Shown in pieces: positions 1-48,431 of a DNA stretch of 48,431 nt (positions are counted from its first letter, which is position 1; every line of letters begins with the position of its first letter). Made by a program: the position numbers and the translations under genes. The DNA lies in contig JALAGF010003322.1 in the NCBI GenBank assembly GCA_030167865.1, positions 1-48,431 on the forward strand, in the 5' to 3' direction. The DNA comes from Craspedostauros australis (taxonomy: Eukaryota). The notes beneath the pieces are model-generated. The model saw only the letters and a list, made by a program, of their open reading frames with translations. It made no database searches and was not told the origin of the DNA.

Positions 1-91
1 CCGCTCTCGCAGAAGGACCATTGTGATGGTGCGAGATGAGCGCGCATCTTCATGTACGCAATGATGCTACCGGCGGAGCAGTGTCTGCATC

Positions 92-1189
92 TCACCAACC
101 TCCATCGACCTTGATGATGACACGACCCTTCTTTCCATTCTCCATCTGACGTGCCATCGCCTCGTCCACGTCCTTTGCCATGAACTCCGAGTCGATGTCG
201 ATCTTCAAGATACCATCTTGCATCAACTCAAGAATGTGTTCGAGGTTCTCCTTCTTGGAGTTGCAGGCCACCCAACGGAAGGTCTGCGAGGAAATCAGAG
301 ACGCCAACCAGCTTGTCAGCATGTACTCGAAGGTGGGTATGGTCTGGACGAAGGCGCCAGTCTTTGGCTTGAGGAGGCTGCGGACGGACCAAGACCAGAA
401 GCTGTTCTGCGTTGGAGTATCGAACAGGATATCGATCTTGTGCTTCATTCCCAAGGTGCGCTCGATGTACTTGAGCGGATTAGAGTGCTCCTTGCGATCC
501 ACGACCACGTCGGCTCCGAATGCGCGCACGCGCTTCACATCTCTGGTGCTGCAGATGGCAATCACTTGTGCTGCGCCGAGGCCCTTTGCGATGCCCACAG
601 CAGCGCTTCCCACGCCGCCGCCGGCACCAACGATGAGAACCGTCTTGCCCTTCGCCATGCCTCCGAGGTCGACCAAGGACTGGTATGCGGTGATGGCCTC
701 AGTGCTGGCCGCTGAAGCCACCTTGGGCTCGATCTTCTGCTGAGCACCACCAGCCGAGGACTTTGGCTGCAGCTTGGCGCAATCGTTGGAGCTCACAACG
801 ATGTACTCAGCGAGTGCTCCTTGCTTCTGTGTTGGCTCATACTGCAAGTGACCGAACACGGTGTCGCCTACTTTGAGGGTAGTGGACTTGGTGGTATCGC
901 CATCAGTCTCACTCTCAGACTTAGGTGCAGCGGTGCTGACGTCTGCGACGATGCCGGCGTAGTGATACCCGATCAGCAAGGGGTCAGCCTTCAAGTCATG
1001 GACGAAACCTCCCACTATGGTTTGTTCGCAAATGTCAGGTGTCGCGGTATCCAATGCCGAGTACAGCACCTTGACGAGGACATTGCCATCCTTCACGTTG
1101 GAATCCTCGAGGCTGGGCTTGGGGATCTCGATCTGTTGCATCTTCTTTGCCTTGCGGTTGAATTCGATAGCTTTCATCATAATACTCAT
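92..1189 (-). CDS. Medium-chain dehydrogenase/reductase, zinc-independent quinone oxidoreductase / RTN4IP1-like
   Basis: GroES-like N-terminus (VLVKVLYSALD, LIGYHYAGIV, LKVGDTVFG, GALAEYIVV), Rossmann motif VLIVGAGGGVGSAAVGIAK, C-terminal GKKGRVII. Start placed at MSIMMK (ATG 1189), after a (GTT)n-type leader; the ORF is open to 1360. Confidence 0.85.
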   Translation of the reverse strand: MSIMMKAIEFNRKAKKMQQIEIPKPSLEDSNVKDGNVLVKVLYSALDTATPDICEQTIVGGFVHDLKADPLLIGYHYAGIVADVSTAAPKSESETDGDTTKSTTLKVGDTVFGHLQYEPTQKQGALAEYIVVSSNDCAKLQPKSSAGGAQQKIEPKVASAASTEAITAYQSLVDLGGMAKGKTVLIVGAGGGVGSAAVGIAKGLGAAQVIAICSTRDVKRVRAFGADVVVDRKEHSNPLKYIERTLGMKHKIDILFDTPTQNSFWSWSVRSLLKPKTGAFVQTIPTFEYMLTSWLASLISSQTFRWVACNSKKENLEHILELMQDGILKIDIDSEFMAKDVDEAMARQMENGKKGRVIIKVDGGW

Positions 1190-1223
1190 TGTTGTCGTTG
1201 TTGTTGTTGTTGTCGTCGTCGTC
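1190..1223. repeat. (GTT/GTC)n trinucleotide microsatellite
   Basis: tgttgtcgttgttgttgttgttgtcgtcgtcgtc just upstream of the MDR gene start. Confidence 0.7.
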
Positions 1224-3241
1224 GGTGTTGCTTTTGATTTTAATTGTTGTTGGTCTTGTTGTTTGCTTGATTGCAGTTGTTTGGAATTGGCTTTTATGAG
1301 AAGAAGGAGGAGGAAGTGGAGGTGGTCGAGAAGGAAGTCGGCGTAGAGGAAGTGGAGCACATGTCTCTACTCGCAGCGTGTCTTGGGATCCTCGACACAA
1401 AGTCGATCGAAATGACATGAGTTGATGTGAGTTGAGCTGGGTCGGCCTGGGTGGAGTTCTCATGTCGTAGGATACTCCTCAGGAATTGCTTCCATTGACG
1501 AACAAAAACGACGCCATTCGCAACGAACGTAGTGGAGCAACCGATGAGAACAAAAATGAACAAATTAGAGAGAATCCACGCTTACAAATTCAAGGATTGT
1601 GCAGACGTGTTGCGCGTGAATCGTGTTGCCGCATGGGTGACATCAGCGCACAAATGATACCGCGATGGCGCAACCTGCTGATGAGTGCCAATCGGATACG
1701 CCGACGTTGCTGGAAAGAGTTCTCGTATGCCTGCATGCATGATGCACACATGCATTCGTCGGAGCACGAGGAAAGGAGAGATTTGGATTCTTCTTCTCCT
1801 CCGGAGCGAAGTGACAAACTAAGATCTGGCATGCGAGAGCAATGAGGAAGAGCGTGACGTTTTGAAGTTTGACAAGAATGGTCTGAACTCACAAACAGAC
1901 AAGACTAGTAGACATACATATCTTCAAACAGACATGCGGCTACCAAAATGGAAACATACACATCTCGACATAGAATGAAACGAGAGTAGAATTGGAATGA
2001 GGACGCACACAGAAACGCACACAACAGACCCAGATCTCCGTCGCACCAATGCATTGATGAGGCATTCTGGAGAGAACTACGCTGGTGACAACTCTTGACA
2101 CGCCAGTATCTTGCAATCGCGACCGCATTGCTTTCGAAGGCCTTGATGCCACCGTGCACCATTGGCGTTTATTCGGATAGAGTTGTTCCACACTATTTTG
2201 CATCAGAAAACGAATGTCGACATCTGCACATGATGCGGCCATCCATCTGCCAGTATGATACAAGCTGCCATCTTCTAAAACGAGCTTTGCCAAAGCGTAG
2301 TCTTTGTGAGTAATTAGATGTGGAGTAGAAAGTTACCAGCTCGTGGGCACATGACGATGTGGCGATTTGCCACGCCACATCAGCTCGTAGTCCCAACCCG
2401 GACTCGCCCCAAGTCGATACCAATGGTCTCAAGAGATGATACCTGGCCCGAACTCGCCAGCTTTGCGCTTCCTCCACCTTGTTGCATTCCAACCTGGGGC
2501 ATGCCCCGAAGTGAATAGCATGCCACTGGCTGGGTGGGACGTTGAACAGCACATGCTCGTTCTCGTGCAGATATTGGGTGATCGAGAAGCAGAAGCACAG
2601 CGGTGTCACCTTGCCAACTCCCACGTTGTCCTCAATATTCGTGCACACTTTCTGCTTACCAATAGTAGCAACGCGAGTGCAGTCGTCCCATGGTCGGGCG
2701 GCGACATGAATTGTGAGATCGGTGTGAACTAACCTGGAGACGCGCGATGAGTTGTGTCGCCAGCCACAAGGGTGAATTGAAGTTGCGAAGAAGGGACTCG
2801 CGAATCCCGCTGCATGAAGCAAGGCTCTCACGGTGGGGAAAAGGCATGGAATTGAAGGGAAACTTAAGAATAGGCAGAGGGCACAAGGCCTTACATCGAT
2901 CGTGGTCTCTACTCTGCTGCGCAAGATGCAGCTGGAAGCGCGCCGTGTAACGTCTAAATAATCTCTATTAACGCTTGTGTCTCCTTGAAACAAGGCTGTC
3001 CCTCTTGTTGACTTGTTGCGAGACAAACGGAAGAGCAACGCGGACACAGAAATGGTGACGCAAACCTCTCTGTGTGCTGAACGACACGAAGCGTGCCGTG
3101 ATGGGCAGAACTTCACGCCAAAGATCATACTTGACGTCTCCCACCAACGACCAAGGAGGAAGCAATCGAACTTCTCCAAAACGTTGGCATCGTGCACCCC
3201 ACCACACTTGCAGTTGCAATGCAGGTGACGCAGAACTGGCA

Positions 3242-6200
3242 ATGGCACATTCAAATGAGGTGATCGACCTTCTGAGTGATGACGACAGCAGCAATGATGA
3301 CAACAATGATGGATGCGGCAATGACACAGTCGTAGAGAAGACGAGGAGTGCGACGGCTTTGGATGCTCCATCAGCGAGGCAAACGAAACGAAAGAAGCCC
3401 CGCATTCCCAAGGCAACGCAACCCTCACTACCGCCTGCGCCGGTGTCGCGTGCAAAACAGAGATGCGCCATCCCAAATCCTTACAAGAAACGGAAGCTCG
3501 CACCAAGCACAACACCAAAGCCATCTTCATTGTCGTTGTTGAACAAATCTTCCAAACCTGCGCGAGGAGCAAAATCAGCCTCCTCGTCATCCAAACCAAC
3601 CGAGCGCCTCGTCAATCAAAAGAAGAAGGGACTGCAAGGTGGAATAGTACTGCAGGAAGAGGTGGCGGATTGTACGAAAGATGATGCGCATTTTGCGACG
3701 TCTCCATCTGCCGTCCAAGTCTTCGTTGCGGAACAAGAGAAACGGAAGAAGGAGAATTTGATGCCGATGCTGTTCCATGACCCCGATTTCACAGCCACGC
3801 CGTCCTCCATCGATGGCATGCACAAGCAGGCAGGCGCTGGGAACCAAGCCAATCCCAAATGCCGATGCTCCAAACCATCCAAGCTGCATTACATCACGCG
3901 CGGACCAAACAAGGACAAGCCGTGCTACAAGTGCCCACAAAACAAATGCCGCTTCTTCCGATGGGCGTTTCGATCCGAAATGATGCATTGGTACCGATTC
4001 GGTCCGCATTCCAATCATCAGCTCGTGGTTCCCACGGGCTTCAGCGCCCAAGATCTGGTGCAAGGCAAGGTCGGCGATTGTTGGTTCCTTTCCGCGTTGG
4101 CCGTCATCGCGGAACGTCACGACTTGATTCTCAATTTGTTCCAAACCGACAAAGGCCTCGGCATCAATCACGAGCTTGGAGTGGTGCGCGTCAACCTTTT
4201 TGTAGATGGATACTGGAAGTCGATCGTCATGGACAACTTTCTGCCCTGCCTCATCGATGAGAAGGGCGAAGGCGAGCTGCAGAAGGCCATCCAAGCGAGC
4301 TTGACGAGCAGTTCGAAATCCACCGCACAATCGATCAAGCAGACACGCAGCACGATGACTCACAGGAAAGCCGGAGCCGATGCGAAAGGAAGACCGTCGC
4401 AGATATCATCTTCATCATCGAAGTTCGACCCATTTGCCATGTCCGATGACAATCGCAAGATCCTGATGGAGACGAAGGAATTTCTCGATTTCGATCGGGG
4501 AACGAAACGAATAAATGCATCATCATCGAGCAAGTCGTTATTTCCAAAATCATTGAATCGCGTGATCACATCCGGCGACCTTGCCTACTCCAAGGCGAAG
4601 CAACATCAGCTGTGGGTTCCATTCTTGGAGAAGGCCTACGCAAAGATCCATGGATCGTACCACGCCATTTCAGGTGGCCATATTGCCGAGGCGTTCCTCG
4701 ACCTCACGGGGGCTCCGACGATTCAGTCGCACCTCCTCAACGAACCGAACTTCTGCCCACGATCGTTCTGGAGTCAGCTGATGCACTGGCGCGAACAGGG
4801 GCTGCCGATGGGATGCGGAACGAACGGTTCTGCCGGAGGCATAGTTGGCATGCATGCGTACAGCATTCTGGACGTCAGAGAGGTGCGCAACGTCAAATGG
4901 GAATTCTTCCAACACCAGTTGCTGGAAGGAAGCCTGGGCAACGTGAGCGGCTTCACGGAGTTCGACGGCACGGTGCGCTTGCTTCGGATCCGCAACCCGC
5001 ACGGGCGCGGCGAATGGCAAGGCGATTTCTCAGATCGCAGCCAAATGTGGCATAAGCTGATTGCCAACTCGCGCGGTAATTTGGATGGTCTGGAGCGAAC
5101 AATGCAGAACGATGGAACGTTCTGGATGGACTACGACAAATTCCTCATGGGATTTAGCAACGTCGATGTCGTCCTCGCGTTCCGCGGTAACCATGCCAGG
5201 AGCTTTGGCTCCAATTTTCCTCCCAAGAAATCCAATCGACGATGCAGCCGCGCTTTCGAGGTGCGGCTGCTGGATCCGCAGCCCGGCGTTCCCAACCACG
5301 ATACAGTCGAGCTGTACGTCATGGGCATCCAAAAGAGCAGAAGAGGCGCGTCGCACGGTCGAACGGATCGCAAGAAGTCGTACAAGGTATGCGATATGGG
5401 GGTGCTGGTCGGCTTCCATTCTGCGTCATCGCCATCGCCATTATCATCAGACCATTCCAAGATTGACGATCCGTCCGCAACCTCGGAGGAAGACTTTCAA
5501 TTTGAAAGAGTGGAAGGAGAGATGTTTGGATTCCGTCGCAATGGCCACCACAGATTGGTGCTGCGACGGTCCGAATGTGATCGGTTGGTCGTCATGCCAA
5601 TTTCCTTCGGACACCCAGCGGCCACCGATAAGGAGCTTTCCTTCGTTGTCCGATTTGTTTCCGATGCGCCTGTCCTCATTCGAGAATTGCCGCAGGTTCC
5701 GCCAATCCATTACGTCATCAAGCAGTATCTGTTGCAGGCGAGCCTTCATTCTCCGTTTCCGTCACGGCCCAAGCAACAGACACTGATGGAAAGCAACGAT
5801 GCGATGTACCGAGTTACCGTGACGAATTGCTTGAAGAATCGAGGCGGGGTAGTCTTTATTTATTTGCTTGTCAATGATTCGAACAGGGCGCCCCAGCCCA
5901 ATAAGTCGAAGCAACAACGACGGAAGCGCCAACCTCATCGAGTTTCGACAATGGCAGATCTCGGACGTGCTCACAACAACAACCATAACAACACCAGCGA
6001 AGAAGGAGATCAAGATAATGACGGTGACGACGGCGTCTCCTTCTCCATCGAATTGACTTGTCGCGGCATGTCTTGCCGAACGCGCGATGGGCCACTCGCA
6101 CATGAGACCGTTGCGAAGGGCGTAAAGTTCCAAGCCTCATGGAGGCGGTTCCAATGCGATTTCCAGCATGAGGCGAAGTCGAGGCTGCTCCTGGTGCTGT

Positions 6201-6916
6201 ACCAATCCGGGCAGGATACCGAGATGGGCCACATCACGTGCGTTCCCAGCCGCACCTGCGGCTCAGGCAACAATCAAACAAGGCATCCACAACAACAAGT
6301 GCTAAAACAACAAAAGTTGGGCGCAGCCACCACGACACTATCAAGATGGCAGAAAGGAGACACCGGTTACAGCGACAGCGATGGAAAGCCTGGTTGGGAT
6401 TACGAAAATGCCGGCATCTTCCATCCCGTCAACATGACTGCGTCCGAATGGTGGAACGGAAACTCAACGAATCGTTCACAACGAAAGACTCTCTCGCAGG
6501 AACTCGCGACCATCAATCGAGGAATGCAAACCGACGAAGGCGATGATGATGTCGAACTGCAGATGGCGCTGGCGCTGTCACGCAACGAATCATCGTGCAA
6601 CAGCCCGGTTGCTCGAATGCCGTTGCTGGATGATGATCTTGTGCTGCAGCAGGCCATCGAGAATTCCAAGAACGAAGCTGATCATGCTGTGACGATCGAG
6701 GAAGATGATCTGGCGAAAGCCATCCGACTTTCGTTGCAAGCTGGTAGCAGCAAGCAGATATCTTCGAAGGAGGTAAGGGACACGGACGATGTCGAGCTGG
6801 TGGATGCGACATCGACAACGGAGACAAGGAAGAAACCGGCGAGCGAAAATCGCAACCGACGCAAGTTGGCAGCCGAAGCTGCGATGAAACGCGCAAAACG
6901 ATTCGCCCGAAGATGA
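3242..6916 (+). CDS. Calpain-family cysteine protease with GRF zinc finger, 3 UIMs, SIM and C-terminal VIM
   Basis: Catalytic triad motifs QGKVGDCWFLS (Cys 4079), HAYSILD (His 4853), RIRNPHG (Asn 4994), plus LEKAYAKIHGSY and DGTFWM. GRF finger CRC..GPNKDKPCYKCPQNKCRFFRW. UIM-like DDVELQMALALS, DDLVLQQAIENS, EDDLAKAIRLSL. ATG start 3242 chosen. Confidence 0.9.
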   Translation: MAHSNEVIDLLSDDDSSNDDNNDGCGNDTVVEKTRSATALDAPSARQTKRKKPRIPKATQPSLPPAPVSRAKQRCAIPNPYKKRKLAPSTTPKPSSLSLLNKSSKPARGAKSASSSSKPTERLVNQKKKGLQGGIVLQEEVADCTKDDAHFATSPSAVQVFVAEQEKRKKENLMPMLFHDPDFTATPSSIDGMHKQAGAGNQANPKCRCSKPSKLHYITRGPNKDKPCYKCPQNKCRFFRWAFRSEMMHWYRFGPHSNHQLVVPTGFSAQDLVQGKVGDCWFLSALAVIAERHDLILNLFQTDKGLGINHELGVVRVNLFVDGYWKSIVMDNFLPCLIDEKGEGELQKAIQASLTSSSKSTAQSIKQTRSTMTHRKAGADAKGRPSQISSSSSKFDPFAMSDDNRKILMETKEFLDFDRGTKRINASSSSKSLFPKSLNRVITSGDLAYSKAKQHQLWVPFLEKAYAKIHGSYHAISGGHIAEAFLDLTGAPTIQSHLLNEPNFCPRSFWSQLMHWREQGLPMGCGTNGSAGGIVGMHAYSILDVREVRNVKWEFFQHQLLEGSLGNVSGFTEFDGTVRLLRIRNPHGRGEWQGDFSDRSQMWHKLIANSRGNLDGLERTMQNDGTFWMDYDKFLMGFSNVDVVLAFRGNHARSFGSNFPPKKSNRRCSRAFEVRLLDPQPGVPNHDTVELYVMGIQKSRRGASHGRTDRKKSYKVCDMGVLVGFHSASSPSPLSSDHSKIDDPSATSEEDFQFERVEGEMFGFRRNGHHRLVLRRSECDRLVVMPISFGHPAATDKELSFVVRFVSDAPVLIRELPQVPPIHYVIKQYLLQASLHSPFPSRPKQQTLMESNDAMYRVTVTNCLKNRGGVVFIYLLVNDSNRAPQPNKSKQQRRKRQPHRVSTMADLGRAHNNNHNNTSEEGDQDNDGDDGVSFSIELTCRGMSCRTRDGPLAHETVAKGVKFQASWRRFQCDFQHEAKSRLLLVLYQSGQDTEMGHITCVPSRTCGSGNNQTRHPQQQVLKQQKLGAATTTLSRWQKGDTGYSDSDGKPGWDYENAGIFHPVNMTASEWWNGNSTNRSQRKTLSQELATINRGMQTDEGDDDVELQMALALSRNESSCNSPVARMPLLDDDLVLQQAIENSKNEADHAVTIEEDDLAKAIRLSLQAGSSKQISSKEVRDTDDVELVDATSTTETRKKPASENRNRRKLAAEAAMKRAKRFARR

Positions 6917-6997
6917 ATCGCAATGTGGACTTGCGCAGCAAAGCAACGGGATTCGAGTGTAGTGCAGTGCTTTCCTAACATACAAGTGTGCTCTCTG

Positions 6998-7012
6998 GAG
7001 AGAGAGAGAGAG
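6998..7012. repeat. (GA)n microsatellite between the convergent calpain and GLO2 3' ends
   Basis: gagagagagagagag. Confidence 0.7.
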
Positions 7013-7061
7013 CAGATGGCTACGCTAAACTAAGCGATATCTACAACGATGACACGAAACT

Positions 7062-8265
7062 TCAGAAGTTGTCCTTGGCCTTTCGCACCTTACCGAAGGC
7101 CTGCTCCTCGGTGTCACCATCCACAACACCGACGTTGGAACGAATCTCAGCACTGGTGTCACATCGCAAGAATGGGTTGGCCTTCTTTTCATCGACGAGC
7201 AAGCTCGGCACCGTTGGCTTTCCATTTGCTCGCAAGTCCTTGTACTTGGCAACCTGTGCCTGCAGGTCTGGATTGTTGGGTTCGACGCTCATGGCGAACT
7301 TGGCATTGGACTCGGTGTATTCGTGGGCGCTGATGGAATCAATGACAAAGGGCAAAATAATCGTGAAGTGGAAGTGAAGGGTAGGGACAATGAAACGAAA
7401 GATGAGAGATGAAAAAGCAGCACGTATCACGAAATAGAATATAATGGTATCAGGTTGATCCGCGGGTAGCACCAATCCCAGGATGCAAATAGAAACGTCG
7501 ACACGACCATCCCAATGGACGCATAACGCACCAATACACCTTCGTCTCGTCGGGCAGATCGCGCAACCGCTTGAGACTGCCCCAGAACTGATCCGGTGTG
7601 CCTTCGAACATGCGGCCGCATCCCAGAACGAAGAGGGCGTCACCAACGAAGGCGCTGTCTTCGGTATCAAAGTAGAACGCCACATGGCCCTTCGTGTGAC
7701 CACCCACATCAATGACGGACGCCGTCTTGCCACCGAACTCCACGGTGTCGCCCTGTCCGACCGAGACGTCGATGCCGGGGATGCGTGTCTTCTCGTTGAC
7801 GGGCCCGACGATGGTGACGTCCTTCGATTTGAGGGCCAGGTTGCCGCCCGTGTGATCACCGTGATGGTGAGTGTTGAGGATGTGCGTGAGCTGCCATCCT
7901 CGCTTGTCCAATTCCGATTTGTAGGTCTTGGCGCAGGGCGTGTCGACGGCCGCCGTTTGCTTCGTGATGGGATCGTGCACCAAGTAGCCGTAGTTGTCAT
8001 TCAAGCAGGGGAACTGCGCCACGACGAACGGCGTTGTGGATGTTTCGCCGGACATGTTGCTGCTTGTGCCTGTGCTTGTGTTTTTGGCAGTGCTTGTGTC
8101 TGTGGAAGTGGAGAAATGAAGATGCGGAGCCGCGCAGGTTCGGTGGGAAGTTGGGACGAACGCGTTGCAGTACGAAGAGGTCGACGTCAGCGTGAGGAAG
8201 GAGAGCGCTGCTGTGGTGGTGGAACGGAAGAGGCGCTTGCTGCTCCTCTGCATCGCAATGTTCAT
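7062..8265 (-). CDS. GLO2: Hydroxyacylglutathione hydrolase (glyoxalase II), probably plastid-targeted; 2 exons (8265-7532, 7329-7062)
   Basis: DNYGYLVHD, THHHGDHTGGN, GHTKGH, GDALFVLGCGR, then VYC|AHEYT..EKKANPFLR. The GT-AG intron 7531-7330 restores the frame (333 aa). Presequence YCNA-FVP. Confidence 0.93.
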
Positions 8266-8719
8266 GGCTCTGCAAATGGATACACGCACGAACTGTTGGG
8301 AGGATCGTGGATTATGGGATGGTGTCAGCACAACGTCGAAAGCGAATGCGGTTGCTCCGACCAAATCCGAGTCTTCATGACATCTCTGTGTATGTGGATT
8401 GACGCAGATCTTCCTGCCTTGTCGATGCATCCCACGATGGCAGGAGAAAGAATGATGACGAGGCTTCGATGATCCTGTTTGTCTTTCTGTGCTGCGTTTT
8501 TGCCTGTGCAGTTTTGGAGGCAAGATCGTGGCCATTCTCGAATCACGAGGTCCATTGACAACGAAAGAGACCTCGTGAATCAAAACAACTCTCTACATTA
8601 CGAACAATAGCCTGCTCGTTACGTTCCACTGCACCATTGCGACTGCACATCTTCGCTGACTCTGCTCTATTCGCCCACGCATAACCCACAGAATGGTCAG
8701 CTGACGGTATGTTAACCAG

Positions 8720-9601
8720 CTACCTATCCCAAGCACCCCCCTTGAGCCTGGCTTCGATGGCATCGATACGCTCCTGAAACCGGTCCTCCTTCTGCGTCCA
8801 CGTCGCCACGTCCATCTTGCCATCGGCGAGCTGGTTGGCGAGATCGGCGCGCAGATACTTGAGCACCACGACCGTCTTGGAGTCGATCGCCTTCGCATCA
8901 AACGACACGCCGTTCTCCGCATCCACCGCGCTGTCCGCAAACCGATACAAGATGCTCGTCGCCGTGACGGGTTCCTCGCCAAAGATGTCGTCATCGCCTT
9001 GCGATCGCTCCGAGATTGTGTAGATCGACACGAAGAGTCCCGGCGCGATGCGGAAGATGGCGAACTTCAATTCATGCTCGTAGGCTCCGCGCGAGACCTC
9101 GATGCGCGCGTTGATGGCGTCCGTGTAACACGCGATGGCCGTGTCGTCAGTGCGCACTTCGATATCGTGCAACGCGGCGCGCACGGCCGTCTCGATCTTG
9201 TCCAACGTGAATTCGCTCGTGTACTCGACGAGGGTGTGCGTGCCTTCGACGAGGACGTTGGCGTCGAGGATGCCGGCGCTGGCGAAGATTTCGTTCTTGG
9301 TGGCGTCCAGTTTGGTCCAGCCTTCGGCGGCGTGTTGGGACAGGTCGGCTTCGAGCTGATCGAGCTTGGCCTTGGCGGCTTCTGGCGACGTCGTCACGAT
9401 GGTCTCCACGCGATCCGACATGCAGTAGCCGAGTTTGGGAAGATTCTTGCGGTTGATGCCGACATTGACGTTCGCACCAACATGATGAACGGGAGCAATG
9501 ACGAACGCAGCTGAGCGATCCAGACACAAGCAGAGCGCAGATACCATCACCACAAGGTTGCAAACGCTGGCTTCGTTGCGACAGAATGCAAGCGTCTTCA
9601 T
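8720..9601 (-). CDS. Hypothetical protein with signal peptide plus possible plastid transit peptide
   Basis: Open ORF of about 293 aa with strong GC3 codon bias and a hydrophobic N-terminus ending SAA-FVIAP; no recognisable domain. Confidence 0.65.
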   Translation of the reverse strand: MKTLAFCRNEASVCNLVVMVSALCLCLDRSAAFVIAPVHHVGANVNVGINRKNLPKLGYCMSDRVETIVTTSPEAAKAKLDQLEADLSQHAAEGWTKLDATKNEIFASAGILDANVLVEGTHTLVEYTSEFTLDKIETAVRAALHDIEVRTDDTAIACYTDAINARIEVSRGAYEHELKFAIFRIAPGLFVSIYTISERSQGDDDIFGEEPVTATSILYRFADSAVDAENGVSFDAKAIDSKTVVVLKYLRADLANQLADGKMDVATWTQKEDRFQERIDAIEARLKGGAWDR

Positions 9602-10335
9602 CTTCACCGTGCGTAGTCTCTGATGTCGGTTGGAGAGATGGCAACTTTGAGAGATTTCAGCTGCGCACGAGAGACAGACAAGATGCCGACTGAGATGATG
9701 GGTGTAGTCGTACGTATGGTGGATGGCCAAGGGGGGAGAGCAACAGGAAGATCGAGGTTTGTTTGGTCGGAGATGTCACGGTGATGGCTCACGACACGGT
9801 TCGATCGTGTGAGTGGACAAGAATGTCAATGTGGATGAAGGCGTATCGACTCACTCGAGTAACGTGCACCAACACCACTCTCTAGACTGGATTCGCATTC
9901 TAACATGGCGGTTCACGTGAGAAGAAAGCACCGAGAACGAAAAAGACACGAAGAAGCGTGCAATCTTTTGGGGAACTCGCACACACAAATGCTCACGAAG
10001 CACCAACGATCTGTTCCTTGATCTCCCACCACAACCACAACGACCACAAAAACCAAGGGAGAGACTAATAGGCAGGAAGGATCATCATTCCTTCTCAGCT
10101 CCACTCTTGGTCGGACTCCACCATACTCTGCATCAACTCTGTTCCTCAGTTGTGACGATAATTGAACAAATACGCACACGGCGATCTCGGTGTTGGCAGC
10201 GTGTTTTGGGACAAAGAAGCACTACACAACCACCAAAGGAACCACAAAAGGAACGACGAAAGCAAAAGCGAAGAAGTCATAGCAACAGCTGGGACCTTCT
10301 TGGAGGATCCAGAGCAACCTTGAAGCCAAAAGACG

Positions 10336-13300
10336 ATGAGCGCACCACCATTCCCACCGCCGCCACCGCCGCCGCCACCACCTGGAGGAGGAGGAGGCAA
10401 CGATCCCAAGGAGTTCAGCTTCGGAGCGCTGCGCCCGGGTCCTCCTCCGCCGAGGAATGCCGGCGCGAATTCCAACCAACAGCAGGAGTTCACCGTGGTT
10501 CCTCCACCACCTCCTCCTCCGCCATCGTCCAACTCCTCGTCTTCGCCCACGGTTGGCGCAGGCAATGCCCGAGGCACTGCTCGAGGCGGCCCCCGCCCTC
10601 CACCACAGCCCATGCATTCGTACGGTCAGACGCACAGCGCATCGCCATCCATTCCTGTGCTCAGCAGCGCACCTCCCTCAGGCAACTTTGATCATCCTCT
10701 TGCCTTTGCGGATCATGACATGGACCAGCAATACCCACAGCAGCTGCAGCAGCAACACGCCCTTCCCAGGTCAGGCTTCTCACCACCGCGTCCTCTGGTG
10801 CCGCCTCCGCCGCAAGCTGCAACCGCGAACCCAAACGCGGCGTTCCGACCTCCTCCCCCGCCACCGCCAAATACGAGTACCAAGCCCACCGTCGCCAATC
10901 AGATGCCCCTTCCGCCTCCGCCCAACAGGCCCAGCAGACCGACCACAACAGCAACCTCGTCCATGGCCATGATGATGATGGCGGCAGACAAGTCCACTGC
11001 CTTGGCGGACACGGACAACACATCGCAGACGTCGGGCAACTCCACCTCCGATCTCACGGCACCGATCCGAAACACCGCCACGGAATCCATTTCGGCCAAA
11101 GCCACGGAGCCACCCTACGTGCCGCTCATGACATTTGCCAGCGCCAACAAACCGACGGGGCCATCTCGCAGGAACAACCCGGCCATCGACAACCTCTCCG
11201 CCGTGCTCGCGCGCCGTCACACGCATATCCCCGTCCTCATCATCGCCACGGAACAGGCCAACCGCCTCGCATGGAAGAATGGGCTGCGTCTGTGCGACAT
11301 GTTCCAAGGATTGTGTCAGAGCGACACGGGCGCGGGCGGCGGCGCCTCCGGTGGCGGTGCCGCAGGGGGATCCGGCGGTTGGATGCGCAACATCGGCGGG
11401 CAGATCCCGCCCTTCCGCTCCATCAACAAATCCATCGTCCTCAACCCATCGCAGATACATCTCCAGTTCGTGGAACCGGATCGCGCCAGCATATGCTCCA
11501 ACCCCAACGAGCTGCTCTATCAGCACGCCCTGCTGCAGGAGGCCGACGGAAACTTGCAGCAGGAGCTCGTGCTACTCGAAGATCGCGTCGACGAGCTGCT
11601 GCAGTCGCAACCCAACAAGCGCGGGGCCTGCGTCTACGATCAGGTCGGTGCGGATGGCAGCGCCGCGGGTGGTTCGTCCAACGGCGGTGCGCGTGGACCA
11701 TCCGCGTCGTCGACCGATGATGAGTCCTTGGAGGAGGTCGTCAAGGGGGCCTACCAGCTCACGTCGCCTCTGGAAATCCCCTGGTTGGTACGCTACCGCA
11801 ACGCCCTCGACGCCTCCACGGATCATCTGCCGCACGACCTCATTGCCTGTCCTCCCGTCGTGGTCCATGTCTGCACGACGCAGGAAGTCGAACCGCCGTT
11901 GGACGTTCTCAAGGAGCTCACCTACTCGCCGCAGTACCTGCCGGACTCATTCTCCAACGCCCGCGGCATGTACGACGCCACCAAACTGCGACAGGAGGTC
12001 CTCGTCCTGCACGATGCCACGGAAGGTCCCGAAACGCAAGACAACGACCTGCTCAAGGAACAGCTGTCCCTCAGGTTCGGCCGCAACACGGAGGTCCTCA
12101 CCATCAACTCCGTCCTGCCCGGCACGGCAAAGGCCTTGGCCCTGCAGGAGACGGCCGATCTGTGGGGTGGCAAAGGCCAGAAGGGCAATTACCTCTCCAT
12201 GAGCGACCGCGTGGCCTTGCGCCGGTATTTCACCAACCTGGTCTGGAGCAGCATCGTGCCGGCCTTGGAACGGCGCGTCGCTGATCTCAACGGCATCGTC
12301 AACGAACGCAAGCGCGGCGTGCGCAACGTCCTCAAGAGCTTTTGGCGCAAGCCCAAGGACGAGAAGCCCATCGGACCCAGCGCGACAGGCACGGAGGTGG
12401 CGCTGTCCGATGGCGCTGGCAAACCGATCGAAGTCGAGGAGGTCAAGTACCGCCACGGAACCATCGAGAGTCAGACCCGACTGCTGGCGGACACGCTGTT
12501 CCTCCTGCGGGACTACGATGCGGCGATCAGCATTTACAGGCTCATCCGGGATGATTACAAATCGGACAAGGCCAACGCCCACTACGGCAGCGTCAACGAG
12601 ATGATGGCGTTGTGTCTCTACCACATGGACCCGTACGGTCGCGCGAAGGAAATATTTGGGTATCTCGAAAACGCGCTCTTCAGCTACATGAAGGCCGGCG
12701 AGGAGGAGCAGGATCGTGTCCTCAAGCAGGGCGGAGGTGCGGCCGGCAACGTCTCTGCACGTCCCACTTCGGCTCCGGCATCCACCAGATTGGCAACGCG
12801 CCTGTGCTTGGTCATGGCGGCCGCACAGAGCATCACCACGGGCAGGGAAGTGGAGGTGGCGGATTTGTTGGCGTCAGCGTCGTCGCATGAAACCGCCTTG
12901 GGTGCGGCCGTTCTGTTGGAGCAATCGTCAGCATTCTACTTCAAGGCCGATATGTATCGCAAGTACGCATTCCACATGCTCATGAGCGGTCACATGTTCC
13001 GTTCGGCGCAGCAGGAGCACCATGCCTTCCGTTGCTTCACGTGTGCTCTATACGTCTACAGGCATGGACAATGGCGCGAACTGCACAACCATCTGCGATC
13101 CGCGTTGGCCGGGCAGCTGTACAGCATGGGACGGTTCGCCGTGTCGCTGCAGCTGTACGCCAAGCTGGTGGGACTGGAGCCAGGCGAAACGCGCGGTGCC
13201 AAGGTGTCCACGAAGTCGCAGCAAAAGTTTCTGGAGAACATCATTGCCATTTGCGTCGACCATCACAAGAAGGCGTTGGCGTGCGCCGATCGCATGGCGG

Positions 13301-15945
13301 CACCGCCCTTCGTCAGTCGGCAAGAACGCGAGCGTGTCCGCAAGGAGCAGCTGGAGCGCATCGTGCAGGTCATTCGATTCACGAAGGGCGCATCGCGAGT
13401 TTTGGAATTGCCCAACATGAGGTTGCCCTACGTCGATGATCAATCTGTCAAGGTTTGGACGGCGGCCGAGGACTACCACGGAGGCGACGTTGGCGATGAC
13501 AAGCATGATTCATCGCAAGAGATTGTGGAGATGACGAGTTTGGGACAGCTCGGCAGCGGGGAGGAGCGTGTTTGGAACGAGCTCATGATGACGGCGACGG
13601 CAGAGCTGAAGGCCAGCAGGTCAGCAAACACGGGCTCGCTGGATGAAAGCACGTCAAAGGCACTCGAAAAGATCGGCGACAAAGCCCTGCGCAAGGTCAT
13701 CGCTCAGATCGACAAGGAGAAGCAAAATGAAAGCCTCGCGGAACGGTCAAAGCGCAAGTCCGGTTACAAGGAAACGCCAAAGGCCCGTTCCAACCGCGAG
13801 CCCATGTTTGTCGATTTCGACATCACGAACCCACTCAGCGTCGAGATCCAACTCAATTCCATCCAGCTCGTCGCCACCATGAATGCGAAAGACGACAGCG
13901 TCTGCACCTGTCAGGCTGGCATCAATATCGCCTCCATGTCCAAAAATGCCGACAAGGCGCAGAAAACATGGACGTTTGCGACATCCAACGATACATTCGA
14001 GGTTGCGCAGTTCTGCCGCATCGCACCTACCGGCAAGAAGTCCTGGCGATCGGCATCGGAAGTCCCGCCGTTCTTTGTCGTGACGAAGGTGGACCAGACC
14101 TTGGCACCGAACGAGTCCATCAAGCTGTCCCTGGGTATCGCTCCCCTTGTGGAAGGTGATTTGGAAATCCTCGGTGTCCGATTCAAGTTGTCGGACGCTG
14201 TGTGGATGTACCATCCGTTCCACATTCGAGGACCGCTGCTGAAGAACACGAGAGCGAACATCGAGCAGCGCGTTCGTGGCAAGTCCATGCTGCTGAAGGC
14301 AAAGATCGAAGCCGAGATGCCGTGCCTCACAGTCAAGATGATCCCGCACAAGGTCGGTCTGACGACGGATCATCAACCGCTTCTCGACGGACAGATCAGT
14401 TCGTGGACGCTGCAAGTATCGAATGTCGGCAACGCACCTGCCGGTGGAATCCACCTGAAGACCAACCAACCGTGGATCAACGTCGGTGCAGGCGATACTG
14501 TTGCTACCGGTGGTGGCGTCGCAATTACTGAGTCGATATCGGCATGCATTGGCCCAACGGGAACGCTCATGGCTCTTCCGATGCAGGATGCCTCGTTGCA
14601 AGTGCCAGGTCAAATCCAACCCGGCGAGAGCATCGACATCCCAATCAAGCTTCGTACTTCCGGTGTGGACAAGGAAGATTTTTACATGCTGTACCGGTAC
14701 GAGCTTCCGAATTCGGACCGTGTGCGTTGGCTGAAGAAGATGTTCTGCGTGACGGTCTTTCCCTCCGTGTCACTGTCCACGTCGGTCGTGGCATCGTCAT
14801 GGAACGACAACGAGTACCTGCTTGGAGTGGAGGTGTCGAATCACAGGAAAGATCAACCAACCGATTTGTTCGTGACGTTGGAGGAAATCAACCTGCTGAG
14901 TCGGCAGTACAAGCTGGAAGCAATTCCCGATCAGTACGCCGCCGCCACCCTTCGTCTGAATTGGCAGGAACGCGTCACGCTCCATTTCCGGCTTTTGCCG
15001 CTGGTCGACAGTGGTGACGGTGCGGCTGCAAGTGGCGAAGATTATTCCAAGCTCCCCATTTCGACGGCCGCGCTGGGAACGACTCCAGCCAAAGGTTGTG
15101 CGGACCCATCAATCGCCAACTACGTCGCGTTAGAACGTGCGACGGAGGACTTCGAAACGACGTGGGAAGGACATCAGGAGGAGCTGCTGCGGATGGTGGA
15201 CGGTGAAGAGGAGCAACCGAGGTCAATCTCTTCCATCCGAAGAGCCAACACGCCGGATGTCGCGTACGGACAGCAAGACGATGCATCGAGGACGGATGAG
15301 AAGGAAGTGCCGATACATCCGACTTCCATCGCGAGGCTGTGCCCACCTGGACCGGTGAGCGAGGCATTTGTTCATGTGATTTGCAACTGGAGCATCGGCA
15401 ACATTGCTGGCGCAAACAACGGAGATGACCCCTCTCCGCCACAGCACCAAACAATGCCAACCTTGTCCGGAGAACATCACGTGCGAGACATCTCAGTTCG
15501 ATCCACCGACACCCCGGCTCGGGACAGTCTGATCCGCAGCTGCCCAATCACTGCCACTGCGATCCTGCCGAAGACTGTCTCGAACAACTTCGCCGAAGGC
15601 CCCGCAATGGCATCAGTCGTTGTCACGCTGCGCAATCAGCTCGTGGATAAGCCTGTGAAATTCTCCGTTGACATCGAAGAACTGCTGGCCTGCGAATTGA
15701 CTGGCGTTCAAGCCAGTGCGTTCACGCTGGATGCGGGAGAGGAAGTCCAAATTCCGTTCGAGGCGTTGATTTATCAACCGGGAATTCACAACTTGCAGAT
15801 GCTCCGGATCACCCTGAAGGATGAGAATAGCGACGGTAACCATGGCGACGACGACATGTTTCAGACCGAAGCTCACTCATTCCATTTCCCGATGCAGCAA
15901 TGGCTGGTGAATGCTATCGATACGAGCATTTCCGCGGCACCATGA
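10336..15945 (+). CDS. TRAPPC8: Trafficking protein particle complex III subunit TRAPPC8/Trs85
   Basis: 1869-aa ORF with motifs typical of Trs85/TRAPPC8 (IESQTRLLADTLFLLRDYDAA, YRKYAFHMLMSGHMF, ITNPLSVEIQL, Ig-like C-terminal domains); polyproline N-terminal extension. Confidence 0.88.
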   Translation: MSAPPFPPPPPPPPPPGGGGGNDPKEFSFGALRPGPPPPRNAGANSNQQQEFTVVPPPPPPPPSSNSSSSPTVGAGNARGTARGGPRPPPQPMHSYGQTHSASPSIPVLSSAPPSGNFDHPLAFADHDMDQQYPQQLQQQHALPRSGFSPPRPLVPPPPQAATANPNAAFRPPPPPPPNTSTKPTVANQMPLPPPPNRPSRPTTTATSSMAMMMMAADKSTALADTDNTSQTSGNSTSDLTAPIRNTATESISAKATEPPYVPLMTFASANKPTGPSRRNNPAIDNLSAVLARRHTHIPVLIIATEQANRLAWKNGLRLCDMFQGLCQSDTGAGGGASGGGAAGGSGGWMRNIGGQIPPFRSINKSIVLNPSQIHLQFVEPDRASICSNPNELLYQHALLQEADGNLQQELVLLEDRVDELLQSQPNKRGACVYDQVGADGSAAGGSSNGGARGPSASSTDDESLEEVVKGAYQLTSPLEIPWLVRYRNALDASTDHLPHDLIACPPVVVHVCTTQEVEPPLDVLKELTYSPQYLPDSFSNARGMYDATKLRQEVLVLHDATEGPETQDNDLLKEQLSLRFGRNTEVLTINSVLPGTAKALALQETADLWGGKGQKGNYLSMSDRVALRRYFTNLVWSSIVPALERRVADLNGIVNERKRGVRNVLKSFWRKPKDEKPIGPSATGTEVALSDGAGKPIEVEEVKYRHGTIESQTRLLADTLFLLRDYDAAISIYRLIRDDYKSDKANAHYGSVNEMMALCLYHMDPYGRAKEIFGYLENALFSYMKAGEEEQDRVLKQGGGAAGNVSARPTSAPASTRLATRLCLVMAAAQSITTGREVEVADLLASASSHETALGAAVLLEQSSAFYFKADMYRKYAFHMLMSGHMFRSAQQEHHAFRCFTCALYVYRHGQWRELHNHLRSALAGQLYSMGRFAVSLQLYAKLVGLEPGETRGAKVSTKSQQKFLENIIAICVDHHKKALACADRMAAPPFVSRQERERVRKEQLERIVQVIRFTKGASRVLELPNMRLPYVDDQSVKVWTAAEDYHGGDVGDDKHDSSQEIVEMTSLGQLGSGEERVWNELMMTATAELKASRSANTGSLDESTSKALEKIGDKALRKVIAQIDKEKQNESLAERSKRKSGYKETPKARSNREPMFVDFDITNPLSVEIQLNSIQLVATMNAKDDSVCTCQAGINIASMSKNADKAQKTWTFATSNDTFEVAQFCRIAPTGKKSWRSASEVPPFFVVTKVDQTLAPNESIKLSLGIAPLVEGDLEILGVRFKLSDAVWMYHPFHIRGPLLKNTRANIEQRVRGKSMLLKAKIEAEMPCLTVKMIPHKVGLTTDHQPLLDGQISSWTLQVSNVGNAPAGGIHLKTNQPWINVGAGDTVATGGGVAITESISACIGPTGTLMALPMQDASLQVPGQIQPGESIDIPIKLRTSGVDKEDFYMLYRYELPNSDRVRWLKKMFCVTVFPSVSLSTSVVASSWNDNEYLLGVEVSNHRKDQPTDLFVTLEEINLLSRQYKLEAIPDQYAAATLRLNWQERVTLHFRLLPLVDSGDGAAASGEDYSKLPISTAALGTTPAKGCADPSIANYVALERATEDFETTWEGHQEELLRMVDGEEEQPRSISSIRRANTPDVAYGQQDDASRTDEKEVPIHPTSIARLCPPGPVSEAFVHVICNWSIGNIAGANNGDDPSPPQHQTMPTLSGEHHVRDISVRSTDTPARDSLIRSCPITATAILPKTVSNNFAEGPAMASVVVTLRNQLVDKPVKFSVDIEELLACELTGVQASAFTLDAGEEVQIPFEALIYQPGIHNLQMLRITLKDENSDGNHGDDDMFQTEAHSFHFPMQQWLVNAIDTSISAAP

Positions 15946-16181
15946 CAATGTGACAACAGTGAAATACAATAAATAACATGATAGAGCAGTTTGGAACAGC
16001 AAACAGAAATTTGCTAGAGAGCATACTTGCTGTATGGTGCCTTGTCGTGTCGTGTGAAGTTTGCTTCATCCTATGATAGGTTCGAATACGGCACGAGCTA
16101 CGAGAGTGTTGAGGTGAGGATTGCTTGCATCCCTGAGGCATCTTCTGTTGCACCCGAAGGCATGACGTTTGATCAGGCGTT

Positions 16182-18839
16182 TCAAGGATCGCAATCCATC
16201 GGTTGTGCAGGAGCCCCGTTGGATTCTCCTCCTTTCGATTCACTTGCAGTTGCTTTGTTTTCAGCAATAGGAGATGCCGGCTCTGTTGCGTGCGAACACT
16301 CCAAATCCTTTTCATCGTCTGGCAATTCATCTTGCGACGCTGTGTGTTTAGCAGATGTGCCTTCTTGACTAGGATTCTGTGATGCATCCTCAGACAGTAC
16401 CTTCGCGTTGTCCTGTGAGATGATACCACTTGCGATCTCCGATGCAACATTCTCTGCAGAAGCCTTCGACAAAGCAGCCTCCTTGGAGACCGGTTCAATC
16501 TGCATCTCTGTTGGAATCGTCCAGTCTTCGCGAGCAGATTCCGCAACCTCCGTGGGATCAACTTGACTAGTGGGGGCTGTGATTTCCTCTCTGAGAATAC
16601 GACCAGCATCACCGTCGATGTCGATCTCGTTGTCGTCGCCAACACCCGCGTTGGCTACGGACGCGGACGCGGACGTGGACGCAGACGTTGATGGATCTGC
16701 TTGCACTTGCAACGCAGCGGCATCATTGCTGGCTTCATCTTTTGGAGGGACGTATTCGTCGCAAGGGTCCGGAGCTGTCTCGAGAATCGGAGAGTCTGCG
16801 CGGTTCGATTCGCTGCTCTGGGTATCCAATTGATTGCGATCAACTTCACCTGCTTCAGCAACGGTAGTTGAATCGTGCGAACCTGCCGGTGACTGAGCTG
16901 GCTTGTGCGGCAGTGGAGTGGCTTGTTGGTCGACATCGTCATTCTGAGAAGACGCGCAGTCCATATCATCTTTGGTTTCATCCGCGATAGGAAACGCCGT
17001 GCTCTCTTCGCAGTTCGCAATCTGTTCGTTCAGATCTCGAATGAAGGCTTCCGTGTCCCATTCATGGCCTTCATCGTTGAGCAAAGCATCGCATTCTTTC
17101 ACCAATGCATTGCCTTGCTTCGACTGGAGGAGCTGGGCCTCGGTGGTTTGAATCAAGTGCGCATTGTCACGAATCTGTTGTTCCAGCTCTGCGAACATGT
17201 TGATGAGCTGGTGGTATCGATACAGATTATTGGAATGGGCTTTTGCGAATGCTACATTGAGCTGGGTGAGTTGCTGGTTGATGTACTGATCCATATCCCG
17301 ACAATCGCTGAGATCTGCGAGGCATTTGGAAGACAAGATTTCGAACTCCGAGGCGAAATTGTCCAAGAAATCTTCGTCATCATCTTGACCTTGACCTTGC
17401 TGGTCCTTCTTGCCATGTTGCTGGTCCGTCTGTTGCCGCTGCTGGCCTATTGGCGATGCTGTCAAACGAGAGGACGGTTGCGAAGAGGGAAGGGCGAAGT
17501 CAGTGAGGACAAACACAATGTGAGACGAGGATGTTCAGTTGCTGCTCATTGTCTGTCCATTTGGTGCGCGCAGATATCAGTTCATACCTTGTGCGACTGG
17601 GCTGTCTACCCTGTTGGCATTGGGATGATGGTCGGCGAGCGGGCGGTGATCCACGTCTTGCTGCGGATCGGGTGTGATGGCGTTGGCATACGTCTTGCTT
17701 GCTTTTCGGTTGGTTGCGTTGCGATAGCTGTCGGATTTGGACGGGGTAATGAAAGACTTGTGGGGCGTGGCCAATGGAGGACGTCTCGGAGGTATGCATG
17801 GAGTGGTGGAAGTGCCACGGTTGATCACATGCGGGGAAGACTGTTTCAGTGTCGGCGGATTGCGAGACTGCGTTTCCCGCGACCTGGGCTCTTTCTGGTC
17901 TTTGTCAGCCGTCGGGGTCGCGTTCGCTGCACCAGAATGAAACAGCGGCACTTTCTGTCTCGGCACGACTTTGGGCGCGCTGTTGGTGGGAGCAGCAGAG
18001 TCCGTCGTCTTGGATGTCTTGGGCGGTGGTGGCAGCACACGGGTGAAGTCACTCGGTTCCAATACGCTGAACACTCGCACACCTGGCGCCGCCTTCGGAA
18101 CGATGGCCGTGTCGCAGCGCGGGGTTTGTGACGCGGACGACGGTGCCACAGCGCTGCTCTGCTCGTTTGGATCATCGTTTTGGCTTTGGTCGTTCTCGCT
18201 GTTGTCGTCATGTTGAGGCTGTCCAGTAGCTTGCTTTCGCGATGGTGGTGGCGGGCGGGGTGCGGACTTCCGTGGTCTGTCGATCATCGGTTTCGCGGTT
18301 TGGCGAGGTGTGGATGAAGGGGCTGCCATTGGTGCTGTTTCCGTTGGCGCGGATGGCGTCTTGTGGTCAACATTTGCCTTTTGGATCGAGCAGCTGCTGC
18401 TTTCGTTGCCGTTTCCAATGTGAGTGCTGTTGTCGTTGGGTTGCGGAGTGGCGGAGCTGGTGTTGGTTTTGCGCCTCGATGCGAACAACTTGAGACCGCC
18501 ACCATCCGTGGCGTTGCCGCTGGCAGCCTGCGATCCACCCGATGCCGGCGCTGACATGCCACCACCTGCCGCGTTCTGCGAAGAACCGTCTTGCGTCGCC
18601 GTCGGCAATGGTTTGTCGATGTTCCAATCCGCGCCACCTTGGGTGGACGCAGCATCGAAGGTATCGTTGAGAAAGGAATCATCAAAGGCGAAGTCGACGT
18701 CGCCAATGGCGCCGAAATCAAAGCCCGCGTCAGCATCTTCCGCAAAGTTGGAGGCAGGACCGGCTGCTGCTTCTGAATCATCGACGGGCTTGGCGGCCTT
18801 CTTTGGCTTGCGATCGGCGAAGAATCCAATCCCAGGCAT
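16182..18839 (-). CDS. Hypothetical low-complexity protein with a central coiled coil; 2 exons (18839-17588, 17458-16182)
   Basis: Two adjacent ORFs joined in frame by intron 17587-17459 (GTATGA donor, CACTGAC branch-like site, TTGACAG acceptor); about 842 aa, Pro/Ser/Thr-rich N-terminal half and acidic C-terminal half. Confidence 0.7.
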
Positions 18840-19633
18840 GATGATGATCTGTGTTCAAGTCTGTCTCTCGTTGGTAGATGGGGGATGGATGGTGTGGCTT
18901 GCGCCTGTTCACGCCTTCTTGCCTTCTTGCTTGTTCGTCTTGGTGTGTCTTTTTGTGATCCGTCAGCAAGAACGTCTCTCTGGCAGAACGTCTGTCACAA
19001 AGCAAAGCAAAGCAAAAGCGAAGACGACGACAATCACAATGAATGAGAACGAGGGTGAGAGGGATGGTGCAGACGAAGATGCAGTGTGGAAGTGAACACG
19101 AACACATTCCGCACACATACGGTGCGCGCTTGGCGACTCACCTGGTGGCGGCAATCAGAATTGTGGCATGAAGGATCTCTCTTCTGCAATCCAAACATCA
19201 CTGCCTCTCACTTCTCGTGTGTGTTTTCTTGTTCTTGTTGTACCATTTGTTGGCGCGAAAATGTGAGAGGATGAGAACTGGACATGACCGACTCGTGCGA
19301 CTCCTCGGTCAACCGATCAGTCGACTCGATTGACCAACACACAATTCAACGGACCGATGCGAACCCGACTTCGGACACGATGACGAAAAAAATGACCAGA
19401 AATCGTTTTCCCCTTTCGCTTCCGTGTCAACACAAACAACGATGACGGACAACAACCTCCGACGACTCCGATGTTGAAGAGGCACGTCATGTTGCCTCCC
19501 CATTGTTGTGCTGGCATGACCCACGATGTATTCATTGCTCTGTTCATTCTCGCGTCATAGAAAACTCAGACTCACAATCGTCGAGTCGATCCAACGACAC
19601 ACTCAACACCACTCCATTCCACTGTCTTGGACC

Positions 19634-21004
19634 ATGGACAAGCAAGCATTCCTGAAGGTGTTCACGCAGCTGAAGGAGGAGCTGATCGGCGACTTCCAGA
19701 AACTGCCGGGACTCAGCGATGCCCTCAAGGAACAGCTGACGACGTACTACACGCAATGCCTCGAGACCACCGTGCCCGGCGGCAAGATGACGCGCGGATT
19801 GACGGTCGTGCGCGGCGTGGAAGTTCTCAAGGGACGCGCCTTGACCGAGCAGGAGCTGTTTGATGCCTCCGTCCTGGGATGGCAGGTGGAGTGGCTGCAG
19901 GCGTTCTTCCTCGTGGCCGACGACATCATGGATGGCAGCATCACGAGACGTGGCAGCCCCTGCTGGTACAAGCACGCGCACGTCACGCAGGACAACGGCA
20001 TCAACGATGCTCTCTTTCTGGAGAATCTCATCTACAAGTCTCTGCGACGCCACTTCAAGAAGCACCCGTCCTACGTGCAACTCCTCGAGCTCTTCATCGA
20101 TACCACGCATCAGACCGAGGTCGGACAGCACATTGACACCAACGTACGTTGCGCGGTGTCTGTTGGTGCTTAGTGTGCAAGTTGCTGCATGAAGTGTTGC
20201 ATCAAAGTGTTGCATACCATACAAAGATGGATCGATGGATGGATGATCCAGTCATGCAGCAGTCATGCAATGCTGCGAATGCTCTGCCATGGAGTATTCT
20301 GCTTGAGCACCTTTGTGTATTTCCCTCAATTGTTCTCCCACATCTAACACCTTCTTTCGTATTCGCATTCCTGGACCTTCGCTACGATTTCCTGGGACAC
20401 AACAATGACAACCAACAACAACGCAATTCCACAACGTATTATATGATCACAGGGAACACCGTATGCCAATGGAAAGCGCGCTCCGTTGGACCTGTCCCGC
20501 TTCACCTTGGATCGTTACCGTGGATGTGTCCGGTACAAGACATCGTACTACAGCTTCTACTTGAGCTGCGCACTGTCCCTGGCATACTGCGAGGTGCCGG
20601 AGGATTCCGACATGTACCAAAAGGCCAACGATGTTTGCATGCGCCTCGGTGAGTACTTCCAGATCCAGGATGATTATCTTGACGCCTTCGCGCCGCCGGA
20701 GGTGCTCGGCAAGATCGGGACGGACATTGAGGATGCCAAGTGTTCCTGGATGGTGTGCCAGGCTTTGTCGTTGGCCGACGAGGAGCAGAAGGAGGTTCTC
20801 AAGAAGCACTACGGCAAGCACGATCCCGCCGGTGTGGCCAAGGTCAAGGAGCTCTACAAGGAGTTGGGTTTGGAGCGCGTCTACAGCGAATACGAGGAGG
20901 AGCAGAAGAAGGAATGCGACGCTCTCATTGCATCCATCGAACCGGAATCGTTCCAGGACCTCTTCAAGTTCTTGTTGGGCAAGATCTACAAGCGCAGTAA
21001 ATAG
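19634..21004 (+). CDS. FPPS: Farnesyl diphosphate synthase; 2 exons (19634-20143, 20453-21004)
   Basis: PGGKMTRG, first Asp-rich motif FFLVADDIMD, TRRGSPCWY, KTSYYSF, second motif FQIQDDYLD, GKIGTDIEDAKCSW, C-terminal KIYKRSK. Intron 20144-20452 (GTACGT...CACAG) gives 353 aa. Confidence 0.95.
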
Positions 21005-21144
21005 ATTGCTGCTCATGTGCGAGCGAATACTATTATACATTTCTATGCAGAGTGGATTACACTACTGCTCTTCGATATTGTGGCGCATTACGAGCTAGAT
21101 TACCATCTATTATGGGGTTGTGGCCGTCTCCTTCATTTGCGACT

Positions 21145-23691
21145 CTACCGTTTGTACGGTGTCATCGCCGACTCCAGGACTGGAATCAACTCCTTGACTC
21201 TATCATGAGGAAAGCAATTGTACGTCAGTGGCGTTCCTTCCGGTATCGTCGATGTGGAAGAGCCGCCGTACGGGATGCCGACCGGGCACTTCTTCTTGCC
21301 AAGCCCTTCCGCATCGCAGTTCTGCTCCCAACCAAACGTCGCGCGTGGATGCGTCGTTTTTGCGTGCAATAGGAAGGCATCCCGAAGTTCATCCACACGT
21401 CGTTCGAATGGTGAAGGCTGCACGAAGTTGGGCATCTTTCCGTCGGGATGGTTCAGCAGATTCCTCGTGACCGTCGAGTAGTGGACGAAGTGATTCAACA
21501 GGAACTCCGGTCGGTAGATCTGCTTCTTGGCTCGCCATCCGTACTGCGGTTTGGGAAGTTGGGCGGTATCGCAATTGTACGTCTCCAGGAATGTCAACGT
21601 TGGATCTTTCGCCAAGCCTTGGCAGTCGTCTCGCTTGCTGTCACAGTGATCATGTTCATGCGACCCTTGGTAGGCATGCATCAAATTCCGATTCGGTTTG
21701 GCCCTGGTTTGGAAGAAGCTCAGAATCTGGGTGCGTGATGCAACGCCATGTTGCAAATAGTCTTTCAGATCCTTCCACCTGGAGTGCGGGATGAAGTACT
21801 CGTCGATATCTAAGAATGACATCCATGTTGTGGTGTGCCCGTATCGGACACGGCAACTGGCCTCGGCAGCGTACTGGCTGCTGCGCTCGCCGGGATTGGG
21901 ATGCATGGGGCGGTTGTTGTTGCAGATGCGATGGGGCCAGTGGATTCGGGTGACTTGCGATTTGGAGAATCGGTCGATGACGTCCTTCAAAGATAGTGTG
22001 TCTGTGCCGTTGTTGGCCTGGATATCCGGCTCCATTGAATTGTCGTAGATATAAATATGATCGAACTTGGCAATGTGCAATTGGAATGTCAGCCACTCGA
22101 GCAATCGTTCCGCGTTGGATTCGTCAACATTCTCGTTGCCCCTCGTCTGGAAGGTGGATGACGCCCATACGCAGCCAACGAGTGTGTATCGTTTCTTGCT
22201 GTTTTCGTCCACTTGTGATGTCTTTCCCAGTGCTGTTGTTCGCGCTGCCCTTACTGTCGATGCTGTTTCTGCTGCTGACGATGATGGAGCCGCAGATCTC
22301 ACAGGACATAACGGAATGTTTGCCCAGCGACCGCTGTCCTCGATCTTGGGGATGTTCCAATCGAACGCCCATTCTGTGACCGGATCAAATGAATGCGGCA
22401 ACGTGTCCTGAGGAAAGTAGCCAGATTTGTGCAACCGAGCAGGAGTTCGAATGGGAACGACGTCGACGTAGATGCTGGGAATTCCATCGATAACACTCGC
22501 ACCAAGCAAACCTTGGACCGAATCCGGAATCGGACATCTGAAATGGAGGTTGGAGTTCCAAATGTGATCGTTATGCGCCGTGCCGTCACTCAAAGGATCA
22601 TCCGGATACGTGAGCATTCCGACCTTTCCTGGTTTCCGCGCATGTGCGTGCTCGTAGTTGTAAGGGTAGACGCTGAGCGTTTCTCCCAAGGTTTCTGTCG
22701 ACGCACCATCGGATGTGGATGGCTTCAGACGATGGAATTTGCAAATGAATCGGGTCTCGCGTCCGTCCTCATCGGCATCTTCGAGCGTGCTGAGCCCGTA
22801 GCGTATGGACGGCCCATCAAGATCGTTGTCGTTGGTCGTCACGATTTTCTTCACCGGCACACTCTGTAGCAACGCCACTTGCGGTTCCAAATGGATCATG
22901 TCCACCATGGAATGTTTGGGATGCGTGCGACACCGCCGTCGGTTCTGAGCGATGAACTCCACAAATGGACCTGCGACGAACGCATCATGTATCCAAGGCA
23001 GCCATGGATCGAGATCGATGGGACTGCAGCAGGCGGCGTACTCGTGCCGTGCATCGTAGAGAAGAGGCGTGGCAAACTTGCTGCCCAACATGCCGTACTT
23101 GTCATCCAAGTCCTGCGTATGGTCCACGGGGAACGAAGTTTGCAGTTCGCTGCACGTGCACTGTTCTCGCCGGCGCTTGTATTCGTAGACTTTCAGATCC
23201 TGTGCTCGAGCATGACTGCGATCGAATGTGCGCTGTGTGCCGTTTCTCGCATTGGGCGGAAAGGGCCGAGAGATGGGTTGCGGTGGTTCCACGTACGCTG
23301 TGATCGGCAGTACGGGTTGTCCACGGGTTGCTTGCAAGTACTTTCGAGGGTCGAAGGATGATGCTGCTGCTGCAGTAGTGATGGGAGCATCTGCCTGGTG
23401 CTGGTGAATAGTCTTCTGTGGCGCATCGACTTTGGCGTCGCCATCGTGATCGTGGCCATCATGTGACAGCATCAAGCCGTGCAGCTTCATTGGGACGCCA
23501 TCTCCGTGGATCTTCACCCCAAAGTAGAATGACATGCACAAGCACATGACAACCATTCCTCCGATGATGCGGACAGCGTTGTTTGGGATGCATCTTGGAC
23601 GTTGTCTCCTGAGAATTCGTCGGTGCGATTTGGTTGCTCTTCCGCCAGTGGCTGATGACTTCGAATAGCTGTGCGATGCCTGCGCTGCCAT
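21145..23691 (-). CDS. Type II membrane glycosyltransferase, GT92/DUF23-like
   Basis: N-terminal basic tail plus one hydrophobic helix (IIGGMVVMCLCMSFYFGV); EWLTFQLHIAKFDHIYIYDN and a DxD motif in WMSFLDIDEY. Start uncertain (ORF open to 23859). Confidence 0.75.
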   Translation of the reverse strand: MAAQASHSYSKSSATGGRATKSHRRILRRQRPRCIPNNAVRIIGGMVVMCLCMSFYFGVKIHGDGVPMKLHGLMLSHDGHDHDGDAKVDAPQKTIHQHQADAPITTAAAASSFDPRKYLQATRGQPVLPITAYVEPPQPISRPFPPNARNGTQRTFDRSHARAQDLKVYEYKRRREQCTCSELQTSFPVDHTQDLDDKYGMLGSKFATPLLYDARHEYAACCSPIDLDPWLPWIHDAFVAGPFVEFIAQNRRRCRTHPKHSMVDMIHLEPQVALLQSVPVKKIVTTNDNDLDGPSIRYGLSTLEDADEDGRETRFICKFHRLKPSTSDGASTETLGETLSVYPYNYEHAHARKPGKVGMLTYPDDPLSDGTAHNDHIWNSNLHFRCPIPDSVQGLLGASVIDGIPSIYVDVVPIRTPARLHKSGYFPQDTLPHSFDPVTEWAFDWNIPKIEDSGRWANIPLCPVRSAAPSSSAAETASTVRAARTTALGKTSQVDENSKKRYTLVGCVWASSTFQTRGNENVDESNAERLLEWLTFQLHIAKFDHIYIYDNSMEPDIQANNGTDTLSLKDVIDRFSKSQVTRIHWPHRICNNNRPMHPNPGERSSQYAAEASCRVRYGHTTTWMSFLDIDEYFIPHSRWKDLKDYLQHGVASRTQILSFFQTRAKPNRNLMHAYQGSHEHDHCDSKRDDCQGLAKDPTLTFLETYNCDTAQLPKPQYGWRAKKQIYRPEFLLNHFVHYSTVTRNLLNHPDGKMPNFVQPSPFERRVDELRDAFLLHAKTTHPRATFGWEQNCDAEGLGKKKCPVGIPYGGSSTSTIPEGTPLTYNCFPHDRVKELIPVLESAMTPYKR

Positions 23692-24306
23692 GGTGACTGG
23701 AGCCAACGACGATGATGGCGGTGATGACGATGGCGAACGAGCGCTCGACGCATAATATTCTACTCGCAGAGTACTTGTATGCTCCTTTCCATTCTGCTCT
23801 GCGAGCGTGTACCAACACGGGCGTGTCTTTTCGATTGAATGGGACGGCAACCGTAGCAACTGTGGCAGGAACGTGGAGCTGGTCGACTGGGGGAAGCAGG
23901 GTACCCGATGGCATAGCCGTAATGATGAGGTGTTCCATCTGAAAGGAGGGCACCACCACCGGGGTTATGCAGAATTGGATCTTTTGTGGATCTTTTGTGC
24001 GTCAAGAATACAGAGTCGAATTGGTCGCCCAACGGTTCCTCTGCATTCGAGTTGTAGGCTGCATGATGAAAGAAGATGCCATCAACGAACCCGCATCAAA
24101 GACTAAGATGAGGATGCTCGAGTCTTCTTCTTGTGAGCACCGGGCTGTACTAGAGGACATCGGAATACTGTGTATGCATCTTTACTTCATTACTTCTTTG
24201 ACCTTGTCGTGGCGTCTACTATTGTACACAATGGTTGAGTTGATGTGAGATTCGATGGAACGGTCACTCGATCCACCAACCAGCCTTGCAAATGCGCAAG
24301 AGAGGT

Positions 24307-25992
24307 TTACGCACAGAAGTCCGTCGCCGTGCTGGGACATGTACCACTGTCCGCGATCGTGAAGGTCTCACCCGGCAGACAGAAGCCGACGGGGGTGGCG
24401 GTGCGGGCTCCGCACTGTGCGCATTCGCTAGCTGCCGTGCAAACAGCGTTGCCCAGGACGACGTTGGAGTCGAAGTTTGCGCTGTAGGCGAACTCGTCGC
24501 ACGAATTGGCGGCGACGCAGGTTCCATCGCCGATGGTGACATCACCCGAGAGCTGGTCGTATCGCATGTAGACACCTGGCGATGTTTCAACACCGAAGTA
24601 GGAGTTCAGCGCAGTGCAGCTATCGTTGGCGACGCACGAATTTCTGCCGATCGTGATGTCGGAGACGCGCTTGGTGGAAGCTGGCACGGACATGGCGTAG
24701 TATCCGTTGCCAGCTCCCAGGTAGCTGCAGGCCTCGTCGCCGTTGCACGATCCTTCGCTGATCAGCACGGATCCGTTCGACGTAGAACCGGTGTAGTAGC
24801 AGCTCTGCAGAGATCCGCAGGCGTTGGGACCGATCGATGTGAAGACCGGGTTGGTGCCGGAGGAGTTGTAGTTCACACCATCGCAGCTGTCGACGGCGGT
24901 GCAGCTGTTCTGGAAGACGATCGAGCGCTCTTGCAGATTGCAGGCCGTAGAGACGGTGCAGCTGTTGCTTCCGATGGACGCAGTGCCTGACCACTGGCAC
25001 GGGTTGGTCGCGCCGGAGGGGCAGCAGGTGAGAGAGGCATCCGCCTGGCACTGGGCGATGATCTCTGCGGAAGTGCCGGTGAGAACGATGGCCGACTCAT
25101 CAGCCGCATCCTGAAACTGCTGAAGTCGTCCGGCGTCGGCCGCCACTGCGTCGAAGAGGGTCACTGCATCCGCGGTGGATGGCATGCTTGCGAAGATGTC
25201 CTGAAGATCTTCTCTGCCTGTGATCGTTGTGAGCAATGTCATGCAGTTGACATCAACGCCGCAGCTGATGGCGCTCAGGAAAGCGGTGCGCGGGAATGTC
25301 TCTGTGGGAGCCAGAGTTGGGTTGCTGGAAGGAGCACGGCTGCCTGTGGGAGCGGTGCTGCCGGTAGGTCTGGCGGTTGGAGCATCTGTCGGACTCCCTG
25401 TTGGCACTGCTGTTGGGCTGGACGATGGCAGCTCGGTGGGTGCATCGGTTGGGCTGATCGTTGGGATCTCGGTAGGTGAAGAACTTGGGCTGACAGTTGG
25501 AGCATCGGTGGGTGCCGATGTCGGTGGTTCAGGTGCCTGCGTGGCCTTTTGGAACTTAGCCTTGCTCTGCTTGGACTCTGACGATGCTGACGACACGGAT
25601 GATGCCGATACGTCATTGACTGATGAGCTCTTTGGCGTCTTTGTCGTGGCCTTGCCTTCCTTCGGCGACTTCGTGGCCAATCCGATCGTCTTGTCACTGT
25701 CCTTCTTCTTGGCTCTTCGGTTGGCCTTGTGCGCGTTGGCTGTGAAGGACACAGGGATGTCCATATCCTCTTCAAAGCTCAGCTGGGATCCGAAGAAGCT
25801 CCATGGCGTCTTGCTCGCAAAGCGGTAGGCAGCCTCGGCTCGGTCCTTGCTCTTGTTACGGTTTCTGCCAGTGCTGGTGGTGATACTCTGCGATCCCGAA
25901 TGCACGAGCTCTTCTTCGGATGCAACGGCCAAAGTCGTGAGCTGGGTCAGGAGGATGGAGTTGAGGATGTTGGAATTGACACGGAACTTCAT
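24307..25992 (-). CDS. Secreted mucin-like (PTS-rich) protein with Lys-rich segment and Cys-rich repeat domain
   Basis: Signal peptide (ILLTQLTTLAVA), KxxK-rich stretch, tandem PTxxPT repeats, seven G-x-x-S-C-x5-C-like repeats. Confidence 0.8.
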   Translation of the reverse strand: MKFRVNSNILNSILLTQLTTLAVASEEELVHSGSQSITTSTGRNRNKSKDRAEAAYRFASKTPWSFFGSQLSFEEDMDIPVSFTANAHKANRRAKKKDSDKTIGLATKSPKEGKATTKTPKSSSVNDVSASSVSSASSESKQSKAKFQKATQAPEPPTSAPTDAPTVSPSSSPTEIPTISPTDAPTELPSSSPTAVPTGSPTDAPTARPTGSTAPTGSRAPSSNPTLAPTETFPRTAFLSAISCGVDVNCMTLLTTITGREDLQDIFASMPSTADAVTLFDAVAADAGRLQQFQDAADESAIVLTGTSAEIIAQCQADASLTCCPSGATNPCQWSGTASIGSNSCTVSTACNLQERSIVFQNSCTAVDSCDGVNYNSSGTNPVFTSIGPNACGSLQSCYYTGSTSNGSVLISEGSCNGDEACSYLGAGNGYYAMSVPASTKRVSDITIGRNSCVANDSCTALNSYFGVETSPGVYMRYDQLSGDVTIGDGTCVAANSCDEFAYSANFDSNVVLGNAVCTAASECAQCGARTATPVGFCLPGETFTIADSGTCPSTATDFCA

Positions 25993-27099
25993 GGTGTCCG
26001 AGCTTGACGTGTTGTTACGAGTGCTTGCGGGTGCCTATGCGCACGAGTACGAATGTGTAATTGTATGGGGTGACCGAATGAGGGTGGCTGTTTGTTTGTG
26101 AGGTGCGCTTTTGCGATGTGTGGATTTGCTGCTTGTCTCGTTGAATGATCTTCAGATATGATTTTGTGAGAATGAGGTGTCCTCCCATGTCTCAAATCCA
26201 TCGACAGGACGAGAAAGCGACCGTTGGAATGGCGACCGCTATTACAATTACTATCCAGCGAAACCAACGCTACAAGACCGCTACTCTTACGGTCACCATC
26301 ATGGTGGTGCCTGGTGCACTCCTCAAGATCATGTCGCCGAAGGTTTGGGTGCTGTGGCCGAAAATAGTTTGTGAGATGCCCAAATTTTGTGTCGCGTCTG
26401 TTGGGATGGTGGAATGTGACGTTGGCGTGGCCGATCTTCGCTTGTGTTGGTCGACCGTTGAAATCGAAATCGATGATATCCACGACTAAGAATTCGAGGC
26501 ACCAATCGTGGGAAACTAACATCAACAGAACCGATCCTTCTCGTTTTGCGTCGCGGAAACATCAACTTTGGATGATGGGCGCTCTCTGCCAGAAATGTTC
26601 AGAGTGCGGCAGCGGAGGCGGTGGTGACAGTGATGGGGTTGAGATCCAAACGAGTCGGTCAGATGCTCTGCAGATGATGCCTTTCTTTGAGATCAGTAGC
26701 AACCAGTTCTGAAGCGGCGAAAGACCATTATGGTCGGGCTCTTTTCCTTTTCTATAGGTGAGAAATGTTAATGTTCTGCCCTGCCTTGGAAGTACTTCAG
26801 AGTTTGGAAGTCTCAATGTTCTACGCTATTCCACTCAACCACGCTCGCGTACCGGCACGAGGATGAGAATGGCTATTTCTTTTGCTGACGACGGATGATG
26901 CGTACGTTGGTTCCATCTCTCCAATGTGGACAGAGCCAGCGTCGACTTGCGTTCATTCAACCATCATCGACTTCGAAGACACAGCCGTCGTGCAGCAATC
27001 ATCTCGTCACTCATCGACTCACTTTGCCACGTTCATGCAAACACCATGCTCACATGAACATCCCCGCTCTCGGTACTCGTACATATTTCATATTATGCA

Positions 27100-28029
27100 A
27101 TGTTACAATACCAAACGCGAAAAGAAGAACAAGCCCAAACCATCACCCGCGACCAGATCCTCGCGGCTGTGCAACAGGGCGACACGCAAACTGTGCAACG
27201 ATGGATGAGCCAAGTCACGAAACGAGCATCGCACCAATCGCATGCCAAGCGAAGGATGCGAATCGATCCCATCAACGCGGCAGTCTATGATGGCAAATCG
27301 TTGCTGCACCACGCTTGCGGTAGCGGTCATGTGGAGATCATCGACTGCGTTGTCTCATCGAACGCAGCAAACATAGAAGTGACTGATAACAAATGTCATA
27401 CCCCGTTGGGATACGCATGCCTCCATGGCCATTTGGAAGCTGTGAAGTACCTCATGATGCGCACTGACGCGAACATCAATCGACGTGGCGGTGACGGTTC
27501 CACGCCTTTGGATCTGGCGTGCTTCGCTGGGAAGACAGACGTTGTGAAGTTCCTGATGGGCTGTGGGAAGGTCGACATGAGCGTGTTCGCTCAGAGGAGA
27601 GATACGCCATTGCATCAAGCCTGTTTGGGAGGTGATTTGGGAACGGTGCAGTGGTTGATTACGCAGGATGGTGTCGACATCAATGTTCGAGACGATGATA
27701 ATTTCACGCCATTCCAGTACGCGTGTCAGGAGAATCATGTGGATGTGGTCAAACATCTCCTCTGCGTTGGCAGCGTGGACGTGAACATGCGTGACGATGA
27801 TGGCGAATCTGTGCTGCATGACGCATGTCGTCACGGGTACATCGAGCTCGTGCGGTGTCTGCTCAAAGCTGATGGTATTGATGTCAACCTACGGAACGTC
27901 GAGGGCAAGACCCCGATCAGTATTGCACGCCAAAACGAAAACGTGGAGATCATTGGCTACCTCCTTGCATCTGGCAGAGTCCAGAATCTCAAGACAGCGA
28001 CACGGAACACCACAGAAGCGTGGCGGTGA
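27100..28029 (+). CDS. Ankyrin repeat protein (about 7 repeats)
   Basis: Repeated TPLHxAC..G...V.xL units of about 34 aa (GKSLLHHAC, HTPLGYAC, STPLDLAC, DTPLHQAC, FTPFQYAC, ESVLHDAC, KTPISIAR). Confidence 0.9.
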   Translation: MLQYQTRKEEQAQTITRDQILAAVQQGDTQTVQRWMSQVTKRASHQSHAKRRMRIDPINAAVYDGKSLLHHACGSGHVEIIDCVVSSNAANIEVTDNKCHTPLGYACLHGHLEAVKYLMMRTDANINRRGGDGSTPLDLACFAGKTDVVKFLMGCGKVDMSVFAQRRDTPLHQACLGGDLGTVQWLITQDGVDINVRDDDNFTPFQYACQENHVDVVKHLLCVGSVDVNMRDDDGESVLHDACRHGYIELVRCLLKADGIDVNLRNVEGKTPISIARQNENVEIIGYLLASGRVQNLKTATRNTTEAWR

Positions 28030-28262
28030 TCGGAAAAGTCTCTCGAGCGTCACATTTTCTGATGCTAGCCACTTTCTCTCTCTCGGATCGAAATAATTCA
28101 TATACAATCATGAGTATTCAAAGATTGCTCTATTGGATATGCTTGCCTCTGCTGGTCTGATGTACCCTCTTTCTCTCTGCAGAGAGAAGCGTCGAGAATT
28201 TTATTCCGTCTCATTCGAAGATACTACCGAAGGGACTCCGCCTCCGCCTCTTCTTTTGTCTT

Positions 28263-28838
28263 CTAAGTTCTGAGTGTATCACCGCCACCTCTGTTGCCGT
28301 CGAGACCGTCAACCTTCGTTTTCATCTCCCGAACGCACAGCTTGCACTGCAACTCCACCCCAAGCATCTTATCCCGACCTTCCTTGGTGGTGACCCATGG
28401 GCGTTCGGTCATTGGCGGATCGTGCCGCACATGCTGAGAGTGACCGCATCGCAACTTGGCGACCCAATGCTGTTCTTCATCCTGGAAGTAGCCCACGATG
28501 GGTTGTAGCTTGGCTATTTCGTTAGATGATACTGCCCCATCGGACGACGACGACGACGATGATAGCCACGAGGAAAGAAATCGCCGTCGTTGCGGCTTGC
28601 TTTTCGCACCATCATTCTCTCTGTTGAGCTTGTCGGTATTGTTCTTGTCTTGCATTGCCCGAAAGGTGCTGTACTGATAGCCCACCATGCGTGCGCAGGA
28701 CGCCGTGCCATGGGACCAGCACGAAGACGGGACCCTCGCCAATGCAGATGGGAGGATACCTGTCACTCTTGAGCTCGCCATCAACGCTGTGATGGCCAAC
28801 ATCGCAATCAGACGGAACTTTGAATGGACACAAGTCAT
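28263..28838 (-). CDS. DUF3565-like small Cys/His domain protein with N-terminal targeting sequence
   Basis: C-terminal IVGYFQDEEQHWVAKLRCGHSQHVRHDPPMTERPWVTTKEGRDKMLGVELQCKLC matches the bacterial DUF3565 pattern as I recall it; hydrophobic N-terminus LIAMLAITALMAS. Confidence 0.75.
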   Translation of the reverse strand: MTCVHSKFRLIAMLAITALMASSRVTGILPSALARVPSSCWSHGTASCARMVGYQYSTFRAMQDKNNTDKLNRENDGAKSKPQRRRFLSSWLSSSSSSSDGAVSSNEIAKLQPIVGYFQDEEQHWVAKLRCGHSQHVRHDPPMTERPWVTTKEGRDKMLGVELQCKLCVREMKTKVDGLDGNRGGGDTLRT

Positions 28839-29121
28839 CGCTTTGGTTGCAGGCTCTGTTGGTTCCTTTCGCAGACTTGATGTGAGTTTTGGAAATGTAT
28901 GGTGAAAATGGAAAGCTGTTGTGGTCGTTCCTCTTGTTGTTGTTGTTGCGTTTCTCGTGCAAATGGGAGTGTGAGTCCCCGTCAACGTCGTCGTTGCGCT
29001 TGAAGGTTGCGGATCTGGTGCGGCTGCGGGTTCTTTCTCTCCTTTCTTCCTCTCTCTGTGTGAAGCCTTTGTGACACAAATGTTCCTCCACTCTCAGTGA
29101 TGACAAAGGCAGAGTTCTCTT

Positions 29122-29259
29122 TGTTGGTATACGGTCGAAGGCCAGACGGAGCAGCAAATGAACCCCTGTTCACAGCCTCAGCAGAGACAACAGAGACGAG
29201 TCATAATAACTTCACATCACACACACACACACTACTCGTATCGTCTCCCGATCATCACA
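29122..29259 (+). repeat. 5' LTR
   Basis: TGTTGGTATACGG...CGATCATCACA, identical by eye to 33913-34050; contains a (CA)n tract. Confidence 0.97.
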
Positions 29260-29268
29260 GGTTATGAG
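29260..29268 (+). promoter_or_regulatory. Primer-binding site, half-tRNA-Met type (GGTTATGAG)
   Basis: Immediately follows the LTR; complementary to the CUCAUAACC anticodon arm of tRNA-Met, as in Ty5/copia half-tRNA priming. Confidence 0.75.
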
Positions 29269-29398
29269 GAAATACGCTTATACTATATAAGACAATCCCC
29301 ATTGCTTCGTCACCCTCTCTGTATTTTGGAAATCCCCATCCAAACGCAGCTCATCTCATCTCTCTCTTCGCTCAACGCCTCGTTCCATCGCCGCCATC

Positions 29399-30817
29399 AT
29401 GCCCACCAGTGACAACCCCGACAAAACTCCGTTCCACGACACAGAGGAACTCTTCCGTCGCCTCAACTGGACATGGCTCACTGACTTTTCCAAGCATTCC
29501 AAAATCACCTCTGATGGTGAATTTGCTGACTTCCTCGATACCTCTGACGAGGAGTTCGAGGCTGTCTTGGACGGCTGGAAGTCTGGCTCCATCACTCGTT
29601 GTTTCGAGCTCCGCAATCTTCGCGCATACGCGGAAGCGAACCCTGATTTCGACGCATGGTTCACCACACTGGAACGCCCTGTACTCCGCGCATTCGGCAA
29701 GGCCAAAAAGCCTCCCGCTGTTCGCGACAAGTCTTCCCCTGAAGCCCGTGGTGCCTCTGGTACCCTTGTATCTGGCGGTACCACCGACAATGCCCGTCCC
29801 TCCGAACATGGTGATGCCTCTACACCCCGCGGTGACACGCCCATTGCAACCGCAGGCTGTGGTGTTGGCACCAGTGATGCTCCTCTTGATGTTGGTGAAG
29901 AACCAGCGCCTGCCGTCGACTTCATCATTGGCTCTGGCCTTACCTGCGCTGTGGCACGCAACAACCCTGCCACTCTCCCTCATTTTCACTTCGAAGAGGT
30001 TCCCATGGCCATGGAGCCCTCGTATGCCGCCATTGGCTACTGGCAGCGCTGGGAACTGAAGCTTGCTGGGGACGCGCCCGCTGGAGTACTCAAGTGGTAC
30101 ACACAGCTCCAAGCCGAGGCTGCTGGTGTGGACATCCACATCTGTCCGCTTTCCGCGTTCAGTCTGCAGTGCTCCATCATTCCGCGCAACACTTCACGCG
30201 AGCGTGTCATCCGCGCTGGCAAGTGGCTGAACAAGAAATTGCAACAGAAGGACATCCTCGATCTGGACGACCCTGCCATCTCCCTATTCTATTCTGGGAC
30301 TTTTGGCATGTCGCCACACCATTTGTCATCCTTCCTTTTCCTTCATCAAGTGCTCTCCGACACGTACATGCGTGTTGCCAACGCCGTGAGTCAAGCACCT
30401 GAGTATGGCAATTTGCAAGACGTCATCAAGTTCGCCACGGCATTATTAGAGTTCCAACAGACCGAGAGCGTTGTTCACCGTCGCACGATCACTGATGTGG
30501 AGCTCTCCCGCCGATTCCTCGAAGGTCTTCGTTCTCACCACATGCCTGTGGAGCACCACATCACGTCTCTGTCCCTGGTGCCAGGCAACAAGCGCGTACC
30601 TCCTCACCTACACGTGTCGGCTCTTGCCCGTACCATCAGAGGCGATCCCACTGCCTCTACGTCCAATGCTGGCCACCATGCGGGCACGGTTGCCAGGGCT
30701 GTTGCACTTGTCCATCAAGGACGTGACTTGGCAAGCAATGACAGCGACAGTGACGGCGATGACGAGCGTACAGCGCAGATCCTTTTCCAGGATTTTCTTC
30801 TCGCCGGCCGGAAGTAG
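29399..30817 (+). CDS. gag: Retrotransposon Gag-like ORF1
   Basis: 472-aa ORF located between the PBS and pol; assigned by position, no CCHC knuckle seen. Confidence 0.75.
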   Translation: MPTSDNPDKTPFHDTEELFRRLNWTWLTDFSKHSKITSDGEFADFLDTSDEEFEAVLDGWKSGSITRCFELRNLRAYAEANPDFDAWFTTLERPVLRAFGKAKKPPAVRDKSSPEARGASGTLVSGGTTDNARPSEHGDASTPRGDTPIATAGCGVGTSDAPLDVGEEPAPAVDFIIGSGLTCAVARNNPATLPHFHFEEVPMAMEPSYAAIGYWQRWELKLAGDAPAGVLKWYTQLQAEAAGVDIHICPLSAFSLQCSIIPRNTSRERVIRAGKWLNKKLQQKDILDLDDPAISLFYSGTFGMSPHHLSSFLFLHQVLSDTYMRVANAVSQAPEYGNLQDVIKFATALLEFQQTESVVHRRTITDVELSRRFLEGLRSHHMPVEHHITSLSLVPGNKRVPPHLHVSALARTIRGDPTASTSNAGHHAGTVARAVALVHQGRDLASNDSDSDGDDERTAQILFQDFLLAGRK

Positions 30818-30840
30818 AGCAGCTCTCCGGTGAACGGCTA
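30790..30840 (+). promoter_or_regulatory. Putative -1 programmed ribosomal frameshift signal (G GAT TTT + hairpin)
   Basis: Heptamer GGATTTT at 30790-30796 lies in the gag/pol overlap (pol frame open from 30763), followed by a 6-nt spacer and the inverted repeat GCCG-GCCGG..AGAG-CAG-CTCT-CCGGT..CGGC. Confidence 0.7.
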
Positions 30841-33800
30841 CTGCCCGTTGCTCGCCCATGCGGGATGCAAAAAGGCACGCCCACCAGCGTTGCATCACCG
30901 CTACAAACTGCCTCAACCCAAGTGCAGCACACGGATCCGGATTGTTTCATAACGTCCACGACGGTCCCGCTCCGTGCAAATGCGCTTGCAGGGTCTCGCG
31001 AAGGCGAATGGCGCCGCCGAATCCATGGTCAGTGTGATCTCGGTGCCAACGTCTGTGCGACTCCTCATGCGCGTCTCCTCTGTGACTATACCGCATTTAC
31101 TACTCCTTCCAGCCTCGAAGCAGCGGAATCGTCTTCGCCTGCTATGGAGTGCCCAGGAGAAGGATACATGCGGCTATCCTGCGGCGACGGCGCGCATCTT
31201 TCGGTGCACACTCTTCTGTGCCCACGACTGGCTGACACGCTTGTGTCGCCACAGTCCATCATCGGACAACATGACAACCCTTACACCAGCTTCGGCGTTG
31301 AATCCACCCAGCGCAATGCTCACATCGTCTTCAAGTCTCCGGCTAACAACCTTCGAGTGCCGCTGTACATTCGCAACGGTCTGTACTTCTTCGGAGGCGT
31401 CCATCCACATGCCATGACCTTGAGGCAGGCCTCGCCTACGCTCCTGTCGGAACTTTGGCATCTACGACTTGGACATGTGGGCATGGCACAGCTGCAGAAG
31501 CTTTCCAAGTGCTCCACCGGTATTCCAGCATCTGTTACGCGACACATTCACCCACTTCGACACTGTGACACGTGCAGCAAGGCAGGATCTCAACATGCCA
31601 AGATTCCGGCGACAGCGTGTGTAGTACCACTTCCGTTGGGAGACATTCTCGATCATTCGCATGTTCATGCTTCTGCTGCAAGGTGCACAGAGACTGGTCA
31701 AGTCGATATTGTGCATGTTGACACAACCGACGAGCTGTTTGGGTATCTATTCAGCCAGAGTGTGGACGTGCGTGGTATGGACGGCTTCCTTGGATTTGAG
31801 TTGCGGTGCGATAAGCAACGGCATTGGATTCAGCTTCAGCAGTGCAAGTCAGGCCAACCAGCTGCACGTATCACGCGATGGCGGTCCAGGCTGCACAAGA
31901 CGCACCTCATTTCGATTCAAGGCCAACAGGTGCATACAGTCATGGACGCGTGGCAAGCCATACAGACCCTGCATGATCAGCGTGTTTCCACTGCGGAGTT
32001 TGTGTTCACATTCGATGACGTTCGCAACAGCCTATCTCAACACGGGGTCCCGCAGATGTACTTCGATCAGATGAAGCATGTTGGAGATATCATCGAAACG
32101 TCCGCTCCCAAGGCGCATGCCACCAGTGTCACCAATGCACCCGTCAAACTCACTCGACAAGTGCTTCTACAGCAAGATGACTGGGAGCAGTGGCAGGCCG
32201 CAGAATTCAAGCAGCTGGACCAATACGATGCACAACAAATGTTTGGCGATCCTGTTCCAGCTCCCGCAGACGCCGCCATCTTCAATTGGGTCTGGGTCTA
32301 TGTGGTCAAGACACATGAGAATAATTGGAAGAAGGCACGTGCTGTTTGCGATGGCTCTACCAGAGGAGGACATGCTCGGATATTCGGACACACCTATGCG
32401 GCTACGCCTGATTTAACGGAGTTCAGGATTCTCCTTGGCATTGCTGCAATCCAACAGCTCAAGGTGTACAGCTCGGATGTCATGAACGCTTTTGCGGAAG
32501 CCCCAACTGGCGAACAACGATACTTCATGAAAGTGGGTGAGCCGTATCAAGCATGGTGGCAGCAGAAACATGGCACCACTATTCCTCGCGGCCATGTCAT
32601 CCCGGTCAACAAGAAACTTCAAGGTCATCCTGAAGCGCCTCGCCTCTGGAGCAAGCACATCACTGGCATCCTACAACAAATCGGGTTCACTTCGACAACC
32701 CATGCTCCTTGTTTGTACACTGGGGCCATTGGTCACAACAAGATCTACGTCCTACGTCAAGTGGATGACTTTGCAGTCGCTGCTCCATCACAGAGTGTCT
32801 TCGATACATTCTGCGACGTGCTCGACAAGCGCCTCTTCCAGCCCATCACTCGACAAGGACTCATGGTGCACTATAATGGACTCAGTGTTGATCAAGCTCA
32901 GCGATTCGTGCGCATCCATTGCACATCTTACGTGGACAAGATGCTGGAGCGCAACAAGTGGCAGAACATGCGGCACACTCGCAGATTGCCTATGCTGTCG
33001 GACAACTCGTATGTCAAGACTTTGGACAATGCTGACGTTCCAAACGATGACAAGGAGCAAGCCGCTCTGGCCACAAGGTTCAAGTTTGGGTACTGCCAAG
33101 CCATCGGAGAGCTCATATGGGCTATGATATCATGCCGTCCTGACATTTCTTTTCCCGTTGTCAAACTCTCTCAATTCTCAAACAATCCAGGTGAAGCTCA
33201 CTTCGAAGCTGTCAAGTTCCTCATGCGGTATGTCGCGAGCACCAGAGACTATGGCATAACCTACTGGCGACAAACGTCACTCGTCGATCTTCCCGATGTG
33301 CCGGCCCCATCCAAGCTGTCACCACCTGGCGATTCTACGCACAACATCCATACCACGCGCCAGCTCGAGGCTTCTACGATATATGGGTACGTCGACGCCG
33401 ATTGGGGTGTTGATATACGTCACCGCCGGTCCATGTCAGGCATCGTCCTGATGTTTGCAGGTGGTGCCATCGCATGGAAGGCCAGGGTTCAGCCCACGGT
33501 CTCCATGAGCAGCACAGAGGCGGAATTTGTTGCAGCCAGTGATGCCGGCAAGATGGCTCTTTGGCTGCGATCGATTCTCCATGAAGTTGGCGTGACACAA
33601 CCGTTCGCAACCCCCATCTTCGAGGATAATCGCGGTGCCCGGCTGATGGCCAGTGCCAGTCAGCCCACTCGGAACTCAAGACACATAGCCATCCGAGAAT
33701 TCGCGGTCCTCGATTGGGTCGAGACAGACCTTGTCGCCTATCCAGAGGTCTCCTCAGAGATGAATGCATCTGATATCTGCACGAAACAGACACCCGTGGT

Positions 33801-33882
33801 CCTGTTCTTTTGGCACGTTGACCTAGTTATGGGTCGCAACGTGCCCTCATATGTAAACGACTACAGGAGTCCGGATTTGTAA
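30796..33882 (+). CDS. pol: Copia Pol: protease, integrase HHCC finger only, PDZ-like insert, reverse transcriptase, RNase H
   Basis: Protease CDLGANV; LWHLRLGH..CDTC; RT KARAVCDGS, DVMNAF, LQGHPEAPRLW, LRQVDDF; RNase H YVDADWG, SSTEAEF, IFEDN, NASDICTK. First in-frame ATG at 30865. Confidence 0.93.
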   Translation, partial: SSRRPEVEQLSGERLLPVARPCGMQKGTPTSVASPLQTASTQVQHTDPDCFITSTTVPLRANALAGSREGEWRRRIHGQCDLGANVCATPHARLLCDYTAFTTPSSLEAAESSSPAMECPGEGYMRLSCGDGAHLSVHTLLCPRLADTLVSPQSIIGQHDNPYTSFGVESTQRNAHIVFKSPANNLRVPLYIRNGLYFFGGVHPHAMTLRQASPTLLSELWHLRLGHVGMAQLQKLSKCSTGIPASVTRHIHPLRHCDTCSKAGSQHAKIPATACVVPLPLGDILDHSHVHASAARCTETGQVDIVHVDTTDELFGYLFSQSVDVRGMDGFLGFELRCDKQRHWIQLQQCKSGQPAARITRWRSRLHKTHLISIQGQQVHTVMDAWQAIQTLHDQRVSTAEFVFTFDDVRNSLSQHGVPQMYFDQMKHVGDIIETSAPKAHATSVTNAPVKLTRQVLLQQDDWEQWQAAEFKQLDQYDAQQMFGDPVPAPADAAIFNWVWVYVVKTHENNWKKARAVCDGSTRGGHARIFGHTYAATPDLTEFRILLGIAAIQQLKVYSSDVMNAFAEAPTGEQRYFMKVGEPYQAWWQQKHGTTIPRGHVIPVNKKLQGHPEAPRLWSKHITGILQQIGFTSTTHAPCLYTGAIGHNKIYVLRQVDDFAVAAPSQSVFDTFCDVLDKRLFQPITRQGLMVHYNGLSVDQAQRFVRIHCTSYVDKMLERNKWQNMRHTRRLPMLSDNSYVKTLDNADVPNDDKEQAALATRFKFGYCQAIGELIWAMISCRPDISFPVVKLSQFSNNPGEAHFEAVKFLMRYVASTRDYGITYWRQTSLVDLPDVPAPSKLSPPGDSTHNIHTTRQLEASTIYGYVDADWGVDIRHRRSMSGIVLMFAGGAIAWKARVQPTVSMSSTEAEFVAASDAGKMALWLRSILHEVGVTQPFATPIFEDNRGARLMASASQPTRNSRHIAIREFAVLDWVETDLVAYPEVSSEMNASDICTKQTPVVLFFWHVDLVMGRNVPSYVNDYRSPDL

Positions 33883-33904
33883 CTTCCGCTGACTGCGTCA
33901 GCGT

Positions 33905-33912
33905 GGGGGGGG
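33905..33912 (+). promoter_or_regulatory. Polypurine tract
   Basis: Run of 8 G immediately before the 3' LTR. Confidence 0.85.
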
Positions 33913-34050
33913 TGTTGGTATACGGTCGAAGGCCAGACGGAGCAGCAAATGAACCCCTGTTCACAGCCTCAGCAGAGACAACAGAGACGAGTCATAATAA
34001 CTTCACATCACACACACACACACTACTCGTATCGTCTCCCGATCATCACA
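33913..34050 (+). repeat. 3' LTR
   Basis: Identical by eye to 29122-29259; followed by TSD CTCTT. Confidence 0.97.
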
Positions 34051-34308
34051 CTCTTTGTTTCCGTCAATTTGCGTTCTCGTTTCGAGTGCCAGATTTACAT
34101 TCAATGCATGTAATTACCGCGACTTCCAACATATTGCCGCATCTCCCCGCAACCAAACGAAAGATCTCGAACGCGACTCATCGCAACTCTCTTTGGATAC
34201 GATCTACACCTATCCGCCATCACTTCATCCAGCTCACAGAAAAGCAGTTGCACCACTTACAATCCAATCCATACCATATCCATACCATATCCATCAGCAA
34301 ACACAAGC

Positions 34309-35337
34309 ATGCCATCCACAAGTGGACCACTCGGCGACGCACCCGATGTGTCCGTCGGTTTCTCGGATACGTTCCTCGTGGGCGTTTCGTTGGTGGGATT
34401 CGTGGCACTGGCAGGCATGATGTACAGCATCGTCCTGACACGTCTCAAGACGGCGCAGGAGATTGAGGAGGAAGACATGGATGGGGAACTGAACTACAAT
34501 GATCGATTGGTGCGTGCCGACGTGGCCACGCTGAGCCGTGCCGAACGCCGTGCGCGTGCGCGGCACATTATGAAGCAGCAGCGGCGGCGGCAGGTGCCGG
34601 GCGAGAACGAGGCCGACAACGATGGTGGCCCGCGTGCCATCCAACCACAGGAAGATGCGGATGGCGCCAGTCCTCAGAACAACGCGCTGTCGCGCAAGGA
34701 ACGCCAGAAGGCCGCCAAGGCCGCTGAGAAGGAGCAGCGGAAGCTGTTTGACGAGGAGCGCCTTCGTCAGCAAGCGATCGCCCAACGCGAGGCGCAGTTG
34801 CAGAAGCAGGAGAGGGAGAAGATTCAGGCCGAGCGGAGGGAGATAGAGAAGGCGGGACGCAAGGCGCGGGAGCAGCGTGAAGAGATGGAACGGTACGAGG
34901 CGTGGAACTCATTTATTGCCGCTGGCGAAATTGAAGTTGACGACGAGGAGAATCGTCATGATGACAATGACGGCGATGACGACGACGATGGCAACAGCAG
35001 CAACAGAAACAGCAAGGACGACAACGGCTGTCTCGATGATGACAGACGATCAAAAGGATTATCGCTGCAATCGTTTGTTGAGAGATGCCGTGCCGATGGC
35101 ATCATCCAAACGGATGAGTTGGCCGCTGAATTGAACGTGTCCGTCGGCAGGATCCATGATCGCATCGATGAGCTTATTGCCAGCAAGCGTGTGAGTGGCA
35201 TGTTAGACGCTGGCACATGTCGATTCGCGCATCTCACACAAGGTCAACTATCTTCGATCGCACAAAGATTGGAGCAGATGGATACCTTGGCACTGCAGAA
35301 TGTGCTGGATGTCGCGATGCAAGAGATGAGGTCTTGA
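34309..35337 (+). CDS. DDRGK1: DDRGK domain-containing protein 1 (UFBP1)-like ER membrane UFMylation adaptor
   Basis: N-terminal TM helix, long E/R/K coiled coil ending ERYEAWNSFI, C-terminal winged-helix ELAAELNVS..RIDELIASKRVSGMLD..RF. Confidence 0.7.
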   Translation: MPSTSGPLGDAPDVSVGFSDTFLVGVSLVGFVALAGMMYSIVLTRLKTAQEIEEEDMDGELNYNDRLVRADVATLSRAERRARARHIMKQQRRRQVPGENEADNDGGPRAIQPQEDADGASPQNNALSRKERQKAAKAAEKEQRKLFDEERLRQQAIAQREAQLQKQEREKIQAERREIEKAGRKAREQREEMERYEAWNSFIAAGEIEVDDEENRHDDNDGDDDDDGNSSNRNSKDDNGCLDDDRRSKGLSLQSFVERCRADGIIQTDELAAELNVSVGRIHDRIDELIASKRVSGMLDAGTCRFAHLTQGQLSSIAQRLEQMDTLALQNVLDVAMQEMRS

Positions 35338-36531
35338 GAGAGACTACAGCACTCATAGTGTCCTCATTGTTTTTTGGCATTGCGACAACTTCAGGCACAC
35401 AGATACATCAGATGGCGGTGTCGTCACGGTGCTACCAGCACGAGTACAAAATTTGCCGAAAGAGATGTGCAAGTCCTTAACTTTTGGAATGGCACTACGA
35501 TCAAGCATTGCATCGTAGAAATGGTGCACCCCCTAATCTGATTTCAATGTTACTCTCTGGTGCATCTATTATATAATATGACGATATCTGCAGTGATTTC
35601 CCTCTGATACTTGGCTTCTAGACGAGACGACTCTGCAGTCAAATTGGCTCTGCGGCCGTTTCAAGTTTTATTTTGACTACGTGGTCGAGCCACGTAGAGT
35701 TTGACTGTATAGTTGAGCATACCCTCATTACGGATCTGCGAGAGTATGTCTCCTCAGCTCTTCCATCAGATCGTATCTCATGGTCACAAGAGAAGAAGAT
35801 GAACGCAATTTTGGAGACGTATTCTTGCTCGCACCGGTCACCCGGATATTCACCAACACCCATCTCATGTTAGTCTGTCCTTGCTTCGGACAAGACTTGA
35901 ATCAGTCGAGTCAAGGGACGGAAAACTTCGTGCCGTCCTGTTGGCGCGGCATGTGCGCAATTTTGAATTGTTTGTTTTGGCGCGATGCCAAACGCAACGA
36001 GCGCAAAAAAAGAAAACTCCACAAAAAGCAGAGAGAAACGAAGAGCAAAAAGGAAGCGCGCAACGCGGATGCACACGCTCATCTCCATCCACGAGATCGA
36101 GGACTTGTGCGTTCCGACTTGTGACCTTGGCAACTGTTCCAGACAGCATTCCTGCGTTGTCGCATCAAAGTCAGCGACGCAGTCATTGATTTCATCGCAT
36201 TGGCACTTCAGCTGGATCAGCGAGAGCAGGAGCACAAAGTACATATAGTACAAGTACTCACAGGAGCATCTCGATCAGTGTTCTGCCGAGAAGAGAGGCT
36301 CCAACTTGGCAGACAACGGGCATTGAGCAAACACAGAACAAACGGCAGCAGCTCCAACAACGAGCATCGACGAGCATCAACGAGCAACACAGAACAGTCA
36401 ATACTGCACGGCCAAGAAGGGAACAGGCCAAGTGCCATAGGAGCAGCAACAGCAACAGCAGTGAAGGCAACAGAGTCGGAAACACGCTTGCAGACGAACG
36501 AAGCTGCCTTCGTAGAGCGACAGTCAGCAAA

Positions 36532-39500
36532 ATGGGATTTGGAAGCAACCACCACGAAGAGCGGCTCGCGACCGGCGAAGTGGTGATCAGCCTCCTGGAT
36601 TCTGACTCTGAGCACAGCGACGATGATGCCCACAACCACAGCGTCGCTCCAAGCGAAGTTGGCAACAAGGCTAGAAGCCACAGCACCAGCAGCAAGACAA
36701 CGAATGGCATCACCGAGAGTGGCGTCCACCACACGATCAAGAAAGTGCGGATGCGCAGAAGACATGTCAAGTCTTCCACAGCGCAGAACGGGATGTTGCA
36801 TAGTGTGAAGAAGGAGATGCTGCAGAAGCGCGGGACTGTCCAGGCTCAAAAGTCTGCTGATGGGTCGGTAGCTGGACACGAGAAGCAATCGGAGCATGTC
36901 GCGGTCGAAAGCGCAGCACCGCAGGCTAAAACAGCACCAGCGCAAGCGACGCCGACTTCTGCGACGACCGCGTCCGAACCAACACAGAAACTAAGTGCTG
37001 ACAAATCTGCCGAAACAAGCACGCAGACACAAGCGCCGGCACAGACGGCGAGGGAAGGCGTCGTCGCCAACCCGGATCCACAACCTGCTGCTGGTGCTGC
37101 TACCGCCACCAACGAGAATGGCACTAGACTGAAGAATGGCAAGATCAAACTGCCTCAAGTGAAGAATGGCCGTGGCCAATGGTGGAAGGTCGGCAAACGC
37201 CGAGAGCAGGGGACGAACACAAAGACAACGCCCTCCGCCGAAGCAGCCAAGGGCAAGAGGCAATCAGCAAAACCGCCGGCGCAAACGGATGCGGCTGACG
37301 ACGCAGATACGATCGCAGCTTCCCCAGCACCTCGCGCAACAAATCAAGGCGCGGAAACGAACCCAATTATGATCAACGAGACGCCACCTGTGCGAGGAAG
37401 GATTCGGCAGACGGCACGCAAGAAAGCCTGCAGAACAAATGCTATGAGCTCCACCAAGATGGCTTTGCCTCGCACTGCACTTCTTGAGACCCCATCCGTC
37501 ACGTGCAAGCCGCAAGCACAGCCTTCATCTCCGCTCACACCTGCGCACAACACACCACGACGCGATGCAGGCCAGCCACTCCCATCAAACCCAATGAAGG
37601 CGCCAGGCACACAAGGAGCAAGCACAGAGCAAACATCAGGAATCACTTCACCCCCCGCAGTTGCCAAGCCAGCTGCCCCGACCCCGTCACAAGATACCGC
37701 GAAACAAGCTAAGAAGAAGCCATCCAACAATGCAAGCCCAGATCTGTACACACCAACAAAGCGGATCACGCGTGCAGCCACAGCAACTCCGACGGCAGCA
37801 CCAACGTCAAAGACAAAGGCAAAATCGAAGGCAATACCAGATCTGTCATTGGCAGAATCGATTGAAAGCAAGGAAATACCCGTCACCCCCACCACAGAAG
37901 TCTTGAAGACCGCGTGCTGGAAGTGCCACGTCAACTTCATTGTTCCCTTTCCCAGATTCTGTTGCTACGCCATGCATCAGCATCCACTGCTCATGGTCCC
38001 GACCTGCAGCGTCTGCGAGGATGAGTTAATGAGCCATCTCATGAACAAGAACGCAGGCAAGCAAGAAATGCAAACACAAATTCAAACACAGACGCAGACG
38101 CAGGAGGAATCAATGGCCATATCGCAGACGATGTCAGGATCGATGACTCCCGTTCACTGTAGCGCTTGCGGCACCCACGAAGATGAGCTTGACGATGATG
38201 AATGCCTCTTCCTCTGTGACACAGACTCCTGCCCGCATGGCATGTGCAGCAAATGCGTCTCGCAAGGCTATGGAGGAGGCGTGGAAGGCGAGGAGGCAAC
38301 GCGGAAACTCCAAGACGAAGACAGCGACTGGTTCTGTCTGCACTGCCAGCCCACCGAATCAGTGTCGATACTTCAGGATGCATGCAAGAAGGAGCTGTCC
38401 GCTCGTGCTCAGCGGCATCTCATCCCCAAGTACGTCTGCGATGGGATCGAGATTGTCACGAAGAAACTTACGCGATGCCAAGACAACTTGACGAGCTTCA
38501 AACATTGGGACAATATCCGCAAGAATGTCGAGACGGAGCTGGTTCAGCGTATGGAGAGACATCGCAACGAAGGCAGCGCCGACGATGCCGAGCAACAGCA
38601 GGAGCTGGAGGACGACATCCAACACGAACTCAGCGTGCTGAAACTGCGGGAGAAGTATCATGAGCAACGCATGGATGATATGCTGACGCTTTTGCGCAAG
38701 GACTTGGACACGATTCGGAGTCAGCAAACGGACCATCGCAGCGGGCACCGCAGTGTTGCTGGTACCAGCAGCGGCAACGGCAATGATGGCTACAAGCAAC
38801 TGTTACTGTCTCCCGTTCGATCACCTCGAAAGCCAACATCATCACCGCAAAAGAAAACAGCGGAGAACGAAGCCTCGGACGGCAAGAAAAGGGGCAGCGT
38901 AACTAATGCTGCAACAACAATGGCAGCCACATCGATAGCAACAACAACGGCAGACAAGAGACCTGTACGGACGAGCGACGTTCTCAGTGAGGATGATATT
39001 GAGGATAGCGACGACGATCATGACAAACAGGCTGGTACGAAGGCACAAACGCCGACACCAATGAACACTACAACATCTGCAGCTCCAGCTCCAGCACCGG
39101 CGAATACCTCAACAGGCCAGACAGCGGATAGTGATACTTCTGTGGTCCCCATGCACGTCGGTGAGGAAGGACCTGACGAATCGATTTCACCGATCATGGC
39201 TGCTGATGCCGGAGCCAAGCGTCCAGCAATAGAACCAGCAAAGACATCAGCAACGATACCAGCAACGATACCAGCAACAACGCTAACAGCCGCAGATCTT
39301 GCCGATGGTGAAACCAATGACGATCGTCTCACCGATCCGGATACGTTGGTTACACCAAGTGTGGCAGAACTCATGGCGCTATGCTGGAAGTGCCATGCCG
39401 TGCTGGATATGCGCTCGACGGACTTTTGCTGCTACGCCATGTACAGCCACCCGCATTTGACGGTTCCGATATGCTGCATCTGCAATTCAGATGTTCTCCA

Positions 39501-42500
39501 GGCAGAGAGCCAACGCAATGCTGCTCTCGAGGAAATTGCGGAACAAGTCGAGCAGAGGATAGAAGAAGCCGCAGAGCAAACATCGGATCCGCCAACCACC
39601 GACGAGACGCTGCCTCTTCCGGACCCCGAATACTGCAGCTTCTGTGGCGAGCACGAAGATAACATCGAGAATGGATTGCCATTGTTAATGTGTGACGGCA
39701 AAGACTGTAACCGCGGCGTGTGCGTTCGTTGCGAATCGCAGCTTTGTGGTGGTGGCATGCATGGTGCCACACGTGCGCTCAACGAAATAAACAGCGATTC
39801 GGATGCCTCCTGGTTCTGCCACCTCTGCGCAGAACGTGCCGAGATCAAGCCTTTGCAACAGTTCATGAACTGGCGTGAGAACATGTACAATGGCGAAGGA
39901 GCTGCAGCGAAGAAGCGAACCTACGAGACAGTGACGTCCGAGCTGGACATCGTCGAAGCTGAGAAGCACGAATGCCAACGTCTGATGGAAGACGATGGTC
40001 ATCGCGAACAACTGAGGCAGGAAATTCTGGACGAGCTTCGAGGCGGTCGCGATGCTACTACGAATCAGCATCACGAAGACACTGTGCGGACTGAGCTTGA
40101 GGAGTACGACAAGAAAATGCAGCGCCATGAAATTCGCCTGTGCGACATGGTGTCGTTGCTCCACGATGAACTCGAGACCAAGTTCGGCATCGACTTGGCG
40201 CAGTACTACAAAATGCTTGGTGCCGACGGTCGTGGACCGCAAATGGAATCAAATGACGCCTCCGAACCTGCATGGAAGCGGGCTGCCGATGCTGCATTGG
40301 AGCGGCGATATGCTGAAGCGAACAACCAGAAGGAACTGGCTGCATCAGGTACGTGGACAATGCCATGGGCTGGTACGAGTTGAGTGTGTGTGTATGTATT
40401 TCATTTACTCTATGCGATTGCCAACCCGTGCTTGTGTCTGGCATGTCGTGCATCATTTGCGACGTCCTGGAAAGATTGTATTGATCAGCTCCACTTTGCT
40501 ATGGTACCACCGTACACGCGAGATTCGTCCAGTTCATTTCAACCGACCAACCAACCAACCAGCCATCGTTTTCTCACCCGCTCCATCCATCGACCCAACT
40601 TGTGTACGCATTCTTAACCTCAACAGACGACGATGATGACGAGGACGATGATGACATGCCTGAATTCATCGAAGATCTCGGAGACTTCGATGACGGCGAC
40701 CGGAACAACGCAGGGCCCCAGGCGAGATCGAAAATGCGGTCACTCTGGCGACACATCAACGCAACAGTTTCGAAGAAGAAGATCGAAAAGATTCTCAAGA
40801 TAGAAAACGAACGCAACAAGCAGAATGGCATCAAGGTGGCGAAGGTGATCACAGAAAAGCACGATGCAGACGAAATGGCCCTGCTCGTCAAATCCAAGGT
40901 GCAATCCAATGCCGTGGTCACGGTAAAAAACCTTCGCAAGGCTCAGCACACAACCCGCACAAACCTCCAGAAGCGCGTCGCGAAAGTCAAACGATCATCT
41001 GCAAACCTGCGATCTGGACAGCCCACGCGTCGGGACAATGGTAGCAATCCAACTCGCGATGGCAGCGGTGACAACGCCGGTTCTGAATCAGACTCAAATG
41101 TGGAAATGGAATCCGAGGATGGATCCGCGAGGAAGACGAGGACGAAGAGACGAAGGTCAAGCCGAGGCAGCGTAGGAGGTCGCAGATCATCCAGGCGGCG
41201 CACAGCATTGACCAGTGGCGATGATGACGGCGATGGTACTGATGGTGGTGACGATGATTATCATTTCATCGAAACAGACAACGACGACGACGATGACGAT
41301 GGTCACAGTGCTGATTCAAATGTCACCGAGGTCACCATACAAGACGACATGCCTCACGAAACCACATCACCAACCTTACCGCTGTCGGGATACGAAAGCG
41401 AAGTCTCAGATCAAGACAGCAGCATTTCGCCACGGCGGAAGCTTGTTGTCGCAGAATCCATCGCAAAGATCCTCAAACCTCATCAGAAGGAGGGAATCCG
41501 TTTCATGTTCGACAACACCTTCAAAGATCTTTCGTTTGTCAACGACGCAGAGAGCGCGGAGGCGTTCGAGGCCACTGGTGGTTGCATTCTAGCCCACAAT
41601 ATGGGTTTGGGCAAGTCGTTGTCGGCCATCTCGGTGCTGCATGCGTTGATGAAGTATCAAGGCCAAGACCTCGAGGACGGAGCGACACCGCAGCACCGAC
41701 AACAAGAGAAGCAGCAGAAAGTGAAGTGTGCCGCACGATGCCTCATCAAAACTGTGCTGTTGGTCTGTCCTGTGAATACGCTCACGAATTGGGAATCGGA
41801 GATCAAGAAGTGGACTCGAGATATCCCCAACGGCAAGATCAACGCGTGGAACCTCGCGGAAATCAAGACAACTGAAAAGTCATTCACCATCTACAAGTGG
41901 TTCAAGAGAGGAGGCATTCTAATCATGAGCGACCAGTCTTTCCGCAGTTCTGCCGGCAAGGAGAATCTCAAGCCGTACCTGCAGGATCCTGGCCCGGACG
42001 TCGTTGTGATGGATGAAGCGCACACGATGCTCAAGAACAAGGAGAACAAGGTGTACAGAGCACTCGAAGGCATTCGAACCACCAGACGCATTTGTCTGAC
42101 CGGCTCGCCTTTCCAAAACAATCTGTTCGAGTACTTCCGCATGATATGCTACGTCCGTCCTGGCGTGCTGGGTACATCGGAGACCAAGTTCGACAAGGAT
42201 TTCGTGACGCCGATCATGGCTGGCATTCCGTCGGACGCTGCCGAGGATGAGCGCCTCCGTTCCGACCAAACGCTGCAGGCGCTGAAGAACATAGTCAAGC
42301 CGTACATTCATCGCAAGGATGCAACAGTTCTGCTTCAAGACCTGCCACCCATGCAGCAGGTTGTGCTGCATCTGCGCCAAACGAAGGTCCAGAGAAGGTT
42401 GTATTTCAAGTACAAACGATCCATGCAATCAACAAAGAACTTTTTCAAGAGGCTGAGCGACCTGCGTCCCATCCACAATCACCCGGGGACGCTGTACATC

Positions 42501-45122
42501 GAACGTGCGCAGCCCAACACCAGTGCAAATTCAGGAGACAAGGAGCGGAAGGACACTGACAAGTCCCACATCGACCAACCAGAAGACAAGGGAAACACGC
42601 ACAGCGCAGGGGGCGCAAGAGACGATGCAGTTGTCCCCGAAGAAGTCGTCTCCCTGTCCCAGCAACTCATGGCAATAGCCAGACCGGTTGTGAATGACAC
42701 CAAGAATGCCCCCATCGATCTCATGAGCGATTCAGAATCAGACCAGGAGGCTGAGGGAGAGGATGCTAATCAGAAAGAGCAGACACCACCTGCTGGGAAC
42801 GAATGGTGGAGAAAGATCGAAGAGAAAATCGGAAAGGACGAGATGATGAGTCCGGTTGCAGGCAACAAGCTTGTGCTTTTGATGCATATCCTGGTGCATG
42901 CCACCACGGTTGATGACAAGGTGGTCGTGTTCAGCCAGTGTCTGAAAACGTTGGACTTCATCAGCCAGGTTCTGTCGCAACCGAATTGGAGCAACCTTAT
43001 CCCATCCTTGCGCCAAGCCTTTCCTAATCAGCAGAAGCATCTGGCAGGCAGGTGGACGGAAGGGGAAGACTTCTTGCGCATCGATGGCCAAATCACCGGT
43101 TCTGAGAGAGGCGAGCGGATCCGAGATTTTGGAAACATCGACAAGATCCGTCTCTTCCTCATCAGCTCGAAGGCAGGAGGTATTGGTATCAATCTTTGCT
43201 CTGCCAATCGAGTGATTCTTTACGACAGCACCTTCAACCCCACTATCACAACGCAGGCACTGTACAGGTGCTACCGATACGGCCAGAAGAAGAGCGTGTT
43301 TGCGTACCGATTCCTGACGGAGGGCACCATAGAGGAGAAGATCTATTCGCGTGCAGTCACCAAGACAGGGATGTCCAAGCGCCTCGTCGACAACAAGAAC
43401 GTCGCCAAATCCTTCAGCAGGAGCGAGCTCGAGGATCTGGAGAAGACTTACGATTGGGTGCAGTGCGACAAGTGTGAGAAGTGGCGCATCAACCCACCAT
43501 GGGCCCCATTCGACGAGGAGAAGGTGTCAGAATTTTGGGACTGTACCATGAATGTCTTCGACGAGAAGAACAATAAGTGCGAGTACGAGGAGAAATCCCA
43601 GAAGTGGTACGAGGCCTACTTCGAGAGATTCAGGAGACTGAATGAGGATCAATTGCGAAATCACGATGACGTGGCGGCTGGCATCGAGAATATGCTGGAC
43701 GCGGCAGATGGGATTTCGGACGAAAAGACGAAGATGCTCGTGTCCAGAGATGCCATCCTGCAGAATCTTCTTGGCATCAGCGCCGAAGGGAAGAAGCAGG
43801 CTATCGTTTCGAAGCACTACTTCCACGACGCGCTTCTTGAGGAGAAGCCCAGCAAGGCAGCGGTCGGGAATGGCGAAGGTGATGGTGTTGGTGATGATGG
43901 TAAGCCTGCTGCACAGGACATGGCAAACGTACCCAACTCAGCGATGGAAGCTTCAGCAGGAGATGTAGCAGAGAAGGCCGCTGCACCGTTGAAAGAAGTG
44001 GTGGCTGTGGCAATGACAACACCTGTTGCGATGGCAACAGCAGTAGTGCCAACACCTGAAATTGTCGCTGCAGCAGTACCAGTATCGACACCAGCAATAG
44101 CAATAGCAAATGCAACAGCTACAGCTACAGCTACACTGCCGCAGAAAGCGGCGGCCACAAGAATACACGAGAAGCATGCACAGAATCAACCCGCTCCTCC
44201 GAGTTCACATGCGGCGACGACGACGACGACAACGACAACGAAGACATCCCAATTCGTTGCGCCTACTCGCGTCAAGGGTAGCGTTGCCGTCGTCGGTGCT
44301 GCTGCCGCAAGGCACGAACAGCCCAACATGTTGGCGACACCTCCAGTTCCGCCACCAACGAACAAGAACCATCCGAAAGGCCCATCCGCTGCAACCAAAT
44401 TGCACACCACCGATGGCGAAGCGAAGCAGCAGCCCAACCAACAGCCACACCAACAGAAGAAAGAGAAGAAACGAGCAAAACTGAACACCATGACTCCGCA
44501 AAGCACAGAGTCAGGAGCCAAAGCGAAAACGACTGGGAGCGATGTTGGTGAGGCCCACAGCCAAAAGGAGAAGCCTGCGATGGTTGCAGTGAATGCTGGA
44601 TCGATAGAGGTGGTTGAAATCGATCTTGACGACGATGAAGACGAATCCACGCAGATCCAGAGCCCTGCGGGCCTGGCCATTTCCAGAGCCAACGCCTCTT
44701 CAATGAGTGTTGTCACCCGCTCGAGTTGTCGGAGGAACAGAAACAGCAGCAGCAGCAGTGGCGATGCTGATATTCGGCCATCCAAAGTATCCTTCAACGT
44801 TTCGACGGAGTCTGCCTGTTCGGCGTCCAATTCGTCAAGCCCAGACGGCGAAGCAACAGACTTGGCAGCACCACAGCGCACAGGGAGGTCTTCTCGCAAA
44901 CTGATGTCAAGGAAATCCGCATCCAGGCGACAATACCTCGCACGGTCCAAGCCACAAGATGCAACCAACCCTTCTTCTCCCGGAAAGCCGTCCCAGGGAG
45001 CGGACGCAGCTCTAACACGGAAGAGATCCAGATCAGAGAGCAGCAGGGATAAACGGAAACGGCGATCACCCAGGCGCAAAGGATCGCCGCACGAAGAGCA
45101 CATGCTCGATCTAGCAGCTTAA
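36532..45122 (+). CDS. ATRX: ATRX-like SNF2 chromatin remodeler with two ADD domains and a CW zinc finger; 2 exons (36532-40348, 40627-45122), about 2770 aa
   Basis: Phase-1 intron 40349-40626 (GTACGT...CAACAG) joins the ORFs in frame. SNF2 motifs LKPHQKEGIRFM, GCILAHNMGLGKS, PGPDVVVMDEAH, LTGSPFQNN, LRIDG, QALYRCYRYGQ; two ADD-type Cys arrays; WVQCDKCEKWR..WDC. The 5' end is uncertain. Confidence 0.85.
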
Positions 45123-45447
45123 ATTGCGGTAATGGGCGCTGCTTATATTCTTGCAGAATTTCATCTGTTGTGTCGTGTTCCTTGACATGTGGGAGTAGGG
45201 TGGGGTACTTGCTGCTGCAGTGATATGGGATTGTGTCATCCAACAGGATCGTGGAAAGCACGCCGATGGATGTTGGGTTTGCACGAGGAAACACTCTCCT
45301 CCATGGATGTTGCGCTGTATTTGTGCGGCGCCACACTGCGTTGACGAACGAGCACGCTGCAGTGAGATCGGTGGCCGACGTCGTTGTAGCTGTTGTTGAA
45401 GGTGCCGAAGGTGTTGCTGTTGCTGTTCCTGTTGCCACTGTAAGAGC

Positions 45448-45984
45448 TCACCTCAGTGCGAACCATTCGTTAGCTCCTCCGGCATAGTTGACGAGGTTGC
45501 TGTATCCGCTCGCCTTCGCGAAATTGGCTGCGTGCACACTGCGAATCCCTGCGGCACACGAAAAGACCAGCGTCTCATCGGGCGTTGGCTTGGCAAATCC
45601 AAAGACGTTCTCAAAATCCCCCTCGTCCAACTCGAAGGCATTGTTTAATCCCATGATCGTCTGCAGCGGCATCGTCACCGTATTCTCCGACAGCTGTCCC
45701 GTGTATTCGACCTCGTCGCGTTCCCGCACATCGATCACGATGTATCCCGATTCCTCGCGCCCGCCATGCTCGTAATCCTCAAGGATCTCTTCCATCTGCT
45801 CACGTCCAATGTGCGTGAGCTGGATGGCATCGTCATCGAGGCCACCGCCTGTTGCAAACAGACGCGTGCAGCGCTGCGAAATGGGCGCCGCATAGAAGGA
45901 TGGCGATGCGAGCCCGATCGTGCGTGGACGCCGCAGCTGGGTGGCAACGAACGCCAGCTTCGATGCGGCCGTCAGCAATTTCAT
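45448..45984 (-). CDS. Single-domain rhodanese / sulfurtransferase with organellar presequence
   Basis: IVIDVRERDE, active-site loop FSCAAGIRS, NYAGGANEW; Arg-rich, acid-poor N-terminus resembling a mitochondrial presequence. Confidence 0.88.
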   Translation of the reverse strand: MKLLTAASKLAFVATQLRRPRTIGLASPSFYAAPISQRCTRLFATGGGLDDDAIQLTHIGREQMEEILEDYEHGGREESGYIVIDVRERDEVEYTGQLSENTVTMPLQTIMGLNNAFELDEGDFENVFGFAKPTPDETLVFSCAAGIRSVHAANFAKASGYSNLVNYAGGANEWFALR

Positions 45985-46476
45985 CGTGTGAGAAGAGTGG
46001 AGTATAGTCTAATACGTACTATGTCACCTTGTGCTTCGGGTATGGGTGTGGTGCGATAACAGGCGAAGAGAATAAATGGAAAGTTGACGCCGATGGAATG
46101 CTCCGACAATGGGCATGAGCGCGAGTGCTCTCACTTGGGCCAGCCTGGTGGGGATTGATGGCCATGGCGACGAGGCGAAAGATCGCTGTGTTGTGACACA
46201 CACATCATTTCGTTTTTCGTTTTTGATTTGGTGATGATCGATGACGTCACCACATCAATCACGATACTGGTGACTCAATCATGTCAGCAGATGACTCGGT
46301 TGACTCTGTCGATTAATCTACATCTAAAACTAGGTTTTGGGGAGACGACATCTTTCTGCTCATCACAGACACGTCTTGAATACGATTACTCTGCTTCCCA
46401 TGACGACGACACGCAAAGACCCAAGCAAGCACCTGCGCACAATGGAGATGTGGGCGAAGTGGAAGGGATTTCTTCT

Positions 46477-47976
46477 TTAGCCACTCTCCATGATCTGCTT
46501 GTAGTACAGCTCGTCGCTCCTCACGCTGTGCGATGATCCATTTGACATGATCGAACTTCTCGACGAACGCCGTTGAGGACGGGATCGTCCGTCTTGTTGC
46601 TCTTGTGACTGGCTGACAAACTCGTCGAGTCCCATGGTTGCCACGGCAGGCTGCGGCGATGACGATGTTGGCCCCGCTGCGTCTAATTCGTCGTTGGACA
46701 ACGGCAGGATGCATTCTTCATTCTTATCGTCGTGCTTCATCTCGACGCTCATGTTTGCACTTTGAATTCTCATTGCTTGGTTCTTTCGGACCTTGTCCAG
46801 CACACTTCGCATCTTGTCGTCGCTGCGCATCCGGGTTGGAGAAGCACCTGCGTCTGAGCCGTTGCTTTCTGACAAACGCGTGCTGCGAGTTCCAGTGGAC
46901 ATCGCTTCTGCCCCCTTTGTCCTGTCAACATCACTCCATAGATGATCGGCCATCCCAGCTTGCCGGACGTGGTAGGTCACCATGTTGAGCAGTTTGCGAA
47001 CCTGGACATCCTCGACCCGAACCAATGTGACGGAGTCATTCGTGCTGTCCTCCGCATCTTGCAACAATTCGAATGCAAAGTCCTGAGACACGTGGATCTT
47101 GTTTGGCTTGGAGCATCCCTGCAGCTGCTTCGCTACCTTCACGGCATCTCCTAGGATTGCGAAACGAGGATTGGCTGAACCGACGACGTGGGCAACAACA
47201 GAACCAGTGTGCAAGCCGACGCGGATGCGGATGCCTTGAAACGATGACGGCGGGGTGTTCGACGTTTTCGTGGACTCCGCCTGTGCCGTCGATTGCTCAC
47301 CCGGCTGAGTGCTTTCGTCCTTTGTCTCCATTGGGGCATGCTCTATGGACGGCGACCTTGGCTTTGACCGTGGTCCAGGATTGTCGATTCGCATTTCTGA
47401 GAATGTCTCCATGACCTCCAGTGCGAAGTTGGTCAGGATGCGGACATGGTCGGGCTGGTCGAACGCAACATTGGTGACCGCCAGGAAGCTGTCGCCGACC
47501 GTCTCAATGCGGAAGACGTTGTGGACTTGGCACAAATTGTCGATGGTTCTGTGGAAGAGGTTCAACAATTCTGAAGCCTGCTGTGGCGGCAGTGACGAGA
47601 CGATCTCGCTGTGATTCACAACTTCGCAATAAAACACGCTGGCTGCCGGATGGTTCTGTGGTTGGACCTCCATGCCCAGCTTCAGCGATCGCGCGACACG
47701 GTACGGGAAGCGCTTTGACCACATTTCGTCGGATCGTTGAAGGTGCGACGATTTGATCTCGGTCGGTACCACTTCGACTTGCTTCAGACGTTGATCGATG
47801 CTTTCGGCAGATGGTCGCATCGAAGGAGAGTCCCGCAGGCATTCCTTCATGAGGAATTGTAGCTCGATTGGTGCATCCTTTGGCACCGGTGGGCGCTTTT
47901 GTACCGTCTTGTCGCTGATCAGTCGTAACACCTCTCGGTGATTGCCGTCCTCGTACGGATCCTTTCGAGTGAAGAC
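46477..47976 (-). CDS. Last exon of a receptor-type guanylate cyclase-like gene (kinase-homology end + class III cyclase domain); 5' part not resolved in window
   Basis: Acceptor ACAG at 47977 followed by VFTRKDPY..RPPVP..LMKECL..RPS (kinase C-lobe), then RIETVGDSFLAV, IRVGLHTGSVVAHVVG..PRF. Confidence 0.85.
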   Translation of the reverse strand, partial: VFTRKDPYEDGNHREVLRLISDKTVQKRPPVPKDAPIELQFLMKECLRDSPSMRPSAESIDQRLKQVEVVPTEIKSSHLQRSDEMWSKRFPYRVARSLKLGMEVQPQNHPAASVFYCEVVNHSEIVSSLPPQQASELLNLFHRTIDNLCQVHNVFRIETVGDSFLAVTNVAFDQPDHVRILTNFALEVMETFSEMRIDNPGPRSKPRSPSIEHAPMETKDESTQPGEQSTAQAESTKTSNTPPSSFQGIRIRVGLHTGSVVAHVVGSANPRFAILGDAVKVAKQLQGCSKPNKIHVSQDFAFELLQDAEDSTNDSVTLVRVEDVQVRKLLNMVTYHVRQAGMADHLWSDVDRTKGAEAMSTGTRSTRLSESNGSDAGASPTRMRSDDKMRSVLDKVRKNQAMRIQSANMSVEMKHDDKNEECILPLSNDELDAAGPTSSSPQPAVATMGLDEFVSQSQEQQDGRSRPQRRSSRSSIMSNGSSHSVRSDELYYKQIMESG

Positions 47977-48431
47977 CTGTTTCGTTTGGCAGCAGCGTTG
48001 TTGGCAGTGAAATGGGCATTGCGGATTGCAGAATGGAGAGTGAGGAGTTGTGGTTGGAAGTTGAGCGCAAGATTATGCGTGAATGTATGTGATTCCAAGT
48101 TGAACGGATTGGAGTGACAAGCCAAACACTGGAAATAGCACGATGAAGTATTCGGTGATGGAAGAAACGCGCGCTCGTCTGTAGACAATCGATCGTGTGT
48201 AGAGACGTATGATGGGAATGTCATCGCAACACTCATGTCGTCGGCACGGCATGTCATGTCCTTTCCTCCCACACAATGCAATGCATCTTGCTTACCTCAT
48301 AAATCAGAATGCCGAATGAGAAGATGTCCGACTCTGGTGTGTTCGCACTCTCTCCGCGCAGCAGTTCCGGCGCCATCCAGAACGGCGTGCCGGATGCCGA
48401 CTTGCGGAACAGATGCTTTTGGCTGAAACCA

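Follow-up and report, generated by a model that had tools for sequence, protein, structure and literature searches.

Calpains in which a GRF zinc ribbon accompanies the protease core (Zf_GRF-CysPc) form a clade that has been described from SAR, Hacrobia and Plantae (Zhao et al., 2012; PMC3563603), and a UBA–zfGRF–calpain has already been published for Ostreococcus and Micromonas. In the available parts of that paper and of Rawlings (2015; PMC4631099) the domain combination is described, with an added UBA in chlorophytes, and no function is given. The available part of a 2026 review assigns the Zf_GRF-CysPc layout to Plasmodium calpains; that of Plasmodium falciparum is essential, nucleolar and linked to pre-S-phase development. 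CAPN15, according to the available part of a 2025 report, is ubiquitin-directed, its ubiquitin-binding fingers leading it to cut ubiquitylated E-cadherin.

Outside the calpains, Wss1 combines a WLM protease with an SH/VIM and a SIM, and SPRTN a protease with a zinc-binding ssDNA subdomain beside the active site, a p97 motif and a UBZ. Ataxin-3 and ZFAND2B/AIRAPL join UIMs with a p97-binding VBM or VIM on a cysteine protease or a zinc-finger adaptor; the catalytic domain of ataxin-3 is a Josephin deubiquitinase, ZFAND2B/AIRAPL is not known to have a catalytic domain, nor is either protein known to carry a GRF. The VIM proteins gp78 and SVIP act at the ER. NEIL3, a GRF carrier, contains an NZF and a tandem GRF, and its recruitment by ubiquitylation alongside the GRF is described in the accessible part of its literature.

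Gene structure and protease core

We analysed a 48,431-nucleotide stretch of Craspedostauros australis (the window), in which positions 3242–6916 of the forward strand form one unbroken ORF of 1224 residues, a diatom-type gene (Table 1). The enclosing open frame spans 3101–6916 (+), and the chosen ATG at 3242 fits the N-termini of the orthologues, which read M-x(2-8)-[E/D]VIDLLS. Pfam Peptidase_C2 matches the protein in a split domain match (E 9.3e-58), calpain cores in the PDB match it at E 1e-27 to 1e-20, and the AF2 model of residues 120–1075 (mean pLDDT 82.8, pTM 0.84) matches calpain cores and m-calpain, with Foldseek TM values, by target, of 0.80–0.87 against the cores. Alignment with calpain-3 and calpain-1 confirms as C280/H538/N585 the intact Cys/His/Asn triad described in an earlier, sequence-only reading of this locus. 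Gene integrity, triad and calpain fold are directly supported, and the gene encodes, as judged from sequence, a non-classical calpain of the Zf_GRF-CysPc family that is predicted to be active. At each of the core Ca2+ sites, located by offsets from what we take to be the calpain catalytic numbering, one acidic ligand is swapped (E→Q in HQLW; E→T in NDGTFW), which bears on how the enzyme would be switched on.

The core is followed by a calpain-III/C2-like β-sandwich (Z 10.2, rmsd 4.7 and 134 aligned residues with 1qxp_B; Z 9.3, rmsd 3.6 and 114 aligned with 2qfe_A) and by a second β-sandwich, and the flanking disordered tails bear short docking motifs. For the C-terminal domains the Atlas gives CalpD_C (0.90) as a lead, and they may be homologous to the SOL-homology domain.

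Table 1. Features of the GRF-calpain gene, in window coordinates.
Feature	Position	Strand	Basis
Intronless full coding sequence	3242..6916	+	1224 aa + stop; start backed by orthologue N-termini
SUMO-interaction-type motif, EVIDLL + acidic/Ser run (aa 6–20), EVIDLLSDDDSSNDD	3257..3301	+	Orthologue conservation
Basic cluster KRKKPR, NLS-like, unconserved	3386..3403	+	Sequence alone
Basic cluster PYKKRKL, NLS-like, moderately conserved	3479..3499	+	Sequence, alignment
Conserved short motif GLQGGIVLQEEV (family consensus LQAGLVLEEDI)	3629..3664	+	Alignment; modelled β-strand, pLDDT about 77
Calpain protease core (CysPc), split by GRF ribbon and 108-aa insert	3770..5188	+	Pfam, PDB, Foldseek
GRF-type zinc ribbon CxC...C...CxFFxWA (aa 207–242)	3860..3967	+	Pfam, profile search, alignment
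Catalytic Cys280 codon (in GDCWF)	4079..4081	+	Alignment to calpains
108-aa insert, protease sub-domain 1 (aa 337–444)	4250..4573	+	Split domain match, alignment
Fourth UIM, in core insert, EGELQKAIQASLTS	4268..4309	+	Conservation; helix in AF2 model
Conserved insert segment SSSKFDPFAMSD..R..L..T.EFLDFD	4406..4495	+	Modelled helix packed on core, pLDDT >90
Catalytic His538 codon (in GMHAYS)	4853..4855	+	Alignment to calpains
Catalytic Asn585 codon (in RNPHG)	4994..4996	+	Alignment to calpains
First β-sandwich, calpain domain III/C2-like (aa 650–817)	5189..5692	+	Structure comparison
Second conserved β-sandwich with disordered loop (aa about 840–1005)	5759..6256	+	Modelled secondary structure, pLDDT
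UIM 1, DDDVELQMALALSRNE	6542..6589	+	Pfam, conservation
UIM 2, DDDLVLQQAIENSKNE	6629..6676	+	Pfam, conservation
UIM 3, EEDDLAKAIRLSLQA, best Pfam UIM stretch	6698..6742	+	Pfam, conservation
VCP/Cdc48-interacting motif RRKLAAEAAMKRA (aa 1206–1218, RRx5AAx2Rh type)	6857..6895	+	Conservation, SVIP matches, modelled complex

Homologues occur in diatoms, dinoflagellates, Amoebophrya, Cymbomonas, Mesostigma, Rhodosorus, Bigelowiella and Ostreococcus, a spread that agrees with the clade as described in the available part of the published account. The window protein belongs to the Zf_GRF-CysPc calpains and shares with them a GRF ribbon placed just ahead of the CysPc core or inside it. The P. falciparum calpain resembles it in its catalytic domains, its domain III and a conserved N-terminal motif common to nucleic-acid-binding proteins, but it carries myristoyl and palmitoyl modifications and its N-terminus is very long; no Plasmodium protein is among the 120 matches listed for the family of the window protein.

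The GRF ribbon and the site of action

The ribbon is inserted between the FxDxxF..S and WxR segments of the calpain, i.e. within the N-terminal part of the core. The window's own ribbon lacks the name-giving G-R-F residues, with DKPCY in their place, and its Pfam score (20.2 bits, E 6e-4) is below the curated cutoff of 25.9. A profile built from 15 diatom-type ribbons, the window's included, in which neither the Cys ligands nor FFxWA vary, has as its sole significant PDB matches the GRF domains of NEIL3 (E 6.5e-16 and 1.6e-15) and APE2 (Zf-GRF, 1.2e-7), which bears out the zinc finger claimed earlier despite the sub-cutoff score. The ribbon is predicted to be of the single-strand-DNA type; GRF fingers could also bind RNA. 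In NEIL3 and APE2 it is carried by a glycosylase and a nuclease, here by a protease.

These matches bear on where the enzyme works. It might be a ubiquitin-directed calpain acting off chromatin, in the cytosol, at the ER or at membranes, much as CAPN15 acts on E-cadherin, with the VIM serving ERAD-type or general Cdc48 pathways, as the ER location of gp78 and SVIP would suggest, and the GRF being structural or RNA-binding; some relatives are indeed named 'Capn15' or 'sol' in databases. We consider this unlikely: the ribbon profile points to DNA-repair enzymes, NLS-like clusters are present, and inspection without a predictor noticed no transmembrane or lipidation signal in the window protein. 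The two basic clusters are those reported earlier, and PYKKRKL is moderately conserved but KRKKPR is not.

The likeness to CAPN15/SOL concerns a non-classical calpain steered to ubiquitylated substrates by ubiquitin-binding modules, as the available part of the CAPN15 report describes it, and RanBP/NZF-like fingers also occur, at sub-threshold scores, in some relatives of the window protein. CAPN15 differs, in that same part, by having N-terminal NZF fingers rather than UIMs, by the absence of any described GRF, SIM or VIM, and by its known substrate, a membrane protein rather than a chromatin protein.

Conservation of the SUMO- and ubiquitin-interaction motifs

We compared 79 close orthologues, 30 distant GRF-calpains and 11 other calpains, and estimated chance occurrence from 20 000 composition-preserving shuffles of the window protein. 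The N-terminal SIM, as claimed before, is kept in 42 of the 51 N-complete close orthologues; some other relatives carry the same SIM in the C-terminal tail instead, and counting either tail it is found in 60/79 close, 17/30 distant and 3/11 other calpains. GLQGGIVLQEEV is a candidate second SIM-like element or docking strand, as suggested by its alignment and its modelled strand. The three C-terminal UIMs noticed earlier hold up: the domain scan proposed at that time matches Peptidase_C2 and places UIM (24.9 bits on the tail, cutoff 21) over its cutoff and GRF below its own, and at least two tail UIMs are present in 69/79 close orthologues, 18/30 distant GRF-calpains and 1/11 other calpains. 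A fourth UIM, in the core insert, had been overlooked and is found in 49 of the 61 close orthologues having that region.

Nearly all of these accessory motifs are conserved islands in otherwise variable linkers across about 110 relatives; the linkers around them are not conserved at an overall identity of 40–50%. They hold position or shift between tails, yet persist in diatoms, dinoflagellates, Amoebophrya and green algae. That they are functionless compositional accidents of low-complexity tails is extremely improbable. Single motifs are, judged by the shuffles, only weakly improbable on their own: a VIM within the last 40 residues (799/20,000) and a UIM in the insert (927/20,000) are not rare, a SIM within the first 60 residues arises in 304/20,000 and three UIMs in the 149-residue tail in 3/20,000. 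Conservation is the decisive evidence, and it already contradicts this explanation, since few of the 11 other calpains carry the motifs and the orthologues of one set (A1) are 30–59% identical to the window protein, not near-identical. The identities and conservation of the GRF, UIMs, VIM and SIM are directly supported.

Relatives swap in other accessory modules (UBA, NZF-like, zinc-knuckle, PBZ and VBM-like): UBA_4 in prasinophytes, zf-CCHC in dinoflagellates and PBZ zf-CCHH in P0141 and P0146. Judged from their sequences, these domains would point in the same direction, that of a tag-directed protease. The domain table of Zhao et al. (2012; PMC3563603), in the part available, ties the PBZ motif to DNA strand-break repair; this PAR-binding-type finger hints, independently, at a connection with DNA damage.

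The VIM and a modelled Cdc48 complex

The C-terminal VIM proposed earlier is an exact RX5AAX2R, a pattern matched just 5 times elsewhere in 124,629 residues, and it fits the published consensus RRx5AAx2Rh. The strict motif is kept within the last 35 residues in 42/79 close orthologues, 2/30 distant GRF-calpains and 0/11 other calpains; many of the 37 close orthologues that lack it are fragments or bear other termini. Some green-lineage and dinoflagellate relatives terminate instead in ELRAARLARF or EARLKRF; these endings are similar to the consensus (EhRRRRLxhh/RRhRLxRF) of the VBM, a motif that binds the same N-domain cleft. Of 38 family tails scanned singly, 17 give a match to Pfam SVIP (best E 2.4e-4), the only Pfam family hit by more than one of them; the tail of the window protein itself has no Pfam match, SVIP included, and a tail profile found nothing in the PDB.

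We modelled the window tail, without alignments, with a stand-in Cdc48 N-domain from a marine metagenome, a prediction that the sequence-only reading had suggested. The complex scored 0.87, against 0.01 for the best of three controls, and shows likeness only: it may echo a memorised structure, because a like complex, the p97 N-domain with the gp78 VIM (3TIW), has been solved. In benchmarks the same mark was reached by 51/78 solved microbial complexes and 2/108 mismatched pairs, and by 39/65 solved eukaryotic pairs that have no older like complex, along with 2/126 unrelated pairs. At least 85% of the contacts agree between runs, and the partner has a pLDDT of 61 or more. The interface covers tail residues 24, 27–32, 34–36, 38–39 and 42–43 (aa 1203–1222), spanning the VIM, and on the Cdc48 side includes F45–T49 and E134–P138, the latter being the EAYRP loop named in the literature as part of the VIM/VBM site. 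At model level the tail places its VIM in the VIM cleft of the Cdc48 N-domain, as in the C-terminal basic helices of SVIP and gp78. Those carriers are a small adaptor and an E3 ligase, whereas here the carrier is a protease, and its tail terminates in ..KRA instead of ..KR[FLM].

A proposed tag-directed calpain

The sequence suggests a nuclear protease that is directed by tags, a type that has so far gone unstudied. We lean slightly, at a little better than an even chance, towards a ubiquitin/SUMO-directed, Cdc48-coupled and probably nuclear calpain. We infer what the protein binds, that it is nuclear, which class of substrate it cuts and in what order the steps follow. Ubiquitin, SUMO or mixed chains on the substrate would be read by the SIM(s) and by the tandem UIMs, of which three lie in the tail and one in a core loop. 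The VIM helix would bind the Cdc48/p97 N-domain in the cleft between its subdomains, coupling unfolding with cutting, and the GRF ribbon, hard-wired in the N-terminal segment of the core, would bring the enzyme to single-stranded nucleic acid, in all likelihood ssDNA where chromatin is stalled or damaged. Its substrates would be proteins that carry ubiquitin or SUMO and are stuck on DNA, with DNA–protein crosslinks as one candidate class.

The resemblance to Wss1 and SPRTN lies in the combination of a protease with DNA binding (predicted here), SUMO or ubiquitin binding and a Cdc48/p97 motif, and the zinc-binding subdomain near the SPRTN active site parallels the GRF ribbon inside the calpain core. 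The folds differ (an HExxH zinc metalloprotease versus a Cys/His/Asn calpain), and Pfam finds no WLM or SprT domain in the window protein, so that the relation is one of analogy, not membership. The sequence-only reading had drawn this analogy, fairly, since the accessory kit does exist on the intact calpain, is conserved and withstood all in silico tests run; its observation is confirmed and its interpretation partly supported.

That shared kit, the likeness of the ribbon to those of NEIL3 and APE2, its place in the protease core and the PBZ finger of relatives could also suggest a dedicated DNA–protein-crosslink protease, a cysteine-protease analogue of Wss1/SPRTN triggered by ssDNA at the ribbon and recruited by SUMO/ubiquitin and Cdc48. 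We consider such a dedicated role unlikely: the window protein shows no PIP box, APIM or SHP box, our literature search found no calpain tied to such repair, and the sole studied possible relative, the P. falciparum calpain, is connected with the nucleolus and pre-S-phase development rather than with repair.

The sequence-only reading had also called the protease possibly undescribed. The GRF-calpain architecture is already published; the SIM/UIM/VIM kit on a calpain was not found in print. The SIM, UIM, VIM/VBM, core-insert UIM and insertion topology of the ribbon are absent from the available parts of the Zf_GRF-CysPc accounts (PMC3563603, PMC4631099), the term UIM has 0 occurrences in the accessible text of the Zf_GRF-CysPc literature searched and Cdc48 has 0 in that of the 2026 calpain review. 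The kit itself is kept in relatives (SIM 42/51, at least two UIMs 69/79, VIM 42/79), the comparison that had been proposed with it.

A calpain core encoded by a single open frame

The gene occupies a single open frame of the plus strand (3101..6916), in which the ATG at 3242 opens a protein of 1224 aa. This ATG is taken as the right start because the aligned orthologues begin with the same N-terminal motif, M-x(2-8)-[E/D]-V-I-[D/E]-L-L-S, whose counterpart in the window protein is aa 1–12, and the gene model requires no intron since every conserved block shares one frame. The closest database relatives are diatom proteins with 40–47% identity (Nitzschia, Cyclotella, Thalassiosira, Seminavis and Pseudo-nitzschia). 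The long ORFs that overlap the gene on the minus strand (2196–3611, for example) have no Pfam match and were taken as chance ORFs in GC-rich eukaryotic sequence.

The window protein belongs to the calpains (peptidase family C2, CysPc). The Pfam family Peptidase_C2 (PF00648) matches it in two stretches with an E-value of 9.3e-58 (196 bits, the cutoff being 23.8), and PDB calpain cores match at 1.9e-27 and below, with the contexts GDCWF, GMHAYS and RNPHG aligned. The intact Cys/His/Asn triad announced by the sequence-only reading is borne out: alignment to calpain-3 gives C280 (GDCWF), H538 (GMHAYS) and N585 (RNPHG), with little or no variation among 80 sequences. An AlphaFold2 model of aa 120–1075, calculated from 80 sequences (mean pLDDT 82.8, pTM 0.84), aligns over about 730 columns with m-calpain (E 2e-24) and with the cores of calpain-3 and calpain-1 (E 1e-20 to 1e-21, TM 0.80–0.87 by target), as measured by Foldseek; as modelled, the protein has the two-subdomain papain-like calpain fold.

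A separate model of aa 650–1010 (pLDDT 80.4) contains two β-sandwiches. Using VIA-align, whose matches spanned model residues 1–168 and hence the first sandwich, we found similarity to calpain domain III (1qxp_B; Z 10.2, rmsd 4.7, 134 aligned) and to the distal C2-like (C2L) domain of calpain-7 (2qfe_A; Z 9.3, rmsd 3.6, 114 aligned). An Atlas feature search with aa 650–1010 returned Calpain_III clusters (0.93), with CalpD_C (0.90) and PalB_C (0.89) as weaker leads. The likeness to calpain-7 lies in this resemblance of the first C-terminal sandwich to its distal C2L domain; calpain-7/PalB combines N-terminal MIT domains with tandem C2-like domains, whereas Pfam finds no MIT domain in the window protein.

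Features of the calpain and of the neighbouring genes in the window
Feature	Protein (aa)	Window (nt, strand)	Remark
Calpain gene	1–1224	3242–6916 (+)	
SUMO-interaction-type motif (SIM)	6–20		EVIDLLSDDDSSNDD
Conserved linker motif	130–141	3629–3664 (+)	GLQGGIVLQEEV
GRF zinc ribbon	207–242		
Core insert, 108 aa	337–444		splits sub-domain 1 between 'FLPC' and 'DLAYS'
Ubiquitin-interacting motif (UIM) in core insert	346		EGELQKAIQASL
First β-sandwich	650–817		
Tail UIMs	1106, 1135, 1157		
VCP/p97-interacting motif (VIM)	1206–1218		RRKLAAEAAMKRA
Metallo-β-lactamase-fold gene		7065–8592 (−)	frames 7453–8592 and 7065–8000
Ankyrin-repeat gene		27058–28026	
DUF3565 ORF		28266–29093 (−)	
Copia-type element		30763–33879 (+)	
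1397-aa open frame		36190–40380 (+)	
SNF2 helicase with zf-CW		40485–45119	

Predicted binding modules in the loops of the core

The GRF zinc finger had been read directly from the sequence. The window's own ribbon scores below the Pfam curated cutoff (20.2 versus 25.9 bits; PF06839), and its eponymous G-R-F residues are replaced by DKPCY; the same domain reaches 27.0 bits in the orthologue P0028 and 37–52 bits in distant relatives. Across 15 diatom-type ribbons including the window's, the four cysteine ligands and F..WA do not vary (alignment A5; invariant columns C7, C9, C31, C36 and F39). A profile made from these ribbons retrieved from the PDB the tandem GRF domains of NEIL3 (7omk_A, E 6.5e-16; 7jl5_A, E 1.6e-15) and APE2 (5u6z_A, E 1.2e-7), the following match having an E-value of only 0.19. 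Because the profile matches solved GRF domains and the CxC...C...C ligands and FFxW are kept, we class the finger as GRF, and the window ribbon is accepted as a divergent GRF finger despite its sub-cutoff Pfam score. GRF fingers bind ssDNA.

In calpains without a GRF (the relatives P0113, P0115 and P0118), FxDxxFP....SL is followed by 15–25 residues and then by WxRP. In GRF-calpains the ribbon takes the place of this loop, the order in the window protein being LFHDPDF..PSSIDG, ribbon, HWYRFGPH. By this order, the ribbon is more than an N-terminal appendage and is built into the protease core. The core insert holds a well-conserved UIM that was absent from the earlier list of motifs, together with a conserved segment, SSSKFDPFAMSD..R..L..T.EFLDFD, which packs as a helix in the model with pLDDT >90. 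Two further relatives, P0141 and P0146, carry a PBZ finger (zf-CCHH, CX5CX6HX5H; E 1e-9 and 2e-9) amid conserved sub-domain-2 segments, which we interpret as a putative PAR-binding-type module spliced into the protease core. Zhao 2012 associates the CX5CX6HX5H finger, in its table of domains, with 'DNA strand break repair' (PMC3563603). Taken together, the predicted PBZ and GRF fingers would point to DNA damage sites.

The calcium sites of the core were located by offset from the catalytic residues. On this mapping, site 1 keeps G266 and D271 and has Q456 for E175, and site 2 keeps E591, D598 and Q622 and has T626 for E323. The reference ligands in the core of rat calpain-2 are I89, G91, D96 and E175 for the first site and E292, D299, Q319 and E323 for the second (Rawlings). 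Both replacements are the family consensus: Gln stands before 'FW' in place of Glu (HQLW), and 'DGEFW' reads NDGTFW, with Thr for its Glu. By offset mapping, each core Ca2+ site would be one acidic ligand short compared with rat calpain-2.

Ubiquitin- and SUMO-type motifs in the relatives

The Pfam UIM model matches the window protein in two stretches (24.9 bits versus a cutoff of 21), and the pattern acidic-Phi-x-x-A-x-x-x-S has four accepted matches; a fifth, at aa 149, is unconserved and was judged spurious. The three UIM-like helices of the sequence-only reading correspond to the tail matches, and the fourth is that of the core insert. A SIM is defined here by the hydrophobic core [VIL][VIL]x[VIL] in a disordered region, with a run of acidic and Ser residues alongside. 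The N-terminal sequence already singled out as a SIM has this form, and this predicted motif is kept in 42 of the 51 close orthologues with complete N-termini.

Motifs were counted in 120 matches, all rows being kept, in three groups: 79 close orthologues (P0002–80, of which many are fragments), 30 distant GRF-calpains (P0081–111 minus P0102) and 11 other calpains.

Motif counts in the three groups of relatives
Motif	Close	Distant	Other
Strict RX5AAX2R within last 35 aa	42/79	2/30	0/11
At least two UIMs in tail	69/79	18/30	1/11
SIM-type motif, either tail	60/79	17/30	3/11
GRF pattern	45/79	30/30	0/11

Conservation of SIM, UIM and VIM across orthologues, left as a check by the earlier reading, is found for all three. 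The GRF pattern occurs in 42/51 N-complete close orthologues, the core-insert UIM in 49 of the 61 that span its region, and an extended form of the VIM, [RK]Rx5AAx2Rh, in 40/79; elsewhere, the strict VIM has only five matches in 124,629 residues. In a per-position identity profile (49 sequences) the motifs stand out as islands in tails whose identity is elsewhere near zero. The SIM lies near the C-terminus in P0068, P0070, P0079, P0103, Cymbomonas, Mesostigma and dinoflagellates, and since it shifts between the tails it behaves as a linear motif rather than as a structural element. When the window protein was shuffled, three tail UIMs arose in 3 of 20,000 shuffles, a SIM in 304, a VIM in 799 and the insert UIM in 927; given these single-motif frequencies, the argument is carried by conservation and not by the window sequence alone.

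A further conserved motif, LQAGLVLEEDI, stands out in the N-terminal linker, which shows no other conservation. With its hydrophobic triplet and acidic run it looks like a SIM, yet it is modelled as a β-strand docked on the fold; it may serve either as another SIM or as a strand for docking. We considered it as an SHP box and set this aside, as the SHP consensus is unmatched; a pattern search of the window protein found no SHP box, PIP box or APIM.

Which other modules accompany the core was seen from a profile search that started from alveolate members and from Pfam scans of the relatives. Ubiquitin binders on the GRF-calpain core comprise the UIM, UBA_4/UBA_8 in prasinophytes including Ostreococcus and, below threshold, RanBP/NZF-like fingers in some relatives (Pfam E 0.014–0.077). 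The independent gain of different ubiquitin binders speaks for a central role of ubiquitin recognition in the GRF-calpain family. Dinoflagellate relatives carry further nucleic-acid fingers of the zf-CCHC type. The family is broadly conserved in algae and protists and, as judged from its predicted modules, brings together binders of the ubiquitin, SUMO, Cdc48 and ssDNA types, to which certain members add PAR-type fingers. Two relatives have unusual architectures. P0104, a GRF-calpain, ends in a Bles03 domain (E 7e-29), a single occurrence in the family. P0021 is annotated as a fusion to glycoside-hydrolase-20 domains (PF14845, PF00728), with its VIM 570 aa from the end; its gene model probably merges two adjacent genes.

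The C-terminal helix and Cdc48

In published work, VIMs follow Rx2h3AAx2Rh (RRx5AAx2Rh in gp78) and VBMs follow EhRRRRLxhh (RRhRLxRF in RHBDL4). Each motif is a basic helix, and both dock on the p97 N-domain in the cleft that separates its two lobes. The C-terminal sequence proposed as an exact R-x5-AA-x2-R motif does fit the published form, Rx5AAx2R(h), in which a further R in front is optional, and is kept in close orthologues, whose family tail consensus, E-K-R-R-L-A-A-E-A-A-x-K-R-[FLM], also fits. Some green-lineage and dinoflagellate tails (P0096, P0097, P0099, P0100, P0091, P0130 and P0131) have no diatom VIM and end in ELRAARLARF(G) or EARL[KR]RFD; in sequence these endings resemble the VBM, a binder of the same Cdc48 cleft.

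We scanned 38 tails one by one against Pfam at E-values up to 10 (the window's own and 37 of the 44 VIM-bearing tails). The small VCP/p97-interacting protein family (SVIP) was matched by 17 of them, with a best E-value of 2.4e-4, and is the one family to recur among the tails; that of the window protein itself gave nothing at this limit. A tail profile had no match in a PDB library of chains of at least 20 residues.

The tail was then folded with a p97-type N-domain, as the sequence-only reading had suggested. Cdc48 genes were located among metagenome contigs by a degenerate pattern of a short Cdc48 motif, and full-length ORFs were chosen as a stand-in partner. The one used shares its cluster with a sequence labelled as haptophyte and annotated 'transitional endoplasmic reticulum ATPase'. 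Its residues 1–200 and the last 45 residues of the window protein, folded without alignments, gave a complex score of 0.87, compared with 0.01 for the best of three controls. The mark for this score is reached by 51/78 solved complexes and 2/108 mismatched pairs from microbes and, in eukaryotes, by 39/65 solved pairs without an older like complex and 2/126 unrelated pairs. Contact agreement between runs was at least 85% and partner pLDDT at least 61. In the model, tail residues 24, 27–32, 34–36, 38–39 and 42–43 (aa 1203–1222) make contact, which covers the motif, and the Cdc48 side includes F45–T49 and E134–P138. The latter is the EAYRP loop, named as part of the VIM/VBM site in the literature on these motifs. 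The fold places the motif in the interface, but with a stand-in Cdc48, and as a like complex has been solved (p97-N with the gp78 VIM, 3TIW) the pass may reproduce that structure and is read as likeness only. The model supports, and does not show, binding of the tail to the Cdc48 N-domain cleft.

Relation to known proteases and proposed mode of action

The window protein is a member of the published Zf_GRF-CysPc subfamily: its ribbon lies within or directly N-terminal of CysPc, and it is homologous to the named members. The UBA-zfGRF-calpain layout is drawn for Ostreococcus and Micromonas (PMC4631099), and a 2026 review repeats the Zf_GRF-CysPc layout and assigns it to Plasmodium (PMC13413365). 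The term UIM does not occur in the searched text of PMC3563603, PMC13413365 or PMC4631099, nor Cdc48 in that of PMC13413365, and our search of the main text of openly accessible articles found no description of a calpain with the SIM/UIM/VIM/GRF kit. The earlier claim of novelty stands for the full kit on a calpain in the literature searched, but not for the GRF-calpain layout, which was already published. The Plasmodium enzyme Pf_calpain is described as essential and nucleolar, with an unannotated N-terminal motif common to nucleic-acid-binding proteins (PMC2746569). No Plasmodium protein is among the 120 listed of the 211 matches to the profile seeded with alveolate members, so the link to Pf_calpain rests on the review's statement.

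To our knowledge, CAPN15 is the only calpain shown to read ubiquitin, and it acts on a membrane protein; the tag-directed, Cdc48/p97-partnered chromatin proteases that we know of are of the metallo-, aspartyl- or serine-type. CAPN15, as reported in December 2025, is a ubiquitin-directed calpain that acts via NZF fingers (PMC12805371). CAPN15/SOL carries N-terminal RanBP2/NZF fingers, whereas Pfam finds none in the window protein. For the SOL-homology domain at the C-terminus of that subfamily, the Atlas matches of aa 650–1010, CalpD_C among them, serve as leads only. The domain kits of SPRTN and Wss1, metalloproteases of DNA–protein crosslinks (DPCs), are as the sequence-only reading gave them (PMC9240642). 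The likeness to them is in logic only, the catalytic domain here being a calpain and not an HExxH metalloprotease; with no WLM or SprT domain found by Pfam at E up to 1, membership of the Wss1/SPRTN families is ruled out.

The best-supported reading is that the window protein is a ubiquitin/SUMO-directed calpain coupled to Cdc48 and to single-stranded nucleic acid, most likely nuclear. Its parts differ in strength. We consider it quite likely that the enzyme is ubiquitin-directed, as predicted, and likely that it is coupled to Cdc48; that it reads SUMO, on the strength of a putative motif, is somewhat favoured. Action on nucleic-acid-bound proteins in the nucleus is put forward tentatively, the balance tipping slightly against it, and a dedicated DPC protease seems unlikely. 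That GRF-calpains form a third, cysteine-type class of ligand-gated, chromatin-clearing (DPC-type) proteases in algae and protists is more doubtful still.

In the mechanism that we propose, the C-terminal helix would dock on Cdc48 and the GRF ribbon on single-stranded nucleic acid, most likely in the nucleus. The binding modules would sit in loops of the catalytic core: the GRF in the N-terminal segment, the UIM in sub-domain 1 and, in some relatives, the PBZ in sub-domain 2. On the boldest and more doubtful reading, these core-inserted ligand binders might replace calcium as the switch: with each Ca2+ site minus one acidic ligand, ssDNA, ubiquitin or poly(ADP-ribose), and not Ca2+, may align the core halves. 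Ligand binding would switch the enzyme on at the lesion, and VIM-docked Cdc48 would supply unfolded substrate. If the tag-directed reading of the family is right, 'ubiquitin-directed calpain' describes an ancient principle and no longer a single enzyme of animals, and diatoms, dinoflagellates and green algae gain a candidate for chromatin or DPC proteolysis. GRF-calpains offer a natural test of calpain-core switching by non-calcium ligands, and the nuclear site of the essential parasite calpain may be explained if the Plasmodium enzyme is a member.

Surroundings of the gene

The neighbouring genes are ordinary eukaryotic ones and uninformative on the function of the calpain: alcohol dehydrogenase, a metallo-β-lactamase fold, Trs85, GT92, ankyrin, a copia-type element, DDRGK, a cyclase and an SNF2 helicase with zf-CW. 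The metallo-β-lactamase-fold gene (glyoxalase-II-like) is seemingly in two frames, which suggests an intron at about 7450–8000. In the copia-type element, a retrotransposon remnant or copy, one long ORF contains the gag-pre-integrase and RVT_2 (reverse-transcriptase) domains. Directly upstream of the SNF2 helicase lies the 1397-aa open frame, which has no Pfam match at E 0.001 and coincides with a strong positive AT skew. Finally, the ORF adjoining the ankyrin-repeat gene matches DUF3565 strongly (E 3e-30).
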